The notes under the pieces: generated by a model | Seen by the model: only the letters and a program-made list of their open reading frames with translations | Told to the model about the DNA's origin: nothing | The model's database searches: none | Shown here: positions 1-64,000 of the stretch, piece by piece | Numbering within the stretch: the first letter of the stretch is position 1 | Layout of the letters: each line of letters opens with the position of its first letter | NCBI GenBank assembly: GCA_964016885.1 | Contig: OZ024743.1 | Location: forward strand, 106,268,001-106,332,000 | Direction: 5' to 3' | Length of the DNA stretch: 64,000 nt | DNA from: Eledone cirrhosa | Taxonomy: Eukaryota | Program-made: the position numbers and the translations under genes

Positions 1-543
1 GGTATGATTTCATCAGATGAAATACAAAGTCTGTTTTATAAATTTTGACATAACCAAGATTTAACAATTATCTAATTAATTTAAATAGACAATTCTGTTG
101 ATTGGTTAATTATTTGTGTTTGTTTAATAACATCTAGTCGAAAGCTTATTCTGAAAGTTAGCGGAAATTATATTTCCTTTGTCTAACATTTTGAATGACC
201 CGCCAAAAACCGGGGATTATTTCCCTTGCTGGAACTAAATATACAACTAAATATACGATTCACTGCTGCTAGCGGCAACATTTAGCATGTCGCTCCGTTC
301 TTTCGTAGAATGAAAACATGTTGATGAATTGAATCCTCTGCTCGGTCATGATGACCACGAGCTTGGCAGTTACGTAATCTGATATTTGAAGTTGCATTCA
401 TAGAAACACTTTAAACGTATAACGTTTGATTTGTCCAGGTGTATTTTTTCTCAACCTGTTAGTTCTTTCGTTACTTTGGTATTGTGTGTTAGATTTTGCC
501 TACCACAATGTTCAATTTGTCAAGCTATTTAAACGTATGTTAT

Positions 544-761
<218 letters not shown>

Positions 762-1249
762 CGTCACAACTGAAGGAAATGTATGAATAAGCAATTATAT
801 TGCTGGAAAAAATACGGTTTTGTATTTGAGGTAAATTCATAGGTTATGTAGTATAAGAATCTATATTTCTTGATTTTCATTAACTAAAATATCACCATTG
901 TTCCTGATATATCATAACTGATTTTCTTTATTACAATCTACACAGATCATTCAATAGTTAATTCCTTGATTCAGCAAAAGAAATATGACTAGATCTTCTT
1001 ATGCTTGCATTTAATGAAAAAAAAAAAAAACAGTGAAAATAAAACATATACTTGAAGGATTCGATCGTGTCGTGGAACATAATCACCAATTATTATACTC
1101 TCTGTGATTTATTTATTAATTTCCGTTTCGTTGTAGCCCTTTATATGTTAGATGAGATCTAATTGAAATCATATATTCCTAAAACCGGAAGTATCACACA
1201 TATACACACATACATACATACAGACACACACCCACACAAACATACACAC

Positions 1250-1356
<107 letters not shown>

Positions 1357-1799
1357 TAAATAGATAGATAGATAGATAGAAGGAGAGATAGATAGATAAA
1401 TAGATACATAGATAGATAACGGGGTATATGTATAAATATATAAAATATACAAATTACATTTAAGATCAATACAGATCACTGACAAGCAGGCAGAAATCCT
1501 AATTTTCTACAGTTGTAATTTCGTCCAATTAATTGAAAGTATTTTAATGCTGGTAATTCAGTACACCCTATGCAATTAGGTATGTCACCATAGCAATATA
1601 TATCAAATGATGATAATCATTGCCAACTGCGGCACATAGCCAGATATTCCATATGGATTGTGCTTGGTTTAATTGACCTTAATATTTCATTGATAAACCA
1701 TTAATAGGAGGTAGCATACACGGCAATAAGTATGGTTAGGTATTAATCATAATCTCAAAGAATCTCCCATATACAGCTGCATTTAGCTATAATTACGAC

Positions 1800-3840
1800 A
1801 AAGCAAAGAAGGAGTCAATTCAGGAGGATTCACACGAAGATCTTGAAAGCGATGGTTAGGATGGAGATGCCAGATTAGTTTCCGCAGTGTGATCAGTTTC
1901 CATGAAATTTGTCATAATGTTGGCAATTTTGAAATTCCCAGATTTTAGTATAGGAGCATTAACCAGGTCTTCAGTTCGAGGTCACCATAGGTGAAGAACT
2001 CGAAGGGAACACTGCCGCCTCCGGGAGCATTTCTGGATTTCATGGTGTGAAAGGCTTCTTTCACTTCTCGAAAATTTTGGGGAGTGGCATGCAATGACGG
2101 ACGGGGAGTCTGTCTGGAATCTTCTAGAGTGGGGGCATTCTGGTTGATGAGGGTCTGAAAGTGGTTTTTCAAGCTGTCCAAGATGGACGCAGGATCAGTA
2201 AGGATAGTGGTACCGCCCGACTCCTTAGGTCCTGCCACCGATTATTTCACGGTGCCAAGGATTTCTTTGGTGAACACATAGAACTGACGCATGTCCCGTT
2301 TATCCGCATACTCTTGGATTTCTGCTACTTTTGCCTGTCACCAGATGTTCTGGACACATTTCGTTGCCTCCTAACAGATATTTTATCTTTTCAGCTGTGG
2401 GGTGTTTCTCGAAGATCAGGTGCGCCTTTCGTTTATGATTTATTAGCTGGTCAATTTATTCCTTATGCTCGTTGAACCAGTCTTTATTTTTCCTTTGAGA
2501 TCGGAAGAGGACATTTTCCAACGTGTAACAGCACCTGGATCCTGGGGGTTGCCATTTTGTTTCGTGTCGGAACATAGTGTTAGTCACAGAGAGATCATGT
2601 TCCGAAAGCCGAGAAGCAGACGTCCATTTACGTTACAGTTGAAAATATCATGGTGACAGAGAATGCTCTTCTATATACAGCTAACTCTGGTGTTGAAATC
2701 ACCAGGAAGCACGAGTTTATCCGATGCTGTTGTGGTTTCGATTACTTGTCAATAAGGTCCTAGTAGGACTCTTTAATGGAGGTGTCAGAGACAAGTCTAG
2801 ATGCACAGGAGATGAGAGCCAGGGATATACCGTGTTTGACTGTGATCCAGAGGGTCATAAACCGTTCCAAGCGTTTGTTCTTTACGTGAAAGCCGATTCC
2901 ATGTGTGTGTTCCTCCCTTCCCTCCTTACCTTTCCAAAAGATCGCATAGGTAGATCCGATTTCTTGGATGTTTCCTTCATCGGGATCCTGGTCTCACTCA
3001 CATCAACCTCATCGATGTTCAAACGGACCAGCTGGTTGTTCAGTGTCCCGTACTCACGTTCCATAGTTAAAAGGGTTAACATTAATTGGGATTTTGTCAG
3101 TGTTTTTTTCTTTACTTTAGACACCGTATAACTGGGTTATCTGCTGATCGCGGTTAGCCAGCCAAATGTATTCGTGATAACTGATGGTTATGCTACATTT
3201 TTAAGGGGCTTCCAGACTCAGGGTGTGTTGCGGGGATGCTGAATGTGCTATCCCAGTCACGAACCCTGCTGCTGAATGATCGCGTCATCACCTGTCATGA
3301 GGTAAACGACCACCACAAACCCACGAGCAACTTGTGGGCACGGACCATCTGCTTCCAGTAGACCAATCCTGCCTCCATCACTCGCTGGACCATCACCACT
3401 GGTCTTGCTGAAGTGTGGATGAAAGGGAAGTCAAAGAGAGAGATTGACGAGTTCCTTTGCTTGAATTTAATTTTGGTGGACAAGACTGCGCGGCACATGG
3501 TCTGAAGCGCCTCCCCCGCAGCTCGAAAAGGATTGAGACAGACGGGATTTGACAATCCAGGTTGCATCGGGCTGCCGAATTCTTCGTCTTTCTCCAGCAC
3601 GACTGCTGCTGCCCTCTTCTGCCGTTGAGATCGTGTAGATTTCCTTGCGCCCGAGTCGCCGTTGGGATCATCGAGGATGGTCACGTTCAGTCTGGTCCCA
3701 CCTTTCTTTGACGTTGCCGCCATGTGTGACTCTTTGAGGAGTTGGACACTTATGATGGCTTCTCGCTTGGGATCACTGAGACACGCAAGCTCTTTCTCAA
3801 AGCAAGTAACGACCATTGGCGTCAATACCGAAGAGAAGAT
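1800..3840 (-). mobile_element. Decayed RTE-clade LINE: 5' UTR, AP-endonuclease domain and linker
   Basis: Minus-strand peptides LVRLNIDEVDVSETRI, GDFNTRV, NVNGRLLLGF and EVKEAFHTMKSRNAPGGGSVPFE; RTE-type 5' UTR (GAGCTTGCGTGTCTCAGTGATCCC); stops and frameshifts. Confidence 0.8.
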
Positions 3841-4550
3841 AATTATAATGAGTTTGGCTATGTTACAAAAGAAAAAAATTAATCATAATCAGCAAAAGGT
3901 AATGAAATACATTTCCTTACAATAGAATCCTTTGGTTGTGTTTAGCTACTCTGAACACTATGTTCATAAACACTATGTACAACCAGGATTTTGAATATAT
4001 ATAAGAACACTACCTGTTAGTTTATTCGGGAATTATAGCCTGATTAATAATGTCAACTCCAGGAAGCCTAATATTTAAATCTCCTCACAGAAATACGCGA
4101 GTGAGGTAATTAAATGGGGTTTTTCATTGAAACACGAAGACTATATAAATAGGACTGTAATTACGAAAAGAAATAGGAAATAAAGTAACGCAACAACATA
4201 TCGCTGATGGATATTCAGTTTTTATAGAAGTCTTCAACTGAATACTTGCAATCTTATATATTTATTCAGTATTTATTCGAAATATTGCTTTGGGGTACAT
4301 GGATGCAATCGTCTTGGATCGATTCTGTTTACGAACTATAATTACGATGAAAAAATAAACTCAGATAATTCCTTGGGATATTGAGCTAGACATTAGAAAT
4401 CTATCAATGTGTAGAATGCGTCAAAGAAAGAAATATCTTCACTACAATGATCTATTATTCCTTGTTTTTGTAAGATTATGAAGTTATTTCAAAATCTCAT
4501 TTTACAAGATTAAGAATAATTTAAAGCAATGCGGACAGGCATTATTGCTT

Positions 4551-4712
4551 ATTGGCAGTATTGGTAGAGGGTCAGACGCCATGCTTTGACGTATAGAGTT
4601 ACAGCCCTTGCCATTCTAAGTTCAAATCCCGCCAAGGTTAACTTTGTCTTTCATCCTTACGGGGTCGATACAATTGGTTAATTGCTGGCCTTGTGCCTAA
4701 CGTAGAAACAAT
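4551..4712 (+). mobile_element. tRNA-derived SINE
   Basis: A-box-like TGGCAGTATTGGTAG, B-box GTTCAAATCC, core CTTTCATCCTTACGGGGTCGATA; multicopy in the window. Confidence 0.85.
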
Positions 4713-4728
4713 CATTGGTTAGTACAGC

Positions 4729-4912
4729 GCTGGATTGGCAGTAACGGTAGATAGTCGGACGCCATGCTTTCCAGCATAGTTACGTCTCTTTGCGGTCTGA
4801 TTTCAAATCCCGCCGAGGTTAACTTTGCCTTTCATCCTTACGGGGTCGATAAAATAAAGTACCAGTAATGTACTGAGTATTTGATGGCCTTGTACCAAAA
4901 GTAGAAACAATT
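4729..4912 (+). mobile_element. tRNA-derived SINE with 15-bp target-site duplication (TSD)
   Basis: Same family; TSD ATTGGTTAGTACAGC at 4714-4728 and 4913-4927. Confidence 0.9.
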
Positions 4913-5469
4913 ATTGGTTAGTACAGCATTTATTCTTCATTACTATATTATAAAATGAAACGTAGTTGAGTTTTCAAGTATGCAAATATATATTCAAGAA
5001 GATACATGCACATAAATATATATATACCATAACTAATATAATCTACCGACGTCATGAATATGTATATTTTAACGATAATATGACCGCATGAACAATCGAA
5101 CATCACAAGAAACACTATAAAATAATATAAAATGATAAGACCTATGTAAAATAATTTTATGTATGGATGGGTAACACCTGATAGTGTCGTTGGATATGAG
5201 ATATCATAGGCATATTAAACCAGGTGTGCTCATCGTTCATTAGGGTGATTAGGTGATTTCTTCCGAAAAGGAGAGAGAGGAAATGACAAAAGATATTTTG
5301 CAGAAGAACGAACACCAATATTTGAGATGTACCTTTTATCAATCACATTATGATAGAAGGCAAAGTTTATCACGGCGAGTTGAATGTAGTAAGCAGACCC
5401 CTGAAACAAGTGCATAAAAGCATTCTGTCTGAAGTTCTGACAATTCCTCAGACGCGCAGTCTATTGTAC

Positions 5470-6251
5470 AATTTACCTCGAACGAAAGGCTCTCAACGCC
5501 TGCTACCCCAACGCCGTAGCCTTTTTCTCAAGATACGTGGACGATATCCTCATCCTCACATCTTCCCAAGACACGGCGAACAGAATCTATGAGACGTTCA
5601 ACAACACGGACGAGAACATTGACTTCAGTGTTGAACACCCCAACGAAGACGGGTCACTTGCCCTCCTCGACTTCCGAATCAACATCACGGAACAAGGGGG
5701 GATCCACTGCAACTTCTACAGAAAGGCAGCCTGCAGGGACCTATTCGTTCACTACAAGTCCGCCCTCCCTAACAGTGCCAAAAGAGGATACATCACGAAC
5801 GAGATCGCGCGAATCAAAAACAGATGCAGCGATCCCGCCAGTGGTGTCACTCATACCAAGCGATTCCTCGAGGTGCTGGAGACGAACGGGTACCCTACCT
5901 CGATCACAGACAGAATAGGAGACACCAGACGAAAGAGACAGAGAAGCACCCAAGGCAAGTGCTTCCTTAAAATGCCACACCTGGGCGAGAAAACCACCAA
6001 CGCTATCCGCAAGGCTATACGGAGGGAGGGCCTCGACATCCACCTGGCCCACTCGGGCCCCTCCCTGCGAAGATGCCTCTCCAGAAAACCCGAAAAATCT
6101 ACTGACGCATGCTCCCTCAGAGACTGCCCGATACGCCATGCTAACTGTTGCCTACGCACATACGTCGTGTATAAGATAGAATGTGACAGGTGCAACCAAT
6201 ACTACATAGGTAGCACAATTCGACCTTTGCACATCCGGATCAAGGATCACA
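5470..6251 (+). mobile_element. PLE fragment: RT C-terminal half, thumb and GIY-YIG N-terminus, truncated at both ends
   Basis: FFSRYVDDILIL, LALLDFRI, YRK..HYKSALP, VVYKIECDRCNQYYIGST..RIKDH. Confidence 0.9.
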
Positions 6252-6252
6252 T

Positions 6253-7801
6253 GCCTTTAGCTTGGGCTGCCCGGTGGATTCCATGCGGAGAGTGTGCACC
6301 TTCTCTGGTGTCTGCACTTCATGGTTATTTCCGATTTCAGGTGAACCGCATCATCCTTCAGTCAGACTATCTCCATGGCCTGGGATAGGCGTAGCTGACA
6401 CTTTCTATTTGCAGCCGAATATGCATTCGCGTGCCGAACGATACTCCAGTTGCGGGCATACAGGGTCCCTTTATCTTTCAAGTCCCACACCAGGTCCGCC
6501 AGCCTAGTAGAGTGCCACATTTTCCGGTCCTTGAAAGCGTTTGTGTGGTTATACACCCGCGATTTATAGGTCGTGGATGTTGCCCCGTGGATGTTGGTCG
6601 TGGGAGGTGCGCGTTATATTGTGCGTGCTATGCACACATTTATATACCAGGCCCTTCGCTAGGCATCTTCCCTGCAGAGGGCAAAGTGTGCCCGCTCTGC
6701 AGTTGTATGTTCTGTCGTTATATTGTTCATTTCGGACGCCTTGCTCTTGATCTTCCACGCCCCTCTCCTGATTCTCTGGGTCTTGTTCTGCCGACACGGT
6801 AGTCTCCCCTTCGCCACTCATTTTCGCCCGGCGTTGGATTGTATCGTTTTCCGCGGGTGTGGCGGCCGCCGTTGGGCCGGGTTGTAGTTTGAAGACCGGT
6901 CTGCAAGGGCCCTCCGGGCTCCGATGGACGGTCATTCGGCCGCTGCGGTTGACGGTCGAGGTGCCCCATCTTCGTCGCGTTGGTTTTTGTTTTGGCCATG
7001 TAGTGTGCATATTCTGCTGGAAATAGAAAGTGTGGGCTATGCTAACCGAGGCCATGGAGATAGTCAGACTGAAGGATGATGCGGTCAACCTGAAATCAGA
7101 AATAATCATGACGTACAGACACCAGAGAAGGTGCACACTCTCCGCATGGAATCCAACGGGCAGCCCAAGCTAAAGGCAAGCGGTGGAGCGCACGCCGACC
7201 AGAGCCGCGAAACGGGCTCAAGCCGAAATAACCCAGGATGCCTACCCGACTCTGCACGTCACCCTAGGCTAAAATATCGTCTGGGCCGGGATTCCAATGA
7301 TACTCATTCAAGTGCCTTACACCAATAAGACACTATACCTCAACCACAGTGACATACTCCAGTATGGCCGGTCCAGGCAGCCCCCTGCATGTGTATCTTT
7401 TCAGTAGAGAGTCCATACTCTCCACGCATTCCTGTTTGTAACACCTAATGTATGTTCCCTATAAAGACCCACGTGTGTATCTCATACTTCTCTTGTGTAC
7501 TATCTCATATACATACAGGTTCCTTCTTTTTTTATATATATTCTGCATGCATTTTCTATGTACGGTCTGCGCCAACTATTTACTGTAATACCATGAATGC
7601 ACATTATGTGGTTTGCGTGAAGATTCCATACGTGGATTGATCCATGTTCGCAACGTAACAACATCTCAGGAGGCACATATAACAAGGTGCACCCTTTCAT
7701 GTATTGCCCACTGTGTATATTTATGTGCCGTTATATGTATATTTTTTCAATAAATTTTTGTATTTTTTATATATTTTTATTTTATATATATACTGTATAT
7801 G

Positions 7802-7896
<95 letters not shown>

Positions 7897-8962
7897 ATGT
7901 ATGTATTTTTTTATATATGCATATATTTATCACATGATGTATCATTTCGTGTATGACCCATTGTGTATCTTTGTATGACTTTGTGTGTATATTCTTTTTA
8001 TGTATATATATATATAAATATATTTATATATTTGTTTATGCGTGCGTGGGGGTGTATAGGAATATCGGCATATTTGTAAGAGTTTATATGAACCAGTGTG
8101 TGTGTGTGTGTGTACAAGCACCCGTGTAGGGAAAGGGCCTGTTTGTGTGTATATATGTTGTTTGCGAGCGAGTGTGTATCTGTGTGTGTATATATGTATA
8201 TGGGTACGTGTATATATATATGTGCGTGCGTGGGTAGAAAGAGCGGGGTCTATTTATGTCTGTGGTTGTTTGTGTGTACGGGTATATATACGCATATGCA
8301 TGTGTATGCACTTGTGTTTGTGTATGTTGATGTATATAGGCATGTGGGCATGTGTCTGTGTATGTACGTGCCTCTCTGGATGCATGTACGCGTATGTTTA
8401 TATGTTTATATGTTCTCCTTAAATGTGTGTGTATAGCGGGCATCCATGCGTACGACTGTCGTTATCTATGTGAATTTATGTGTGTGTATGTGTGTATGTG
8501 TGTGTTTGTGTGTGTGTGCTCGAGCGCGCGTGTATGTGTGAACTACCAAAGACAGCAGTAATTCATTGAAGTGTAGCAGACATGGGACAGCTAATGCCCT
8601 AATGGTCAACGGACTGGTACCTGTGGTCAGAATTATGATGACGTAGATAACTAGCAGCTAATCATAGGGCGCGCGAAGATGATGAAATTTTCGAGGATAC
8701 TGGCCCTGAGGGTCACATACCCCAGTGAGAGAATATGCTCCGAAATCCTTAGACGTGTCCGTCGAACCTGCGGGTCCAGAATCAAACAGGACCACACAAT
8801 GATCGCGTCTCGAGCTGTCCGCCGGTGGAACAATTGTAAAACATAATAAATTGAGTTCAGATGCAGCACTGATTTTACGTTATCTATTATATCATACTCT
8901 GTTTTGTAAGAGTATTGAGTGCTCATTCAGCATATCGCCTATGGAAGCATCTTAGCTACCAT
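6253..8962 (+). mobile_element. PLE with inverted 5' part (GIY-YIG on minus strand, 6253-7030) and 3' part plus long UTR on plus strand (7040-8960)
   Basis: Minus strand CRAGTLCPLQGRCLAKGLVY..YNHTNAF..LADLVWDLKD..CQL; 6253-6380 is the reverse complement of 7049-7178; 3' limit approximate. Confidence 0.75.
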
Positions 8963-9231
8963 CAGACACACACACACATATATATATATATATAAGAAAT
9001 AGATCTAGGAACATAATATGGTTCGCTCCTCCTTTCTCATTAAATATTAAAACCCCTATTTCTAAACTATTTTTTAAAGCTCTTGACAAATGCTTCCCTA
9101 GAACACATAGACATTACTCAATTTGTAATAGACATACTATAAAATTAACTTATTCTTCCACCAAAAATTTACCGCAAAATATTATTAGAATTAATAATAG
9201 AAATTTAAAACCTAACCAAATACCACTAATA

Positions 9232-9352
9232 ACTGTTTCTACTTTAGGCACAAGGCCAGCAATTACCCAGTGCATTACTGGTACTTTATTTTATCGACCC
9301 CGTAAGGATGAAAGGCAAAGTCAACCTCGGCGGGATTTGAACTCAGATCGTA
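9232..9352 (-). mobile_element. Truncated SINE inserted into the PLE coding region
   Basis: Reverse complement of the SINE B-box, core and tail interrupts the ORF before the CNC motif. Confidence 0.85.
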
Positions 9353-11289
9353 TAACCCAAGCAATATCCAATTTGATAAATGTAACTGTAGAAATAAATC
9401 TAACTGTCCGTTAAATAACAATTGCTTAGCTAAAAATATAGTATATAATTGTAATGTAAAAACTAATTTAAATTCATTTAATTATGTGGGATCCACTTCC
9501 ACAGATTTTAAATCCCGCTTCAATAACCATAACAATTATTTTACAGATCCAAACAAAAAATCTTCAACTTCTCTATCTAGCCTATTATGGGACCCCAAAC
9601 TAAAAAACGTTGAGTATTCGTTGATTTGGAATATTATTTCAAAAGCTACTCATTTTAACTCCACTTCAGAAAATTGTGATCTTTGTATAGAGGAAATATA
9701 CTTTATATTAAAGACCAAAAATTCCCTGAACTTAAGGAATAATTTATTCCGTTGCTGTAGACATAGATTAAACTCAACGTTTAAATATAAATATAAATTT
9801 AAAATGTAAAATGACTAATTAATTAATTTTATTGATATATTGTGCCTGTCGATAAATCATTAGATTCCTTCATCCGTTTTTGAATGATTATACACTCAAG
9901 TAAAAATAACTTTTCTTCCTAAATATAAATAAATATAATTAAACTATTCTAGAGAAATATACTGAGAGCTCTTGAAGGGAGAAAATATTTCTTATATTTT
10001 TTTATTTTTTATTATTTGATAGCTTCTCCTATTTTCGAAAGTTTATCCTTTCAAAGTTTCTGTTTGTTTTTCTTATGGATATAAAATTAAGTTAAATATA
10101 CGTGGAACATTTTCTCTACTAAATATATTAAACATACTATTATTTTGAAATTATAACTTGAATATTCTATAATATTTTAAAGTTATATTGATTTTAAAGT
10201 TATATTACTTATAACTATATTTCCAAATCGTAATATAGTTCTTTTGTATTTTATGTACTCAATTATACTATGTACTGTATTTATATGTACTTCTCTCTAT
10301 ATGTGTGTACATATGTATATGTGTGTATTGACATGCATGTACATATGTTTTATGCGTGTATGTCTATCTGTATGTGTATATATACGTGATGCGTATCTAC
10401 CTATTTGTGAGGGTACATATGTGTATGTATATGTGGGAATTGTGTATGTACATGTGCGTGTTTATCCATATAATTCGATCGCACTTATGTATAGTGATTA
10501 TCCCAAGATTCGTGACAAAAAGACATATAATAACTGCCATAAATACATAACAGGTAATCTTATAAAACTTATATAAATGTTGTTTAATAACATAAAGTGT
10601 GTATAACATAAAATTTCCTTTAATATCTTAACAATTTAACATTTTATAAGATTCCTATATCTTAAAATAAATTAAAGAATCCTTTATATTTTGTATGTAT
10701 GTGTTATATACGTAGTTAGATATGTATATGTATTTTTATAAGTGTGTATATATATTTATATGTACGTATTTTTTGCGTGTGTATACGTGTTATGTCATAT
10801 ATAGATCTTTAATAATATATGGATTTCTTAATATATAGATCCCAAATTTTAATATATTGATCTCAATATTTAACTGATTAACTAAACATATTATTATATT
10901 TAAACAATGGTTACATTTCTCATATTATATATGTATATTCCATTCATGATTATTAACATTTCTAATTTTTATTTATTCATTTCATCTCAATTGTTAAGTT
11001 AACTCAACAAGATATGACTTAGAGTTTTTCGTTCTCTCTCATTTTATCCGTCTCCTCTCACTCTCTCCAGATTTCTCTCTCTGTTTATTCTGCTCTCTTT
11101 CTCTCTCTCTTTCCTTCTCTATCTTTCTATTTCTCTGTAACCCAACGGCTTATTTTAAAAATATCCAAATTTAAAAATATCCAATACTAATAATTAATGC
11201 TATAACTCCACTATCCGGGAGCTTCCAACAGTAATGGTTGCATTATTTAAGGGTATGTCAATATTTATTCATAAAACTTATCTATATTA

Positions 11290-11354
11290 TATTTTATCTG
11301 ATGAAAGCACACCATAATTTAACTTGGTGTCCCTGAAATATGTATAATGAAATA
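11290..11354 (+). ncRNA. Type I hammerhead ribozyme at PLE 3' end
   Basis: Stem I TATTTTAT/ATGAAATA, CTGATGA (11298-11304), stem II ACACCA/TGGTGT, GAAA (11335-11338), 2-bp stem III, AUA triplet; overlaps AATAAA. Confidence 0.75.
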
Positions 11355-11419
11355 AATATGTTTTAATAAATATAGTTTCCATTTGTTAAAATCTTATATA
11401 TATATATATATATATATGC

Positions 11420-14400
11420 AGCTCTGTAACCCCCGATCCCACCCCCCTCTACCAACAACAAGTCTCCTCCACCATCAATGACCTTATCGCCTCCTCCCTC
11501 CCCCACCGCTTCCCACCTCATCGTCCGCACCCCCCGCACCCCGACCATCTACTTCCTCCCCAAACTCCACAAACCCGACAACCCCGGCCGCCCCATCGTC
11601 TCCGCTTGCAACTGCCCCACCGAACTCATCTCCGCCTTTTTTCGACTCCCTCCTCGCCCACCTTGTCACCACCCTCCCCTCCCACATCTCCGACACCAAC
11701 CACGCCCTGCGCCTTTTCGACTCCTTCACCTACCCACCCGGCCCACAGCCCTTCCTCTTCACCCTAGACGTCAAGTCCCTCTATACAGTCATCCCCCACG
11801 CCGACGGCCTTCGCGCCCTCAAACACTACCTCGACCTTCACCCCTCCCCCATTCCCTCCACCCCCACTCTCCTTCGCCTCGCCGAGCTGGTCCTCACCCT
11901 GAATTGTTTCTCCTTCTCGGGTGAGTTTTACCAACAGGTCACGGGGGTAGCCATGGGTACAAGAATGGGCCCGAACTATGCCAACCTTTATGTTGGCCAT
12001 GTTGAGGCCCAAATCTTTGCCCAGTACACCGGCCCCACGCCGGAACTGTACGGTCGTTACATTGACGACTGTATCGGAGCCACGACCCTCACCCGAGAAC
12101 AGCTCGACTCCTTTCTCTCCTTCTTCTGCTCCTTCAACCCCTCCCTCCACTTCATCACCTCTATCTCCACCACCCACGTCCACTTCTTAGACATCTCCGT
12201 CGCCTTCGACCCCTCCCACCACTCCCTCGTCACCTCCGCCTTCTTCAAACTCACCGACTCCCACTCTTACCTTGACTTCACCTCTTCCCACCCCACCCAC
12301 ACTAAACACTCCATTCCCTACTCCCAACTTCTCAGGATCCGCCGCCTCCGTAGCCGTGATGCTGACTTTGAGTCCCAGGCCCTTTCCCTAGTCAGCCATT
12401 TCATCCGCAGAGGTTACCCCCCTCTCTCGTCCACACCGCTCTAACCGGCGCCCGTGCTGTCCCCCGCTGCACCACCCTCACCCCACGCCACCGCATACCC
12501 ACCCACCGTCTCCCCTTCCCCATCACCTACCACCCCTGCACATTACCCCTCCACCGCACCATCCGCCGCCTCTTCCGACGCCTCCAGTCCGACCTCTCCA
12601 CCTCCCACATCTTCCCAACCCCACCACTCCCCTCCTTCAAACGCGCACGCAATCTCCGCACCCTCCTCGTCCACAGCTCCCTACCGCCCAACCCACGCTC
12701 TGTTCCCCCCCGTTCCTTTCCCTGTTCTAGGCCCCGCTGCAACACCTGTCCCCACATCACCAACACCACCACCTTACATTGTCCCAACGGCCACTCTCTC
12801 TCGGTCCGGCATGCCTTCCGCTGCACCTCCTCCAACCTAGTCTACGGACTTATGTCGGACAGACGGGACGTCGCCTGGCGGACCGAGTCACGGAGCACCT
12901 CCGGGTTATTCGTCTCGGGGGCAGTTCCCCCATCGCCCGCCACTTTGGTGGCCCTGGACATTCCGCACGCCATGTCACAGTCTGTGGCCTACTCCAGTGC
13001 CACGGAACCCCCGCCAATCGCCTTACGGTCGAACAACGAACTATCTTCATCTTACAGACCCACACTCCCCCCGGCCTCAACTCCCCAACCTTATTCCTTT
13101 AGCCTTCGACCGCCTCCCTCCCCCCACACTTATCCCCCACTAACACCACTAACACACCCCTCCTTTTCACCGCCCACCCCACAACTAACAATACTAACAC
13201 CTCCACTCCTCCCCTCATCTGACCACCCTTCCCCAACTAACATACTAACATCCCTTCCCTCCCCTCTTCTCCTCCTCCCCCTCCTTATCACACGCACACA
13301 CCCACCGGCACATATATACACGCGCTCACACTAAACACACACCCTACTACCACCACTAACCCTCACCCCCAGACCTCTCACCTCCACACCTCCATCCCAC
13401 CACCCCGCAACTAACCTCACTAACACCCCCTAACTCCAAGCACACGAACACACGCACCCACTTACCCCACCCACCCCACACGCAACTAACATCACTAACA
13501 CCCCCAACCCCACGCACACGTACCCACACACCCTCGTACACCACCAACTCTACACACCCTACCACCACTAACCCCCACTCACACCTGCATTCAACGCCTC
13601 CCCACCTCCCGTATACTAACACCCACTAACACCTCTTCATCAAACTACACACACACACCAGTACACCACACTCCCTCCATAGAACCACACACACCCTTCT
13701 CTCCCCGCTCCACCCACACCCTCGTCCCACACTCACTCATCCCACTAACACCCCTACTAATACACACACACACACACTCCTCACTCCAACTTTCACACCT
13801 ACACATCTTCGCCCCTTTACCATTCCACCGACTGCTGCTATGCCCTCTGACCACCGCCCAGCACAAACAGACCAGAGCACTCCCACTGCTGACCACTTCC
13901 TGTTGCGCGCGCACCCCACATCTCTCCTCTTCCGACCATCGCTTCATGGAATAACCACACGCAGAAATTGACCAGCCACCAATCCACTAAACATCTTCGG
14001 AATTTACCAACTTTTCAACCATCCTCTTACGTAATCACCTATATAACTCACCCCCACACACCCCCCAAAACATTTTTTTTTCTCCACACGCCACCTACAC
14101 CCACAACACGCTTAAACCCCCCACACACGTGCTTTCCACCACATATCTACACCCTCGGCCTCCTGATTCCTCTCCCCCCACCCCTCTATCCACACACGCA
14201 CAGACACTACGACCCCCCTCCCACACACACCTCTTCCTGACCATGCAACCCCGTTCTTCCCCCAACCCTTACTTTCACATACACACACACACACGCACAC
14301 CTACACACACACACCACCTTCAGCCCTCCCCGCTCGGACACCCTGTATCCCTCTCCCCACTCCACCCGCCACCCCCCTACACACCCCACAACCTTCCACC

Positions 14401-14721
14401 ACCTGTTTAACCCTCTTTTAATTTCAGTTTATTTTGATCATGCCTTTATTTTTAAATTTATCTCATTCCTTGTATTTTGATCATGCTTTATTTTTATTTT
14501 TATCTTTATTTTTTATTTTTTCATTCGCACCGTTTCCTTTCGCTATATGTCTCTCCACCACTCCCCTACACACCCTTTGAACTCTGTTCCCACACACTTC
14601 CCACCCGAGGAAGGGCTTATGCCCGAAACGTCGTCCCCCACCAACACCCAACTCTCGAGAGCGTGAAATTAATAAACATTGTTGTACTGCCTCTCTGTTT
14701 TGTCCCTGTTCAAATTTTTCC

Positions 14722-14723
<2 letters not shown>
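11420..14723 (+). mobile_element. C-rich PLE (Neptune-like by motif): frameshifted RT + GIY-YIG and C/A-rich 3' UTR
   Basis: YFLPKLHKPDNPGRPIVS, LDVKSLYT, GVAMGTRMGPNYANL, YGRYIDD, YVGQTGRRLADRVTEH, TPPGLN; AATAAA at 14671; flanked by (TA)n. Confidence 0.92.
14605..14635 (+). ncRNA. Degenerate minimal hammerhead motif
   Basis: CCGAGGA-A-GGGC-TTAT-GCCC-GAAA-CGTCGTC; U4 is changed to C and stem I does not pair, so it is probably inactive. Confidence 0.55.
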
Positions 14724-14781
<58 letters not shown>

Positions 14782-16071
14782 GTATGTATATGTATATATA
14801 TATATACACATTTCATATTATTTATTTATGTTCACATGCGGAACAAAGGCGCTCCCCTATGTTTGAAGATCCAAACATGACCATACTCCCAGAAAACAAG
14901 AGGCATCAAAATAACAACCTTTCTTCAGACGCTAATACGAGTTTATAAGATATCGTTAACAGTAAATCTTGCTAAGAACGCATGTTTGCAAAGGAAAACA
15001 TAATACACAAAGGAAAATAACTGCGAAATATAATTTCGAATTTTGAGATCAACCACGTGTTTGGGTTCTTACACAATAGCGGAAGTATTATAAAAGTATA
15101 CTAGCATTGAAAATGTATTGTAGTATGTAAATGTGGAAAGAGAAAGAAAAGACTTAACTCATGTATATAAATCAGCTTGAGGTGGTTGAAATAAGTCGAA
15201 TTCGAATGTTTCTACTTTACAGGCAGCTGCGCTTTGCTCTTTAAGTTAATATTGTTCGGAGATGACAAACCCTCTAATAACCTAAATTTCTGCCTCACAC
15301 AGAGAAGATATTTGCTGATACCGTTGTTGTAACGCCTGGATCTTTCAATTACTTTCCAAGATATCCCATGTGGGACTCCTTTCTCCTTTCATTGCCAGAC
15401 ATTTCTCGCCAGGGACGTACAGGTTCTCATATCAGGACTTCTGAAGGAGTAAAAAACGTTTTCTAAAACGATCTTGCACCATACCGATGTATTTTTCACT
15501 AAATTCAGAATGTTCTGTGTTGTGTGTAATCTTTACCTCATACACAACATATTTGATAATACAATTCTATTGAAGAGAACAGTTTATTTTTAATCCTACA
15601 AGAGCTGTTTGGATTATCGTCAGGTATATTGTTTCCATTAATATTTGATCTCCCAGGCGGTGAACATGAACAGGATATATTGACGGTGTTACGAATGAAT
15701 AGTTGACTATATCTAATTTGTGGTGGGAAATGTCAATCTAATATGTGTATATATATATATGTGTGTGTGAGTGTGTGTGTGTTTGTGCGTGTGTGTATGT
15801 AATAAATGTGATTAAATTATCAGAATCTAGTACTCAATAGGAATATAGTGGTGCATATTAAAAAACAATTAATATTACATCACGATGTCTGATTTTCCAC
15901 ATTAACAGCTGTTATTTCTTTCGATTATTGTTTAGTAGTTTTAATGTGATCGTCAACACCACGCAATTAATAGACGCACAAACAGATATACATATATTAA
16001 TATAGACACACTACATCCTTCACTCTCTCTCTCTCACCCTCTCGCTATATATATATATATATATATATATA

Positions 16072-16480
16072 TGGCGGCTGCCAACTCGTTTTTGAGTACG
16101 GCCACTACTTTATATCCATGTAGGAGAACTACCGATCTGCTGAACGAGTGTGGCTTTTTAGTGCAGCCAGTGACTTGAAAACTCTGGTACAAACACTACA
16201 CTTGTGACAATTATTGACACATAGTGCTGGGCCCATGGTTCCATGTGACGACAAGTGCAGAGAGATCTCCAGATATAAAGCAATGCCTGTGCCGTGAAGC
16301 TTTTATAGTGAGCAAAGGCACTGGCCAAAGCCAGTCCCACTCTCTTAACCAAGATGATATTTACCAAAAAGAAGAACAAGTCTACATCATTGGATACCAT
16401 CAGGGTTGCAGGTGTTATATCAGAGTTTTCCTTCTCCTAGAATTCTGCCTTGACAAAGGCTAAGGGGTCATCTCTCCCGG
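16072..16480. mobile_element. Non-coding repeat of about 410 bp inserted in (TA)n (copy 1 of 3)
   Basis: Highly similar to 53951-54330 and, inverted, to 54646-55059; one end resembles an RTE 5' UTR (TTTCCTTCTCCTAG...AAGGCTAAG). Confidence 0.8.
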
Positions 16481-17499
16481 ATATATATATATATAGATAG
16501 ATATATACATATAGTTATGCATATGTTCATCGAGTGCGAGGGAGGGAGCGAATGTGTGTGACTAAAATATAAAATTAGGCACGGGGTGAACTAGCTGTAC
16601 GACAGCAAAGTTTGGCAGACTAGATATTTCGGCTAGTAAAAGTATATAGACATCAGTTAAAACTAGGCTTTTCCGTTAATCTGTACATCAGATATGGTTA
16701 CATTACATTATCCACAGTTAATCAATGACAAACAAAAGATAAAGGTCGTGTAGATCATAAGCTAGAAACTACGTGAGTGATGAATATTAGCGGATATTAA
16801 AAATGTACAAGATTGCTAAGAAAAATATGAGGTGGACAAAGCAAACAGGAAGCTAAATAAGATCTTTAATTTTTGAAATTCTTTTCTTATACAATCAAAC
16901 AGAAAATTGTAATTATTAAAGTAAAGTTAACGTAGACATATTTGAACAATAAATGTTGATGTTTAAAGGCTGTAATGTTAGCAGAAAAATAGTTGCGGTA
17001 AAAAGTCTAGTTTGCACCTATGTAAATAAGCGTTCAAACAATATATCTTTAGAAATTTTTTTAAAAAGCACCAAAACACTAAAATATTTCATACCACTGT
17101 AGACGGCGTAATTATAGATTCTGCTGCTGATGGGAAATACTTCTGAAATGTATGCAGCGCATATATTCCGGTATTTCAGTAGATGTGATATGATAAAACC
17201 TTAAAATATTGACCGTGATATTATATGTATGTCAAATAAACGTAAATATATTGTTTATATGTCTTTATTTTCAATCACGATATATTAATGCTCTCACCAA
17301 TTAATACTAACCACACACGATTGCATTATGGGTAAATTAGATTCCATCAAATCCAGATTGCTCCCCAAATCGATTATTCCTCTCAATATATTTTTTATTA
17401 TACATATACGTTTTAAACACGTGTCAAAATATGATTATATATGTATGTAAGCAGAAATTATACAAGATAATTTAATATTATAGCCCCGCCATTGTATCC

Positions 17500-20010
17500 A
17501 ATTTGATGAGATGGGTCGACACGCTAAGAATATGCAGATGAATCAGAATGAAATGACTTCAAGTGCACACAAACAACGGTAGATACTCCACTTTAACGTT
17601 TTATGGAAATTTAATGGAGAGTAAAATGAAGACGCTCTTGGGTAGAAACTAGACGCAGACGATAAACAACTAGCCAATTTTTCAGGAGAAGTTTCGGTCC
17701 AGGATCCATGGATAACTTCAAGAAATATCTGACCTGCTAGTGCTAACGGGGAGCGTTGCCAATTCTAGTTAAACTCTATCGGAATGGAAGTGTCATTAGC
17801 TGAGTTTCCCCGACATATTCGCAGTGCGATAGAACGATCATGCACACATACGTCCAGTGTCCGAGCATTCCTGTCTTTTGGGTTTACATCGAACACCTGC
17901 TGTAATATGTATGACGGATCCGGCTTTCAGCAAAGTCAATCGCAAATAATTCTCCACTGCCTTCCTTTAACTGTGAAAGGAAGACAGTTTTTTTATCTGT
18001 CTGGAGACAATAGTAAAAGCGGTCGTGTAGAATAGAAATAAAATTGATTCCATTAGTAGAAATGGAGTGGATGTTATGTGTGTGTTTGTGTGGGGGGCAT
18101 GGTTAGCATGTTAAGGTGTTAAAATATTAACGTATGTTAAAGTAGATTTAGCTCTGGTCTTTTATTTTTGAATATACTAAAGTGTGTTATGTGAGTGTGT
18201 GTTTGTGTGTATGTATATGTGTGTGGGGATTGTTAGCATGTTATGGTGTTAACATATCAACGTATATTAAAATATATTTAATGGTAGTCTATATTTTTGA
18301 ATAAATATATTTTCCTTATTTATTCGTATTTGGTCTGTTGTATTGTCAGTGTACATGTAAAGTGGGAAGATTTGGAAATTGGGTGTCTTATTGTTTGCAC
18401 ATATGTCTAGATATCCACTGAGTGGTGTATGTCTTGTCATAGGGTTTCGTAATTGGTGGTGATGAATTGTCATTCTGTTTCTGAAGGGGTGGTTAGTTGT
18501 TTGCCCTATATAATGTTCATTACATCTTTTACATTTAATGGCATGAATACATTTTTTGATGAGCAAGTGAAATTATTTTTTACTACAAAATGTTGTCCTG
18601 ATTGAAATGTATACATTGTGCCTCCAATGAGGAGAGTGCATGTTCGGCAATTAGAGCGACCACATCTTTTTGACAGTTTGTTTTAGGTTGTGGTAAGACA
18701 TTTGGCATCGGTGAGTAATATTTTTAGTGATTTAGGTTGTCTTTTGCTTTTTATTACTTTGTGTGTTTCAAATATGTTGTTTCATTCTTCGGCCTTGCTT
18801 CAATAGGGGATGTTCTTTTTGTATGCTTCCGTATTTGATGGGTTGCGTGTTGAGATATATGATAGAATATTGGATGTACATTGAGTTTGTTTAGGTTTAC
18901 ATACTTCTTCAATGTCTATTGCTTTAGCCCTTTCTATTCCGTTATCTATTAATAACAGTGCGTACTGTATTTCGAGCAGAATTTCCTTCAATTCTTGTAG
19001 TCTTATATTCCGCGTGTCATAATTGGAGAAAATTGTGCAAATTCGACTTGCTAGATTAGAAGCGATGTTCGTTTTCCTGTGCTGTGGATGGTTGCAGATG
19101 AATAAAAGGTATTGTTTGGAATCTGTTGGTTTGTAGTGGATTTCAGTTTCAATATCTGTGTCTTTTTAATGATTAAGATGTCCAGAAATGGGAGTTGGTC
19201 CTGACTGTATTCCATTGTGAATGAGATATGTTTATTGATGCTGTGAATTAAATTTTTGAATTCATTTAGTTGCTCGTGTGTATGAGACCGTAGAATAAGG
19301 CAGTCATCCAAATACCGTTTCTAATCGTCTGACAAATATTTGTGGAAGTTCAAGTCTTATTTTAACTTGGAATGTTCATATATCTGGACTTCCAATTATG
19401 CCATGACTAAGTTACCGTAAATTGGAGCGACATTTGTACCCATCGCAGTCCCCGATATTTGTTGTACTTGTTGCGATAGAAATCAAAAACTTTGTAAAAT
19501 GTATTTTAATCGCTCGGAGATGAATATTTTGTCTATTCATTCCGGGATCTCATTGAAGTATATTTCTAGCCAGAATCCTATTGCTTCTAGTACGTATTGG
19601 TTTGGAATCGTCATGTAGCGGTTCACTACAGCGAAAGACACAATAATAAAGTCGTTGTTGACATGTGTGGGGAGGTGGTTTAAGAGGTCCAGTTCGGCTC
19701 TTACACGGCTTGGTATGTGTTTGAGAATTGGTTTGAGTAATGTGTCTATAACGTTGCTCAGTCTATGTGTTTCTCATTGTGGGCCCGTTACAATTGGTCT
19801 TAATTTAAAGTCAGTGGGGTGCTGTATGGTTACGCAGGTTGAGGTGGAATTTTTCCAGGCTCGTAAAATGTTTTACACTTGTGGATCTTCGAAAGTCCGT
19901 AAAGGTAGCTGGTTTAGCATTCAACATATTTTAAATAATCGCGTTCCATTTTAGTTAACACAAATGAATGCGTTTAATCTGGTCATCGTTTTTGGTTGCT
20001 GGTCATTGTT
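17500..20010 (-). mobile_element. Decayed PLE (Neptune-like): RT + GIY-YIG
   Basis: RPIVTGP..THRLS, GTAMGTNVAPIYGN, YLDDC, QLPFLDILI, AIKCKRCNEHYIGQT; 3' UTR limit uncertain. Confidence 0.85.
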
Positions 20011-20513
20011 TAGTATATATATATACTAGTTGAGAGCTTTGGTTATGACGCGGTTACATTCCCTTTGTTTTCACACCCTATAAACAACCGGCGAATTTTG
20101 ACAAGCCTGACCTTCCTCTTTTGAGATAGGTCATGTGACAGCAAAGTTAGCGTAGCTTCTATGGCGAGATTGCCTCTGCTGTCATAACGAACTTTGGGCA
20201 TGAGGAACAAAGCCTGATTTTAATTAACATGATATTGTCCACGTAGGTTTTCAAACTTTCTATATTCATCGTTGTTCGGGGATATGTATGGCTACTGCCT
20301 TCTTTCCTTTTTCTTGGTGTCACAGTTTTCAACTGTTGCATTTATTCTAGACGGTAAAGTATTAACATATCACTCTATTGAATGCTTTGTGATTGTCTCA
20401 AACAACACGATCAGTACCTGCTATAGGGCAGATACAACTTCGATTTGCACCTGATATATATATATAAAGAATAAACGATACACACACACATACACACACC
20501 ACACACGGATACA

Positions 20514-20592
<79 letters not shown>

Positions 20593-20594
<2 letters not shown>

Positions 20595-22519
20595 AGGGAG
20601 TATAACTTGGAGTTACTGTAGGTTCACCCGGGTGAGCACTGGATGTTTAGGTTCACTTCAATGTTTAGATGTAGAGCTAGACAGAGTGTATTATAGTGAA
20701 AAAATAACAAAGACGATTGGTTACTCCTTCATTACATTTATTGGTTGGTGACCCCAATATGGACTCTGAATATCGCACGCGGATACGTAGTAATAGAGAC
20801 CCGAGATATAACGCCAATAGAATACTAGGAACCCCTACGACAAATACGCCTAATCAAAACACACCCACGCAACCACCAGACCTCAACAACCACACTAAAC
20901 ACCGTAAAGCCCAAAGTAGACCTATAAATGTATTCTATACACGTTGCCACCAATATACCGGGAAGCCTATTCAGGGCTCTGGAAAATCCTTCCCACATAC
21001 ATACACATAAATACCACAAGCTCTTCAATAGACACGCTCTTAAAATCTCATTCTCCACACCACTAAATCTAGGCCACACGATAGCACACACTAATAGGAC
21101 AAAAATACGCAAACACATGGTAACCCCACAACAAACCACTTGTACAACCCAGAACGAAACCACACACACAACACAACAACCCACATGCCAGCTCCACACA
21201 AAATACCATCAACCCACAAAGTGCCATCAAACCCCCAACTGCAACTACAATAAGCGAGTAGAATGCCCATTAAACGGGGAGTGCCTTGTTAAAAACATTA
21301 TTTACCGGTGCGATGTCACAGCTGGCACAAAAGAGTACCCCTATATAGGTGCGACCTCGACTACGTTTAACCACAAAAGCTCCTTTAAACACAGGTTCAA
21401 ACGATTCCAACTAAACTGGCCGATTTGATCTGGGATCTCAAAGACAAGAACATCGAATTCCAGATCATATGGTCAGTTAAAAGACGCGTGGCCCAACTCC
21501 CCAGCGACAAAAACCACTGCAGGTTATGCCTAGCCGAGGCGGCTGAGATCATTAAATTGAAATCTGCCATAAACTCTAGGTCTGACATAAGTATATATTG
21601 TAGACACACCAGGTTGAACACCTTCTCTGCACAAATATACGGCCGAGGGCCACACACTAACCCTGACTCAACATAGTGATAACCACCTTTGCTTTGCCAC
21701 ACGGTGCCTCATCTCAGTTCGTTTGTCTTATATAACATGTAACCCTTTGTAAGTTAAGATGTTGTAATTATCATGTCGCATCCATCACTCCCACCAACAG
21801 ACACATCGCCATACATCCCTCATCTCTGTACCATTGTGTTCTATCTGTCCTCTCTGTCAGGTTTTACCTTGTAAACCATCGTAACATCCTTTCCTGTAAA
21901 TATAATGTCGAACATATAACCCCATCGCCACCACCGCCACAATACACATCGCTATACGTCCACCATCCCTCATACAAAACCTTCTTTTCCCCGTGTTCCT
22001 TATGTCACTTTTTAACCTGCAATCCATCGTAAAATTCGTTCCTGTAAATATTTTGTCGCACATATCACCACCGCCACGACCTCTACCAGGTACATCTCCA
22101 TAATTCAACAATCATTAACATCATTAACATCACCAATACATATCATCCCTCCCTAAACAACGCATGTGTGTGAGCCTGTGTGTAAGTATATTTATTAGTA
22201 CAGCGCCATCTCCACTGGCTCTCCTCGCTTCTCTCTCTTTATATATATATACACATGTGTATGTATACTACGTATTTGTCAGACTAAGTGTGTCTATGTA
22301 TTTATCTGCTTATTGAATTTGACAGCACCAACACACCCATCACACCATAATAAACACCATTTCCACAAACAACACCACACCCACACCACACACAAAATTC
22401 AGCCTCAACTACATGCCAATCAGTCTACCGACAACCAGCACCCCACGCCTGAAACGCTCGTCACCATCCAATGAATGTAATGAAGGAGTAACCGACGTCC
22501 TTGTTATGTTTTCTCTCTC

Positions 22520-22520
<1 letters not shown>
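20593..22520 (+). mobile_element. 5'-truncated PLE (GIY-YIG) with an inverted terminal segment at its 5' end
   Basis: HKYHKLFNRHALKISFS, CPLNGECLVKNIIY..YIGAT, CRLCLAE, CRH; 20700-20752 is the reverse complement of 22460-22512; both ends in TA repeats. Confidence 0.85.
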
Positions 22521-22614
<94 letters not shown>

Positions 22615-22615
<1 letters not shown>

Positions 22616-25160
22616 AGAGGGTCATATAGTTGTAATAATATTGCCAGAATTAATAACAGAACACATTCACTGTTTGGTTGGTTTTCGCTTCTGTATCTTT
22701 TATTTCAGTTAATTTATTCGGTCCTTAATATTTTCCATTGACTGATCAACAGTCAAAAATACAGATATAATATAGACACAAACACATATATATAGTCTAA
22801 CAAAGTTCTTTCGTTGCACATCTGCAACATCGTCAGTGGGCTATTATGTTTCCTCCTGTGGTATTGTATGTCTATGCCATCTTTATTTAATTTGTTTATT
22901 TATTTATTTATTTTTGGCTTCTTCTCTGCGCATGCGTTTCCGTGTGTGTATAGTGTTTGACGTGTGTTCGCGTGTGGGTGACTGTGTTTTGGTTATGGTA
23001 TTCTATCTTAGTTTACTAGTGTGTGTTTATATGTGTTTGTTGTTATTGTGCTTGTGTATATATTTATTTATTTATTTATATTTCTCTTAGGTCAGTATTG
23101 TTTGTTTGGGTGTTGTTGTTATTCCATTCATTTTTTTCTGTTTAGCTTTGGCCTTCTAAGTTCTATTTCATTGGCCTCTCTGATTTGCCTATGAGTCATT
23201 TCTATGTTTAGATATTATTTTAATTTCTATGTTTAGATATTATTTTAATTTCTATGTTGTCTATGTTACTGTCATGTTGTTGTCTAGCGTGTTCGTATAG
23301 TACTGAACCGTTTTTTCTTCCTTTTAGTCCCCCCAGTGTTGGTCTCTCCTTTCACATATACTACGAGCTGTCTCGCCTATGTATGTTGTTGTCATGTTTC
23401 TGCAAGTACCCTCTGTACATCTTATGCTATAGACTACGTTTCTAGTTTTACAGTTTATCCGGGGGTTTACTTTACATATAATACATTTCCTATTAGTACA
23501 GTGGGTTTTCTTAAAAGGGTATGTTTTGTTTATCAGGGATTTTATGGTGGTCCCTAGCTTTTCTACCTCCTTAATCTTTAGGTGGGTCTTTCTCATGGCC
23601 TTTCTACACTGGTTACCTAATTTCCCTCAAAGGGTAGCGTCCACAAACATGACACTCTGGTATCTCTGGTTGTCTTACCATGAGGTGGCTTTCCCTATCT
23701 TATGTTTAGTCCTATCTAAGCTATTCCATGATTTGCTCCTCTATAATGGGCAAATTCATTTCATGTCCAGTTCTATGAGGGTCTTATACTTCTCCGTGGC
23801 TCCTAAGTATACTTTGATTCTATCTCTCTGGTTGTAGCCAGAGAACTGCATGCGGTTGATGAAGTGTTGGATGTGTCTTTCCATTTCTGTTGGGTCGCAT
23901 ATGCAGGACACGTTCTTCATAACTCGTACCATGTCTGCGATCAGAATATTGAACTTAGAACTACTGGACATTGCTGAGATTTTGAGTATCAGGTATTTCG
24001 TGGCCATGGGTTTAGCGTAGTTTGAGTGGGGAATTTGGGCTCTCTCGTCTATAGTGTAAATCCAGAGTTCCGTGTCTAATATAGGGAGTCTATTGTTAGG
24101 GTGTTTAGAAGGGTAGTCGACAGTTACAGTTATACTCTGGTGTATGGAATTAGCTATCCGCTGGATGCCTTCCATTGTGCTACATTCTAAATCATACTTG
24201 TTAGTACTCTCTTGTGGGTATGTCCTTATCACTAGATTAATGTCGTCTACATAACGAGAGTACATGATGAGGTCTATGGAGCTCTCATCAAGGAGATCTT
24301 TGAGTCTCCTTTTCCACCATACCATAAAAAGGTTGGCAACGTCACCAGCTATGCTGACGCAAATGGCTGCTCGCTCATTTTGGGTGTAGATCTCGTCGAA
24401 TTTGAATATGTGGCCCTTTAGGGTAGTTTTAATACTAGCCCCTATTGCATGTGCGACCATTTTTCTTACCTGATCATTGTTTTGGTGGGTCTGTATGGTT
24501 TTGGTCCACCCAATCCACCTTTCCATGGGAGTCTTTTTTGCCACTGAGGTTATGGTGGGGCGGTCTACCTTTTATGGGTCTACTGGGGCAGAAACGGCTA
24601 AGGTAATGGCTGTCTAGGTAGTCAGTGTCATAATGAGTCTAAGTAGGAGGCCCAGTTCGTCTGTGTCGACGTCGCAGAACTCCACCTCACCCTCAGTCAT
24701 CATCTCCACACATTTTTCCACAGCAAAATCAATGTTAATGGATGGGTATAGTGATACCACGTCCATACTGCATATTATGCAGTTGGATAGGTTTTTGTTT
24801 TTGTTGCACTCACTGATTCTTCTGAGGAGGTCCTCTGTACTGTCACATACATCTGGAGACATCTTGATTATGGGGCGTATAACCATTGAGAAGAAGTAGG
24901 AGATCATGTAGTTGCTAACGATATTGGTGCTGCACACAGGTCTTGTTGGTGGTCTTGCTGTCGGGTCGTCGTCTGTCTTATAGTATTTGCGGAGCCCATA
25001 CAAGGGTGATATGTCATTGTTAGACGCCTGGAAGTTGTTGGCAGTGCATCTGCTTGGTTTAGGATGTCGGTCCATATCATCATCTGAGCGTTGAGGATCT
25101 TCTCTCTCCCCTCATATATTTGCTGAGTAATTTCGCTCGTGTGGGTGATGTGAGGTTATA
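22615..25160 (-). mobile_element. Decayed PLE of a different subgroup: RT + GIY-YIG
   Basis: PLYGLRK..PPTRPVC, SMDVVSLYPSI, SIAGDVANLFM, YSRYVDD, LPILD, NVVYSIRC..YIGETARS. Confidence 0.88.
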
Positions 25161-25169
25161 TACATATAT

Positions 25170-26866
25170 GTTGTAGTGGGAAGTGATTTTCGATTAGCCT
25201 AAAGAAGATTTTTCCGATAACTCCGCTACCACAACATAATCAACAAAAACACCATCAAACTCTCCTACAGCACCAAACCTAACTTAACGCACAAAACATC
25301 GTCTCCTCTAACAACAAAAAACTCAACCTCTATGGAAGAAATAACCTAGACATATGTGGAGAGCCGACCAGTAGGTGTAACTGTCCTGATAGACTCATGT
25401 GCCCCCTCAACAACAGATGCCGAGAAAGTAATGTGATCTACCAGTGCAACGTGAGGACGAACACCTCCAAGAAAGCTTATGTAAGATTAACCGCTTGTCA
25501 CTTCAAGACCCGGCTCTACCAACACCGACATACTTTCCGAAACACGGTCCGGCGACATGCCACTACACTTTCGGGACACATCTGGGACCTCAAAGATAAT
25601 AATATAACCTACAATCTCACTTGGAGCTTACTGTCCAGAGCTAACTCTTACACGGGAGCAAGTTGTCCGTGTAATTTATGCTCGGAGGAAACATTACAAA
25701 TGTTGTTTTCGAAGGACCAACTCCTAAACACGAAAGACGAACTGGTAACCGCATGCAAACACAGATTGCGTAGGACTTACATCGCCCTCATACCCCATAA
25801 CTCCCGGGTGAGTAGACAAGTGCTGATACCCCCCACTTGCCGATTTTGTAAGGGGAAACCCCTGCTTACATAGGTAGACAAACCTTTTTTTCTTTTCCTC
25901 TACGTTCCCCTCCATCTCATCCTATCACTTCCTTCCACCCCCGATCTTCTTCCTCGTCTGCTATTCACCTTTCGCCTACCCCGATGCAGCCCACCGGTCG
26001 TCTGTAGCCTCAGTACCCCCACCCCCGTAATTTTAAGATAGAATTGGCCGATTACGCCTTATTTTTAGCAGATGTGTTAGACCCCTGTAATTTTTTGTTT
26101 TTTGTTACTACTCCAATTCTACAATTTCTAAATTGCTTATTTAGTATTATTTTTTTCTCAACTTATTAACCTGTAATTGTAAGATAGCATTGGCTGATTA
26201 CGCTTTACTAACTATTTATAGCAGCTGTGTTAGACCCCTGTAAAGCCTGCTTTACATTTTTTCACTACCAACTACAATCTCTTATTTGGTATTTTCCCAT
26301 TTTCTACCTATTAAACTTTTCTATAGCTTAGCAATACCTACTAATTATAGCAGCAGTTTCTAGGCTCTACTGTTTTTGTTTTTTTATTCATTTCTCACTA
26401 TCAAAACTTTTTATATATTTATTATTCTTTTATTTTTATATTTATTTTTATTTTTATTTTACTCGCTTTTAACTCCCCCCTCCTTTTCTCCATTACAATT
26501 GTTCGACTTTTTATACACTATCCCTAGAATCTGATGGATAGATTTCACTTTCAACGCCTGACTGGCTTTCTTCACTCCCTCTTTGTTCTACCGGCAAGTT
26601 CAGCCACCCCTACCTCCCACCACATGCCATGATAGATTTATTTGACTTTATAACAAATTTTAACCAATCCTCTTGACAATTACTATCTTTCCATATAAGT
26701 TTGGCTATTTATTTACCAGGCTAAACATTCTTACTTCGTCCAGAAATAGCTGTCGAAAGGCCGTCGGGGTCATACTTGTTCCTATTACCGTCGCTACTAC
26801 CCTAAGTATTGAGTACTTTAGTGCATTATGGTTCATCTGGTTACTTACCACAATTCCTTCGTTATA
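25170..26866 (+). mobile_element. 5'-truncated PLE (GIY-YIG + 3' UTR), same family as 56682-58550 and 61171-63872
   Basis: CPLNNRCRESNVIYQCNV..FKTRLYQHRHTF..CNLCSEE..ACKH; shared 3' terminus CCTTCGTTA then (TA)n. Confidence 0.9.
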
Positions 26867-26897
26867 TATATATATATAACGAAGGAATTGTGGTAAG

Positions 26898-26933
<36 letters not shown>

Positions 26934-26939
26934 GGTAAG

Positions 26940-26980
<41 letters not shown>

Positions 26981-26984
<4 letters not shown>

Positions 26985-27166
26985 GTTTCTACTTCAGGCA
27001 CAAGGCCAGCAATTACCCAGTACATTACTGGTAGTTTATTTTATCGACCCCGTAAGGATGAAAGGCAAAGTCAACCTCGACGGGATTTGAACTCAGATCG
27101 TAAAGGGACGTAACTATGCTGGAAAGCATGGCGTACGACACTCTACCGATACTGCCAATCCACCGC

Positions 27167-27168
<2 letters not shown>
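26981..27168 (-). mobile_element. Full-length SINE
   Basis: Minus strand reads GGGCGGTGGATTGGCAGTATCGGTAG...GAGTTCAAATCCCG...GTAGAAACAATT. Confidence 0.9.
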
Positions 27169-27210
<42 letters not shown>

Positions 27211-27252
27211 AAAGAACACAAGAGCATCTACAACATCAACAGATTTTCATTG

Positions 27253-27297
27253 GCTTACAATGTTTCTTCCTTACGTAACCGTAGGATTCGTCAGAGC
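27253..27297 (-). ncRNA. Type I hammerhead ribozyme (intact core)
   Basis: Exact reverse complement of 28733-28777. Confidence 0.85.
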
Positions 27298-28732
27298 TAT
27301 AAAAGGGGTTTGCTTGGTGTTATGGACTCTACCAACCAAACATTCAAGAACAAAGAGTAAAGAGAGTAAAGAGCAAAAGCAGGGGACGATAAGTCTAATT
27401 TTGGTGCGGGAGGGTGGGGTGTGGGTCCTTGTTTACTAGCTGTGGTCATATTCATTCCCGGGAGTCGAGTGGTTAGTTCAGCCATAGTTACTATCTTGAC
27501 TGCTTACGCTCACAATTACTACGTAGCGGTTCTTGCACGTGACTGCTGGACGCGGATGAAACGAAGACGAAGAATTTCCTTGCGTACCGTTTTGTACCAC
27601 AGATTCGATCTCACTCTGCCTCGTTAATGTTCAATCGACACCAAAGTTCAACGTTCGGGGCAATAGAATTGAATCCAACCACCGACAACATAGTTGGATG
27701 ACCGATAATCACACCAAATCCGGAGTACTGTGATCCTTGTGATTTCGAGATATACAACCACTGACACTGTTAAGAAGACCAGAAAACCATACTCCATAAT
27801 ATTGAACCAAGTGATTGATTTGTGCGACCAAAATAACAACACACACATATTGAACTAGGAATATTGGATCCTCCGTCAATGTCTGGGTGAGCAAAAATAG
27901 ATTTCTATCTGCATTGGAATTTACGAACTTGTGCATCTGCTGTGGTGTCAAAAACAAACGCACATGATGGCACAGATGAACAATGGACTATGCCACGTGG
28001 GTTGAACCTGCAAGTGAATTGAAGGATGTGTAACTCTGATACACAGATTATTTATTATTAAGATGTATAAACTTGACATAACTATTATCATCTTATATTC
28101 TCTCAACTAATCACATTTGATTATATTTCTCTATCCCGTTTTCTCCCGCCATATTCATGAAATTTTTTTTTATTTGAAAAAAATCGTTTTTTTTACATTG
28201 TGTTTTTCCCTTTTTAATACTTGCTTATATTTCTTTATATATTCTCTATATATTTTTTTTTATTCATATATATATATATTTTTATCTTTATTCTTATTTT
28301 CACTTTTATCCTCCTTTATATTTTACCTTATTCTTACTTTTATACCTTATTATAGTGTAATCTTCCCCATGCCTTATTATACATTATTAATTATAGATTA
28401 TTATTATTACTCTTTTTCCATTTCTAATTACCTCATGTACTTTCTCCTCCGTTATATATATATTGTATGCCCTTTGTGTGTGTGTAGACTCTGCACACCC
28501 TCTGCACCCTACTATCGACGTCACCCAATCTATGGCTCAACTAACCACTCGACTCCCGGGAATGAATATGACCACAGCTAGTAAACAAGGAACCCCCCGC
28601 ACCCCCCCCCCCCCCCCCCCCCGCACCAAAATTAGACTTATCGTCCCCTGCTTTTGCTCTTTACTCTCTTTACTCTTTGTTCTTGAATGTTTGGTTGGTA
28701 GAGTCCATAACACCAATCAAACCCCTTTTATA

Positions 28733-28777
28733 GCTCTGACGAATCCTACGGTTACGTAAGGAAGAAACATTGTAAGC
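28733..28777 (+). ncRNA. Type I hammerhead ribozyme (intact core)
   Basis: GCT-CTGACGA-A-TCCTACG-GTTA-CGTAAGGA-A-GAAA-C-ATT-G-TA-AGC; GUA triplet. Confidence 0.85.
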
Positions 28778-28919
28778 CAATACAAATCTGTTGATGTTGT
28801 AGACGCTCTTGTGTTCTTTATCATATATACGGCTCTGCTCCAAAGCATAGAGCTAATTATTATGCTGCCAATACCTTAAAGGGACACGGGTATACAATAC
28901 CTAACTCCTATTAACCTAA

Positions 28920-28951
<32 letters not shown>

Positions 28952-28956
<5 letters not shown>

Positions 28957-29816
28957 ATACATTAACAGAGAAAGATTTAAGCAATACTCCGACCGACATC
29001 CGTCTCACTCAACAAACATTAGGATATACCTTGGTATAATCCCAATTATACGTTTGGGGTGCTAACTATACGTATTTTGCGGATAGCCAGTTGTATTATT
29101 TTATATGAGACATAATTAAATACATCCCTCTTTCCAAACGATCGTTTCATTATAAGTGTTCTACAAGTTGGGAAAATAATGTCTAGGTTATGTAGAAGCC
29201 TACACATAGTCTATATGAATATATGAAGGTGGCCACTTATAAATCATCAGTGAATGCCCAACAATATCGATATAATAACAACCCTACCCATATTAACATT
29301 CAGCGATGGTACCAGTTAGTGTTAGTGTGACCGCCAAATTTGAAATTCCAGTAGTCTCACAAAGAGAAATCTCACATCGTCACCAAGCGCGAAGGGGAGG
29401 TCATCGCAAAACATAAAAGGATAAAATAATATGCACGCAGGTCAATTAATTCTGTCAATAATTTTAACCATGCGTGAAGAACTCAATTGGATATAAAAAA
29501 TAAATATATGCATGCATTATTTATAAATGCATATAGGTATTTTCTCAGACTAAACACAGAGACAAGATACCGGAAAAACAATCAATATTTCATACAAAGA
29601 ATAAATAAAGAATGTCATAACTAAAAATATCTGGAAATTTTCATCTCTGGCCAATTCAAGTGTATAATATTTAATACATTAACAGAGAAAGCTTTAAGCA
29701 ATACTCCGACCGACTTCCGTTTCACTCAACAAACATTATGATATACCTTAGTATAATCCCAATTATACGTTTGGGGTGCTAACTATACGTATTTTGCGGA
29801 TAGCCAGTTGTATTAT
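28952..29816 (-). mobile_element. Non-coding, terminally redundant HHR element (period about 717 bp), retrozyme-like
   Basis: Direct repeat 28952-29098 vs 29669-29816; internal HHR; TA-repeat flanks. Confidence 0.75.
29133..29254 (-). ncRNA. Type I hammerhead ribozyme with enlarged stem II
   Basis: TTCA-CTGATGA-T-TTATAAGTG-[75 nt]-CACTTATAA-T-GAAA-CGATCG-TT-TGGA; palindromic stem III ACGATCGT. Confidence 0.8.
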
Positions 29817-30402
29817 ACATATATATAAACGAATCTCGTTCAGGCAATAGCAACCATCTCTTACTAAGTGTTCATTACATCACTGTTATCTACACGAAAT
29901 AAATAAATGGAATAAAAATAAAAGAAAAACTCAAAATATGGTATAACTTAAAATGTTTTTTAACAATGAGACAGGCCATCAGAATTATTTTGATTGCCAT
30001 ATGAGACGTTTCCGAGAAATTGCATAAAAATACTATCAGCTTAGCACATGGCGTTTCACGAGTTATGATATATTTTGTGTCATTCTTTTCAGTTTGATCG
30101 ATGCTTGCTATCAGAAAGAAGACAAGAACAATACGGTTACTTGTGTAATATATTAATGATGCACTATTTAAAAAGCGAAAAAATGTATCTGGCTTTTGAA
30201 GAAATACTCAGATTGCTGTTGCTAAAAAAAGTAGTATGGTTTCTAGCCATTTGCGATCAATGTCTTTATAAGGTACAGAATTATATGCATATAGAGCAAA
30301 TATGTAACTTATCTCTCATTCTTTTTATAACAGCATCTCTCTCTCTTTCTTTCTTTCTCTCTCTATCTCTATCTATATACCTTTCTCCCTCTTCTACTGT
30401 CG

Positions 30403-30449
<47 letters not shown>

Positions 30450-30939
30450 CTACACACACAAATATATACGTATTTCTTTCTCTCTTTTTCTCACTCTCAC
30501 TATCGCTCTGTATGTACATATATTGAGGTATGTATGCATGTATGTATCTATATAAGTATACACCTTCAACATCTGATATATGCATTTGTATGTGCTTATG
30601 GCACTTGCTTAGGTTCCAGATCCATAACTATATATTCTATTTTTTCCACCTCCATAGAAATATTTTATCGGAGATATAATTGTATTTCGCTTTTATGACG
30701 CTACATTGAGTTTTTTTCCCCTAGAAACACAGATGTTTTTCCTATGTGTGAATTTTAGCTTATGTTGGTAACGATATGAGACCAAATAGAGCAAACATTA
30801 GCATTACATGTATTACTATTGCCTCCATTCCAAATGACATTTCTCCTCACACATCTATCCGTTAATGATGAACTAACGTCCGAAACCTTAAACACATTTT
30901 CCATTATATCAAGCGTTAAACGGTTAAGAGCTGTGATCA

Positions 30940-31800
30940 TCCTTTGTGAGACTGGCCAATCTGCATCTATTCTCTTTGACTAAGCTGTAATTCTGGGACA
31001 AGAATTCAAAGATCGGGCGACTAGAACCTGCAATGTTGTGAGGCGCTCACTGCCTTCCACTAGGCGGGCAAAGCAATCAGTGGAAATTCCACTTCAGTGT
31101 TCTATAGGAGACTACTTGACGCTCTTGGAAAGGCACTGTTCGTCAACGAAATCGAAATGACCAATCTGTTCCCGAGGACTTTCGAGTCGAGGACTATGAA
31201 TACATTTCAGAAAAGGAATCCTTCTCTTGCCAGTGCAATTAGAGGGCATTGCCGATTCGAGATAAATTCTACAGACACGGGAGAATGGTTAGACGGACCT
31301 GCCCGAAATGAGATGCACGCAAAATGATGAAACCGTTCTGCACGCACACCTTCAGTGACCGTGCATTACTGACTCGTGGAGTCATGCCGAACTGCTGTTG
31401 CTGCGTGTGGGACGGATCTGGGTATCGACTGAGAAGGTAATGGAGATCGACCCACCACCTTCTTTTCGCCGGGTAGGACTAGCAGATGTCCTTCGTTTAG
31501 TAGACGTTACAAAAGCGATTCTGTGGTGGACCAGGTTGAAAGGGCTGAAGACTCACACTTTTCCTCGCTGGAGAGGAAAGTTATGCCCCTAAGTACATTT
31601 TTTTAAACGTGCGTGAATGTGGCGAGAATGGCCCGTGTGAAAAGGCCTACATGTAGGCTGCTAGACTTGAAGAGGAGAGTGGTGCCCTCTCCAGGTGCTT
31701 TCAAACCGTCAGGTTATTCAGGATTGGTGGGATCCTAAGTCAGCCTGGCTGGTTCTCCTCCATATTTAGGAATTTGTATTGTTGCAAAATGTATTGCATG
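30940..31800 (+). mobile_element. L1/Tx1-type LINE ORF2 3' fragment (C-terminal zinc-knuckle region)
   Basis: RCTQNDETVLHAHLQ*PCITDSW..KAILWWTR, followed by a T-rich tail; degenerate. Confidence 0.6.
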
Positions 31801-31811
31801 TTGTTTTGTTT

Positions 31812-32155
31812 TATTTGCCTTTCACCCTTTAGAAGTCGATAAAATAAAGTACCATTCACGAGCTAGGGTCGATTTAACCGACTTTCCCCGTTCCCCAAAT
31901 TGCTGGCCTTTTGCTATAATAGGAACCATTATTATTATTTGTAGTAGTATCATTAGAGCGTCGGACAAAATGCTTTGTTCTATATAGTTACGGTCTTTTA
32001 CGTCCTGATGTGAAATCCCGCCGGGATTAGCTTTGACTTTCATCCTTACTGTATCGAGAAAGTAAAGCACTAGTAATTGCAGTGGATGCAATTTGATCGA
32101 CTTTCCCCTCCCTCACAAATTGGTGGCCTTGTGCCTATAGTAGAAACCATTATTA
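31812..32155 (+). mobile_element. Two tandem diverged SINE copies (longer subfamily)
   Basis: SINE core CTTTCATCCTT..TCGA..TAAAGTACCA and tail GGCCTTGTGCCTATAGTAGAAACC occur twice. Confidence 0.75.
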
Positions 32156-32466
32156 TTCATTTCTAATAATGCTAACAATAAAAACATTAATAAGTCAGTA
32201 CGTTAAGCTAAACTATATACAATAAACAAATAAACAAATAAATAACTAAAACTTGACGAATCATTATATTTACAAAGACGGCGTTATTAACTGAACATTT
32301 AGAATAGTTCAATGAAATGAAGTCAGAGATAAATATAAAAAAAAATATAAAACTCTATGCAGTGTCGTATACAAAAAAACTTACATATAACTATATATTT
32401 ATACGCACATATGTATACGCTATGTTCACCTATAGGTATAATATCGCCTCTCTCTCGCTCTCTCTC

Positions 32467-32508
<42 letters not shown>

Positions 32509-32516
<8 letters not shown>

Positions 32517-32641
32517 ATACTTTGGGTGGGTCATGTTGCCAATAAGGTCTTATTGGCAACATGACCCTCCCAAAGTATAACAATATCGGTTTCAACACAC
32601 GATTTCAGATAAAGAATCTTGCTAAACAAAATTCAGAAACG

Positions 32642-32644
<3 letters not shown>
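32509..32644. repeat. Short fold-back copy (about 37-bp arms) of the 35843-36470 element
   Basis: ATTGTTATACTTTGGG..AATAAG-GT-CTTATT..GTATAACAAT plus the same 3' tail; in (TA)n. Confidence 0.9.
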
Positions 32645-32719
<75 letters not shown>

Positions 32720-33089
32720 TTGTGTGTGTGTTAGTGTTGCACTTGTGTACGGATGTATACATGTATGTATTCATGCATGCAAATATTATATATGATGTTT
32801 TCATAATATTATATCTCTATCCAAGGTGAATAAATTAATTAGAGAAAAGGTACGGTATCCACATCAACTGGAAATGAATACACAATCACTGCCTACAACA
32901 ATTTCAAATGACCATAACAACAGCAACACCAATAGTTAAAATATTTTTAGAAATGTTTGCATCAAACATGAAAATACAATACATTCTAATACAAAATAAG
33001 AAACTAATAATCAAAATAACAAGCTATAGCACCAATATCATTGTTGCCACCATTACCCTTCTCCAATATGCAGTGACGTGAACAAGGGT

Positions 33090-34960
33090 GAATCAAAGTG
33101 TTCTTGTGGAAATAGAAGACAAACGCGATGTGTGTAACCCTTCACCACTTCAACGGTATCTTCCTATGTGCCATTTCAAGGCCACTCTGTTTCTTACCAC
33201 GTCCTTTGTCCATCTGGAATTCGAATGCAAACGAGACCCCGAGCAACTTCACCGACTTTACCAGGTTGCCTAACACCTCGAATTCGGTTATGTTCGCCAC
33301 CATCATAGTGATGATGCAGTCCTTCCACGTTCCGGTTCGAGTGGGATTCTCTGCAATCACCCCAGCTTCCGAAGCCAATGTTCGTGTGTCAGTACGTACA
33401 GAAGGGAGATGAGAAAACATCCTTGGCAGACTGAGTGTGTGATCTGGAAAAGTTCAGATTAAGGGCCATATAATTTGTTCCCGAATCAGTTGATACTGGG
33501 TCACTGTAATCAGTGACCCAGTATCTAAAGACGGAGCCGAGGCTGGTTGACATGAATATAGCATCCAGGTATAGATGGCTGACCGTATTGGAAGCTTTAA
33601 ATTGATACACATAAATTAGAGCCCCACCAAACCTAGTTTAACACCATCCTTTCTCTATGATGTATCGCATATGGTGGAGGTTTTCATCATTTACCTGCTC
33701 GGGTCTACACCTGTCTGCGAATCACTTGCTAGGTATTCCATGACAAGCGGAGTTTGTTGCTGTTGTTTATGTTGGTGGTAGTTCAGTAGCTGCTGTTGGT
33801 AAATTGATGGTGTTGGTCCTTTCGTATTTGCTGCTGCTGCTACTGGTTTTGTTGATGTTGTTTATGTCGGCGGTATTGCTACTTCCGCTGTTGTTTTTAG
33901 ATTTTTCTTTGAAATTGACATTGCTGCCGGGTTTGGTGCCATCATTGATGTTGCAATTTTTTGGCTACTGGTGTTGGCAGAAAGGGGTTTGGTTCCCTGG
34001 CTTGTGTGATGGTCGGAAATCACCCAAGTGACCACCTTGCCCAAACTGATGACAAACGAAACGTCTGCTCTCAACTAAATCATGCAAGAACACTTCTCTT
34101 GTAATGTTCGGTTCAACTCTAGGAGAGTGTTGCTTCCTTCGACGAAGATGCAGGGATATATCAACCAGATGTTAATTTCTAGTGGATTTCGGAAATGTTC
34201 ACCCTCACTGCTGTACTTCCATGATAGGGGGGATACAATATATGTTTCTCGTTCGGGATAGTAAACTACGGTGTGTTTCACGACCAGAGATTCACCCTTA
34301 AAAAGCACTAAAATGCTCGTAAATCCGCCTTGAAAAGGCGATATGTTATTCGCCGAGCATTATTTCTTTCGGTGATATATCCTTCTCTGCCTGATTTGTT
34401 TCCTCCGGCCGTTTCCTTTCTGTAGAAACACATGTGTACCTGACTATCTATTTCTGTGTTTCTGCCACTGCCTTGTGTAGGTGGTTACGCCGGCCCAATG
34501 TTTTTCCATTTTATCTGCGTTGTCCGTGCAAAAGTGTTCGGTACTTTTGGCAGCTGCTGTTGTTCTAATTTTTATACTGTTTTTGCTCATGTTGTTGTTG
34601 TTATGTAGGTATTGCTAGTGTTTTTGATGTCGTCTGTGTTTGTGTTAAATCTATTGATTTTTTTTCAGTTGTTGAAATGGGATTGGTTGTGGTGGTGTTG
34701 TTTGTGGTGTTTTGTTTGGCTATGCTCTCTGTCATTGTGGTGGGGGCAGCAGCGTTCACAGCTAGTGATATTGGAAAACGTTGAAATACTATTCCATTAT
34801 TCACCTTCTGCATAAAATATTAAGTTTTTGTTGCTGTTGTTGTTATTGTTCCTATTACTGCTGGTACTGGAGCTGTTTTGCTTGTTGCTCTTGCTGCTGT
34901 TGTCATGTTTGTCAGACTGTTTGTCTGTTTTACTCTCTGGATAGCCACCCATTCTGCTTA
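33090..34960 (-). pseudogene. Decayed intronless coding remnant: CUB-like domains alternating with Thr-rich linkers
   Basis: FCTY/TLASEAGVIAENP..WKDCIITMMVA resembles a CUB N-terminus; Thr-rich runs such as TTNNTTTTNPISTT; many stops and frameshifts. Confidence 0.45.
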
Positions 34961-35203
34961 GCTTACGCAACATTTTTGTCTGCCGCAATGAATTCAACAG
35001 TTTGTGGGTCATTTTTAATAAAGAAACACATGTTTATCTCCGAAGGGCTACATATAGAGCTAAGCTAACCAGCTCTCAGAAGTACTGGTTACTTTAACTA
35101 CAAAAGAGTAACAAAAGAGAGATTTATGAAGTTGTGACGAGACACGAAGCAAAATTAAAATTAATATAATCACTATTACAGAAAGTATCACAACACACAC
35201 ATA

Positions 35204-35733
<530 letters not shown>

Positions 35734-35738
35734 TGTAC

Positions 35739-35769
<31 letters not shown>

Positions 35770-35773
35770 TGCA

Positions 35774-35818
<45 letters not shown>

Positions 35819-36017
35819 GTACAAGCATATGTATATATATACATATTGTTATACTTTGGGAGGGTCATGTTGCCAATAAGAAACACACGTACCAGTTGCT
35901 TTCACTTCAATGTATTATATATTTATAAATTCATAAATTTACAAATCTACAAACTTATAAATTATAAATTTCTGGTTGGTTGGTTGGTTCCACAACCAGA
36001 TAGTTGTTTATATATAT

Positions 36018-36062
36018 AGTCATAGTCCTTTCGTCACACACTCTGTGACCTCTTCAGTGACT
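36018..36062 (-). ncRNA. Minimal type I hammerhead ribozyme
   Basis: AGTCA-CTGAAGA-G-GTCAC-AGAGTGT-GTGAC-GAAA-GGAC-TA-TGACT. Confidence 0.8.
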
Positions 36063-36193
36063 GGGGATTCCTTTCTTCGTTTCTGTGCCTTTTCTTTCTT
36101 CTATCCTACGCCATTTTGTTTCTGACACACACAGAAACAAAATGGCGTAGGATAGAAGAAAGAAAAGGCACAGAAACGAAGAAAGGAATCCCC

Positions 36194-36238
36194 AGTCACT
36201 GAGGCGGTCACAGAGTGTGTGACGAAAGGACTATGACT
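36194..36238 (+). ncRNA. Hammerhead copy with mutated core (CTGAGGC)
   Basis: Mirror copy of 36018-36062 with A9 changed to C. Confidence 0.65.
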
Positions 36239-36484
36239 ATATATATAAACAACTATCTGGTTGTGGAACCAACCAACCAACCAGAAATTTATAATTTATA
36301 AGTTTGTAGATTTGTAAATTTATGAATTTATAAATATATAATAAATTGAAGTGAAAACAAATGGTGCGTGTGTTTCTTATTGGCAACATGACCCTCCCAA
36401 AGTATAACAATATCGGTTTCAACACACGATTTCAGATAAAGAATCTTGCTAAACAAATTCAGAAACGAAATATATATATACATA

Positions 36485-36556
<72 letters not shown>

Positions 36557-36636
36557 TTTGTGTATACATATGCATATATATATTTACATATATATATGCG
36601 TGAATGTATATATCTATGTATATATATATATATATC

Positions 36637-36750
<114 letters not shown>

Positions 36751-37125
36751 TACATATTTACATGACAATGAAGTGAGTTTATTAGAATGTCCAAGTGCGC
36801 TTCTACAATATGAGAATGTAACAGCTGCAATACTGGTAGCAATTATATATTATTTATTTCTCTTTTATCGTTCCCCAATTTATTTTCAGCTCAAATTAAA
36901 CTTTTAGAAAAATTCTTAATATATATATATACATGTAAAAGAAAAATCAAACATGTCAAAAGTTTTACACATCCACGCAGACTCAATTGCAAAATACAAA
37001 CGCTTTCATAACTGGTGTATGTATGTATGTATGTATGTATTTGTTTATATATGTATGAATGTATGTAATTATGTATTTATTTATATATGCTTGTATGTAT
37101 ATTCTTAAATGTATATATATATATA

Positions 37126-37203
<78 letters not shown>

Positions 37204-37204
37204 C

Positions 37205-37272
<68 letters not shown>

Positions 37273-37295
37273 GTATATATGTATATATATATATG

Positions 37296-37361
<66 letters not shown>

Positions 37362-37805
37362 TTTCCAATAAAAAAAATGTATAAATATATTTACGTAAAA
37401 GATGAATGCATATACATGTGTATAGATATATATAGTGACGGTTATTTATAGAATTCAGCAGATAGGACATACCATTTAGGTCTCATGTTCAAATATAATT
37501 TCCTCCATGGTATTTAAAATACTACTCCATTTTCGTAATTACATGATTTTATATATATATATATATATATATAAACGGAAAAAGGTGAAACGAAATTTCA
37601 TTTCTCACTCTTAGTACGGCTGTTACTTATATTTAAGTAACAGCCGTACTAAGAGTGAGAAATGAAATTTCGTTTCATTTTTTCCCTTTAACGTTTTCGG
37701 TATTCCCATTAACTCATTCGATATGCAAATTAGGCTGCTCAGCCGTTAATATGCATAAGGAAATTATATAGTCTCAGACGTTCAATCATCTGTCAGGAAG
37801 GTATG

Positions 37806-37846
37806 CGTTGCTGACGATAGTTAATAAGCTTGAAACTAGTACAGCG
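37806..37846 (+). ncRNA. Minimal type I hammerhead ribozyme
   Basis: CGTTG-CTGACGA-T-AGTT-AATA-AGCT-T-GAAA-CTAG-TA-CAGCG; palindromic ACTAGT stem III. Confidence 0.85.
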
Positions 37847-38237
37847 TTCCTTTGTTAGTGTTGAACAAATGAGCAACGATGGTTGCTAGACACTGTACGG
37901 CTTAATTCGGGATGTTTTTTTACCAACACACCGAGCATTATAATAAATGTTCGGTGAATCCATACGTACATATATATATATGTGCATGTATGTATATATA
38001 TATATATATACTACTGTACGTCTGTATACATATATGTATCTACGTATACATACTTATATTTAAGTAACAGCCGTACTAAGAGTGAGAAATTAAATTTCCT
38101 TTCATTTTTTTCCGTTTATCGTTTTCGGTACCCCGGCCGATTAACTCACTCGATATGCAAATTAGGCTGCTCAGCCGTTAATATGCATAAGAAAACTATA
38201 TACTTTCAGACGTTCAATCATCTGGCAGGAAGGTATA

Positions 38238-38277
38238 CGTTGCTGACGATAGTTAATAAGTTGAAACTAATACAACG
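38238..38277 (+). ncRNA. Second tandem hammerhead copy, slightly decayed
   Basis: CGTTG-CTGACGA-TAGTTAATAAGTT-GAAA-CTAA-TA-CAACG. Confidence 0.75.
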
Positions 38278-38491
38278 TTCCTTTGTTAGTGTTGAACAAA
38301 TGAGCAACTATGGTTGCTAGACACTGTACGGCTTAATTCGGGATGTTTGTTTACAAACACACCGAGCATTATAATAAATGTTCGGTGCATCCATACGTAT
38401 ATATATATATGTGTGCATGTATGTATATATATATATGTATACATACTACTGTACGTATGTATACATATATGTATGTACGCATGCATACTTA

Positions 38492-38573
<82 letters not shown>

Positions 38574-39200
38574 TATATATATAAATATATATATATATTT
38601 ATACATACTTCGTTTTCTTATATTTGATTTTTGATTTACAAGACTCTTGATGTGATGTCGTGCATTGATACTTATATTTTCATGATTTGGTACGGTTATT
38701 TTACCAACAGTTTAGGTTCCCTTCAGTTTCTTAAGACTGATAGCTTAGTAACAGGCTGTTTTTTTAATTCATTGGTGTCATGATAACATTCATGTTCTCG
38801 CCTGTGTTGAAAGTAACAGCACATACATACACCTATACTCTCACAGAGACTAGAAGCACACGCATGCACATAACAGACACAGACATGAAAAGAAAAGATG
38901 AACTATAATTGAACAATGGATAAAGAAAGATTATGAAGGATTCCCATTGAGGAGACCACGGAATGTATGAGGAAAATGCCTGGATAAATAGGATGAATAT
39001 TAACAGTCAAATAATCATCCAGTTGATACACAAAAACGATGAATGATAAGTTTACTCGAGTAATAATAAATTGAATTGACACTAAACTGGTGCATATGAT
39101 TTTATTAGCAACATGTCCCACCCGAATTTCACTCATACAGACACAAACACAAGCACAGAGACACACACAGACACGCACAGGCATATATACACACATACAC

Positions 39201-39353
<153 letters not shown>

Positions 39354-39940
39354 TGTTTATATGCAATACACATAGTTAGCCTCGCTGCCGAAGAAACCTA
39401 TGTTTACTTAACGAAGCTAATTGAAAATGTTTATTCTATGTTTTTTACTGAAAACATCATAGTGTTGCAAGTATATTCTCAGAGTATCTGACAACGTTGT
39501 TTCTAGATTCCTAAATCTTTTACAGCGACAATCACTGAGAATATACTGGCATGGAATAAACTACAGTCTATATAGTATTTTTGCATGATGATCACCTGCT
39601 AGAGATGCTCATTTGTATATAACAAATAAAAAAACTTCGGTTGGAAGTGCTCATTTTCATATACAGTCGATCTTGCGCGGTTAAATATTAATCGGCTTGC
39701 ACTAAGATAGCGTTTAAGCACACCGGCGATATGTATTAAGACATACATAAACATATACACTACGTCTATATACGATAAATATATGGGTAGCCTCAGTGTT
39801 GCAGAATAATATTGTTCCCTATCGAAACGATAACGTAACGAAGCGAAAAACTTATAAATGCCATATATGTTTATATATGTATGTATATACAAATACATAC
39901 ATATATATATATATGTGTGTGAGGTTGTATATGTGAGTAC

Positions 39941-39977
<37 letters not shown>

Positions 39978-41103
39978 CACAACTTTGGATATCATTAGAG
40001 TGATAAATGATATGCCCAACGCGCTGATATGGTGCAACTCAATGATGGTAATAGAGTTGGGGATAACGGTTGCGATCAATATGATGACGGGGATGATAAT
40101 GATGATGGCGATCTGTTGATAACGTTGATAATCATAGCGATGATAATATTGATATTGTTTACTATATTAGGTGTGATTTTTTCCTTTTGAGAGTGCCACT
40201 GGATTTCATCACATATTTCATGGCAAAATGCTTCCCGTGAAATCATGCTAAGAAATATTCTCATATATGTATCTAAGGATGATACTTCCAGTGTTCTTTA
40301 TGTAGTATAACTAACAGACCTTCATTCACATGTGTGTGTTTTTAACACATTTTATTCTGTGATAGCTTTCACGGAAAACATTCAGTTCAATATCCTTCCT
40401 GATTTAAACAACTCCATCTGCAGTCTTGCAGCTCTTGGCTATTATTAGTTGCGCTAAATATTCGCTAGATCATTCTTTGCGAAAGCACAAGCTATAATCT
40501 TTATGTATCCGTCACTTTCGGTTAAATTAGGAACGACACTTAGTCAATCCGGCCAAAGTGGTGCGATCAATGGCCTTGTCACTGATTGTACCAATGATCC
40601 TGTTTCAATTGTGATCCAATGTATAAGTAGTGTGTATATTGAACCACAATCTTCTATATTCCATGTTTTATTTATTTATGATGAAACATTTAATGAGCTG
40701 AAATGATTATTCTTGATAGAAGATATTTTCTACTTAACTATTTAATTTTTTTTTTTCGTCGAATAGGAACTTGTGAGAAATTCAATACAAATATTCAACA
40801 ACAGCCATTAAATCTTTTAGAAAAATCCTATAGTATTGAATTAGCAGTAACCAGATGTTTATTTGAAATTTTAAAATTGAATCTGCACTGAAATCACGTT
40901 CATTATGTAAGCAAGTTAGGCAGCTGTATATATCAAACATCTATGATTATTTCTATACATACCAAAACAATGAAGCAAATGAATTCCTAGATACATTAAT
41001 ATATATAGAAATGATAATGTATGAATTTATTTTCAAACTTAGTGACACACAGTGACATATATATACACACACTTATACACACATTCAGATATATATGTAT
41101 GTT

Positions 41104-41169
<66 letters not shown>

Positions 41170-41699
41170 GTGTCTGTGTGTTGCTGATTAAGCGACGTTT
41201 CGGCAAACTTGTGTTGCAGTTGATTGAAACAAAGAAAATGCTTGCTCCTGAAACCAACCTGTAGGTGACTGAGATTTCCAAATAGAGGTGCAAACTTAAT
41301 GCAGCTCTCAGGAAGTTTTAGACTGACACAATATGTTATAAAATTGGCTCTTTGAAGTACATATGCAACACATATTTACCATCTGCCTGGAGTCAATCGA
41401 CGTGAAATAAAGAATCAACGCAAGGCTTGATTAGTGAATCGAACTCATGCCTCTACGAATTCATAGAGACATATTTCCTTTATCTTATAAATGTAATTAG
41501 AACGTATTTTTGAAATACACCATTTAAATATTAATTAGTAAATATCCCCACAAAAAATGATTAAATATTGCTCGTTGTCTTTAACGTCTCGTAAAAATTC
41601 GGGTAGGTTTAATGTCAAAATAACATTATGTTGCATAAATGATCATAAGTGACACACACATACTCAAACCTATACACACATACACACAGATATATATAT

Positions 41700-43853
41700 A
41701 TGACAAACATAGGACTAGCTTCATACAACTAGACATCAAAAATTACTACTCCTCTATCTCGCCCATAGTCCTGAACAAGGCACTCATATTCGCGATGAAT
41801 AGGACAGACCTAACACGCGACGAGGTCCGAATCATACACGCAGCCAGAAAGGCCCTGATCCGATTCAGTGGGGACATATGGACCCGTAGCGACTGGCCAA
41901 ATAATTTTGACATTACAATGGGCTCCAGTGACTCAGCGCAGCTAACGGACTTGGTTGGGATATACATACTCTACGAGATAAGCAGAGAAATACCCAACCT
42001 GAGCGGCGGGCTGTACCGAGACGATACACTCTTCACCGTAGTGGACCACAGCACCACACTGGTCGAAAATATGAAGGGGAGAATTAGGCACTTCTTTAGC
42101 AAGGTAGGACTTAATGTAGAGATGGAACCCAATAGAAAAGTAGTGAATTTCCTGGACACCACCCTCAACCCCAACACCAAGCTACACCACCCATATCATA
42201 AACCCAATGACAAGCTGGTGTATATCAACGCTGGGTCCAATCACCCTAGATCTATACTTAAGGCCGTAGTTAAGAGTGTCTCTGACAGAATCTCTAACTT
42301 GTCGGCCAATAAAGAGATATTCAATAGTAACGCTGATTACTATAACTCAGCGCTAGCCAAGGCGTTCCACAGCCATAGGATCAGCTACAACCCTAAGGGA
42401 CATGATCGAGATGACCCAAGGGTACCCCGGACCAATACCCAATGAGTCGCCCACCTAATACCTCAGTGACCAGTAGTAACACTCCCAGATCCCTATCCGT
42501 CACTACCCCCGGTAGAAGGTCCCAGATTACCCCAACGGTCTAATACCTACAACGCTGAAGACCACTGTGCTCCGGAGCATAGGCACCCCTTCACCGGCCC
42601 CACCACCCGCCTAACCCTAATTGAGCAGGGAGGCCGCACCCCGCAGGTTTATAGCACCACGGTGGGCCCATATGACCCTCATCATAGTGACGGCTCCTCA
42701 CACCTGAGTGACACCAACCGAGTTCGACCTGAGCTGTGCACAACCACGCAATGGACCAGGGCGGACACCCAACAATCCCGCAAGAATAAGACCAGGAAGG
42801 TCCCATGGTATAACCCTCCGTACTCGGTGGGTCTACGTACCAGCCTGGCTAGAAAATTCTTTAGAATACTGGATAAATATAGCCCTAGGGCCCACAAGTA
42901 CCATAAAATATTCAACAGGCACACGGTGAAACTTTCCTAATCAACCACACGCTCCGTAGCCCAGGACATAGCTGGCTTAAATAGGAATAGGCTCACTACC
43001 TCTCATACCACCGCAAACACCGGAGCCACCCAACAGAACCAGCACGCGGGGTGCACCCTAACGCGGACAGGCCCAACTAGCACACCGGAACCCAACGACT
43101 CTGTGCTGATTGCGGAGGTTACCCAGCCAAACCTGGGTGATGGTAACCACGCACTACATGTGGTGGGGCTTAAGAAGTCATGTAATTGCAGAGACCCATC
43201 ACTATGCCCACTTAGTAATGAATGCATGACGAAAAACGTAGTCTACAGGTGCAAGGTCACAACCCCTAACTCGGAGCACCACTACATAGGATCCACCGCG
43301 ACGAGCTTCAAAGATCGGTGGTATAACCATCGCCATTCCTTTAACAGAATAGAGAAGAGGAAATGTGCGGCCCTTTCTGAATTGATCTGCAAGCTCAAAC
43401 TTGAAAAGACCCCGCACTCTCTGGTCTGGTCCGTGGTTCCCCCAGAGAGAGGCGGGTCTGGTATTTGCAACCTCTGTTTTAGTGTGACACTCGAAATACT
43501 TCATGGCGGAACCAATTTATTAAACAGAAGGGCCGACTTATTCGGTGCCTGCAGACACCTAAGGACGGGAACGTTCCTCAAGCTATATGGATAAACCCCG
43601 GTTAAGGCCTCCCACAACGCCCCCACCCTGTATGTCCCCTACACCCCGTACCAATGACCAATGGACAACAACAACCACCCATAGTTTGTGGTCCCTATGG
43701 TGGATGGTCCACCGGATCCTCTACTGGTTAGGAGTCATCAAAAGCACGGGGGCGTTGTGGGAGGCCTTAACCGGGGTTTATCCATATAGCTTGAGGAACG
43801 CTATATATATGTATACTATGCTATATATATCTATGCTATGTGTATATATGTGC

Positions 43854-43900
<47 letters not shown>

Positions 43901-44062
43901 TTTATATATGTGTATGTATGTGTGTATTTTATATATATGTGTGTATGTATATTTTATATGTGTGTATATTTTATGTGTGTGTATATTTTATGTATGTATG
44001 TATATTTTATATATATATATGTATTATATATACATTTTTTTTTTGTGTATATATATGTATTT

Positions 44063-44147
<85 letters not shown>

Positions 44148-44182
44148 GTATATATATGTATTTTATATATATATACTTGTGC

Positions 44183-44222
<40 letters not shown>

Positions 44223-44911
44223 CTGTATGGATTTGTGTGTGTCTGAGGGGGTAGATGTGAGTGTATGTACAAGTCAACCAACATAAGCCTTTTATTTCTA
44301 AATTTTCTAAACTCTCTATGTATTTGACTCTAACCATCATTTTAAGTATTACCAACCCACATTAATTCCTCAATCTGTATGTGTGGATGTGTGTGTGTCT
44401 GTGGAGGTGGGTGTGAGTGTACGTGCAAGCTAACCTACATGAGTAAATTTTCTACTCTAATGTTCTACTCATAATTTTCAGTAGCACCGCTCCACATAAA
44501 TTCCTCTATTTAAGAATGACCTGTAGTATCTATTTTATACTATTAACCTTAATTAAATGTATATCTGAGCAGGAATGCTTTTGTGAAAATCAGTCATATG
44601 GAACTATTGTCATCTTGCCTGACGGTTTGAACTTTACAAGGCCACCTGCCTCTTTGAGGTCAAATACCAACCCTACTAGCATCTAAAAACTGACCAATGA
44701 GAATTAAGACTATTCCTGCTGACAACATTAAATTATTCATAACAAGCTCATATGTCCCAAGGCTCTGATACCATCAACATTATAAACATATCTGCCATAT
44801 CTAGGAATTGACTAACTGCTGATTAGGTAATAGCCATTCAATGGCTATCATCGAAATATATATAACAGTAAATAAAGGATTATGAGTTCATGCAATTGAC
44901 TTATGTTTTCG

Positions 44912-44916
<5 letters not shown>
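41700..44916 (+). mobile_element. 5'-truncated PLE of the YRDD type: RT, long linker, GIY-YIG, 3' UTR
   Basis: QLDIKNYYSSI, FDITMGSSDSAQLTDLVG, GGLYRDD, VNFLD, WYNPPYS, CNCRDPSLCPLSNEC, YIGST, CNLC, ACRH; TA flanks. Confidence 0.92.
44815..44869 (+). ncRNA. Degenerate hammerhead at PLE 3' end
   Basis: ACTG-CTGATTA-GGT-AATAGCCATT-C-AATGGCTAT-CATC-GAAA-TATATA-TA-ACAGT then AATAAA; G8 changed to U. Confidence 0.6.
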
Positions 44917-44952
<36 letters not shown>

Positions 44953-44956
<4 letters not shown>

Positions 44957-45096
44957 CGAAGGAAATGTGGTAAGGAATCAAGTGGACCATAACGCAGCAA
45001 AGTACTCAATATTTAGGGTAGTAGAGTGGGTAATAGGAACGAGTAGGACCCCGACGTATGAGCTCAAGTCGTTTCGACGGCTAATTCTGGACTAAA
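44953..45096 (-). mobile_element. Short 3'-terminal fragment of the 61171-63872 PLE family
   Basis: Matches 61171-61313; embedded in (TA)n. Confidence 0.88.
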
Positions 45097-45100
45097 AGTA

Positions 45101-45136
<36 letters not shown>

Positions 45137-45593
45137 TATGTGTCTGTATTTCGGGATGTATGTGTGTTTTTATGCATATGGTTCTGTGTGAGTGGTGCTA
45201 GATAGCACCTCAAGGCCTAAATATATCGAAATTCATAATAATATTTCTAGGACAGAAGGATACCAAATACCCAGCTAACAATAAAAGGACGCCGTTACAC
45301 TCAACTCTCCCGAAAATAAAGAAGCATAAATGGAAAAAGAAACATACAATTGCAAATCTCTGGCAATAAAATTATAAATCTTGCTTCAACGTGGCAAAGT
45401 TATTTATACATTTTTTTGGTGTGGTCAATATATAAACGACATGCCCCGCTGTGTTTTTTATCATGTATTATCGTTCAATGAAGACAGATGTTCTCTAACA
45501 GGAATTATATATATATATATAAATACTCTCAAGAGCGTGAACCTAATAAACCTTTATTTGTCTGCCTCCCTGTTTCGTTCCCATCCAAATTTG

Positions 45594-45634
<41 letters not shown>

Positions 45635-45690
45635 TATATATATATATATGTGTGTGTGAGAAAAACCACAGACCCTCCATCTTAACTCTA

Positions 45691-45726
45691 CTTTTGAAAA
45701 GCAGAAGAGCTGCGAATCCGGTAAAG
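45691..45726 (+). ncRNA. Minimal hammerhead-like motif with U3-A8 core
   Basis: CTT-TTGAAAA-GCAG-AAGAG-CTGC-GAAT-CCGG-TA-AAG; A15.1 is changed to U here, but the paralog at 35521 has GAAA. Confidence 0.55.
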
Positions 45727-45843
45727 GAACCAAATCAATATATATATATTGCATTTTCGCTTTCATCTTCTTTTCTTTATACTTTCACTCGTGTAGGACA
45801 TCTCGGTTATTTTTCATTTTGTAAAAAAGAACCTCACTTTCCA

Positions 45844-45925
<82 letters not shown>

Positions 45926-46083
45926 GTCGATCGACAAGATCCCACGTTTCATTTAATTAACAAGTGTGGTGGCGTTCATTGAATCGGACCGAGGTAAGCA
46001 AGATTCCATCGGTCGTTTCAATTGCTAATACTGTCTACCTGTCAATATATATATAAATATAGATAGAGACAGAGATAAATAAT

Positions 46084-46266
46084 TGTTCCTACTTTTGGCA
46101 CAAGGCTAGCAAATATCCAGTGTATTACTGGTACTTTATTTTATCGACCCCGTAAGGATGAAAGGCAAAGTTAACCTCGGCGGGATTTCAACTCAGACCG
46201 TAAAGGGACGTAACTCTATGCTTCAAATCATGGTGTCAGACTCTCTACCGATACTGCCAATCCACC
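46084..46266 (-). mobile_element. SINE with 18-bp TSD
   Basis: TSD GAGACAGAGATAAATAAT at 46066-46083 and 46267-46284. Confidence 0.9.
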
Positions 46267-47159
46267 GAGACAGAGATAAATAATGAGAGGCATAAATAGA
46301 TAGGCAGACAGATTAATAGACAGCCTGATTTTGTTCTATTGTCTTTTCCATTCAGAATAAATATCTTCACGCTGTTAATATTCCTGCCGTTGTATATATT
46401 CTGTGGCCTCGATGTGTCCGCTATTTCCATTCTTCTTCAATTCGCTTTAGATATTCCCTTGTTATATTTGTGGCATTTCATCCAGAACGCACAGACACAA
46501 ACACACATATATACATTTATAAGTATATATAGAAGGCTTTGAAGATGTTGAAATAGAAGCTTTCACCATATTTTAACTAAATAAATTTAAGCAGAGAGTA
46601 GGGTTTAAAACCCTCTAAAATGGAAAAACTGAGTATTCAGACCACTCTGCCACTATTACACCGATACATCAACTATTCCTTTCCATTCAAATTAGAAGTA
46701 TATAAATAGTAAATATAATGACAAAGCAAGCGTCTGTTTTGAAGACAGCGATCGAAGTTTGAATTTAGTAGAAATAGGAGCTTTCACCATATTTTGAGTA
46801 AAGAAATTTAGGCAAATAGGGGATATTAAAACCTTCTAAAATGAAAATCAAACCCTATATATATATACATATGTAACTTTATATTACATTTTGGTATATA
46901 GTTATACTCCCGTAACCATGATATTCCATGCTCATTCTGCTTTCAATTTGTCGGAGTGATTTGTTTTTTCACTCCCATTAATTTATGGAAGATTCATTGT
47001 ATCTAAAAATGTCTTAGAAGGTATTAGTTTAATGTGATGTATTAAACTAAATACTGCAAAGATTGTAATTTAAATCCACCATTTCATGATGCGCTATTTT
47101 CTCCATACCAAAATGATATTTCATATTATCTCTATAACATTTTCTAAACCTACTACTGT

Positions 47160-48308
47160 TAAGGATACCTGTGCAGTGTACTCTACATGTAAATGGAGCT
47201 CCACTTAAGCATGTAGAGAATTTCAAGTATTTTCGGGCCGTGTTCACGGGTGATGGAAGACAGGAGGCTGAATATAGTGCACAATTGCAGGAGCTTGTAC
47301 AGTAATACGACGAGTTCAGCATTTGATAACTCTGGTCAACAACCAAAATGCTTCTGAGAGCAAGTAGCAATTTCCAACTAATTTTAGGCCACTAATAATG
47401 AATATTATGGTTAAAACGTTTTATTAGCTCTACGTTTCAAAATAAGCGTACGTTTGTGGTGAGGTAACCTTTGCATCACAGAAGCGCCGTTAAACTACTT
47501 TGGTGAAAAAGGCATATCACCTATATTTTGGATTCAATATTGGCAACCAGGATAAGAAGTGAGCTCCTCACATATCCTGCAACACATATACTATTAATCA
47601 TCATTAATGGTTTAACAGGAAAAGGAAATGAATGCCTTTTGCATTGTTTCTACTTTTGGCACAAGGCCAGCAATTAACCAGTACATTACTGGTACTTTGT
47701 CTTATCGATCCTGTAAGGACGAAAGGCAGAGTTAACCTCGGCGGGATTTGAATTCAGACTGTAAAGGGATATACAATAATGAAATATTAAATGTCGTGTA
47801 TATTTAAGCCAGTAGCTAATAAACATTTATCAAGGTGATATTTGGATTCAGGACATGGAAATATATTTGAAATGAATAATCTCATTTAAGAAGCACACAA
47901 CTTTTCAAAAATAGTTGACCAGTGTAATTAGGTGTAAAACCAAACTCTCTTTCTGTATTCGTGCCAATTCTTACGTATGGTCAGTAATGACGGAAAGAAT
48001 ACGATCGCGAATATAAACAGCTGAAATGGGTTTCCTCAAAAGAGTTTTTGGAGTACTGTTACTCGATAGAATGTGTAACTCGGAGATCAGAAAGTGACAC
48101 CAGGTAGAGCCACTACTTCTCAAAATTAAGAGATCAACTATCCGATAATATAGGCTTTGGTTAGAATGTTTCCGGAAAATCGTTGGTTGGCTTGGGGTTC
48201 CAGCCAGATAAGTTGGAGGCGGGTGCTGCTGACAGGACTCACTGGAATGAGTGTTTGAGGACTCAGTCCCCACGACCTTCTCAGGAATAAGTGAGGGAAG
48301 AAGAAGAA
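47160..48308 (+). mobile_element. RTE LINE 3' fragment split by an insertion (about 47380-47940)
   Basis: LHVNGAPLKHVENFKYF..GDGR, then PILTYG, VMTERIRSRI*TAEMGFLKRV; GAA-repeat tail. Confidence 0.75.
47643..47770 (-). mobile_element. Truncated SINE
   Basis: Reverse complement of B-box, core and tail. Confidence 0.85.
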
Positions 48309-48531
48309 TTATGATGAGGAGGAAGAGGAGGAGGAGGGGGAATAGGAGGAGGAGGGGGAGATGATGTCGGTAACTACATCGATGACGACGGAAAGAACGA
48401 AAAAAAGGATGACGATAGCAACGAAAACGATAGCAACGACAACAATAACAAGGACGATGATAACGAAATACGAAAAAGAAAACCCACCCCCAACGATATC
48501 AACGAAAACAATAAGTGCTGAAGACAATAAC

Positions 48532-48716
48532 TGTTTCTACTTTAGGCACAAGGCCAGCAATTAACCAGTACATTACTGGTACTTTATTTTATCGACCCCG
48601 TAAGGATGAAAGGCAAAGTCAACCTCGGCGGGATTTGAACTCAGATCGTAAAGGGACGTAACTATTCTGGAAAGCATGGCGTCCGACCCTCTACCGATAC
48701 TGCCAATCCACCGCCC
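48532..48716 (-). mobile_element. Full-length SINE with 14-bp TSD
   Basis: TSD CTGAAGACAATAAC at 48518-48531 and 48717-48730. Confidence 0.92.
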
Positions 48717-48833
48717 CTGAAGACAATAACGACGAGAAAAACGATGGTGACGGATACAATGACTATGAACATGACAAGATAAACAACGATGACGACGACG
48801 CCTACAGTGACGACGCCGACAAGGTAGATAATG

Positions 48834-49051
48834 GTTACTTATATAGGCACAAGGCCAGCAATTTTGGGGGAGGGGAACGTCGATTAAATCGACTCCAGTG
48901 CGTGACTGATACTTTATTTTATCTACTCCGTAAGGATGAAAGGCGAAGTTAACCACGGCGGGATTTGAACTTAGATCACAAAAGGGATGTAAGTCGATGC
49001 TCCAACGCATGTTGTCCAATGCTCTACCACTACTGCCAATTGACCGCCCTT
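48834..49051 (-). mobile_element. SINE of the longer subfamily with TSD
   Basis: TSD ACAAGGTAGATAATG on both sides; extra segment GTCGATTTAATCGACGTTCCCCTCCCC. Confidence 0.88.
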
Positions 49052-49931
49052 ACAAGGTAGATAATGACAATAAAATGATAACAACGATGACAATAGTAAC
49101 AACAACCACGATAAAAATTTCAAATACAGCATCAGCGGAATTGATTATGATGTTACAAATATCCTATGGGTAAGAACATAAGAGAACCTGTGTTCTAAAT
49201 TTATGTAAATTGCAACAACTTTCCTATTTTTATTTCACTGAAGTGCTCTCTCTTCCCCTTAACAACAATCCTTTTATTTTCATTTCTTCATTCCTAAATT
49301 TACAATCACTCTGCCATTGTTCCATTTCCAGCTTATGCATTAGCCTTTCATTCCTTCTTCCACCACACCCTCTCTCAATATGCCTGTCTCTTTCGCTCCC
49401 ACTATCCCCCTTATACATATTCACCTACATATTTTCTTCGCTCAGTCACTCACAACTAAATCCTTCTAAATTCCATCTTGTCGTGCTAACATTCGATCCA
49501 TTTTTATTCACCGTTATTTTTCTTTTGTTGTTTTACATCTTCTAGATTCAAATATCTCATATTCTCTATTTTACTTATGACATCCATTTTATCAGAGCTT
49601 GTCATTTTTCCTCCACTTCTATTCACAATAGGAACATATATATTCATGTGTGTGTGTATGTGTGTTTGTGAGTGCGTGTGTGTGTGTGTGTGGGTGTGGG
49701 TGTGTATGTTTGTATGTATGTGTGTGTGTGTGTGTTTCTGTGTTTGTGTGTATAGATTCAAATTTATCATTCCACTTCCCTGACACATTTTACCTTCGAT
49801 TTCAAATATCCTAATCCCAGATATCTGCACATTCACTCACTTTCACAATTGCTCCCTACCCACTCTCTTTCTCTGTATATTTGAAAACACTGTATATTCT
49901 CAAAACAGTTATCCATTTCTCATATATTCGG

Positions 49932-50001
<70 letters not shown>

Positions 50002-50274
50002 GTGTGTGTATATGTGTGTATTTTGTTTCCTTTTGTTCTTTTCACTCCTATATTTTCAATCATTATTGCCCTCTCCAAATCGACTGTTATTCATGAAGTT
50101 TGCCTTTCAAATTCATAGATATTTTGGCAACTTTATTCTTTATAAGGAACCTTACTCCCATACAAGTGTATGAAATGAATTTTTATATCTCAGAAGGAGA
50201 AAAACTGAAAACGGGGGGCAAATTTAGTACAATACTATTAGTTCCTCCAATATACACTCACACACACACACACA

Positions 50275-50328
<54 letters not shown>

Positions 50329-50657
50329 GCATTATATTGGTGAGAGGGTGAAGAATTCGCATTTTCGTGAGAGAACGACAGACCTTATTTCACGTGCGCT
50401 AACTCCCTATCGTAATACATGCATTATCAAGAAATACGCTTTTAACTTATTTGTGTACATTTTCATTGTGTGTTATATATTTTTGTATTTACATGTTCAT
50501 TATTTTTTTTATTCTATGGAAGTTTCGATATTTTATCTGAGGATGGGAGCAGCTGTGTTGAAAGTCTTGCAAAGTAATGTGCAATTTCACAACAATAGTT
50601 ACCAATTCGGATGCAAAGAAAAACGAAAGTCTGTTTAGTATTGGTAAAGCTGCTAAA

Positions 50658-50726
<69 letters not shown>

Positions 50727-50891
50727 TATTAGAATTGGTGCTCTGAAATACCGATACATATATGAATGTGTATATAGTGTATTTTGAAATACACTTTATG
50801 CTTAAGTAAAAACATTTCGAAGACCTTACGCTATTGATTTAGAGTAGTGACAGTCTCACTTACTTCAATTTTCAGCAAACAGGGGAGATAA

Positions 50892-50936
50892 AGTTGACAC
50901 AGCTCTGTTTCGTACTTTTTGGTACTTATCAAAGCT
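50892..50936 (-). ncRNA. Type I hammerhead with U3-A8 core
   Basis: AGCT-TTGATAA-GTAC-CAAAAA-GTAC-GAAA-CA-GAGCTG-TG-TC-AACT, enclosed by a helix of about 20 bp (50867-50887 with 50942-50963). Confidence 0.75.
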
Positions 50937-51185
50937 AACTGCTCCACCTGTTTGCTGAAAATTATCAATTTTGGATTCTTATAGAATTCCAGTAATAATG
51001 AAGAACTGATTATACAAACGTTTGCCGGTCAAGCAAAAATTGAAAATTAAAATTGGTGCTCTGAAATAGCGATATATATATAAATGTATATATAGTGTAT
51101 TTTGCAGTGTAATCAGTTCCTGATTATTACTGGAATTCTATAAGAATCCAACATTCATAATTTTCAGCAAACAGGAGGAGTGCTG

Positions 51186-51227
51186 AGCTTTGATAACTAC
51201 CAAAAAGTACGAAACAGAGCTATGTCA
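51186..51227 (+). ncRNA. Mirror hammerhead copy (U3-A8), damaged
   Basis: AGCT-TTGATAA-CTAC-CAAAAA-GTAC-GAAA-CAGAGCTATGTC followed by a deletion. Confidence 0.6.
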
Positions 51228-51345
51228 TTGTTTGCTGAAAATTGAAGTAAGAGACACAGTCACTACTCTAAAACAATAGCGTAGGGTCTTCGAAATGTTT
51301 TAATTAAGCATACAGTGTATTGCAAAATACACTATATATACATTC

Positions 51346-51380
<35 letters not shown>

Positions 51381-51564
51381 AAGATGTTCTCTTGGTCGGA
51401 AGTTGGCGTCCATGACGTTGTGCAGAATTTATAACTGGTAAATTGAAAACATCTCTTCCCCCTCTCTCTCTCTCTTTCGCTCTCTCTCTCTCTCACACAC
51501 ACACAGGCACACAGACGCACACATACACATGTATATATACATATAAATATATATATACATATAA

Positions 51565-51608
<44 letters not shown>

Positions 51609-51616
51609 GTATATAT

Positions 51617-51755
<139 letters not shown>

Positions 51756-52529
51756 TATATGTGTGTGTGTGTGTGTGTATATATATATACATAGATATAT
51801 ATGTATATACATACATACATATATATATGGCCTGTGTGTCTGTGTTTAATGCCTGCGCATAAGCAAACATGGATATTACAGAAGTAGGGTATTAAAAAAC
51901 GAAAGTAGAAAAATGTGAAAATAGATTAACGGAACAAACAGTACATACTAAATTATAGGGGAAAACATTTAAACATATATAGAGAAGAAGATGGAGAAAC
52001 ACGTACAATTTTTCGCAAATGAGGGATGGTGTGTTTCTAGATTAAAACAGACGTGATAAGGATTTATTAAAGAAGAAAGAATCTTAGAAAGAGAAATTTA
52101 ATAAGCAAAAGAATTGCTTTGGAGAAACTAAAAGTAATCAATTTAGTCTACTCCATAAATAAATTGCAAAGTTAAGACTTGAAATATTTAAGAATATATT
52201 TAAATACAGGGGGAATGGTGAATTAAACTGCAACAGATAGTTAGCAGATGACCAAATCTGAAATGCTTTGTTGATGTCTTTTAAATACTATATTTATTTT
52301 TCTCATTTATATGACGAGGCATTTGATAGAATTAGTAATCTTGCTATTACTCAGATATGTGGCAGAAGCAACATTCAGGTTTGGTTTAAATAGACAGCAC
52401 ACGCTGGCATGGATAGGAACCATGTCTAAGCGGGAATTGATGTGGCTTAGCGCACACAAATTATGTTGATAGTTACCCCTTACGGCGCTTGAAGATGCTA
52501 TCAATGTATGGACGTTACAATATAGATTA

Positions 52530-53404
52530 TCTATATACATATAAAACTGAGGATGTATGTGTGTGTGTGTTTGAAATCCAAAAACTAGAGAAGCACCCAA
52601 CCGACTGTTTTCAAACTTTACACATGTAATACGTATGTATCAGGGAATGTTCTGAGCAAAGAAAATTTTAAATGTTCAACGGCATTGGGCGATTTAACGA
52701 TCTGTCTCTATAATTCTTAGTCTTTCTCTTTTTAGATATATACATACATATAACGTCGCGCCCTTATAATATCTATATGTATGTTTGACTGTCTGCATTA
52801 CGTCACTTCCCCGAGGATGTCTGTCTGTATGTGTGTGTCTGTCAGTTTGAATCCCTAAAACTCGAGAAGTACCCAACCGATTCTTTTCAAACTTTACATG
52901 TGTATTACTTATGTATCAGGGAGAAGTGTTATGGACATAAACAAAATTCAATTTTTTTATCTCCTAGGTCCCGCATTAGGTGAAACACTGCGTTTCTTCA
53001 GGTTATTAGGGGTTATTTGAGGCGTTATGTCAGACCAATTTCCTTGAAATTGTAACTATGTATTAGTCAGTCTCTTCTTCATACCCTAAGCAAAACAAAA
53101 CAACTTTTTTCAGCTCTTTAAAGCTTTTTGCAGGCGTTACGTGTAGCCGAATTTCCCGAAATTTCAAGGCATATTATGCACATTAAAAAAATGCATTTTC
53201 ATGATCACCTAGGGCCCGCATTAGGTGAAGACCTACCTTTTTCCTGCTTCATCGAGGAAAATCTTAAAGATTATCCAGCCATCAGAGTATTCGGTTTATT
53301 TTCTTTACATATTGTCCAGGCATGCAGTTTTTCCACGATTAGGTCTGTTGGTGGCCGGCGTTCCAAAATGACTTATCCCGTGCAACGCCGGGTACCACTG
53401 CTAG
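52530..53404 (+). mobile_element. Non-autonomous Helitron
   Basis: A|TCTATATACATATAAAA 5' end; subterminal hairpin CCCG-TGCAACGC-CGGG (53377-53392); CTAG|T 3' end; no TSD; internal duplications. Confidence 0.8.
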
Positions 53405-53650
53405 TATGCTATATAATTATTGAACATAACGAGAAGGTATCATATTGACGTGCTTTCTACGCTGAAATGTAGTTAGTTCCTCGAATAGTTTGACCTACAC
53501 GAGCAGCAATAAATCCGATAGAGTATATTAATGTTGTAATTAATTTATTTTTCTCCTTCTCTATCCCAACAACTATGTATATTTCTCTTTCTACCTATCA
53601 CTCTCTCCTTTTCTCTCTATCATCTCCCCTCTCTTCCCCCTCTCTCTCTA

Positions 53651-53712
<62 letters not shown>

Positions 53713-53877
53713 TATATATATGTTTGTGTGTTTATGTGTATGTGAACATACATGTGCTTTTCCACGAATAATATGTTCAATTCTTCCGAAGAAAGAATAA
53801 TGTCCAACACACTTTTCCTAATCTATCAAGCATTCATTGTACTCAACTAGTTGGTCCCATATATTCCGATTACATTT

Positions 53878-53950
<73 letters not shown>

Positions 53951-53952
<2 letters not shown>

Positions 53953-54330
53953 GGTGGCTGCCAACTCGTTTTCGAGTGCGGCCATTACTTTATATCCATG
54001 TAGGAGACATCCTACTGATGCGCTGAACGAGTGTGACATTCTAGTCCAGCCAGCGACAATTATTGACACATAGTGCTAGGCCCGTGGTACCTTGTGACGG
54101 CAAGTGCAGAGAGATCTCCAGATATAAAGCAATGCCTGTGCGTGAAGCTTTTATAGTAAGCAAAGGCGTTGCACAAAGCCAGTCCCACTCTCTTAACCAG
54201 GATGATATTTACCAAAAAGAAGAACAAGTCAACATCATTGGATACCATCAGTTGCAGGTGTTATATCAGAGTTTTCCTTCTCCTAGAATTCTGACTTGGC
54301 AAAGGCTAAGGGGTCATCTCTCCCGGTGAT
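53951..54330. mobile_element. Copy 2 of the 16072-16480 repeat, with an internal deletion
   Basis: Sequence similarity seen directly; TA flanks. Confidence 0.85.
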
Positions 54331-54341
54331 GTATGTATATT

Positions 54342-54443
<102 letters not shown>

Positions 54444-54461
54444 AATATACATACATACTTA

Positions 54462-55059
54462 CATGGTGCTACTGGTAACATGTATCCCAGTACAACATGT
54501 CTCATGGTCGGGTCGTTGGCGACTAAACTGGCAACCCCACCAAGGTTTCTTGGTGAGGAGGGTGACTTTGGACATCCTGCAGGACTAAAAACAAAACCTG
54601 TCAAAGGGCAAAGGAGCTCTTAAGAGTCAATGGCCATCCAAAATCACCGGCAGAGATGACCCCTTAGCCTTTGTCAAGGCAGAATTCTAGGAGAAGGAAA
54701 ACTCTGATATAACACCTGCAACCCTGATGGTATCCAATGATGTTGACTTGTTCTTCTTTTTGGTAAATATCATCTTGGTTAAGAGAGTGGGACTGGCTTT
54801 GTGCAGTGCCTTTGCTCACTATAAAAGCTTTATGGCACAGGCATTGCTTTGTATCTGGAGATCTCTCTGCACTTGTCCTCACATGGTACCATGGGCCCAG
54901 CACTATGTGTCAATAATTGTCACAAGTGTAGTGTTTGTACCAGAGGTTTCAAGTCGCTGCCTGGACTAAAAAGTCACACTCGTTCAGCGCTTCGGTAGGG
55001 GTTCTCCTACATGGATATAAAGTAGTGGCCGTACTCGAAAACGAGTTGGCAGCCACCAT
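54462..55059. mobile_element. Copy 3 (inverted and longer) of the 16072-16480 repeat
   Basis: 54646-55059 is the reverse complement of copy 1; extra 185 bp or so resembles an RTE 5' leader. Confidence 0.8.
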
Positions 55060-55082
55060 ATATATACATATATACATACATA

Positions 55083-55211
<129 letters not shown>

Positions 55212-55774
55212 CAATAAACATAGTAAAGCAATATATATAATGAACAATAATAACAAAACAAACGATATAGTACAATGAAAAATACATTTTTGAATGTTAC
55301 ATGTCGTTTCAAAATATTCTGCGAAGCACTTGTAGCGTTACACAAGTTTCATGACGGACATCAGATGAGCATATTTCTACTTGAAGCATAACATATAATA
55401 TCAAAACATAAGCGTGCAAACTTAATATTGCTGAAAAAAAATCGAAAAAATGCATAGCATTGTTTATAACGAGATGTTATTTGGACGCTATAATAGCTAT
55501 GGAAATGAATGCAAATGGATATAAAAAGTAATTTGGCCGTAAGATAAAACGATACAAGTGGAAAGATAACTAACTATAAATGCATTGAACACAAAATAAA
55601 TTGTAACACAGCTTCAATCATTTTCAATAAGGTCATTTATTATGCATGAAATACTATTCCACTACGTAGAGTATTAAAATGCTTTGTGATCTATAGAGAG
55701 AGTTAAAACGGATATAGAAAATATATATATCACTAAGGATGGACGTAAACATTACATGTACATGTATCAATATA

Positions 55775-55817
<43 letters not shown>

Positions 55818-56083
55818 GCCGCAATACCAATATTTGAAAATATTAAGAAATAAGATAAATAATTTTCCTAATACAATTTTGCAACATATAATAAAGAGCC
55901 CCGAATTAATATAATCAAATGGGAAGCATTATATTTATCTTATTATTAAATCTTCAAAAGAACAGCACCGTTATAAGTTTTAGAAAAAATGAAACATGGT
56001 TGATCACTACATATTTAAATTACGATAACATTAAACATATTAGCGCCCATATATATTTAGATGGGGAACGGATCATGTTAGTA

Positions 56084-56169
<86 letters not shown>

Positions 56170-56345
56170 CGTGTGCGTGCGTGTTGTGGTTGGTGTTTGT
56201 GTGCATATACGCAGAATTTCTTGCTCTGTAAACAATGTCATGTAAGTATGAAATGCGCGAAGCACAAAATGATGTCTATTTCTCTGTCTCTCTCTCTCTC
56301 TCTCCCCCTCTCTCTCTTTCTCTCCCCCCCCTCTCTCTCTCTCTC

Positions 56346-56377
<32 letters not shown>

Positions 56378-56380
<3 letters not shown>

Positions 56381-56472
56381 TAAAATAACAGATTAAAGTT
56401 TAAGCAAAGGATCGATGCTTTCACCCTAGGGTGAAAGCAGCTATTCTTTAAACTGTAATCTGTTATATTAAT
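56378..56472. repeat. Fold-back palindrome with perfect 24-bp core TGCTTTCACCCTAGGGTGAAAGCA
   Basis: Arms ATAACAGATTAAAGTTTAAG / CTTTAAACTGTAATCTGTTAT; next to (TA)n. Confidence 0.85.
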
Positions 56473-56588
56473 AAATATTTGCTCCATTGTTATATATATA
56501 TTTTCCTACATATGTATATATATATATATTAACCTTATTGAGCCCTCTTCGGATTTCATTCCGTGCATTTATTATTATTTCTATACAG

Positions 56589-56681
<93 letters not shown>

Positions 56682-56684
<3 letters not shown>

Positions 56685-58546
56685 CGAAGGAAATGTGGTA
56701 AGGAACCAGGTGGACCATAACGCACCAAAGTACTCAATACTTAGGGTAGTAGAGTGGGTAATAGGAACGAGTAGGACCCCGATGGCTGAGCTCAAGCTGT
56801 TTCGACGGCTAATTCTGGACTAAATGAACATTTTTATCCTGGTATATGAATAGCCGAGCTTCTCAGGGGGTAATTCCATATATGGTAAAAGTGATTGTCA
56901 CAAGGATTGGTCAAAGTTTGTTGTTGAGACACATAATTCTATCATGGCAATTCGTGGAAGGAAGGGGTGGCTGACCCTCCCAGTAGAAGAAAGAGGGAGA
57001 GGGGGTGGAGGAAACCCAGTCGTGCGTTGATAGTGCCAACTACAGCAGGGCAGGAGGTCAAGGAAGTATACTAGTGAGGGGGATGGGGAGGAAGTAGAAA
57101 CAATAAGTAAAACAATATGGGGTAAATATATAGAAGAATACCGAGAATGTTAAAAAAACAATTAAATATTTAAAAAAAAACAATTTCTGGTTACTATTCC
57201 CTAACGACAGCCATCAAGTCTCTCACTGGTACTGCTAGACTATAGAAGAGTTTACTAGGTGGGACGGAATTATAATGAGACCCTTTTAAGAGGTAGTAGT
57301 AATCAACCGAGTATATCTTACTGTGACGGGTCAACAAGTGGGGGGCCAAAATACTAAAGAAACTACCACGAAATAATAATTCAGAGTCCCGAGAGAAATA
57401 CAAAATAATTGTTTCTACCCTAGGCACAAGCCCAGCAACCACCCAGTGCAAACAATACACATCACCAATAACCTGGTTAAAAACATCTCCCTCCGCATAT
57501 CTATGGAAGAAATAACCTAAATAGCAGTGGAGAGCCGACCAGCAGGTGCAACTGTCCTGATGGATCCATTTGCCCCATCGACAACAGATGCAGAGATCGT
57601 AACATGATCTACCAGTGCAACGTGAGAACGGACACCTCCAACAAAGCTTATATAGGATTAACCGCATGTGACTTCAAAACCGGCTATAACAACACATACA
57701 TACCTTCCAATCCCAGCCCGGCGTCACGCCACCACACTTTGGGCCACATCTGGGACTTCAAGGATAACAATATTAGCTATGATCTCACTTGGAGCTTACT
57801 GTCCAGAGCCAACTCTTACACGGGAGGACGCCGTCCGTGCAATTTATGCTCGGAGGAAACTTTACAAATTCTGTTTTCGACGGACCAACTCCTAAACAGA
57901 AAGACGAACTGGTAACTGCTGGTAAACACAGATTGCGTAGGACTTACGTCGCCTTCAAACCCCATAATGACACGGGGAGTAGACAAGGGCTGTAACACCC
58001 CACTTGCCGACTTTGTAATGGATAATCCCTGCTTGCAAACGTAGACGTAAGATCTGTTATATCTTTTTATCGCTTCCTCTATATTTCCTTCTCCTCCCCC
58101 ATCCCTTCCTAGTCCTTCCACCCCAGTCCTCTTTTTTGTCGTCGTCCTTTTCCCTTTCTCGCCCACCCGAGGCAGCCCCTCGGTCCTTTGTAGCATCAGT
58201 ACCCCCACCCCCTTCCCCTATCCTATGATAGAATTGGCCAACTCCGCTTTTTATAGCAGATGTGATAAACTCCGGATACTTGCTTTCTTATCCGATGGCT
58301 GCCCCTTCTCCGTGTTTTCTACATTTCTTAGTGGTATCTTTGCTTTAATTTCTCGTATATCAGTATTTATTTTTTTTTTATTCTGAATTAATTTTCCGTA
58401 TCAAATTTTTCATATACTTCGTACGAGCATTTATGTAGTTTGCACTAGAAATTTTGTATCGTAGCGGCACCATTAGAGATAGTATTAGTATTCTTTTTAG
58501 GGATTCTGAATTATTATTTCGTATTAATTTATTTTTTGCACTCGTT

Positions 58547-58550
<4 letters not shown>
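56682..58550 (-). mobile_element. PLE with 5' inversion: 3' end on minus strand (56682-57452), GIY-YIG and proximal UTR on plus strand (about 57470-58550)
   Basis: Collinear with 61171-63000 once the plus-strand block is inverted; break at TTTGCACT; mutated HHR at 56776-56871. Confidence 0.85.
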
Positions 58551-58597
<47 letters not shown>

Positions 58598-59463
58598 ATA
58601 TATATATTTATATATATATATATGTCAGGTTATGAATCCCGACACATTCAGCGTGTCATAATATATATACATATATCAGCCTTCTTTCTTTCCCTCTTCA
58701 CGCCCTGGGGTGAAGTGGTATCTTGTCTTTAAAGTGTAAGAATATCCTAGACACCCAGTAGACAACTGATGAGACCCCCCCCCCCTGTTCTTGCTTTCTT
58801 CGTATTCCCACTGCATTTTAAGTTACCTTAAATAGCAACTACACAGCCATTTCTATTCTCTCTCTCTCTATATATATATATATGTACATATGATTTTAAA
58901 ATTAATTTATATCTTTAAAGACTTAAATTATTTTAAAATCCCATACATATATATATATGCATGTATCTGTGATATATGGCTATGCTAACTTATAAAACAC
59001 ATCTAAAAGATGTTGGGCATTTCCCTCTAGTTATATGCAAAAATGTGGCTTAGATTGATATATGTTTGAAGTACAATTTGACAGGTTGAAGAAGATCAAG
59101 TAATTAGGCATCAACTTTTGTGGTAATTTCACATAAAAATCTGGAGTGTCATGGTTATTGCAGTTTTATGCACAAAAGTGGTCCAAATTGTTATCAGTTT
59201 GGATACTCAGGTGAGTAGGCACAGGAATTTGTAGTTCTTTCGTGTCCTCAAAGGGGAGTGTTGCTATGTATTGAATATGGACAGTGTCAGTTTATGTCTT
59301 TTTCGTGTGTTCAATAGTCAAGTTGATATTGTATTTCTATCAATCACATAAGTTCAAAATTACGAGAATATTCTTTATGCATATGTTAGTCTGTTTTGTA
59401 TTTGTATAAAAATAGTTTATTTAACTCACTCGTCCGATCAATAGCAACAAGAAAAGTAGTAAT

Positions 59464-59806
59464 AATTGTTTATACTTTTGGCACAAGGCCAGCAATTTTC
59501 CTAGTGTATTACTGGTACTTTATTTTATAGACACCATAAGGATGAAAGGCAAAGTTAACCTCGGCGGGATTTGAACTCAGACAATAAAGGACCGTAACTC
59601 TTTGCTTGCAAAGCATGGCGTCTGACCCTCTAGCGATACTGCCAATCGGACGCCATGCTTTGCAGCATACAGTTGCGGCTCTTTATGATGTGAGCTCAAA
59701 TCCCGCCGAGGTTAACTTTGCCTTTCATCCTTACGGGGTCGATACAATAAAGTACCAGTAATACACTGATTGAATTGCTGACCTTGTGTCAAAAGTAGAA
59801 ACAATT
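59464..59806. mobile_element. Head-to-head inverted SINE pair
   Basis: Minus-strand copy 59464-59646 directly abuts plus-strand copy 59647-59806. Confidence 0.88.
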
Positions 59807-60189
59807 ATTACTATCAACATCTTAATTATAATGGCAACTATGATAATAATGCTCCAATCTGCGAAATGAACAAGAATTGTACGTGACTGTGTGTATGCAT
59901 GTATGTGTATGTGTGAGCGTGCGTGTTTAGGTGTGTGTGTAAGTGTGTGTGTATGTGCGTATGTATGCGTGTGTGGCAATGCCGATTTATTCCCTTCTAC
60001 GTTCGGGTAGAGAGGGTCATGTGATATAATAATAATAATGGTAACAACAGCAATAATAATGATGATAATATTTCCATTAGTAAGGTTGAAATATAATCTA
60101 TTCAGATGTAGTTTGTATTTTTGAATAAATATATTGAAGAATGAATAAATACAAAATCAACTCGAGATACATTCAATAATCTATACTGT

Positions 60190-60750
60190 ATCTCAACACA
60201 TAATCCAAGAAATACAGTCATACCACATTATCCATAGGATCATCCCACTATTGAGACAATACCCGAGAATGAAAATATCCCTCGCAAAACGTAAAATAAT
60301 AGGAAATCAAAATTGTTGAGGAACTACTCACCAGCACCAAATTACCTACCACTAAAACGACACCAACAGTCAAGACGTGTGGGTGGCTTGATTGTGGAAT
60401 TTTCATTAAAATTATTGAAGACACACTATATCAATTTAAATCAAGACCAACATTTTTTTAAAACATCATTTTACCAGTTTATCACAAATGTAATATATTT
60501 AATATATGCCATTAAATGTAAAGAATGAAACAAATATTGCATAGGGCAAACCACACTCTCCATCAGAAATAGAATGACTATTCACCTCCAACGTATAGGG
60601 GAGCCTGCCAGAAGATAATTGCCTGTTAATGAGTATTTAGATTTTCTGCAAAGAACAATTCCCTTAAATTCCAAATTTTTCCACGATATCATTGTCCTGT
60701 TAATGCCACAGTTGAAACACGGCCTTTTAAAAAATAAATATATAGTTATA
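60190..60750 (+). mobile_element. Highly decayed PLE GIY-YIG fragment related to 18267-18800
   Basis: NVIYLIYAIKCKE*NKYCIGQTTLSIRNRMTIH. Confidence 0.7.
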
Positions 60751-60754
60751 TAAG

Positions 60755-61140
60755 GTGTATGCATCACCAAGCCGTCCGGGAACCAGGGGTGGAGTCACTG
60801 TTTTTTTCGAGAGATTTGGATACCGAGATATAGACCATTTTCCTGGACCTAAAGGGTAAATTGTTGGTGATAGGTGTGACTAGCAGCGAAGGGCATGTTT
60901 TTAGGCCAGTGGACTTTTATATCCCAACAGGGGCACGAAGAGCTGATTACTTCAGGCGTCTGGAGAACTTTCTCGGATCGTACGATCTTAAGTGCTAGTG
61001 GGCGATTGGAAAGGTATCTTAGACGCACGCCAGGATTGTGTGGGACTTGCAGACGGGGTTACGGATGTAAAATCCTCACATAGCTGACAGATACCGGCTG
61101 TATTTCCCAGATATGCCAATGTATACATGGTCAAACTGCA
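60755..61140 (+). mobile_element. L1/Tx1-type AP-endonuclease fragment
   Basis: RGGVTVFF..DLKGKLLVIGV..FYIP..YFRRLENFL..VLVGDWKGILDARQDCVG. Confidence 0.75.
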
Positions 61141-61264
61141 TCCTGCCATATATATATATATATATATATATAACGAAGGAAATGTGGTAAGGAACCAGGT
61201 GGACCATAACGCACCAAAGTACTCAATACTTGAGGTAGTAGAGTGGGTAATAGGAACCAGTAAG

Positions 61265-61358
61265 ACCCCGACAGCTGAGCTCAAGCCGTTTCGACGGCTA
61301 ATTCTGGACTAAATGAAAATTTATCCTGGTATTTAAATAGCCGATCTTCTCAAGGGGT
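61265..61358 (-). ncRNA. Type I hammerhead with U3-A8 core, extended stem II and 6-bp stem III
   Basis: ACCCC-TTGAGAA-GATCGGCTA..TAGCCGTC-GAAA-CGGCT-TGAGCTC-AGCTG-TC-GGGGT; GUC triplet. Confidence 0.82.
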
Positions 61359-62457
61359 AATTCCATATATGGTCAAAGTGATTGTCAAAAATCAGTAGTA
61401 ATTCTGTGGTTGCAAATTAGTAGGGGAGATGGTGGCTAAACCTGCCAGTAGGAGAAAGAGGGGAGGGGGTGGAGTAGACCCAATCAAGCGTTGGTAGTGC
61501 CAGCTACAGCTGGGCATGAGGTCAAAGAAGATACAGGGGAGGGGGAGGGGGAGGAAGTCGGAACGGTAGGTAGAACAATGGGGGGTAGAAATAGGAAAGA
61601 AAAAATACTGAGAGTGAAGAAAAGCAAATAAGTGTAAAGAAAAAAGTAAAGTAAATTAAATTCTACGACCTAGGTGTCAGGCTATTGTTAGGCGAGAATA
61701 AAATAAAGAAAGAAAGAAGTAAATAAATAAATAAATAAATAAATAAGGAAATAAGTAAAAGAACTAGGTGGGACGGGATAGGCAAGGACCCTTTTAAGAG
61801 GTATAAATACGTAAATGATACGGTGACGGGTCAACAAAAGGGGCCAAAATACTAAAGAGACTACCACGAAATAAACAATAAAGGTTTCCATCCCGGGCCA
61901 GCAACGACCCAGTGCAGCAAAGTGAACTTGTACGAGATAATAATTCTGAGTCCCGAGAAAAATATATACTAATGCTAACTCTAAAATATCTAAAACAAGC
62001 TACATGAAAGTTCGTACGAAATAAAGGTAGAATACGGAAAAATAAATTCAGAATCCACCCCGCCCAGAAGAAAAGCGAAGCAAGAAATACTGAAACGAAA
62101 AAATAAGGCATAAGTGCCACTAAGAAATATAGAGGGCACAGAGAATAGTGGGAGCGGTCGGAAAAAGGGGGCAAGTATCCGGGGTCTAAGCCAACTGCTA
62201 TAAAGGGCGGAGTCCGCCAAATCTATCATAGACTAGGGGAGGGGGTGATGGGGGTGCTAAGGTTACATGGGGCCAAAGGGCAGCCTCGGGTGGGCGAGAA
62301 AAGACGCCGACAAAGGAGAAGAGCTGGGGTAGAAGGAAAAAGGAGAGAGGGGGGAAGGAAATAAAGGAAGCGATAAAAGAATACAAAGAAGATCTTACGT
62401 CTTCCTTGGCAAGCAGGGGTTACCCATTGCAAAATCGGCAAGTGGGGTGTTATAGCC

Positions 62458-63588
62458 CTAGTCTACCCCCCCCGGGTCATTATGGGGTTTGAGGGCGAGG
62501 TAAGTCCTACGCAATCTATGTTTACATGCAGTAACCAGTTCATCTTTCTTGTTTAGGAGTTGGTCCGTCGAAAACAGCATTTGTAAAGTTTCCTCCGAGC
62601 ATAAATTGCACGGACGGCGTCCTCCCGTGTAAGAATTGGCTCTGGACAGTAATCTCCAAGTGAGATCATAGGTGATGTTGTTGTCCTTGAGGTCCCATAT
62701 GTGGCCCGAAAGTGTAGTGGCGTGACGCCGGGCCGGGTTTCGGAAGGTATGTCTATGTTGGTATAGCCGGGTCTTGAAGTCACATGCGGTAAGTCCTATA
62801 TAGGCTTTGTTGGAGGTATCCGTCCTCACGTTGCACTGGTAGATCACATTACGGTCTCTGCATCTATTGTCGAGTGGGCAAATAGATCTATCCGGGCAGT
62901 TACACCTCCTGCTCGGTTCTCCACTGCTATTTAGGTTATTTCTGCCATCGGGGTTGAGTTTTTTTGTTGTTAGAGGAGACGATGTTTTGTGCGAAGTTTG
63001 GTGTAGTGCTGTAAGAGAGTTTGATGGTATTTTTGTTAATTATGTTGTGGTAGCGGTGTTGTAATGGGAAGTGTTTTTCAATGAGCCTAAAGAATAGTTT
63101 CCCGATGGGAGTAGTCACCTCTGCGTTGTGGGGAGGATTGAACCATGTTACATTGCGTGAGCGGCGGTGTCTCCTGCTGGTTCCGCTAATGGGAGCTGGA
63201 CAGTAGGATATTTCCTCCCGGAAACCACTCCGCTTGAGGGCCTGGTTGTAATAAGGCGCATGTTCATCGAATATCCGCTCATTAGCTGACAAACGGGATA
63301 TGCGGAGGGAGATGTTTTTGACCAGGTTGTTTGTGATGTTCCTAGGATGGTTTGATCGGCGGTGGATGTAGTGCAGATTGTCATTAGGTTTCCTGTATGG
63401 GTAGTACAGGTCGTTTTCGAGGTCGAGGGTTACGTCCAGGAAGTTTACTCGGGTCAGGGACGTTTGTAGGGTTATTTTAAATCCCCAGTCGCGGAAGAAT
63501 CTGATTAATTGTTTCCGGACCCGATCTGTACTACTGGGGTTGTACCCTTTAAGGGTAAGGAGCCCATCATCACGGTACAATCCACCAC
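62458..63588 (-). pseudogene. PLE RT-thumb/GIY-YIG coding remnant (frameshift near 62940, 5' truncated)
   Basis: ORFs 62936-63580 and 62458-62847 join into the C-terminal half of a PLE protein. Confidence 0.85.
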
Positions 63589-63764
63589 TGTATTTTCTTT
63601 GACCTCATGCCCAGATGTAGCTGGCACTACCAACGCTTGATTGGGTCTACTCCACCCCTCCCCTCTTTCTCCTACTGGCAGGTTTAGCCACCATCTCCCC
63701 TACTAATTTGCAGCCACAGAATTACTACTGATTTTTGACAATCACTTTGACCATATATGGAATT

Positions 63765-63858
63765 ACCCCTTGAGAAGATCGGCTATTTAAATACCAGGAT
63801 AAATTTTCATTTAGTCCAGAATTAGCCGTCGAAAGGGCTTGAGCTCAGCTGTCGGGGT
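63765..63858 (+). ncRNA. Mirror hammerhead copy in the inverted terminal repeat
   Basis: Identical to 61265-61358 except C15.2 changed to G (GAAAGGGCT). Confidence 0.72.
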
Positions 63859-63897
63859 CTTACTGGTTCCTATATATATATATATATATATATATTC

Positions 63898-63991
<94 letters not shown>

Positions 63992-64000
63992 TAAAATAGC

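What the first reader, a model, noticed from the sequence alone, without database searches (positions are those of the whole stretch)
50730..51350. 320-nt HHR unit in partial-tandem plus inverted arrangement, with the ribozyme capped by a 20-bp helix
Seen: about 1.17 units on the minus strand (period about 319), then an inverted copy, with both 3' ends pointing outward into (TA)n. AATTTTCAGCAAACAGG..GGAG / CTCC..CCTGTTTGCTGAAAATT flank the HHR and extend stem I. The core is U3-A8 with a GUC site. Inference: a small, structured, non-coding self-cleaving retroelement in the size range of metazoan retrozymes.
Basis: partly seen in the sequence, partly recalled or inferred. Interest (0 to 1): 0.75.

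Follow-up and report, generated by a model that had tools for sequence, protein, structure and literature searches.

The report
Decayed Penelope-type insertion with hammerhead ribozyme
This is a worn-down copy of a small jumping element that carries a self-cutting RNA motif and is arranged the way Penelope retrotransposons arrange their insertions; it belongs to a known kind, although it may be a rare direct footprint of how such tiny elements get copied.

Summary
The minus strand carries a 318-nt unit (A) preceded by a 61-nt copy of its own 3' end (C). An inverted, 5'-truncated copy (B) is joined head to head. Both outer ends run into (TA)n, and only one arm keeps the last ~26 nt. That is the published signature of Penelope-like element (PLE) insertions, and other families in this window show it too.

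Copy A holds a real type I hammerhead: U3-A8 core (a known natural variant), GUC site, and a stem II and loop matching Rfam HH9. It is the canonical type, not the minimal PLE type. The 21-bp closing helix is intact only in A. B is broken (stem I deletion, G10.1 change). A has a stem I mismatch and folds preferentially into an inactive form. The copies differ by 9%, and no coding signal was found.

Best reading: one old insertion made by PLE enzymes, most likely of a non-autonomous retrozyme-type unit. The 318-nt period rests on one junction, so it could instead be the truncated 3' end of a longer PLE. The locus lacks two consecutive ribozymes and cannot release a circle. New member of a known kind; interest 0.3.

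The parts
50660..50729 (.). Left (TA)n array; inferred target into which the 3' end of copy A runs
   Evidence: TRF 35 copies, 97%
50728..51045 (-). Copy A: 318-nt unit, 33% G+C, with the hammerhead and the 3' tail
50728..50753 (-). 3' tail of about 26 nt (up to ~34 because the boundary lies in TA-like sequence), present in A and C, absent from B
50864..50966 (-). Hairpin holding the type I hammerhead of copy A
   Evidence: MFE -43.8 kcal/mol, z -7.8; HH9 20.9 bits, E 0.003 on this 121-nt stretch
50947..50963 (-). 5' strand of the 17-bp closing helix (continued by 4 bp at 50945-50942 after a bulged U)
50867..50887 (-). 3' strand of the closing helix (4 + 17 nt)
50926..50932 (-). Catalytic box U3-A9 with U3-A8 in place of C3-G8
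50912..50925 (-). Stem II (4 bp, closed by G10.1-C11.1, no bulge after A9) with 6-nt loop CAAAAA, identical to the HH9 consensus loop
50896..50911 (-). GAAA box, 3-bp stem III with near-palindromic loop, GUC triplet; predicted cleavage between 50896 and 50895
51046..51106 (-). Copy C: 61-nt 5'-truncated repeat of A's 3' end, tail included, no ribozyme; its 5' break falls in the loop of an 8-bp hairpin of the unit
   Evidence: 54 of 60 identical to A; 34 of 35 identical to B; hairpin
51107..51355 (+). Copy B: inverted copy starting 30 nt inside A's 5' end and lacking the tail; 3' end blurred in TA-like sequence (51346-51357)
51159..51243 (+). Broken hammerhead hairpin of B: core kept (U3 51190, C17 51226), G10.1 changed to C, 12 nt of the 3' strand of stem I deleted after 51227
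51346..51380 (.). Right (TA)n array, overlapping the end of B

Best explanation
A single old insertion made by the reverse transcriptase/GIY-YIG endonuclease of a Penelope-like element, acting on a non-coding RNA that carries a canonical type I hammerhead. The RNA was most likely a 318-nt non-autonomous (non-LTR retrozyme-type) unit. SHOWN in the sequence: the arrangement, the ribozyme motif, the decay. INFERRED by analogy with the Anolis Poseidon enzyme (PMC11167929): the enzyme nicked both strands of a (TA)n array and primed cDNA on each. One cDNA began at the outer start site (tail included), 168 nt downstream of the cleavage site, read through the cleavage site, completed one unit and ran 61 nt into the next, stopping in a hairpin loop (A + C). 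The other began at the inner start site (no tail) and stopped earlier (B). The two were joined head to head. Read-through of the cleavage site means that the template was uncleaved tandem RNA or a ligated circle, not a cleaved linear monomer. Both copies have since decayed. The locus has no two consecutive ribozymes and cannot itself release a monomer. Confidence: about 0.9 for PLE-type insertion; about 0.55 for the whole statement including the 318-nt monomer.
For: Architecture matches the PLE description point by point: partial tandem, inverted 5'-truncated copy at the 5' end, 30-40 bp tail on one end, (TA)n bias without discernible TSD (PMC8557442; PMC3846280; this locus). PLE RT and endonuclease remnants of at least three types are spread through the window. 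A second HHR-bearing family shows the same head-to-head + tail form at 35843-36469. The core-to-3'-end distance is 204 nt here and 154-223 nt in the three other HHR-bearing elements. For a retrozyme-type unit: 318 nt and 33% G+C fit the described 150-450 bp, <50% G+C (PMC7229834). The ribozyme is canonical: 20 of 26 core/stem II positions equal the HH9 consensus and the 6 differences form 3 compensatory pairs (my count on the alignment). The paper assigns canonical motifs to retrozymes and minimal ones to PLEs, and the other window HHRs are minimal. No coding signal against 4 PLE profiles.
Against: The period rests on one junction, and no other copy was found in 64 kb. The tandem part lacks a ribozyme, so the two-consecutive-HHR criterion of the 2026 preprint fails. 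The predicted circle buries the ribozyme, whereas most animal retrozyme circles are predicted to leave it free, some mussel ones excepted. The circle is only 65% paired versus 57% in shuffles, nearly all of the excess from one hairpin. Some PLEs also carry canonical or bulge-less hammerheads (plant PLEs, shrimp), so ribozyme type is not decisive. No sequence link to any autonomous PLE was found. C is closer to B (1 of 35 different) than to A (6 of 60), which could mean two events, though the numbers are too small to tell. Self-cleavage was not tested.
Confidence: 0.55

Rival explanations
1. A, B and C are three 5'-truncated 3' ends (pseudo-LTR region) of a longer, coding PLE. The 318-nt period is only the point where the first cDNA broke off and the enzyme restarted on a new RNA, or where a second copy inserted at the AT-rich 5' end of the first. 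No 318-nt RNA ever existed.
For: Most PLE insertions are 5'-truncated and retain only the terminal repeat. Opposite-strand HHR pairs 100-700 bp apart and U3-A8 cores were described for schistosome PLEs (PMC4209133). The A/C junction is AT-rich. The 35843-36469 element in this window shows HHR-bearing arms of similar length with no tandem period. PLE 3' UTRs and ORF starts are poorly conserved, so the negative coding test does not exclude this. One frame of the unit scored weakly against an endonuclease C-terminus (1.4 bits; 4 of 200 shuffles as high).
Against: The ribozyme lacks the bulge after A9 and the long stem II of the metazoan PLE consensus and has the canonical loop II. The weak coding score is not significant after four profile tests or with a frameshift allowed (5 of 60 dinucleotide shuffles as high); real 318-nt endonuclease ends score 41.5 and 105.4 bits.
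Confidence: 0.37
2. A foldback/MITE-type DNA transposon in a TA target, or a ~97-nt MITE (the 17-bp inverted repeat as termini) nested in another repeat; the hammerhead would be incidental.
For: Long inverted arms ending in TA; the helix ends in the palindrome AATT, which could mask a 4-bp duplication.
Against: The arms are asymmetric by the tail, and the spacer repeats the left end with its tail. The short inverted repeat is not flanked by TA and lies in register with stem I of a motif expected 5.5e-4 times per window by chance. Non-TA flanks share no duplication.
Confidence: 0.04
3. A post-insertion rearrangement or assembly artefact: one copy duplicated and inverted by local repair, or collapsed reads.
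For: The region is rich in microsatellites, and such structures are known to trouble assemblies.
Against: A and B differ by 9% plus two indels, and mutations that break the same hairpins fall in different copies, which fits long independent decay rather than read collapse. The one-sided tail is not expected from random repair.
Confidence: 0.04

Closest known systems
Non-LTR (metazoan) retrozymes (Cervera & de la Pena 2020, PMC7229834; Li et al. 2026 preprint 10.64898/2026.07.22.740005)
   Same: Unit of 318 nt, low G+C, no coding signal, canonical type I hammerhead, more-than-unit-length head-to-tail copy, co-occurrence with PLEs.
   Different: Only 1.19 units, so no two consecutive ribozymes; U3-A8 core; 3-bp stem III with a 6-nt loop; ribozyme buried in the predicted fold; an inverted copy and a tail, which the main texts of these two papers do not describe.
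EN+ Penelope-like elements and their pseudo-LTRs (PMC8557442, PMC3846280, PMC11167929)
   Same: Partial tandem, head-to-head inverted truncated copy, one-sided tail, (TA)n target, no clear TSD, hammerhead 150-220 nt from the 3' end.
   Different: No RT/GIY-YIG ORF; canonical rather than minimal hammerhead; the direct repeat (61 nt) is too short to include the ribozyme; tail 26-34 nt against 30-40.
U3-A8 hammerheads of Schistosoma Cercyon PLEs and other natural variants (PMC4209133; PMC3088659)
   Same: Same covariation; opposite-strand pairs within a few hundred bases were reported for schistosome min-HHRs.
   Different: The schistosome motifs are minimal (bulge after A9, no real stem III); this one has the HH9-type stem II and loop.
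Rfam Hammerhead_HH9 (RF02275)
   Same: Stem II length, loop CAAAAA and GAAAC match, with compensatory changes only.
   Different: 20.9 bits against a gathering score of 52; stem I weak; HH9 motifs are isolated amniote intronic ribozymes (described in PMC6155905; that HH9 is this set is recalled).
Non-autonomous Chlamys PLEs such as MRC1 (PMC8557442)
   Same: Non-coding elements that form pseudo-LTRs and head-to-tail insertions through PLE enzymes.
   Different: Green algal; most Chlamys lack hammerheads.

Membership tests
Type I hammerhead ribozyme | Conserved core with a 3-8 pair, GAAA box and UH site | tested here: met
   U3-A8, GAAA, GUC in A and B; U3-A8 is a natural variant reported active in vitro (PMC3088659 passage)
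Type I hammerhead ribozyme | Stem II closed by G10.1-C11.1, and stem III | tested here: met
   A: 4 of 4 and 3 of 3 pairs. B fails stem II (3 of 4, G10.1 lost)
Type I hammerhead ribozyme | Stem I of 5-6 bp next to the core | tested here: inconclusive
   A: 3 of the first 6 positions pair, with C-A at the second; B: 3' strand deleted. A fails my strict descriptor. Compatible with decay
Type I hammerhead ribozyme | Self-cleavage | not testable with these tools
   Folding only: active form 13.2-13.5 kcal/mol above best fold as monomer, 7.5 per ribozyme as dimer
Rfam HH9 | Score at or above gathering threshold (52 bits) | tested here: not met
   20.9 bits (A), 15.0 bits (B)
Non-LTR retrozyme | Unit of 150-450 bp, G+C under 50% | tested here: met
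   318 nt, 33%; period seen at one junction only
Non-LTR retrozyme | At least two consecutive units each with a complete HHR (definition of an active element) | tested here: not met
   C (61 nt) has no ribozyme and B is on the other strand
Non-LTR retrozyme | No protein coding | tested here: met
   Longest stop-to-stop frame within the unit 65 aa; no significant score against 4 PLE profiles. Other protein families were not searched with the unit
Non-LTR retrozyme | Multi-copy family with arrays | not testable with these tools
   No host genome available; 0 further copies in the window
Non-LTR retrozyme | Expressed as monomeric circular RNA | not testable with these tools
   No RNA data
Non-LTR retrozyme | Highly self-paired circle that leaves the HHR free to fold | tested here: inconclusive
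   z -5.1 but 65% versus 57% paired, HHR buried; the copy is decayed, and some mussel retrozymes are exceptions
PLE insertion structure | Partial tandem with a 5'-truncated upstream copy | tested here: met
   C + A
PLE insertion structure | Inverted 5'-truncated copy adjoining the 5' end | tested here: met
   B
PLE insertion structure | 30-40 bp tail on one end only | tested here: met
   One-sided extension of 26 nt, up to ~34 given the blurred boundary; slightly short
PLE insertion structure | Microsatellite (TA)n target, TSD often not discernible | tested here: met
Autonomous PLE | ORF with RT and GIY-YIG endonuclease | tested here: not met
   absence at this locus does not exclude truncation
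Metazoan PLE minimal HHR | Extra base after A9, long stem II, stem III nearly absent | tested here: not met
   No bulge, 4-bp stem II, 3-bp stem III against the consensus
MITE / foldback DNA transposon | Symmetric terminal inverted repeats with a target-site duplication | tested here: not met
   Arms asymmetric by the tail; no duplication outside the TA arrays. A TA duplication cannot be seen inside a TA array

The most novel reading that the evidence does not exclude
A canonical-hammerhead, 318-nt non-LTR retrozyme family whose insertions carry the full PLE-specific footprint (more-than-unit cDNA, head-to-head inverted copy, one-sided tail, TA target). That would be direct structural evidence that PLE enzymes mobilise animal retrozymes, which so far rests on shared motifs, co-occurrence and sequence relatedness in the papers I read. 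It would also map the two reverse-transcription start sites on the circle (about 142 and 168 nt past the cleavage site). A further, weaker possibility: the U3-A8 core is part of a switch, since U3 extends the 7-8 bp helix that locks the monomer inactive in both copies and that dimer formation would partly relieve.
Probability: 0.45. Interest if true: 0.5.

Novelty: new member of a known kind. Interest (0 to 1): 0.3.

Why it matters
As a single decayed copy it matters little: hammerhead-bearing PLE ends and retrozymes number in the thousands per invertebrate genome, and each element of the description has precedent. It would matter modestly if the 318-nt monomer is real. The family would then tie retrozymes to PLE enzymes through an insertion footprint and give a short natural template for testing PLE reverse transcription on circular RNA. 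It also shows that curated models miss such motifs: the Rfam gathering scan of the window returned 0 matches although several hammerhead-type motifs are present.

Tried and rejected
Further copies in the window: blastn word 7 and nhmmer with an A/B profile found none beyond self-matches (best outside hit E 2.9).

Prokaryotic genome collection: the U3-A8 pattern gave 0 loci. The wider pattern gave 4 loci, all C3-G8 canonical hammerheads with no similarity to the unit outside the core. They served only as structural references. Metagenome and viral contig collections stayed unchecked, and no eukaryotic genome collection was available.

Coding remnant: a frame across the cleavage site resembles a PLE endonuclease C-terminus by eye. 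It was rejected on shuffles. The profiles used subsets of the hits: 58 of 120, 16 of 17, and 120 and 10 of 150.

One homologue search (window 12734-13099, longer proteins) returned nothing.

Rfam microRNA hits reflect inverted repeats and TA runs, all below gathering.

A second ribozyme around the downstream GAAA (near 50820) was considered by eye and dropped for lack of a core (not).

The folding gap as proof of inactivity was rejected as decisive. Two reference canonical hammerheads gave gaps of 6.1 and 13.8 kcal/mol, the latter with a doubtful cleavage-site assignment.

The 'query-like' descriptor (1 hit in the window, 0 in 12 of 12 simulated windows) was tuned to the query and is not relied on.

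Five short motifs of the element were not found in the one readable supplement file of PMC8557442. The supplement of PMC7229834 could not be read, the supplements of the bioRxiv preprint were not seen, and PMC5785218 is not held. These could hold related motifs or inverted retrozyme examples.

Full report
OBSERVATION. The region 50728-51355 lies between two TA arrays. It has three related pieces. A (50728-51045, minus strand) is 318 nt. C (51046-51106, minus) repeats A's last 61 nt and sits directly upstream of it. B (51107 to about 51355, plus) is an inverted copy that starts 30 nt inside A's 5' end and stops about 26 nt short of A's 3' end. A and B share 226 of 249 aligned bases, with gaps of 12 and 1 nt; A and C share 54 of 60; B and C share 34 of 35.

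THE RIBOZYME. Copy A reads as a type I hammerhead: U3-A9 box at 50932-50926, a 4-bp stem II with loop CAAAAA, GAAA, a 3-bp stem III with a near-palindromic loop, and GUC ending at 50896. Rfam finds nothing at gathering level in the window. It aligns A to HH9 at 20.9 bits, E 0.02 on 851 nt and 0.003 on 121 nt, which alone would not be significant for a whole window. The alignment is more telling: by my count 20 of 26 core and stem II positions equal the HH9 consensus, and the 6 differences form three compensatory pairs. From window base frequencies, core + G-C-closed 4-bp stem II + GAAAC is expected 5.5e-4 times per window, and 8e-8 times with this loop. U3-A8 is a known natural covariation (PMC3088659, passages), also in schistosome PLEs (PMC4209133).

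The motif is canonical rather than minimal. It lacks the extra base after A9 of the metazoan PLE consensus. The spacing on the 5' side (four bases, then six before the core) equals that of HH9 and of reference hammerheads retrieved (my reading).

STATE OF THE COPIES. B has lost G10.1 and 12 nt of the 3' strand of stem I. A pairs at only 3 of the first 6 stem I positions. In both, the best fold pairs the 5' strand of stem I and U3-G5 with stem-loop III. The active form of A lies 13.2-13.5 kcal/mol higher as a monomer and 7.5 per ribozyme as a double hammerhead; B lies 18 higher. Two reference hammerheads gave 6.1 and 13.8, so this is suggestive, not decisive. The long helix closes the whole motif but is present in the active and inactive folds alike. 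[quoted passage not shown] The circularised unit folds better than shuffles (z -5.1), but the flanks alone do not (z -0.4, -1.6).

WHAT THE ARRANGEMENT IS. PMC8557442 (passages) describes PLE insertions as partial tandems, often with an inverted 5'-truncated copy at the 5' end, a 30-40 bp tail at one end, and a bias for microsatellites that hides target duplications. PMC3846280 (passages) gives a rotifer example with a 31-bp tail and a shorter inverted arm. This locus meets each point. PMC11167929 (parts 1-2 of 4) shows that a PLE protein cuts and extends both DNA strands at AT-rich sites, starts at two internal RNA sites that bound the tail, and mainly uses uncleaved RNA. That gives the mechanism I infer: two cDNAs, one from each strand and each start site, joined head to head. 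Self-priming on an antisense template is the alternative account of the inversion; the junction here is not a palindrome centre but falls in a hairpin loop. Both long cDNAs cross the cleavage site, so the template was uncleaved or re-ligated.

CONTEXT. The window is animal DNA rich in microsatellites and PLE remnants. Profiles built from homologues mark RT or endonuclease pieces at many places, of at least three types; Pfam marks 2 of 16 tested frames, both under its cut-offs. A relaxed scan found 7 hammerhead cores with stem II of 3 bp or more against a mean of 2.2 in 30 simulated windows, and 3 with 5 bp or more against 0.27. Three sit in PLE-like settings (22836, 36057, 38243) with core-to-end distances of 223, 214 and 154 nt, against 204 here. 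The 35843-36469 element has the same head-to-head form with a one-sided extension, and 37574-38399 is a short tandem with an inverted 5' piece. The architecture is therefore ordinary in this genome. The host may be a cephalopod: the 2 of 17 homologues with a species name are Octopus bimaculoides (48% and 58% identity). That is weak evidence.

MONOMER OR TRUNCATED END? The unit has no coding signal. Best scores against four PLE profiles were 1.4, -2.4, 2.4 and -3.7 bits, reached by 4, 148, 19 and 160 of 200 shuffles, while true endonuclease ends of equal length scored 41.5 and 105.4. With one frameshift allowed, 5 of 60 dinucleotide shuffles scored as high. Size, G+C and the canonical ribozyme fit non-LTR retrozymes (PMC7229834, parts 2-4 of 6). 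But the period is seen once, no other copy lies in the window, and PLE 3' ends are commonly left alone by truncation. I put the monomer at about 0.55 and the truncated end of a longer PLE at about 0.37. Either way this locus has no two consecutive ribozymes and fails the preprint's definition of an active retrozyme. It works like a PLE-mobilised retrozyme; I do not file it as an active member.

NOVELTY. Each component is in print: the arrangement, U3-A8 and opposite-strand ribozyme pairs in PLEs, retrozymes as PLE derivatives (preprint, parts 1-3 of 5), and non-autonomous PLEs forming pseudo-LTRs. What I did not find is a canonical-hammerhead retrozyme described with the inverted copy and tail. 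The word 'inverted' does not occur in the main text of PMC7229834 and occurs only in a reference title of the preprint, and 'tail' not at all there. Seven library searches listed no such paper. The library lacks most subscription papers, and the supplements of these two papers were not seen.

PAPERS SEEN. Long parts: 10.64898/2026.07.22.740005, PMC11167929, PMC4209133 (parts 1-2 of 4, and parts 1-2 of 3 of its supplement), PMC7229834. Passages only: PMC8557442 (plus a term search of one supplement file), PMC3846280, PMC3088659, PMC6765202, PMC8969392, PMC6155905, PMC13282606. Title only, in a reference list: Lunse et al., PMC5785218. My clade labels for the window's PLE remnants (Nematis-, Neptune-, Poseidon-like) are recalled from motif patterns and were not tested by a tree.

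VERDICT. A real feature, correctly seen: a decayed, hammerhead-bearing insertion with the PLE footprint. New member of a known kind, interest 0.3; 0.5 if the family proves to be a true 318-nt retrozyme.

Noticed in passing
window 35843-36469 and 32509-32643: Near-perfect palindromic head-to-head pair (96.7% over 571 nt) with a 56-nt one-sided extension and a minimal hammerhead core at 36057 (-); the partner core appears mutated. A short relative at 32509-32643 has the same inverted-plus-extension form between TA arrays.
   Followed up: partly
window 37574-38399: Head-to-tail dimer of period about 430 with a minimal-type hammerhead core in each unit (38243 + and near 37812) and an inverted 5' piece. 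It has two consecutive ribozyme motifs, so it may be a better retrozyme candidate than the finding itself.
   Followed up: partly
window 22613-25111 (-): PLE ORF fragments followed by a minimal hammerhead at 22836 and a TA array: an ORF-linked example in this genome.
   Followed up: partly
window 5441-6388, 11482-13102, 18129-19970, 41639-43594, 62458-63604 and others: Many broken PLE RT/GIY-YIG remnants of at least three types. No hammerhead core was found downstream of several endonuclease ends of the type at 62458 and 25873.
   Followed up: partly
window 4727-4916, 26984-27168, 46078-46267, 48526-48716, 59457-59813 and more: A ~190-nt interspersed repeat with about ten copies, one pair inverted head to head at 59457-59813; SINE-like by size, not examined.
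   Followed up: no
window 16073-16480, 53951-54330, 54647-55057: A ~410-nt repeat family with three copies next to TA arrays and no hammerhead core detected.
   Followed up: no
window 50937-50941 versus 51181-51185: Four of the 23 A/B substitutions cluster in five bases at the loop of stem I, and C is closer to B than to A. This may mean two variant RNA templates or two events; the numbers are too small to decide.
   Followed up: partly
L002:247-272, L003:117-142, L001 and L004:501-526: Canonical C3-G8 type I hammerhead motifs in prokaryote genome records. Two lie on very short contigs with identical surroundings in unrelated bacteria, which suggests contaminating DNA; two lie 6.7 kb apart on one large contig.
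   Followed up: no

Follow-up and report, generated by a model that had tools for sequence, protein, structure and literature searches.

U3-A8 hammerhead motifs as a family-level trait of Penelope-like elements and a tandem repeat in the Eledone cirrhosa genome

Introduction

A 64,000-nucleotide stretch of the Eledone cirrhosa genome (assembly GCA_964016885.1, contig OZ024743.1, positions 106,268,001 to 106,332,000 of the forward strand; hereafter the window, with coordinates counted from its first letter) carries five copies of a heptamer, UUGANAA, that would form the core of a hammerhead ribozyme (HHR) in which U3-A8 takes the place of the C3-G8 pair. A first-pass annotation assigned these copies to three unrelated families and read the shared double change as a sign of selection on catalysis and of a large, overlooked HHR class. 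This raises the question of whether U3-A8 was inherited from the master copies or is a decay product of CUGANGA cores, and of how tightly selection holds the 3-8 pair. The same covariation from C3-G8 to U3-A8, stated to be active in vitro, was described by Perreault et al. in 2011 (PMC3088659), and about 1,300 U3-A8 HHRs are reported in Schistosoma Penelope-like elements (PLEs) by Cervera and De la Pena 2014 (PMC4209133), so that the class can hardly be called overlooked.

Results

Hammerhead motifs in the window

Checked against the window sequence, all five heptamers are present at the annotated coordinates and strands, and each indeed has the 5' strand of helix I on one side and helix II on the other. 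After helix II they are followed by GAAA (GAAT at 45714), helix III, an NUH triplet and the 3' strand of helix I, which is the order of a type I HHR. The motifs fall into three families, F1, F2 and F3, represented in the window as follows:

61265..61358 (- strand): F1 type I HHR, intact, with the core U3-U4-G5-A6-G7-A8-A9 at 61353-61347 (TTGAGAA)
61173..63588 (- strand): F1 PLE copy of the youngest subfamily, 5'-truncated, 98.9% identical over 1,427 nt to the copy at locus L091
63590..63873 (+ strand): inverted 3' arm of the same F1 insertion, 98% identical to 61250-61534
63765-63858 (+ strand): second F1 HHR, core TTGAGAA at 63770-63776, with private C15.2>G damage
56776..56871 (- strand): F1 HHR of the C3-A8 subfamily, core CTGAGAA at 56866-56860, with private G16.2>A damage, within an F1 3' fragment at 56684-57138
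44956..45107 (- strand): F1 3' fragment ending inside helix II, without the core
26697..26868 (+ strand): old F1 3' fragment, core deleted
50728..51355: F2 retrozyme insertion in inverted arrangement, found by blastn with one natural 320-bp unit
50892..50936 (- strand): F2 HHR, TTGATAA at 50926-50932, with a 4-bp helix II and a palindromic helix III
51186..51230 (+ strand): second F2 HHR, inverted arm, TTGATAA at 51190-51196, with G10.1>C and the 3' strand of helix I lost
45691..45726 (+ strand): small F3 HHR, TTGAAAA at 45694-45700 (N7=A), with A15.1>U, inside a 3' fragment (45655-45844) of a second PLE; helix III of the family is ACCGGU
14602..14634 (+ strand): decayed minimal HHR of a canonical C3-G8 family, with U4>C

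The last of these lies downstream of PLE ORF remnants at 11482-13334, and both core classes thus occur in one window. The F1 motif at 61265..61358 has a helix I of 5 bp, a long helix II and a near-palindromic helix III; its minimum-energy structure is the HHR fold, and cleavage is predicted after GUC, between 61270 and 61269. Among the F1-F3 motifs it is the sole intact HHR within the 64-kb window, and it shares with the majority forms of the families the core N3-UGA-N7-N8-A with GAAA and NUH at a three-helix junction, helix I being open. The pairs G10.1-C11.1, A15.1-U16.1 and 15.2-16.2, kept in the families, are broken in four window copies, and the F2 copy at 50932 is mildly decayed, with one mismatch in helix I and one in helix III. 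Because the window copies other than that at 61353 are privately damaged, family-level data were needed.

Neither 61200-61420 nor any of four family loci matched a hammerhead model in Rfam; on the whole window, the matches listed (150 of 229) included microsatellite-driven miRNA matches. Since canonical C3-G8 PLE motifs at two other loci (L153, L157) also lacked an Rfam match, the Rfam models miss the class.

The window is dense in Penelope-like fragments, with PLE ORF remnants also at 5441-6388, 8956-9809, 18072-19848, 20928-21428, 23324-25111 and 41639-43594. It further contains a 282-nt inverted repeat (35843-36413; arms 98% complementary, 7 nt apart) and a SINE-like repeat of ~190 bp, presumably resembling an octopod SINE (4551-4927, 9225-9352, 26979-27168, 46078-46267, 47643-47769, 48525-49049 and 59461-59809).

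U3-A8 is the consensus of all three families

The 3.0-Gb, microsatellite-rich genome was searched with exact family patterns in which positions 3 and 8 were left open; the rows tabulated are the first along the largest contigs and not a random draw. Exact matches numbered 4,041 for F1 (N7=G), 287 for F2 and 5,928 for F3, with none for any of the reversed patterns, and a structural descriptor gave two matches in genome samples taken at even spacing (400 kb in total) and none in one Markov resample of them. Among the matches listed, U3-A8 was found in 99/100 for F2 (the remaining one being U3-G8), in 99/100 for F3 (the remaining one G3-A8) and in 75/100 for F1 with N7=G, where the other 25 were C3-A8. 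Genome-wide, ~70% of these F1 copies carry U3-A8, and G8 occurs in 14 of 4,041 (10 U3-G8 and 4 C3-G8). A further 1,402 F1 copies have A, C or U at position 7, and 100 of these matches listed comprised 90 U3-A8, 5 C3-A8, 2 U3-G8, 2 U3-C8 and 1 G3-A8; among the F1 subfamilies any of the four bases can stand at position 7, and A8 is retained in 96/100 matches listed. A sister family of F2 (664 matches) has A8 in 98/100 matches listed and U3 in 19/20 loci.

Given that U3-A8 is the consensus of all three families, it was inherited from master copies and did not arise by decay; the CUGANGA consensus that, by the annotation's own reckoning, would have spoken for independent decay was not what tabulating positions 3 and 8 revealed. 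A Watson-Crick 3-8 pair is present in F2, F3 and most of F1, and absent in the C3-A8 subfamily.

That the class is large was borne out, with more than 10,000 exact-pattern U3-A8 matches in this genome (the family patterns sum to ~10,900). A generic short-stem U3-A8 pattern yielded 4,517 more, against a high control of 2,712, with several further families among the rows listed, and a generic C3-G8 pattern yielded 14,743 against 440, most of them minimal and with one more base after A9. Generic C3-A8 (991 against 844) and U3-G8 (1,083 against 665) were near background. U3-A8 and C3-G8 motifs are similarly abundant genome-wide, to the same order of magnitude, the patterns being unequal in strictness.

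The proposal that the F1 core is CUGANGAA minus position 7 found no support: extra-base matches numbered 4, against 2 in the control, all with A8-type cores. Additional U3-A8 families with distinct helix II sequences were seen at L181-L210 and L346-L353, one of them linked to an F1-related ORF; in another (L206, L210) A9 is followed by an additional U and the base of helix II is unusual. Long-helix type I motifs of two more families, U3-A8 in one and C3-G8 in the other, were each seen once or twice, and L116:6452-7083 holds a U3-A8 pair in inverted orientation. A U3-G8 heptamer family (L354-L361; 8/100 among the matches listed, with a diverged window copy at 31620-31775, + strand) has a good helix II and GAAACGUC, with no convincing helix I.

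The families are carried by two PLEs and a 320-bp tandem repeat

A full-length F1 copy elsewhere in the genome (L091) has an ORF of 718 aa between two HHRs 3,118 nt apart. The window copy at 61173..63588 retains the C-terminal part of the reverse transcriptase (RT) and a GIY-YIG-type domain (63588-62458, one frameshift), followed by the 3' UTR and the HHR, with a tail of ~95 nt ending in (TA)n. The F1 ORF has no Pfam match and is weakly similar to the F3 ORF (E 5e-8); we take it to be that of a PLE (RT, then GIY-YIG) from its similarity to other PLE ORFs and from its motifs. In the F3 ORF, GIY-YIG scored above its cut-off and RVT_1, at E 1.4e-6, just under. In both F1 and F3 the HHRs lie in terminal repeats and the insertions are truncated, tandem or inverted. 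The 5'-truncated window copy of F1 with its inverted 3' arm has a layout reported for PLEs (PMC8557442). Judging from motifs, F1 may be Nematis-like and F3 Neptune-like.

F2 is an ORF-less tandem unit of 320 bp with one type I HHR each and a long array at L107, and no linked PLE ORF was found at a fixed place in 30 loci. Non-LTR retrozymes are defined as non-coding tandem repeats of 150-450 bp with one type I HHR per unit, a description that F2 fits. In an F2-lineage set of 17 rows hand-picked from 38 types, 97.5% of 238 cells were paired (slid controls pair at 23-38%), and six pairs, distributed over helices I, II and III, had changed on both sides while the U3-A8 core stayed fixed, a both-sided count that is not above shuffles (99 of 500) in a control that ignores relatedness, related rows inflating the test. 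The F1 helices are invariant and so uninformative for covariation.

A young 4.2-kb PLE was also observed in tandem arrays (L342-L345; G000:C1:97365500-97375499 and others), with an upstream ORF of ~476 aa separate from the 775-aa RT-endonuclease ORF; its spacer showed no recognisable standard hammerhead.

A C3-A8 subfamily within F1

The C3-A8 core of the copy at 56860 had been put down to later decay, an explanation that does not hold, as the copy belongs to a C3-A8 subfamily comprising at least 1,195 of the 4,041 F1 copies. Paired F1 insertions carry C3 in both arms. In one independent read set, which may come from the genome's own sample, T>C at position 3 made up 24% of the summed contig depth, and no A>G at position 8 reached 5%.

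A tree of 91 copies of the 3' UTR (429 columns, with positions 3, 7, 8 and 10.2 removed; five rows with long branches at the midpoint root were disregarded as probable junction chimeras) formed a ladder of U3 (N7=A/C), then C3, then U3 (N7=G/U). The same ladder was obtained with the ORF (23 copies), where two changes are needed at position 3 and a single C3 clade is rejected by the AU test (p-AU 1e-61). Compared with the intact young copy, ORFs were 99% identical in young U3, 86-97% in C3 and 81-91% in old U3 copies, and within-group divergence over the HHR region was lowest in the young U3 groups; the old-to-young order of F1 is read from such copy divergence. Distant outgroups (~50% protein identity) root the ORF tree at the young end, a placement that we do not trust and that leaves the direction of the U3/C3 change unsettled, and a root inside the C3 grade would imply two separate C-to-U changes.

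The C3 majority differs from the intact U3 ORF at 74 synonymous and 19 non-synonymous codons, and private ORF changes comprise 87 synonymous, 129 non-synonymous and 3 stops (Fisher p 6e-11 against 74/19). This synonymous excess over private changes indicates that the C3 masters were working elements with an ORF under purifying selection.

No C3-G8 sister subfamily of F1 was found among 93 matches, which were nearly all truncation junctions or single mutants. We rejected C3-A8 as an ancestral intermediate from C3-G8, given that older U3-A8 subfamilies exist and that no such sister was recovered, and set aside as chance a repeated C3-A8-like match inside a PLE coding region, without helices. A contig of another organism, matched by window positions 63751-63789, holds a relative of the old F1 type for which no change was listed at position 3 or 8; this is a weak hint that U3-A8 may be ancestral. 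No amplified C3-A8 subfamily was found in the literature searched, most subscription papers and figures lying outside that search.

Predicted folds and DNA ends

The predicted probability of the HHR fold was about 0.46-0.47 for the youngest F1 form and the copy at 61265-61358, and 0.003-0.08 for the nine older F1 copies folded, the C3 subfamilies being lowest (0.003-0.024). Such low values suggest that, irrespective of the base at position 3, HHRs of the older F1 subfamilies may be inactive. None of 30 F1 copies ended at the cleavage site, so DNA ends do not show cutting; in a separate count of 67 ends, blind to ends at the cleavage site itself, TA-like points 15-19 nt downstream accounted for 35 and those 95-99 nt downstream for 25.

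Selection on the 3-8 pair

Considering the family consensus, the structure, the position in terminal repeats and the covariation in F2, each of them observed, we think it likely that these are type I HHRs inherited from two PLE masters and one 320-bp tandem repeat, in which U3-A8 replaces C3-G8, with cutting predicted and selection loose at the 3-8 pair. The HHRs would likely cut a multi-unit precursor RNA into unit-length transposition intermediates, the F1 unit being perhaps ~3.1 kb; such release of unit-length RNA from tandem precursors has been proposed (PMC4209133). Cleavage should follow the NUH triplet, by established hammerhead chemistry, and F2 and F3 may act as dimers through their palindromic helix III. 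The F1 master lineage appears to have carried C3-A8 through successive subfamilies, still transposing, with U3-A8 on both sides, as if selection kept the fold in the long term and was loose at the 3-8 pair. Since C3-A8 was amplified, an intact 3-8 pair seems unnecessary, which weakens the strict form of the selection on catalysis that the annotation had proposed, as far as the 3-8 pair in F1 is concerned. Fast cleavage is probably helpful for amplification and not required; minimal PLE HHRs cleave poorly in vitro (PMC4209133). More tentatively, F1 may represent a core pair that was broken and then repaired, from U3-A8 to C3-A8 and back to U3-A8, with more than 1,000 insertions made by masters with a crippled HHR before selection restored the pair and added a pair in helix II.

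Strict selection, under which each amplifying master needed an active HHR and C3-A8 was active via a C-A wobble or the surrounding structure, strikes us as unlikely. Mismatches at 3-8 strongly lower rates in model HHRs, the C3 subfamilies have the lowest predicted fold probability, and no other family has fixed C3-A8 (the near-background generic count above; 1/20 loci). What can be said for it is that, at positions that the search pattern did not fix, helix I, helix III and the remainder of the F1 core hardly changed during the C3 phase, and that, as Perreault et al. suggest (PMC3088659), distal contacts can offset variant cores.

Slightly less credible still is that the F1 HHR was a near-neutral passenger, in which case cleavage was dispensable, C3 came from slippage next to the helix I C-run and U3 came back by chance. 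Naiad PLEs do amplify without canonical HHRs (PMC8557442), and the base of helix II is unpaired in most F1 subfamilies. Sporadic C3, among the matches listed, seemed more frequent in another family with a C-run before its core (5 rows) than in F3 (3 rows), itself roughly threefold larger, a rough comparison that is not age-corrected. Yet the changes between subfamilies fall at position 7, at 10.2, in the loops and in distal helix I, sparing G12-C17 and the helix I pairs; an A10.2-U11.2 pair was acquired in the youngest F1 subfamily, which folds as an HHR; and F2 covaries around a fixed U3-A8 core. Retained HHRs with loose selection at the 3-8 pair remain the reading that we prefer.

Independence of the three families

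The F1 protein is 36% identical (E 1e-178) to that of a C3-G8 PLE on metagenome contigs L249-L251, which are one element seen three times, and the F3 protein is 32% identical (E 5e-37) to that of a PLE from this genome with linked C3-G8 motifs in 4/30 loci, whereas F1 and F3 share 21% identity. Because F1 and F3 each have a nearer protein relative among C3-G8-bearing PLEs than in one another, and because C3-G8 also prevails among representative animal PLE HHRs (53 of the 56 rows in Fig. S3 of PMC4209133, the others being 2 U3-A8 and 1 U3-G8, with no C3-A8 in that figure), separate gains are the simpler account, and F1 and F3 probably acquired U3-A8 separately, judging from pairwise similarity and not from a tree. 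Of the three unrelated families that had been claimed, F1 and F3 are indeed distant PLEs, and independence is shown for two at best. That U3-A8 arose once in a common ancestor or spread by terminal-repeat exchange, so that the families are not independent evidence, is very improbable given these protein identities and the lack of any helix sequence common to the three HHRs, even though F1 has its core heptamer, following a C-run, in common with a second family whose ORF is related, and no parent element of F2 was found.

Discussion

The HHRs described here resemble those of Cercyon PLEs of Schistosoma mansoni, likewise type I with U3-A8 in terminal repeats, in opposite-strand pairs and with a palindromic helix III (PMC4209133). 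They differ from Cercyon in four respects: F1-F3 do not have the extra base found there between 9 and 10.1, helices II and III of F1 are long, U3-A8 and C3-G8 occur at similar frequency in this genome, and C3-A8 became fixed in one lineage. Whereas Perreault et al. gave several examples of the swap (PMC3088659), U3-A8 is here the consensus of thousands of retroelement copies. F2 is ORF-less and tandem with one type I HHR per unit, like the metazoan non-LTR retrozymes (PMC7229834; Li et al. 10.64898/2026.07.22.740005), from which it differs in its U3-A8 core. Nematis and Neptune PLEs also encode RT followed by GIY-YIG with a cysteine-rich linker zinc finger, as here, and their insertions are likewise 5'-truncated, with an inverted 5' arm and a tail at one end, into (TA)n, but the F1 tail is ~95 nt long compared with 30-40 nt in those elements (Craig et al. 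2021, PMC8557442).

Of the HHR motifs counted here genome-wide, roughly half would escape searches restricted to CUGANGA. The swap to U3-A8 was known before, and the part worth a bench test is the mismatch detour. If that detour is true, the dated F1 subfamilies would form a natural series of alleles with which to gauge the amount of self-cleavage that a Penelope element needs. For the question of whether HHRs in PLEs process RNA or ride along, a lineage that multiplied with a mismatched core, between phases with paired cores, provides natural test constructs.
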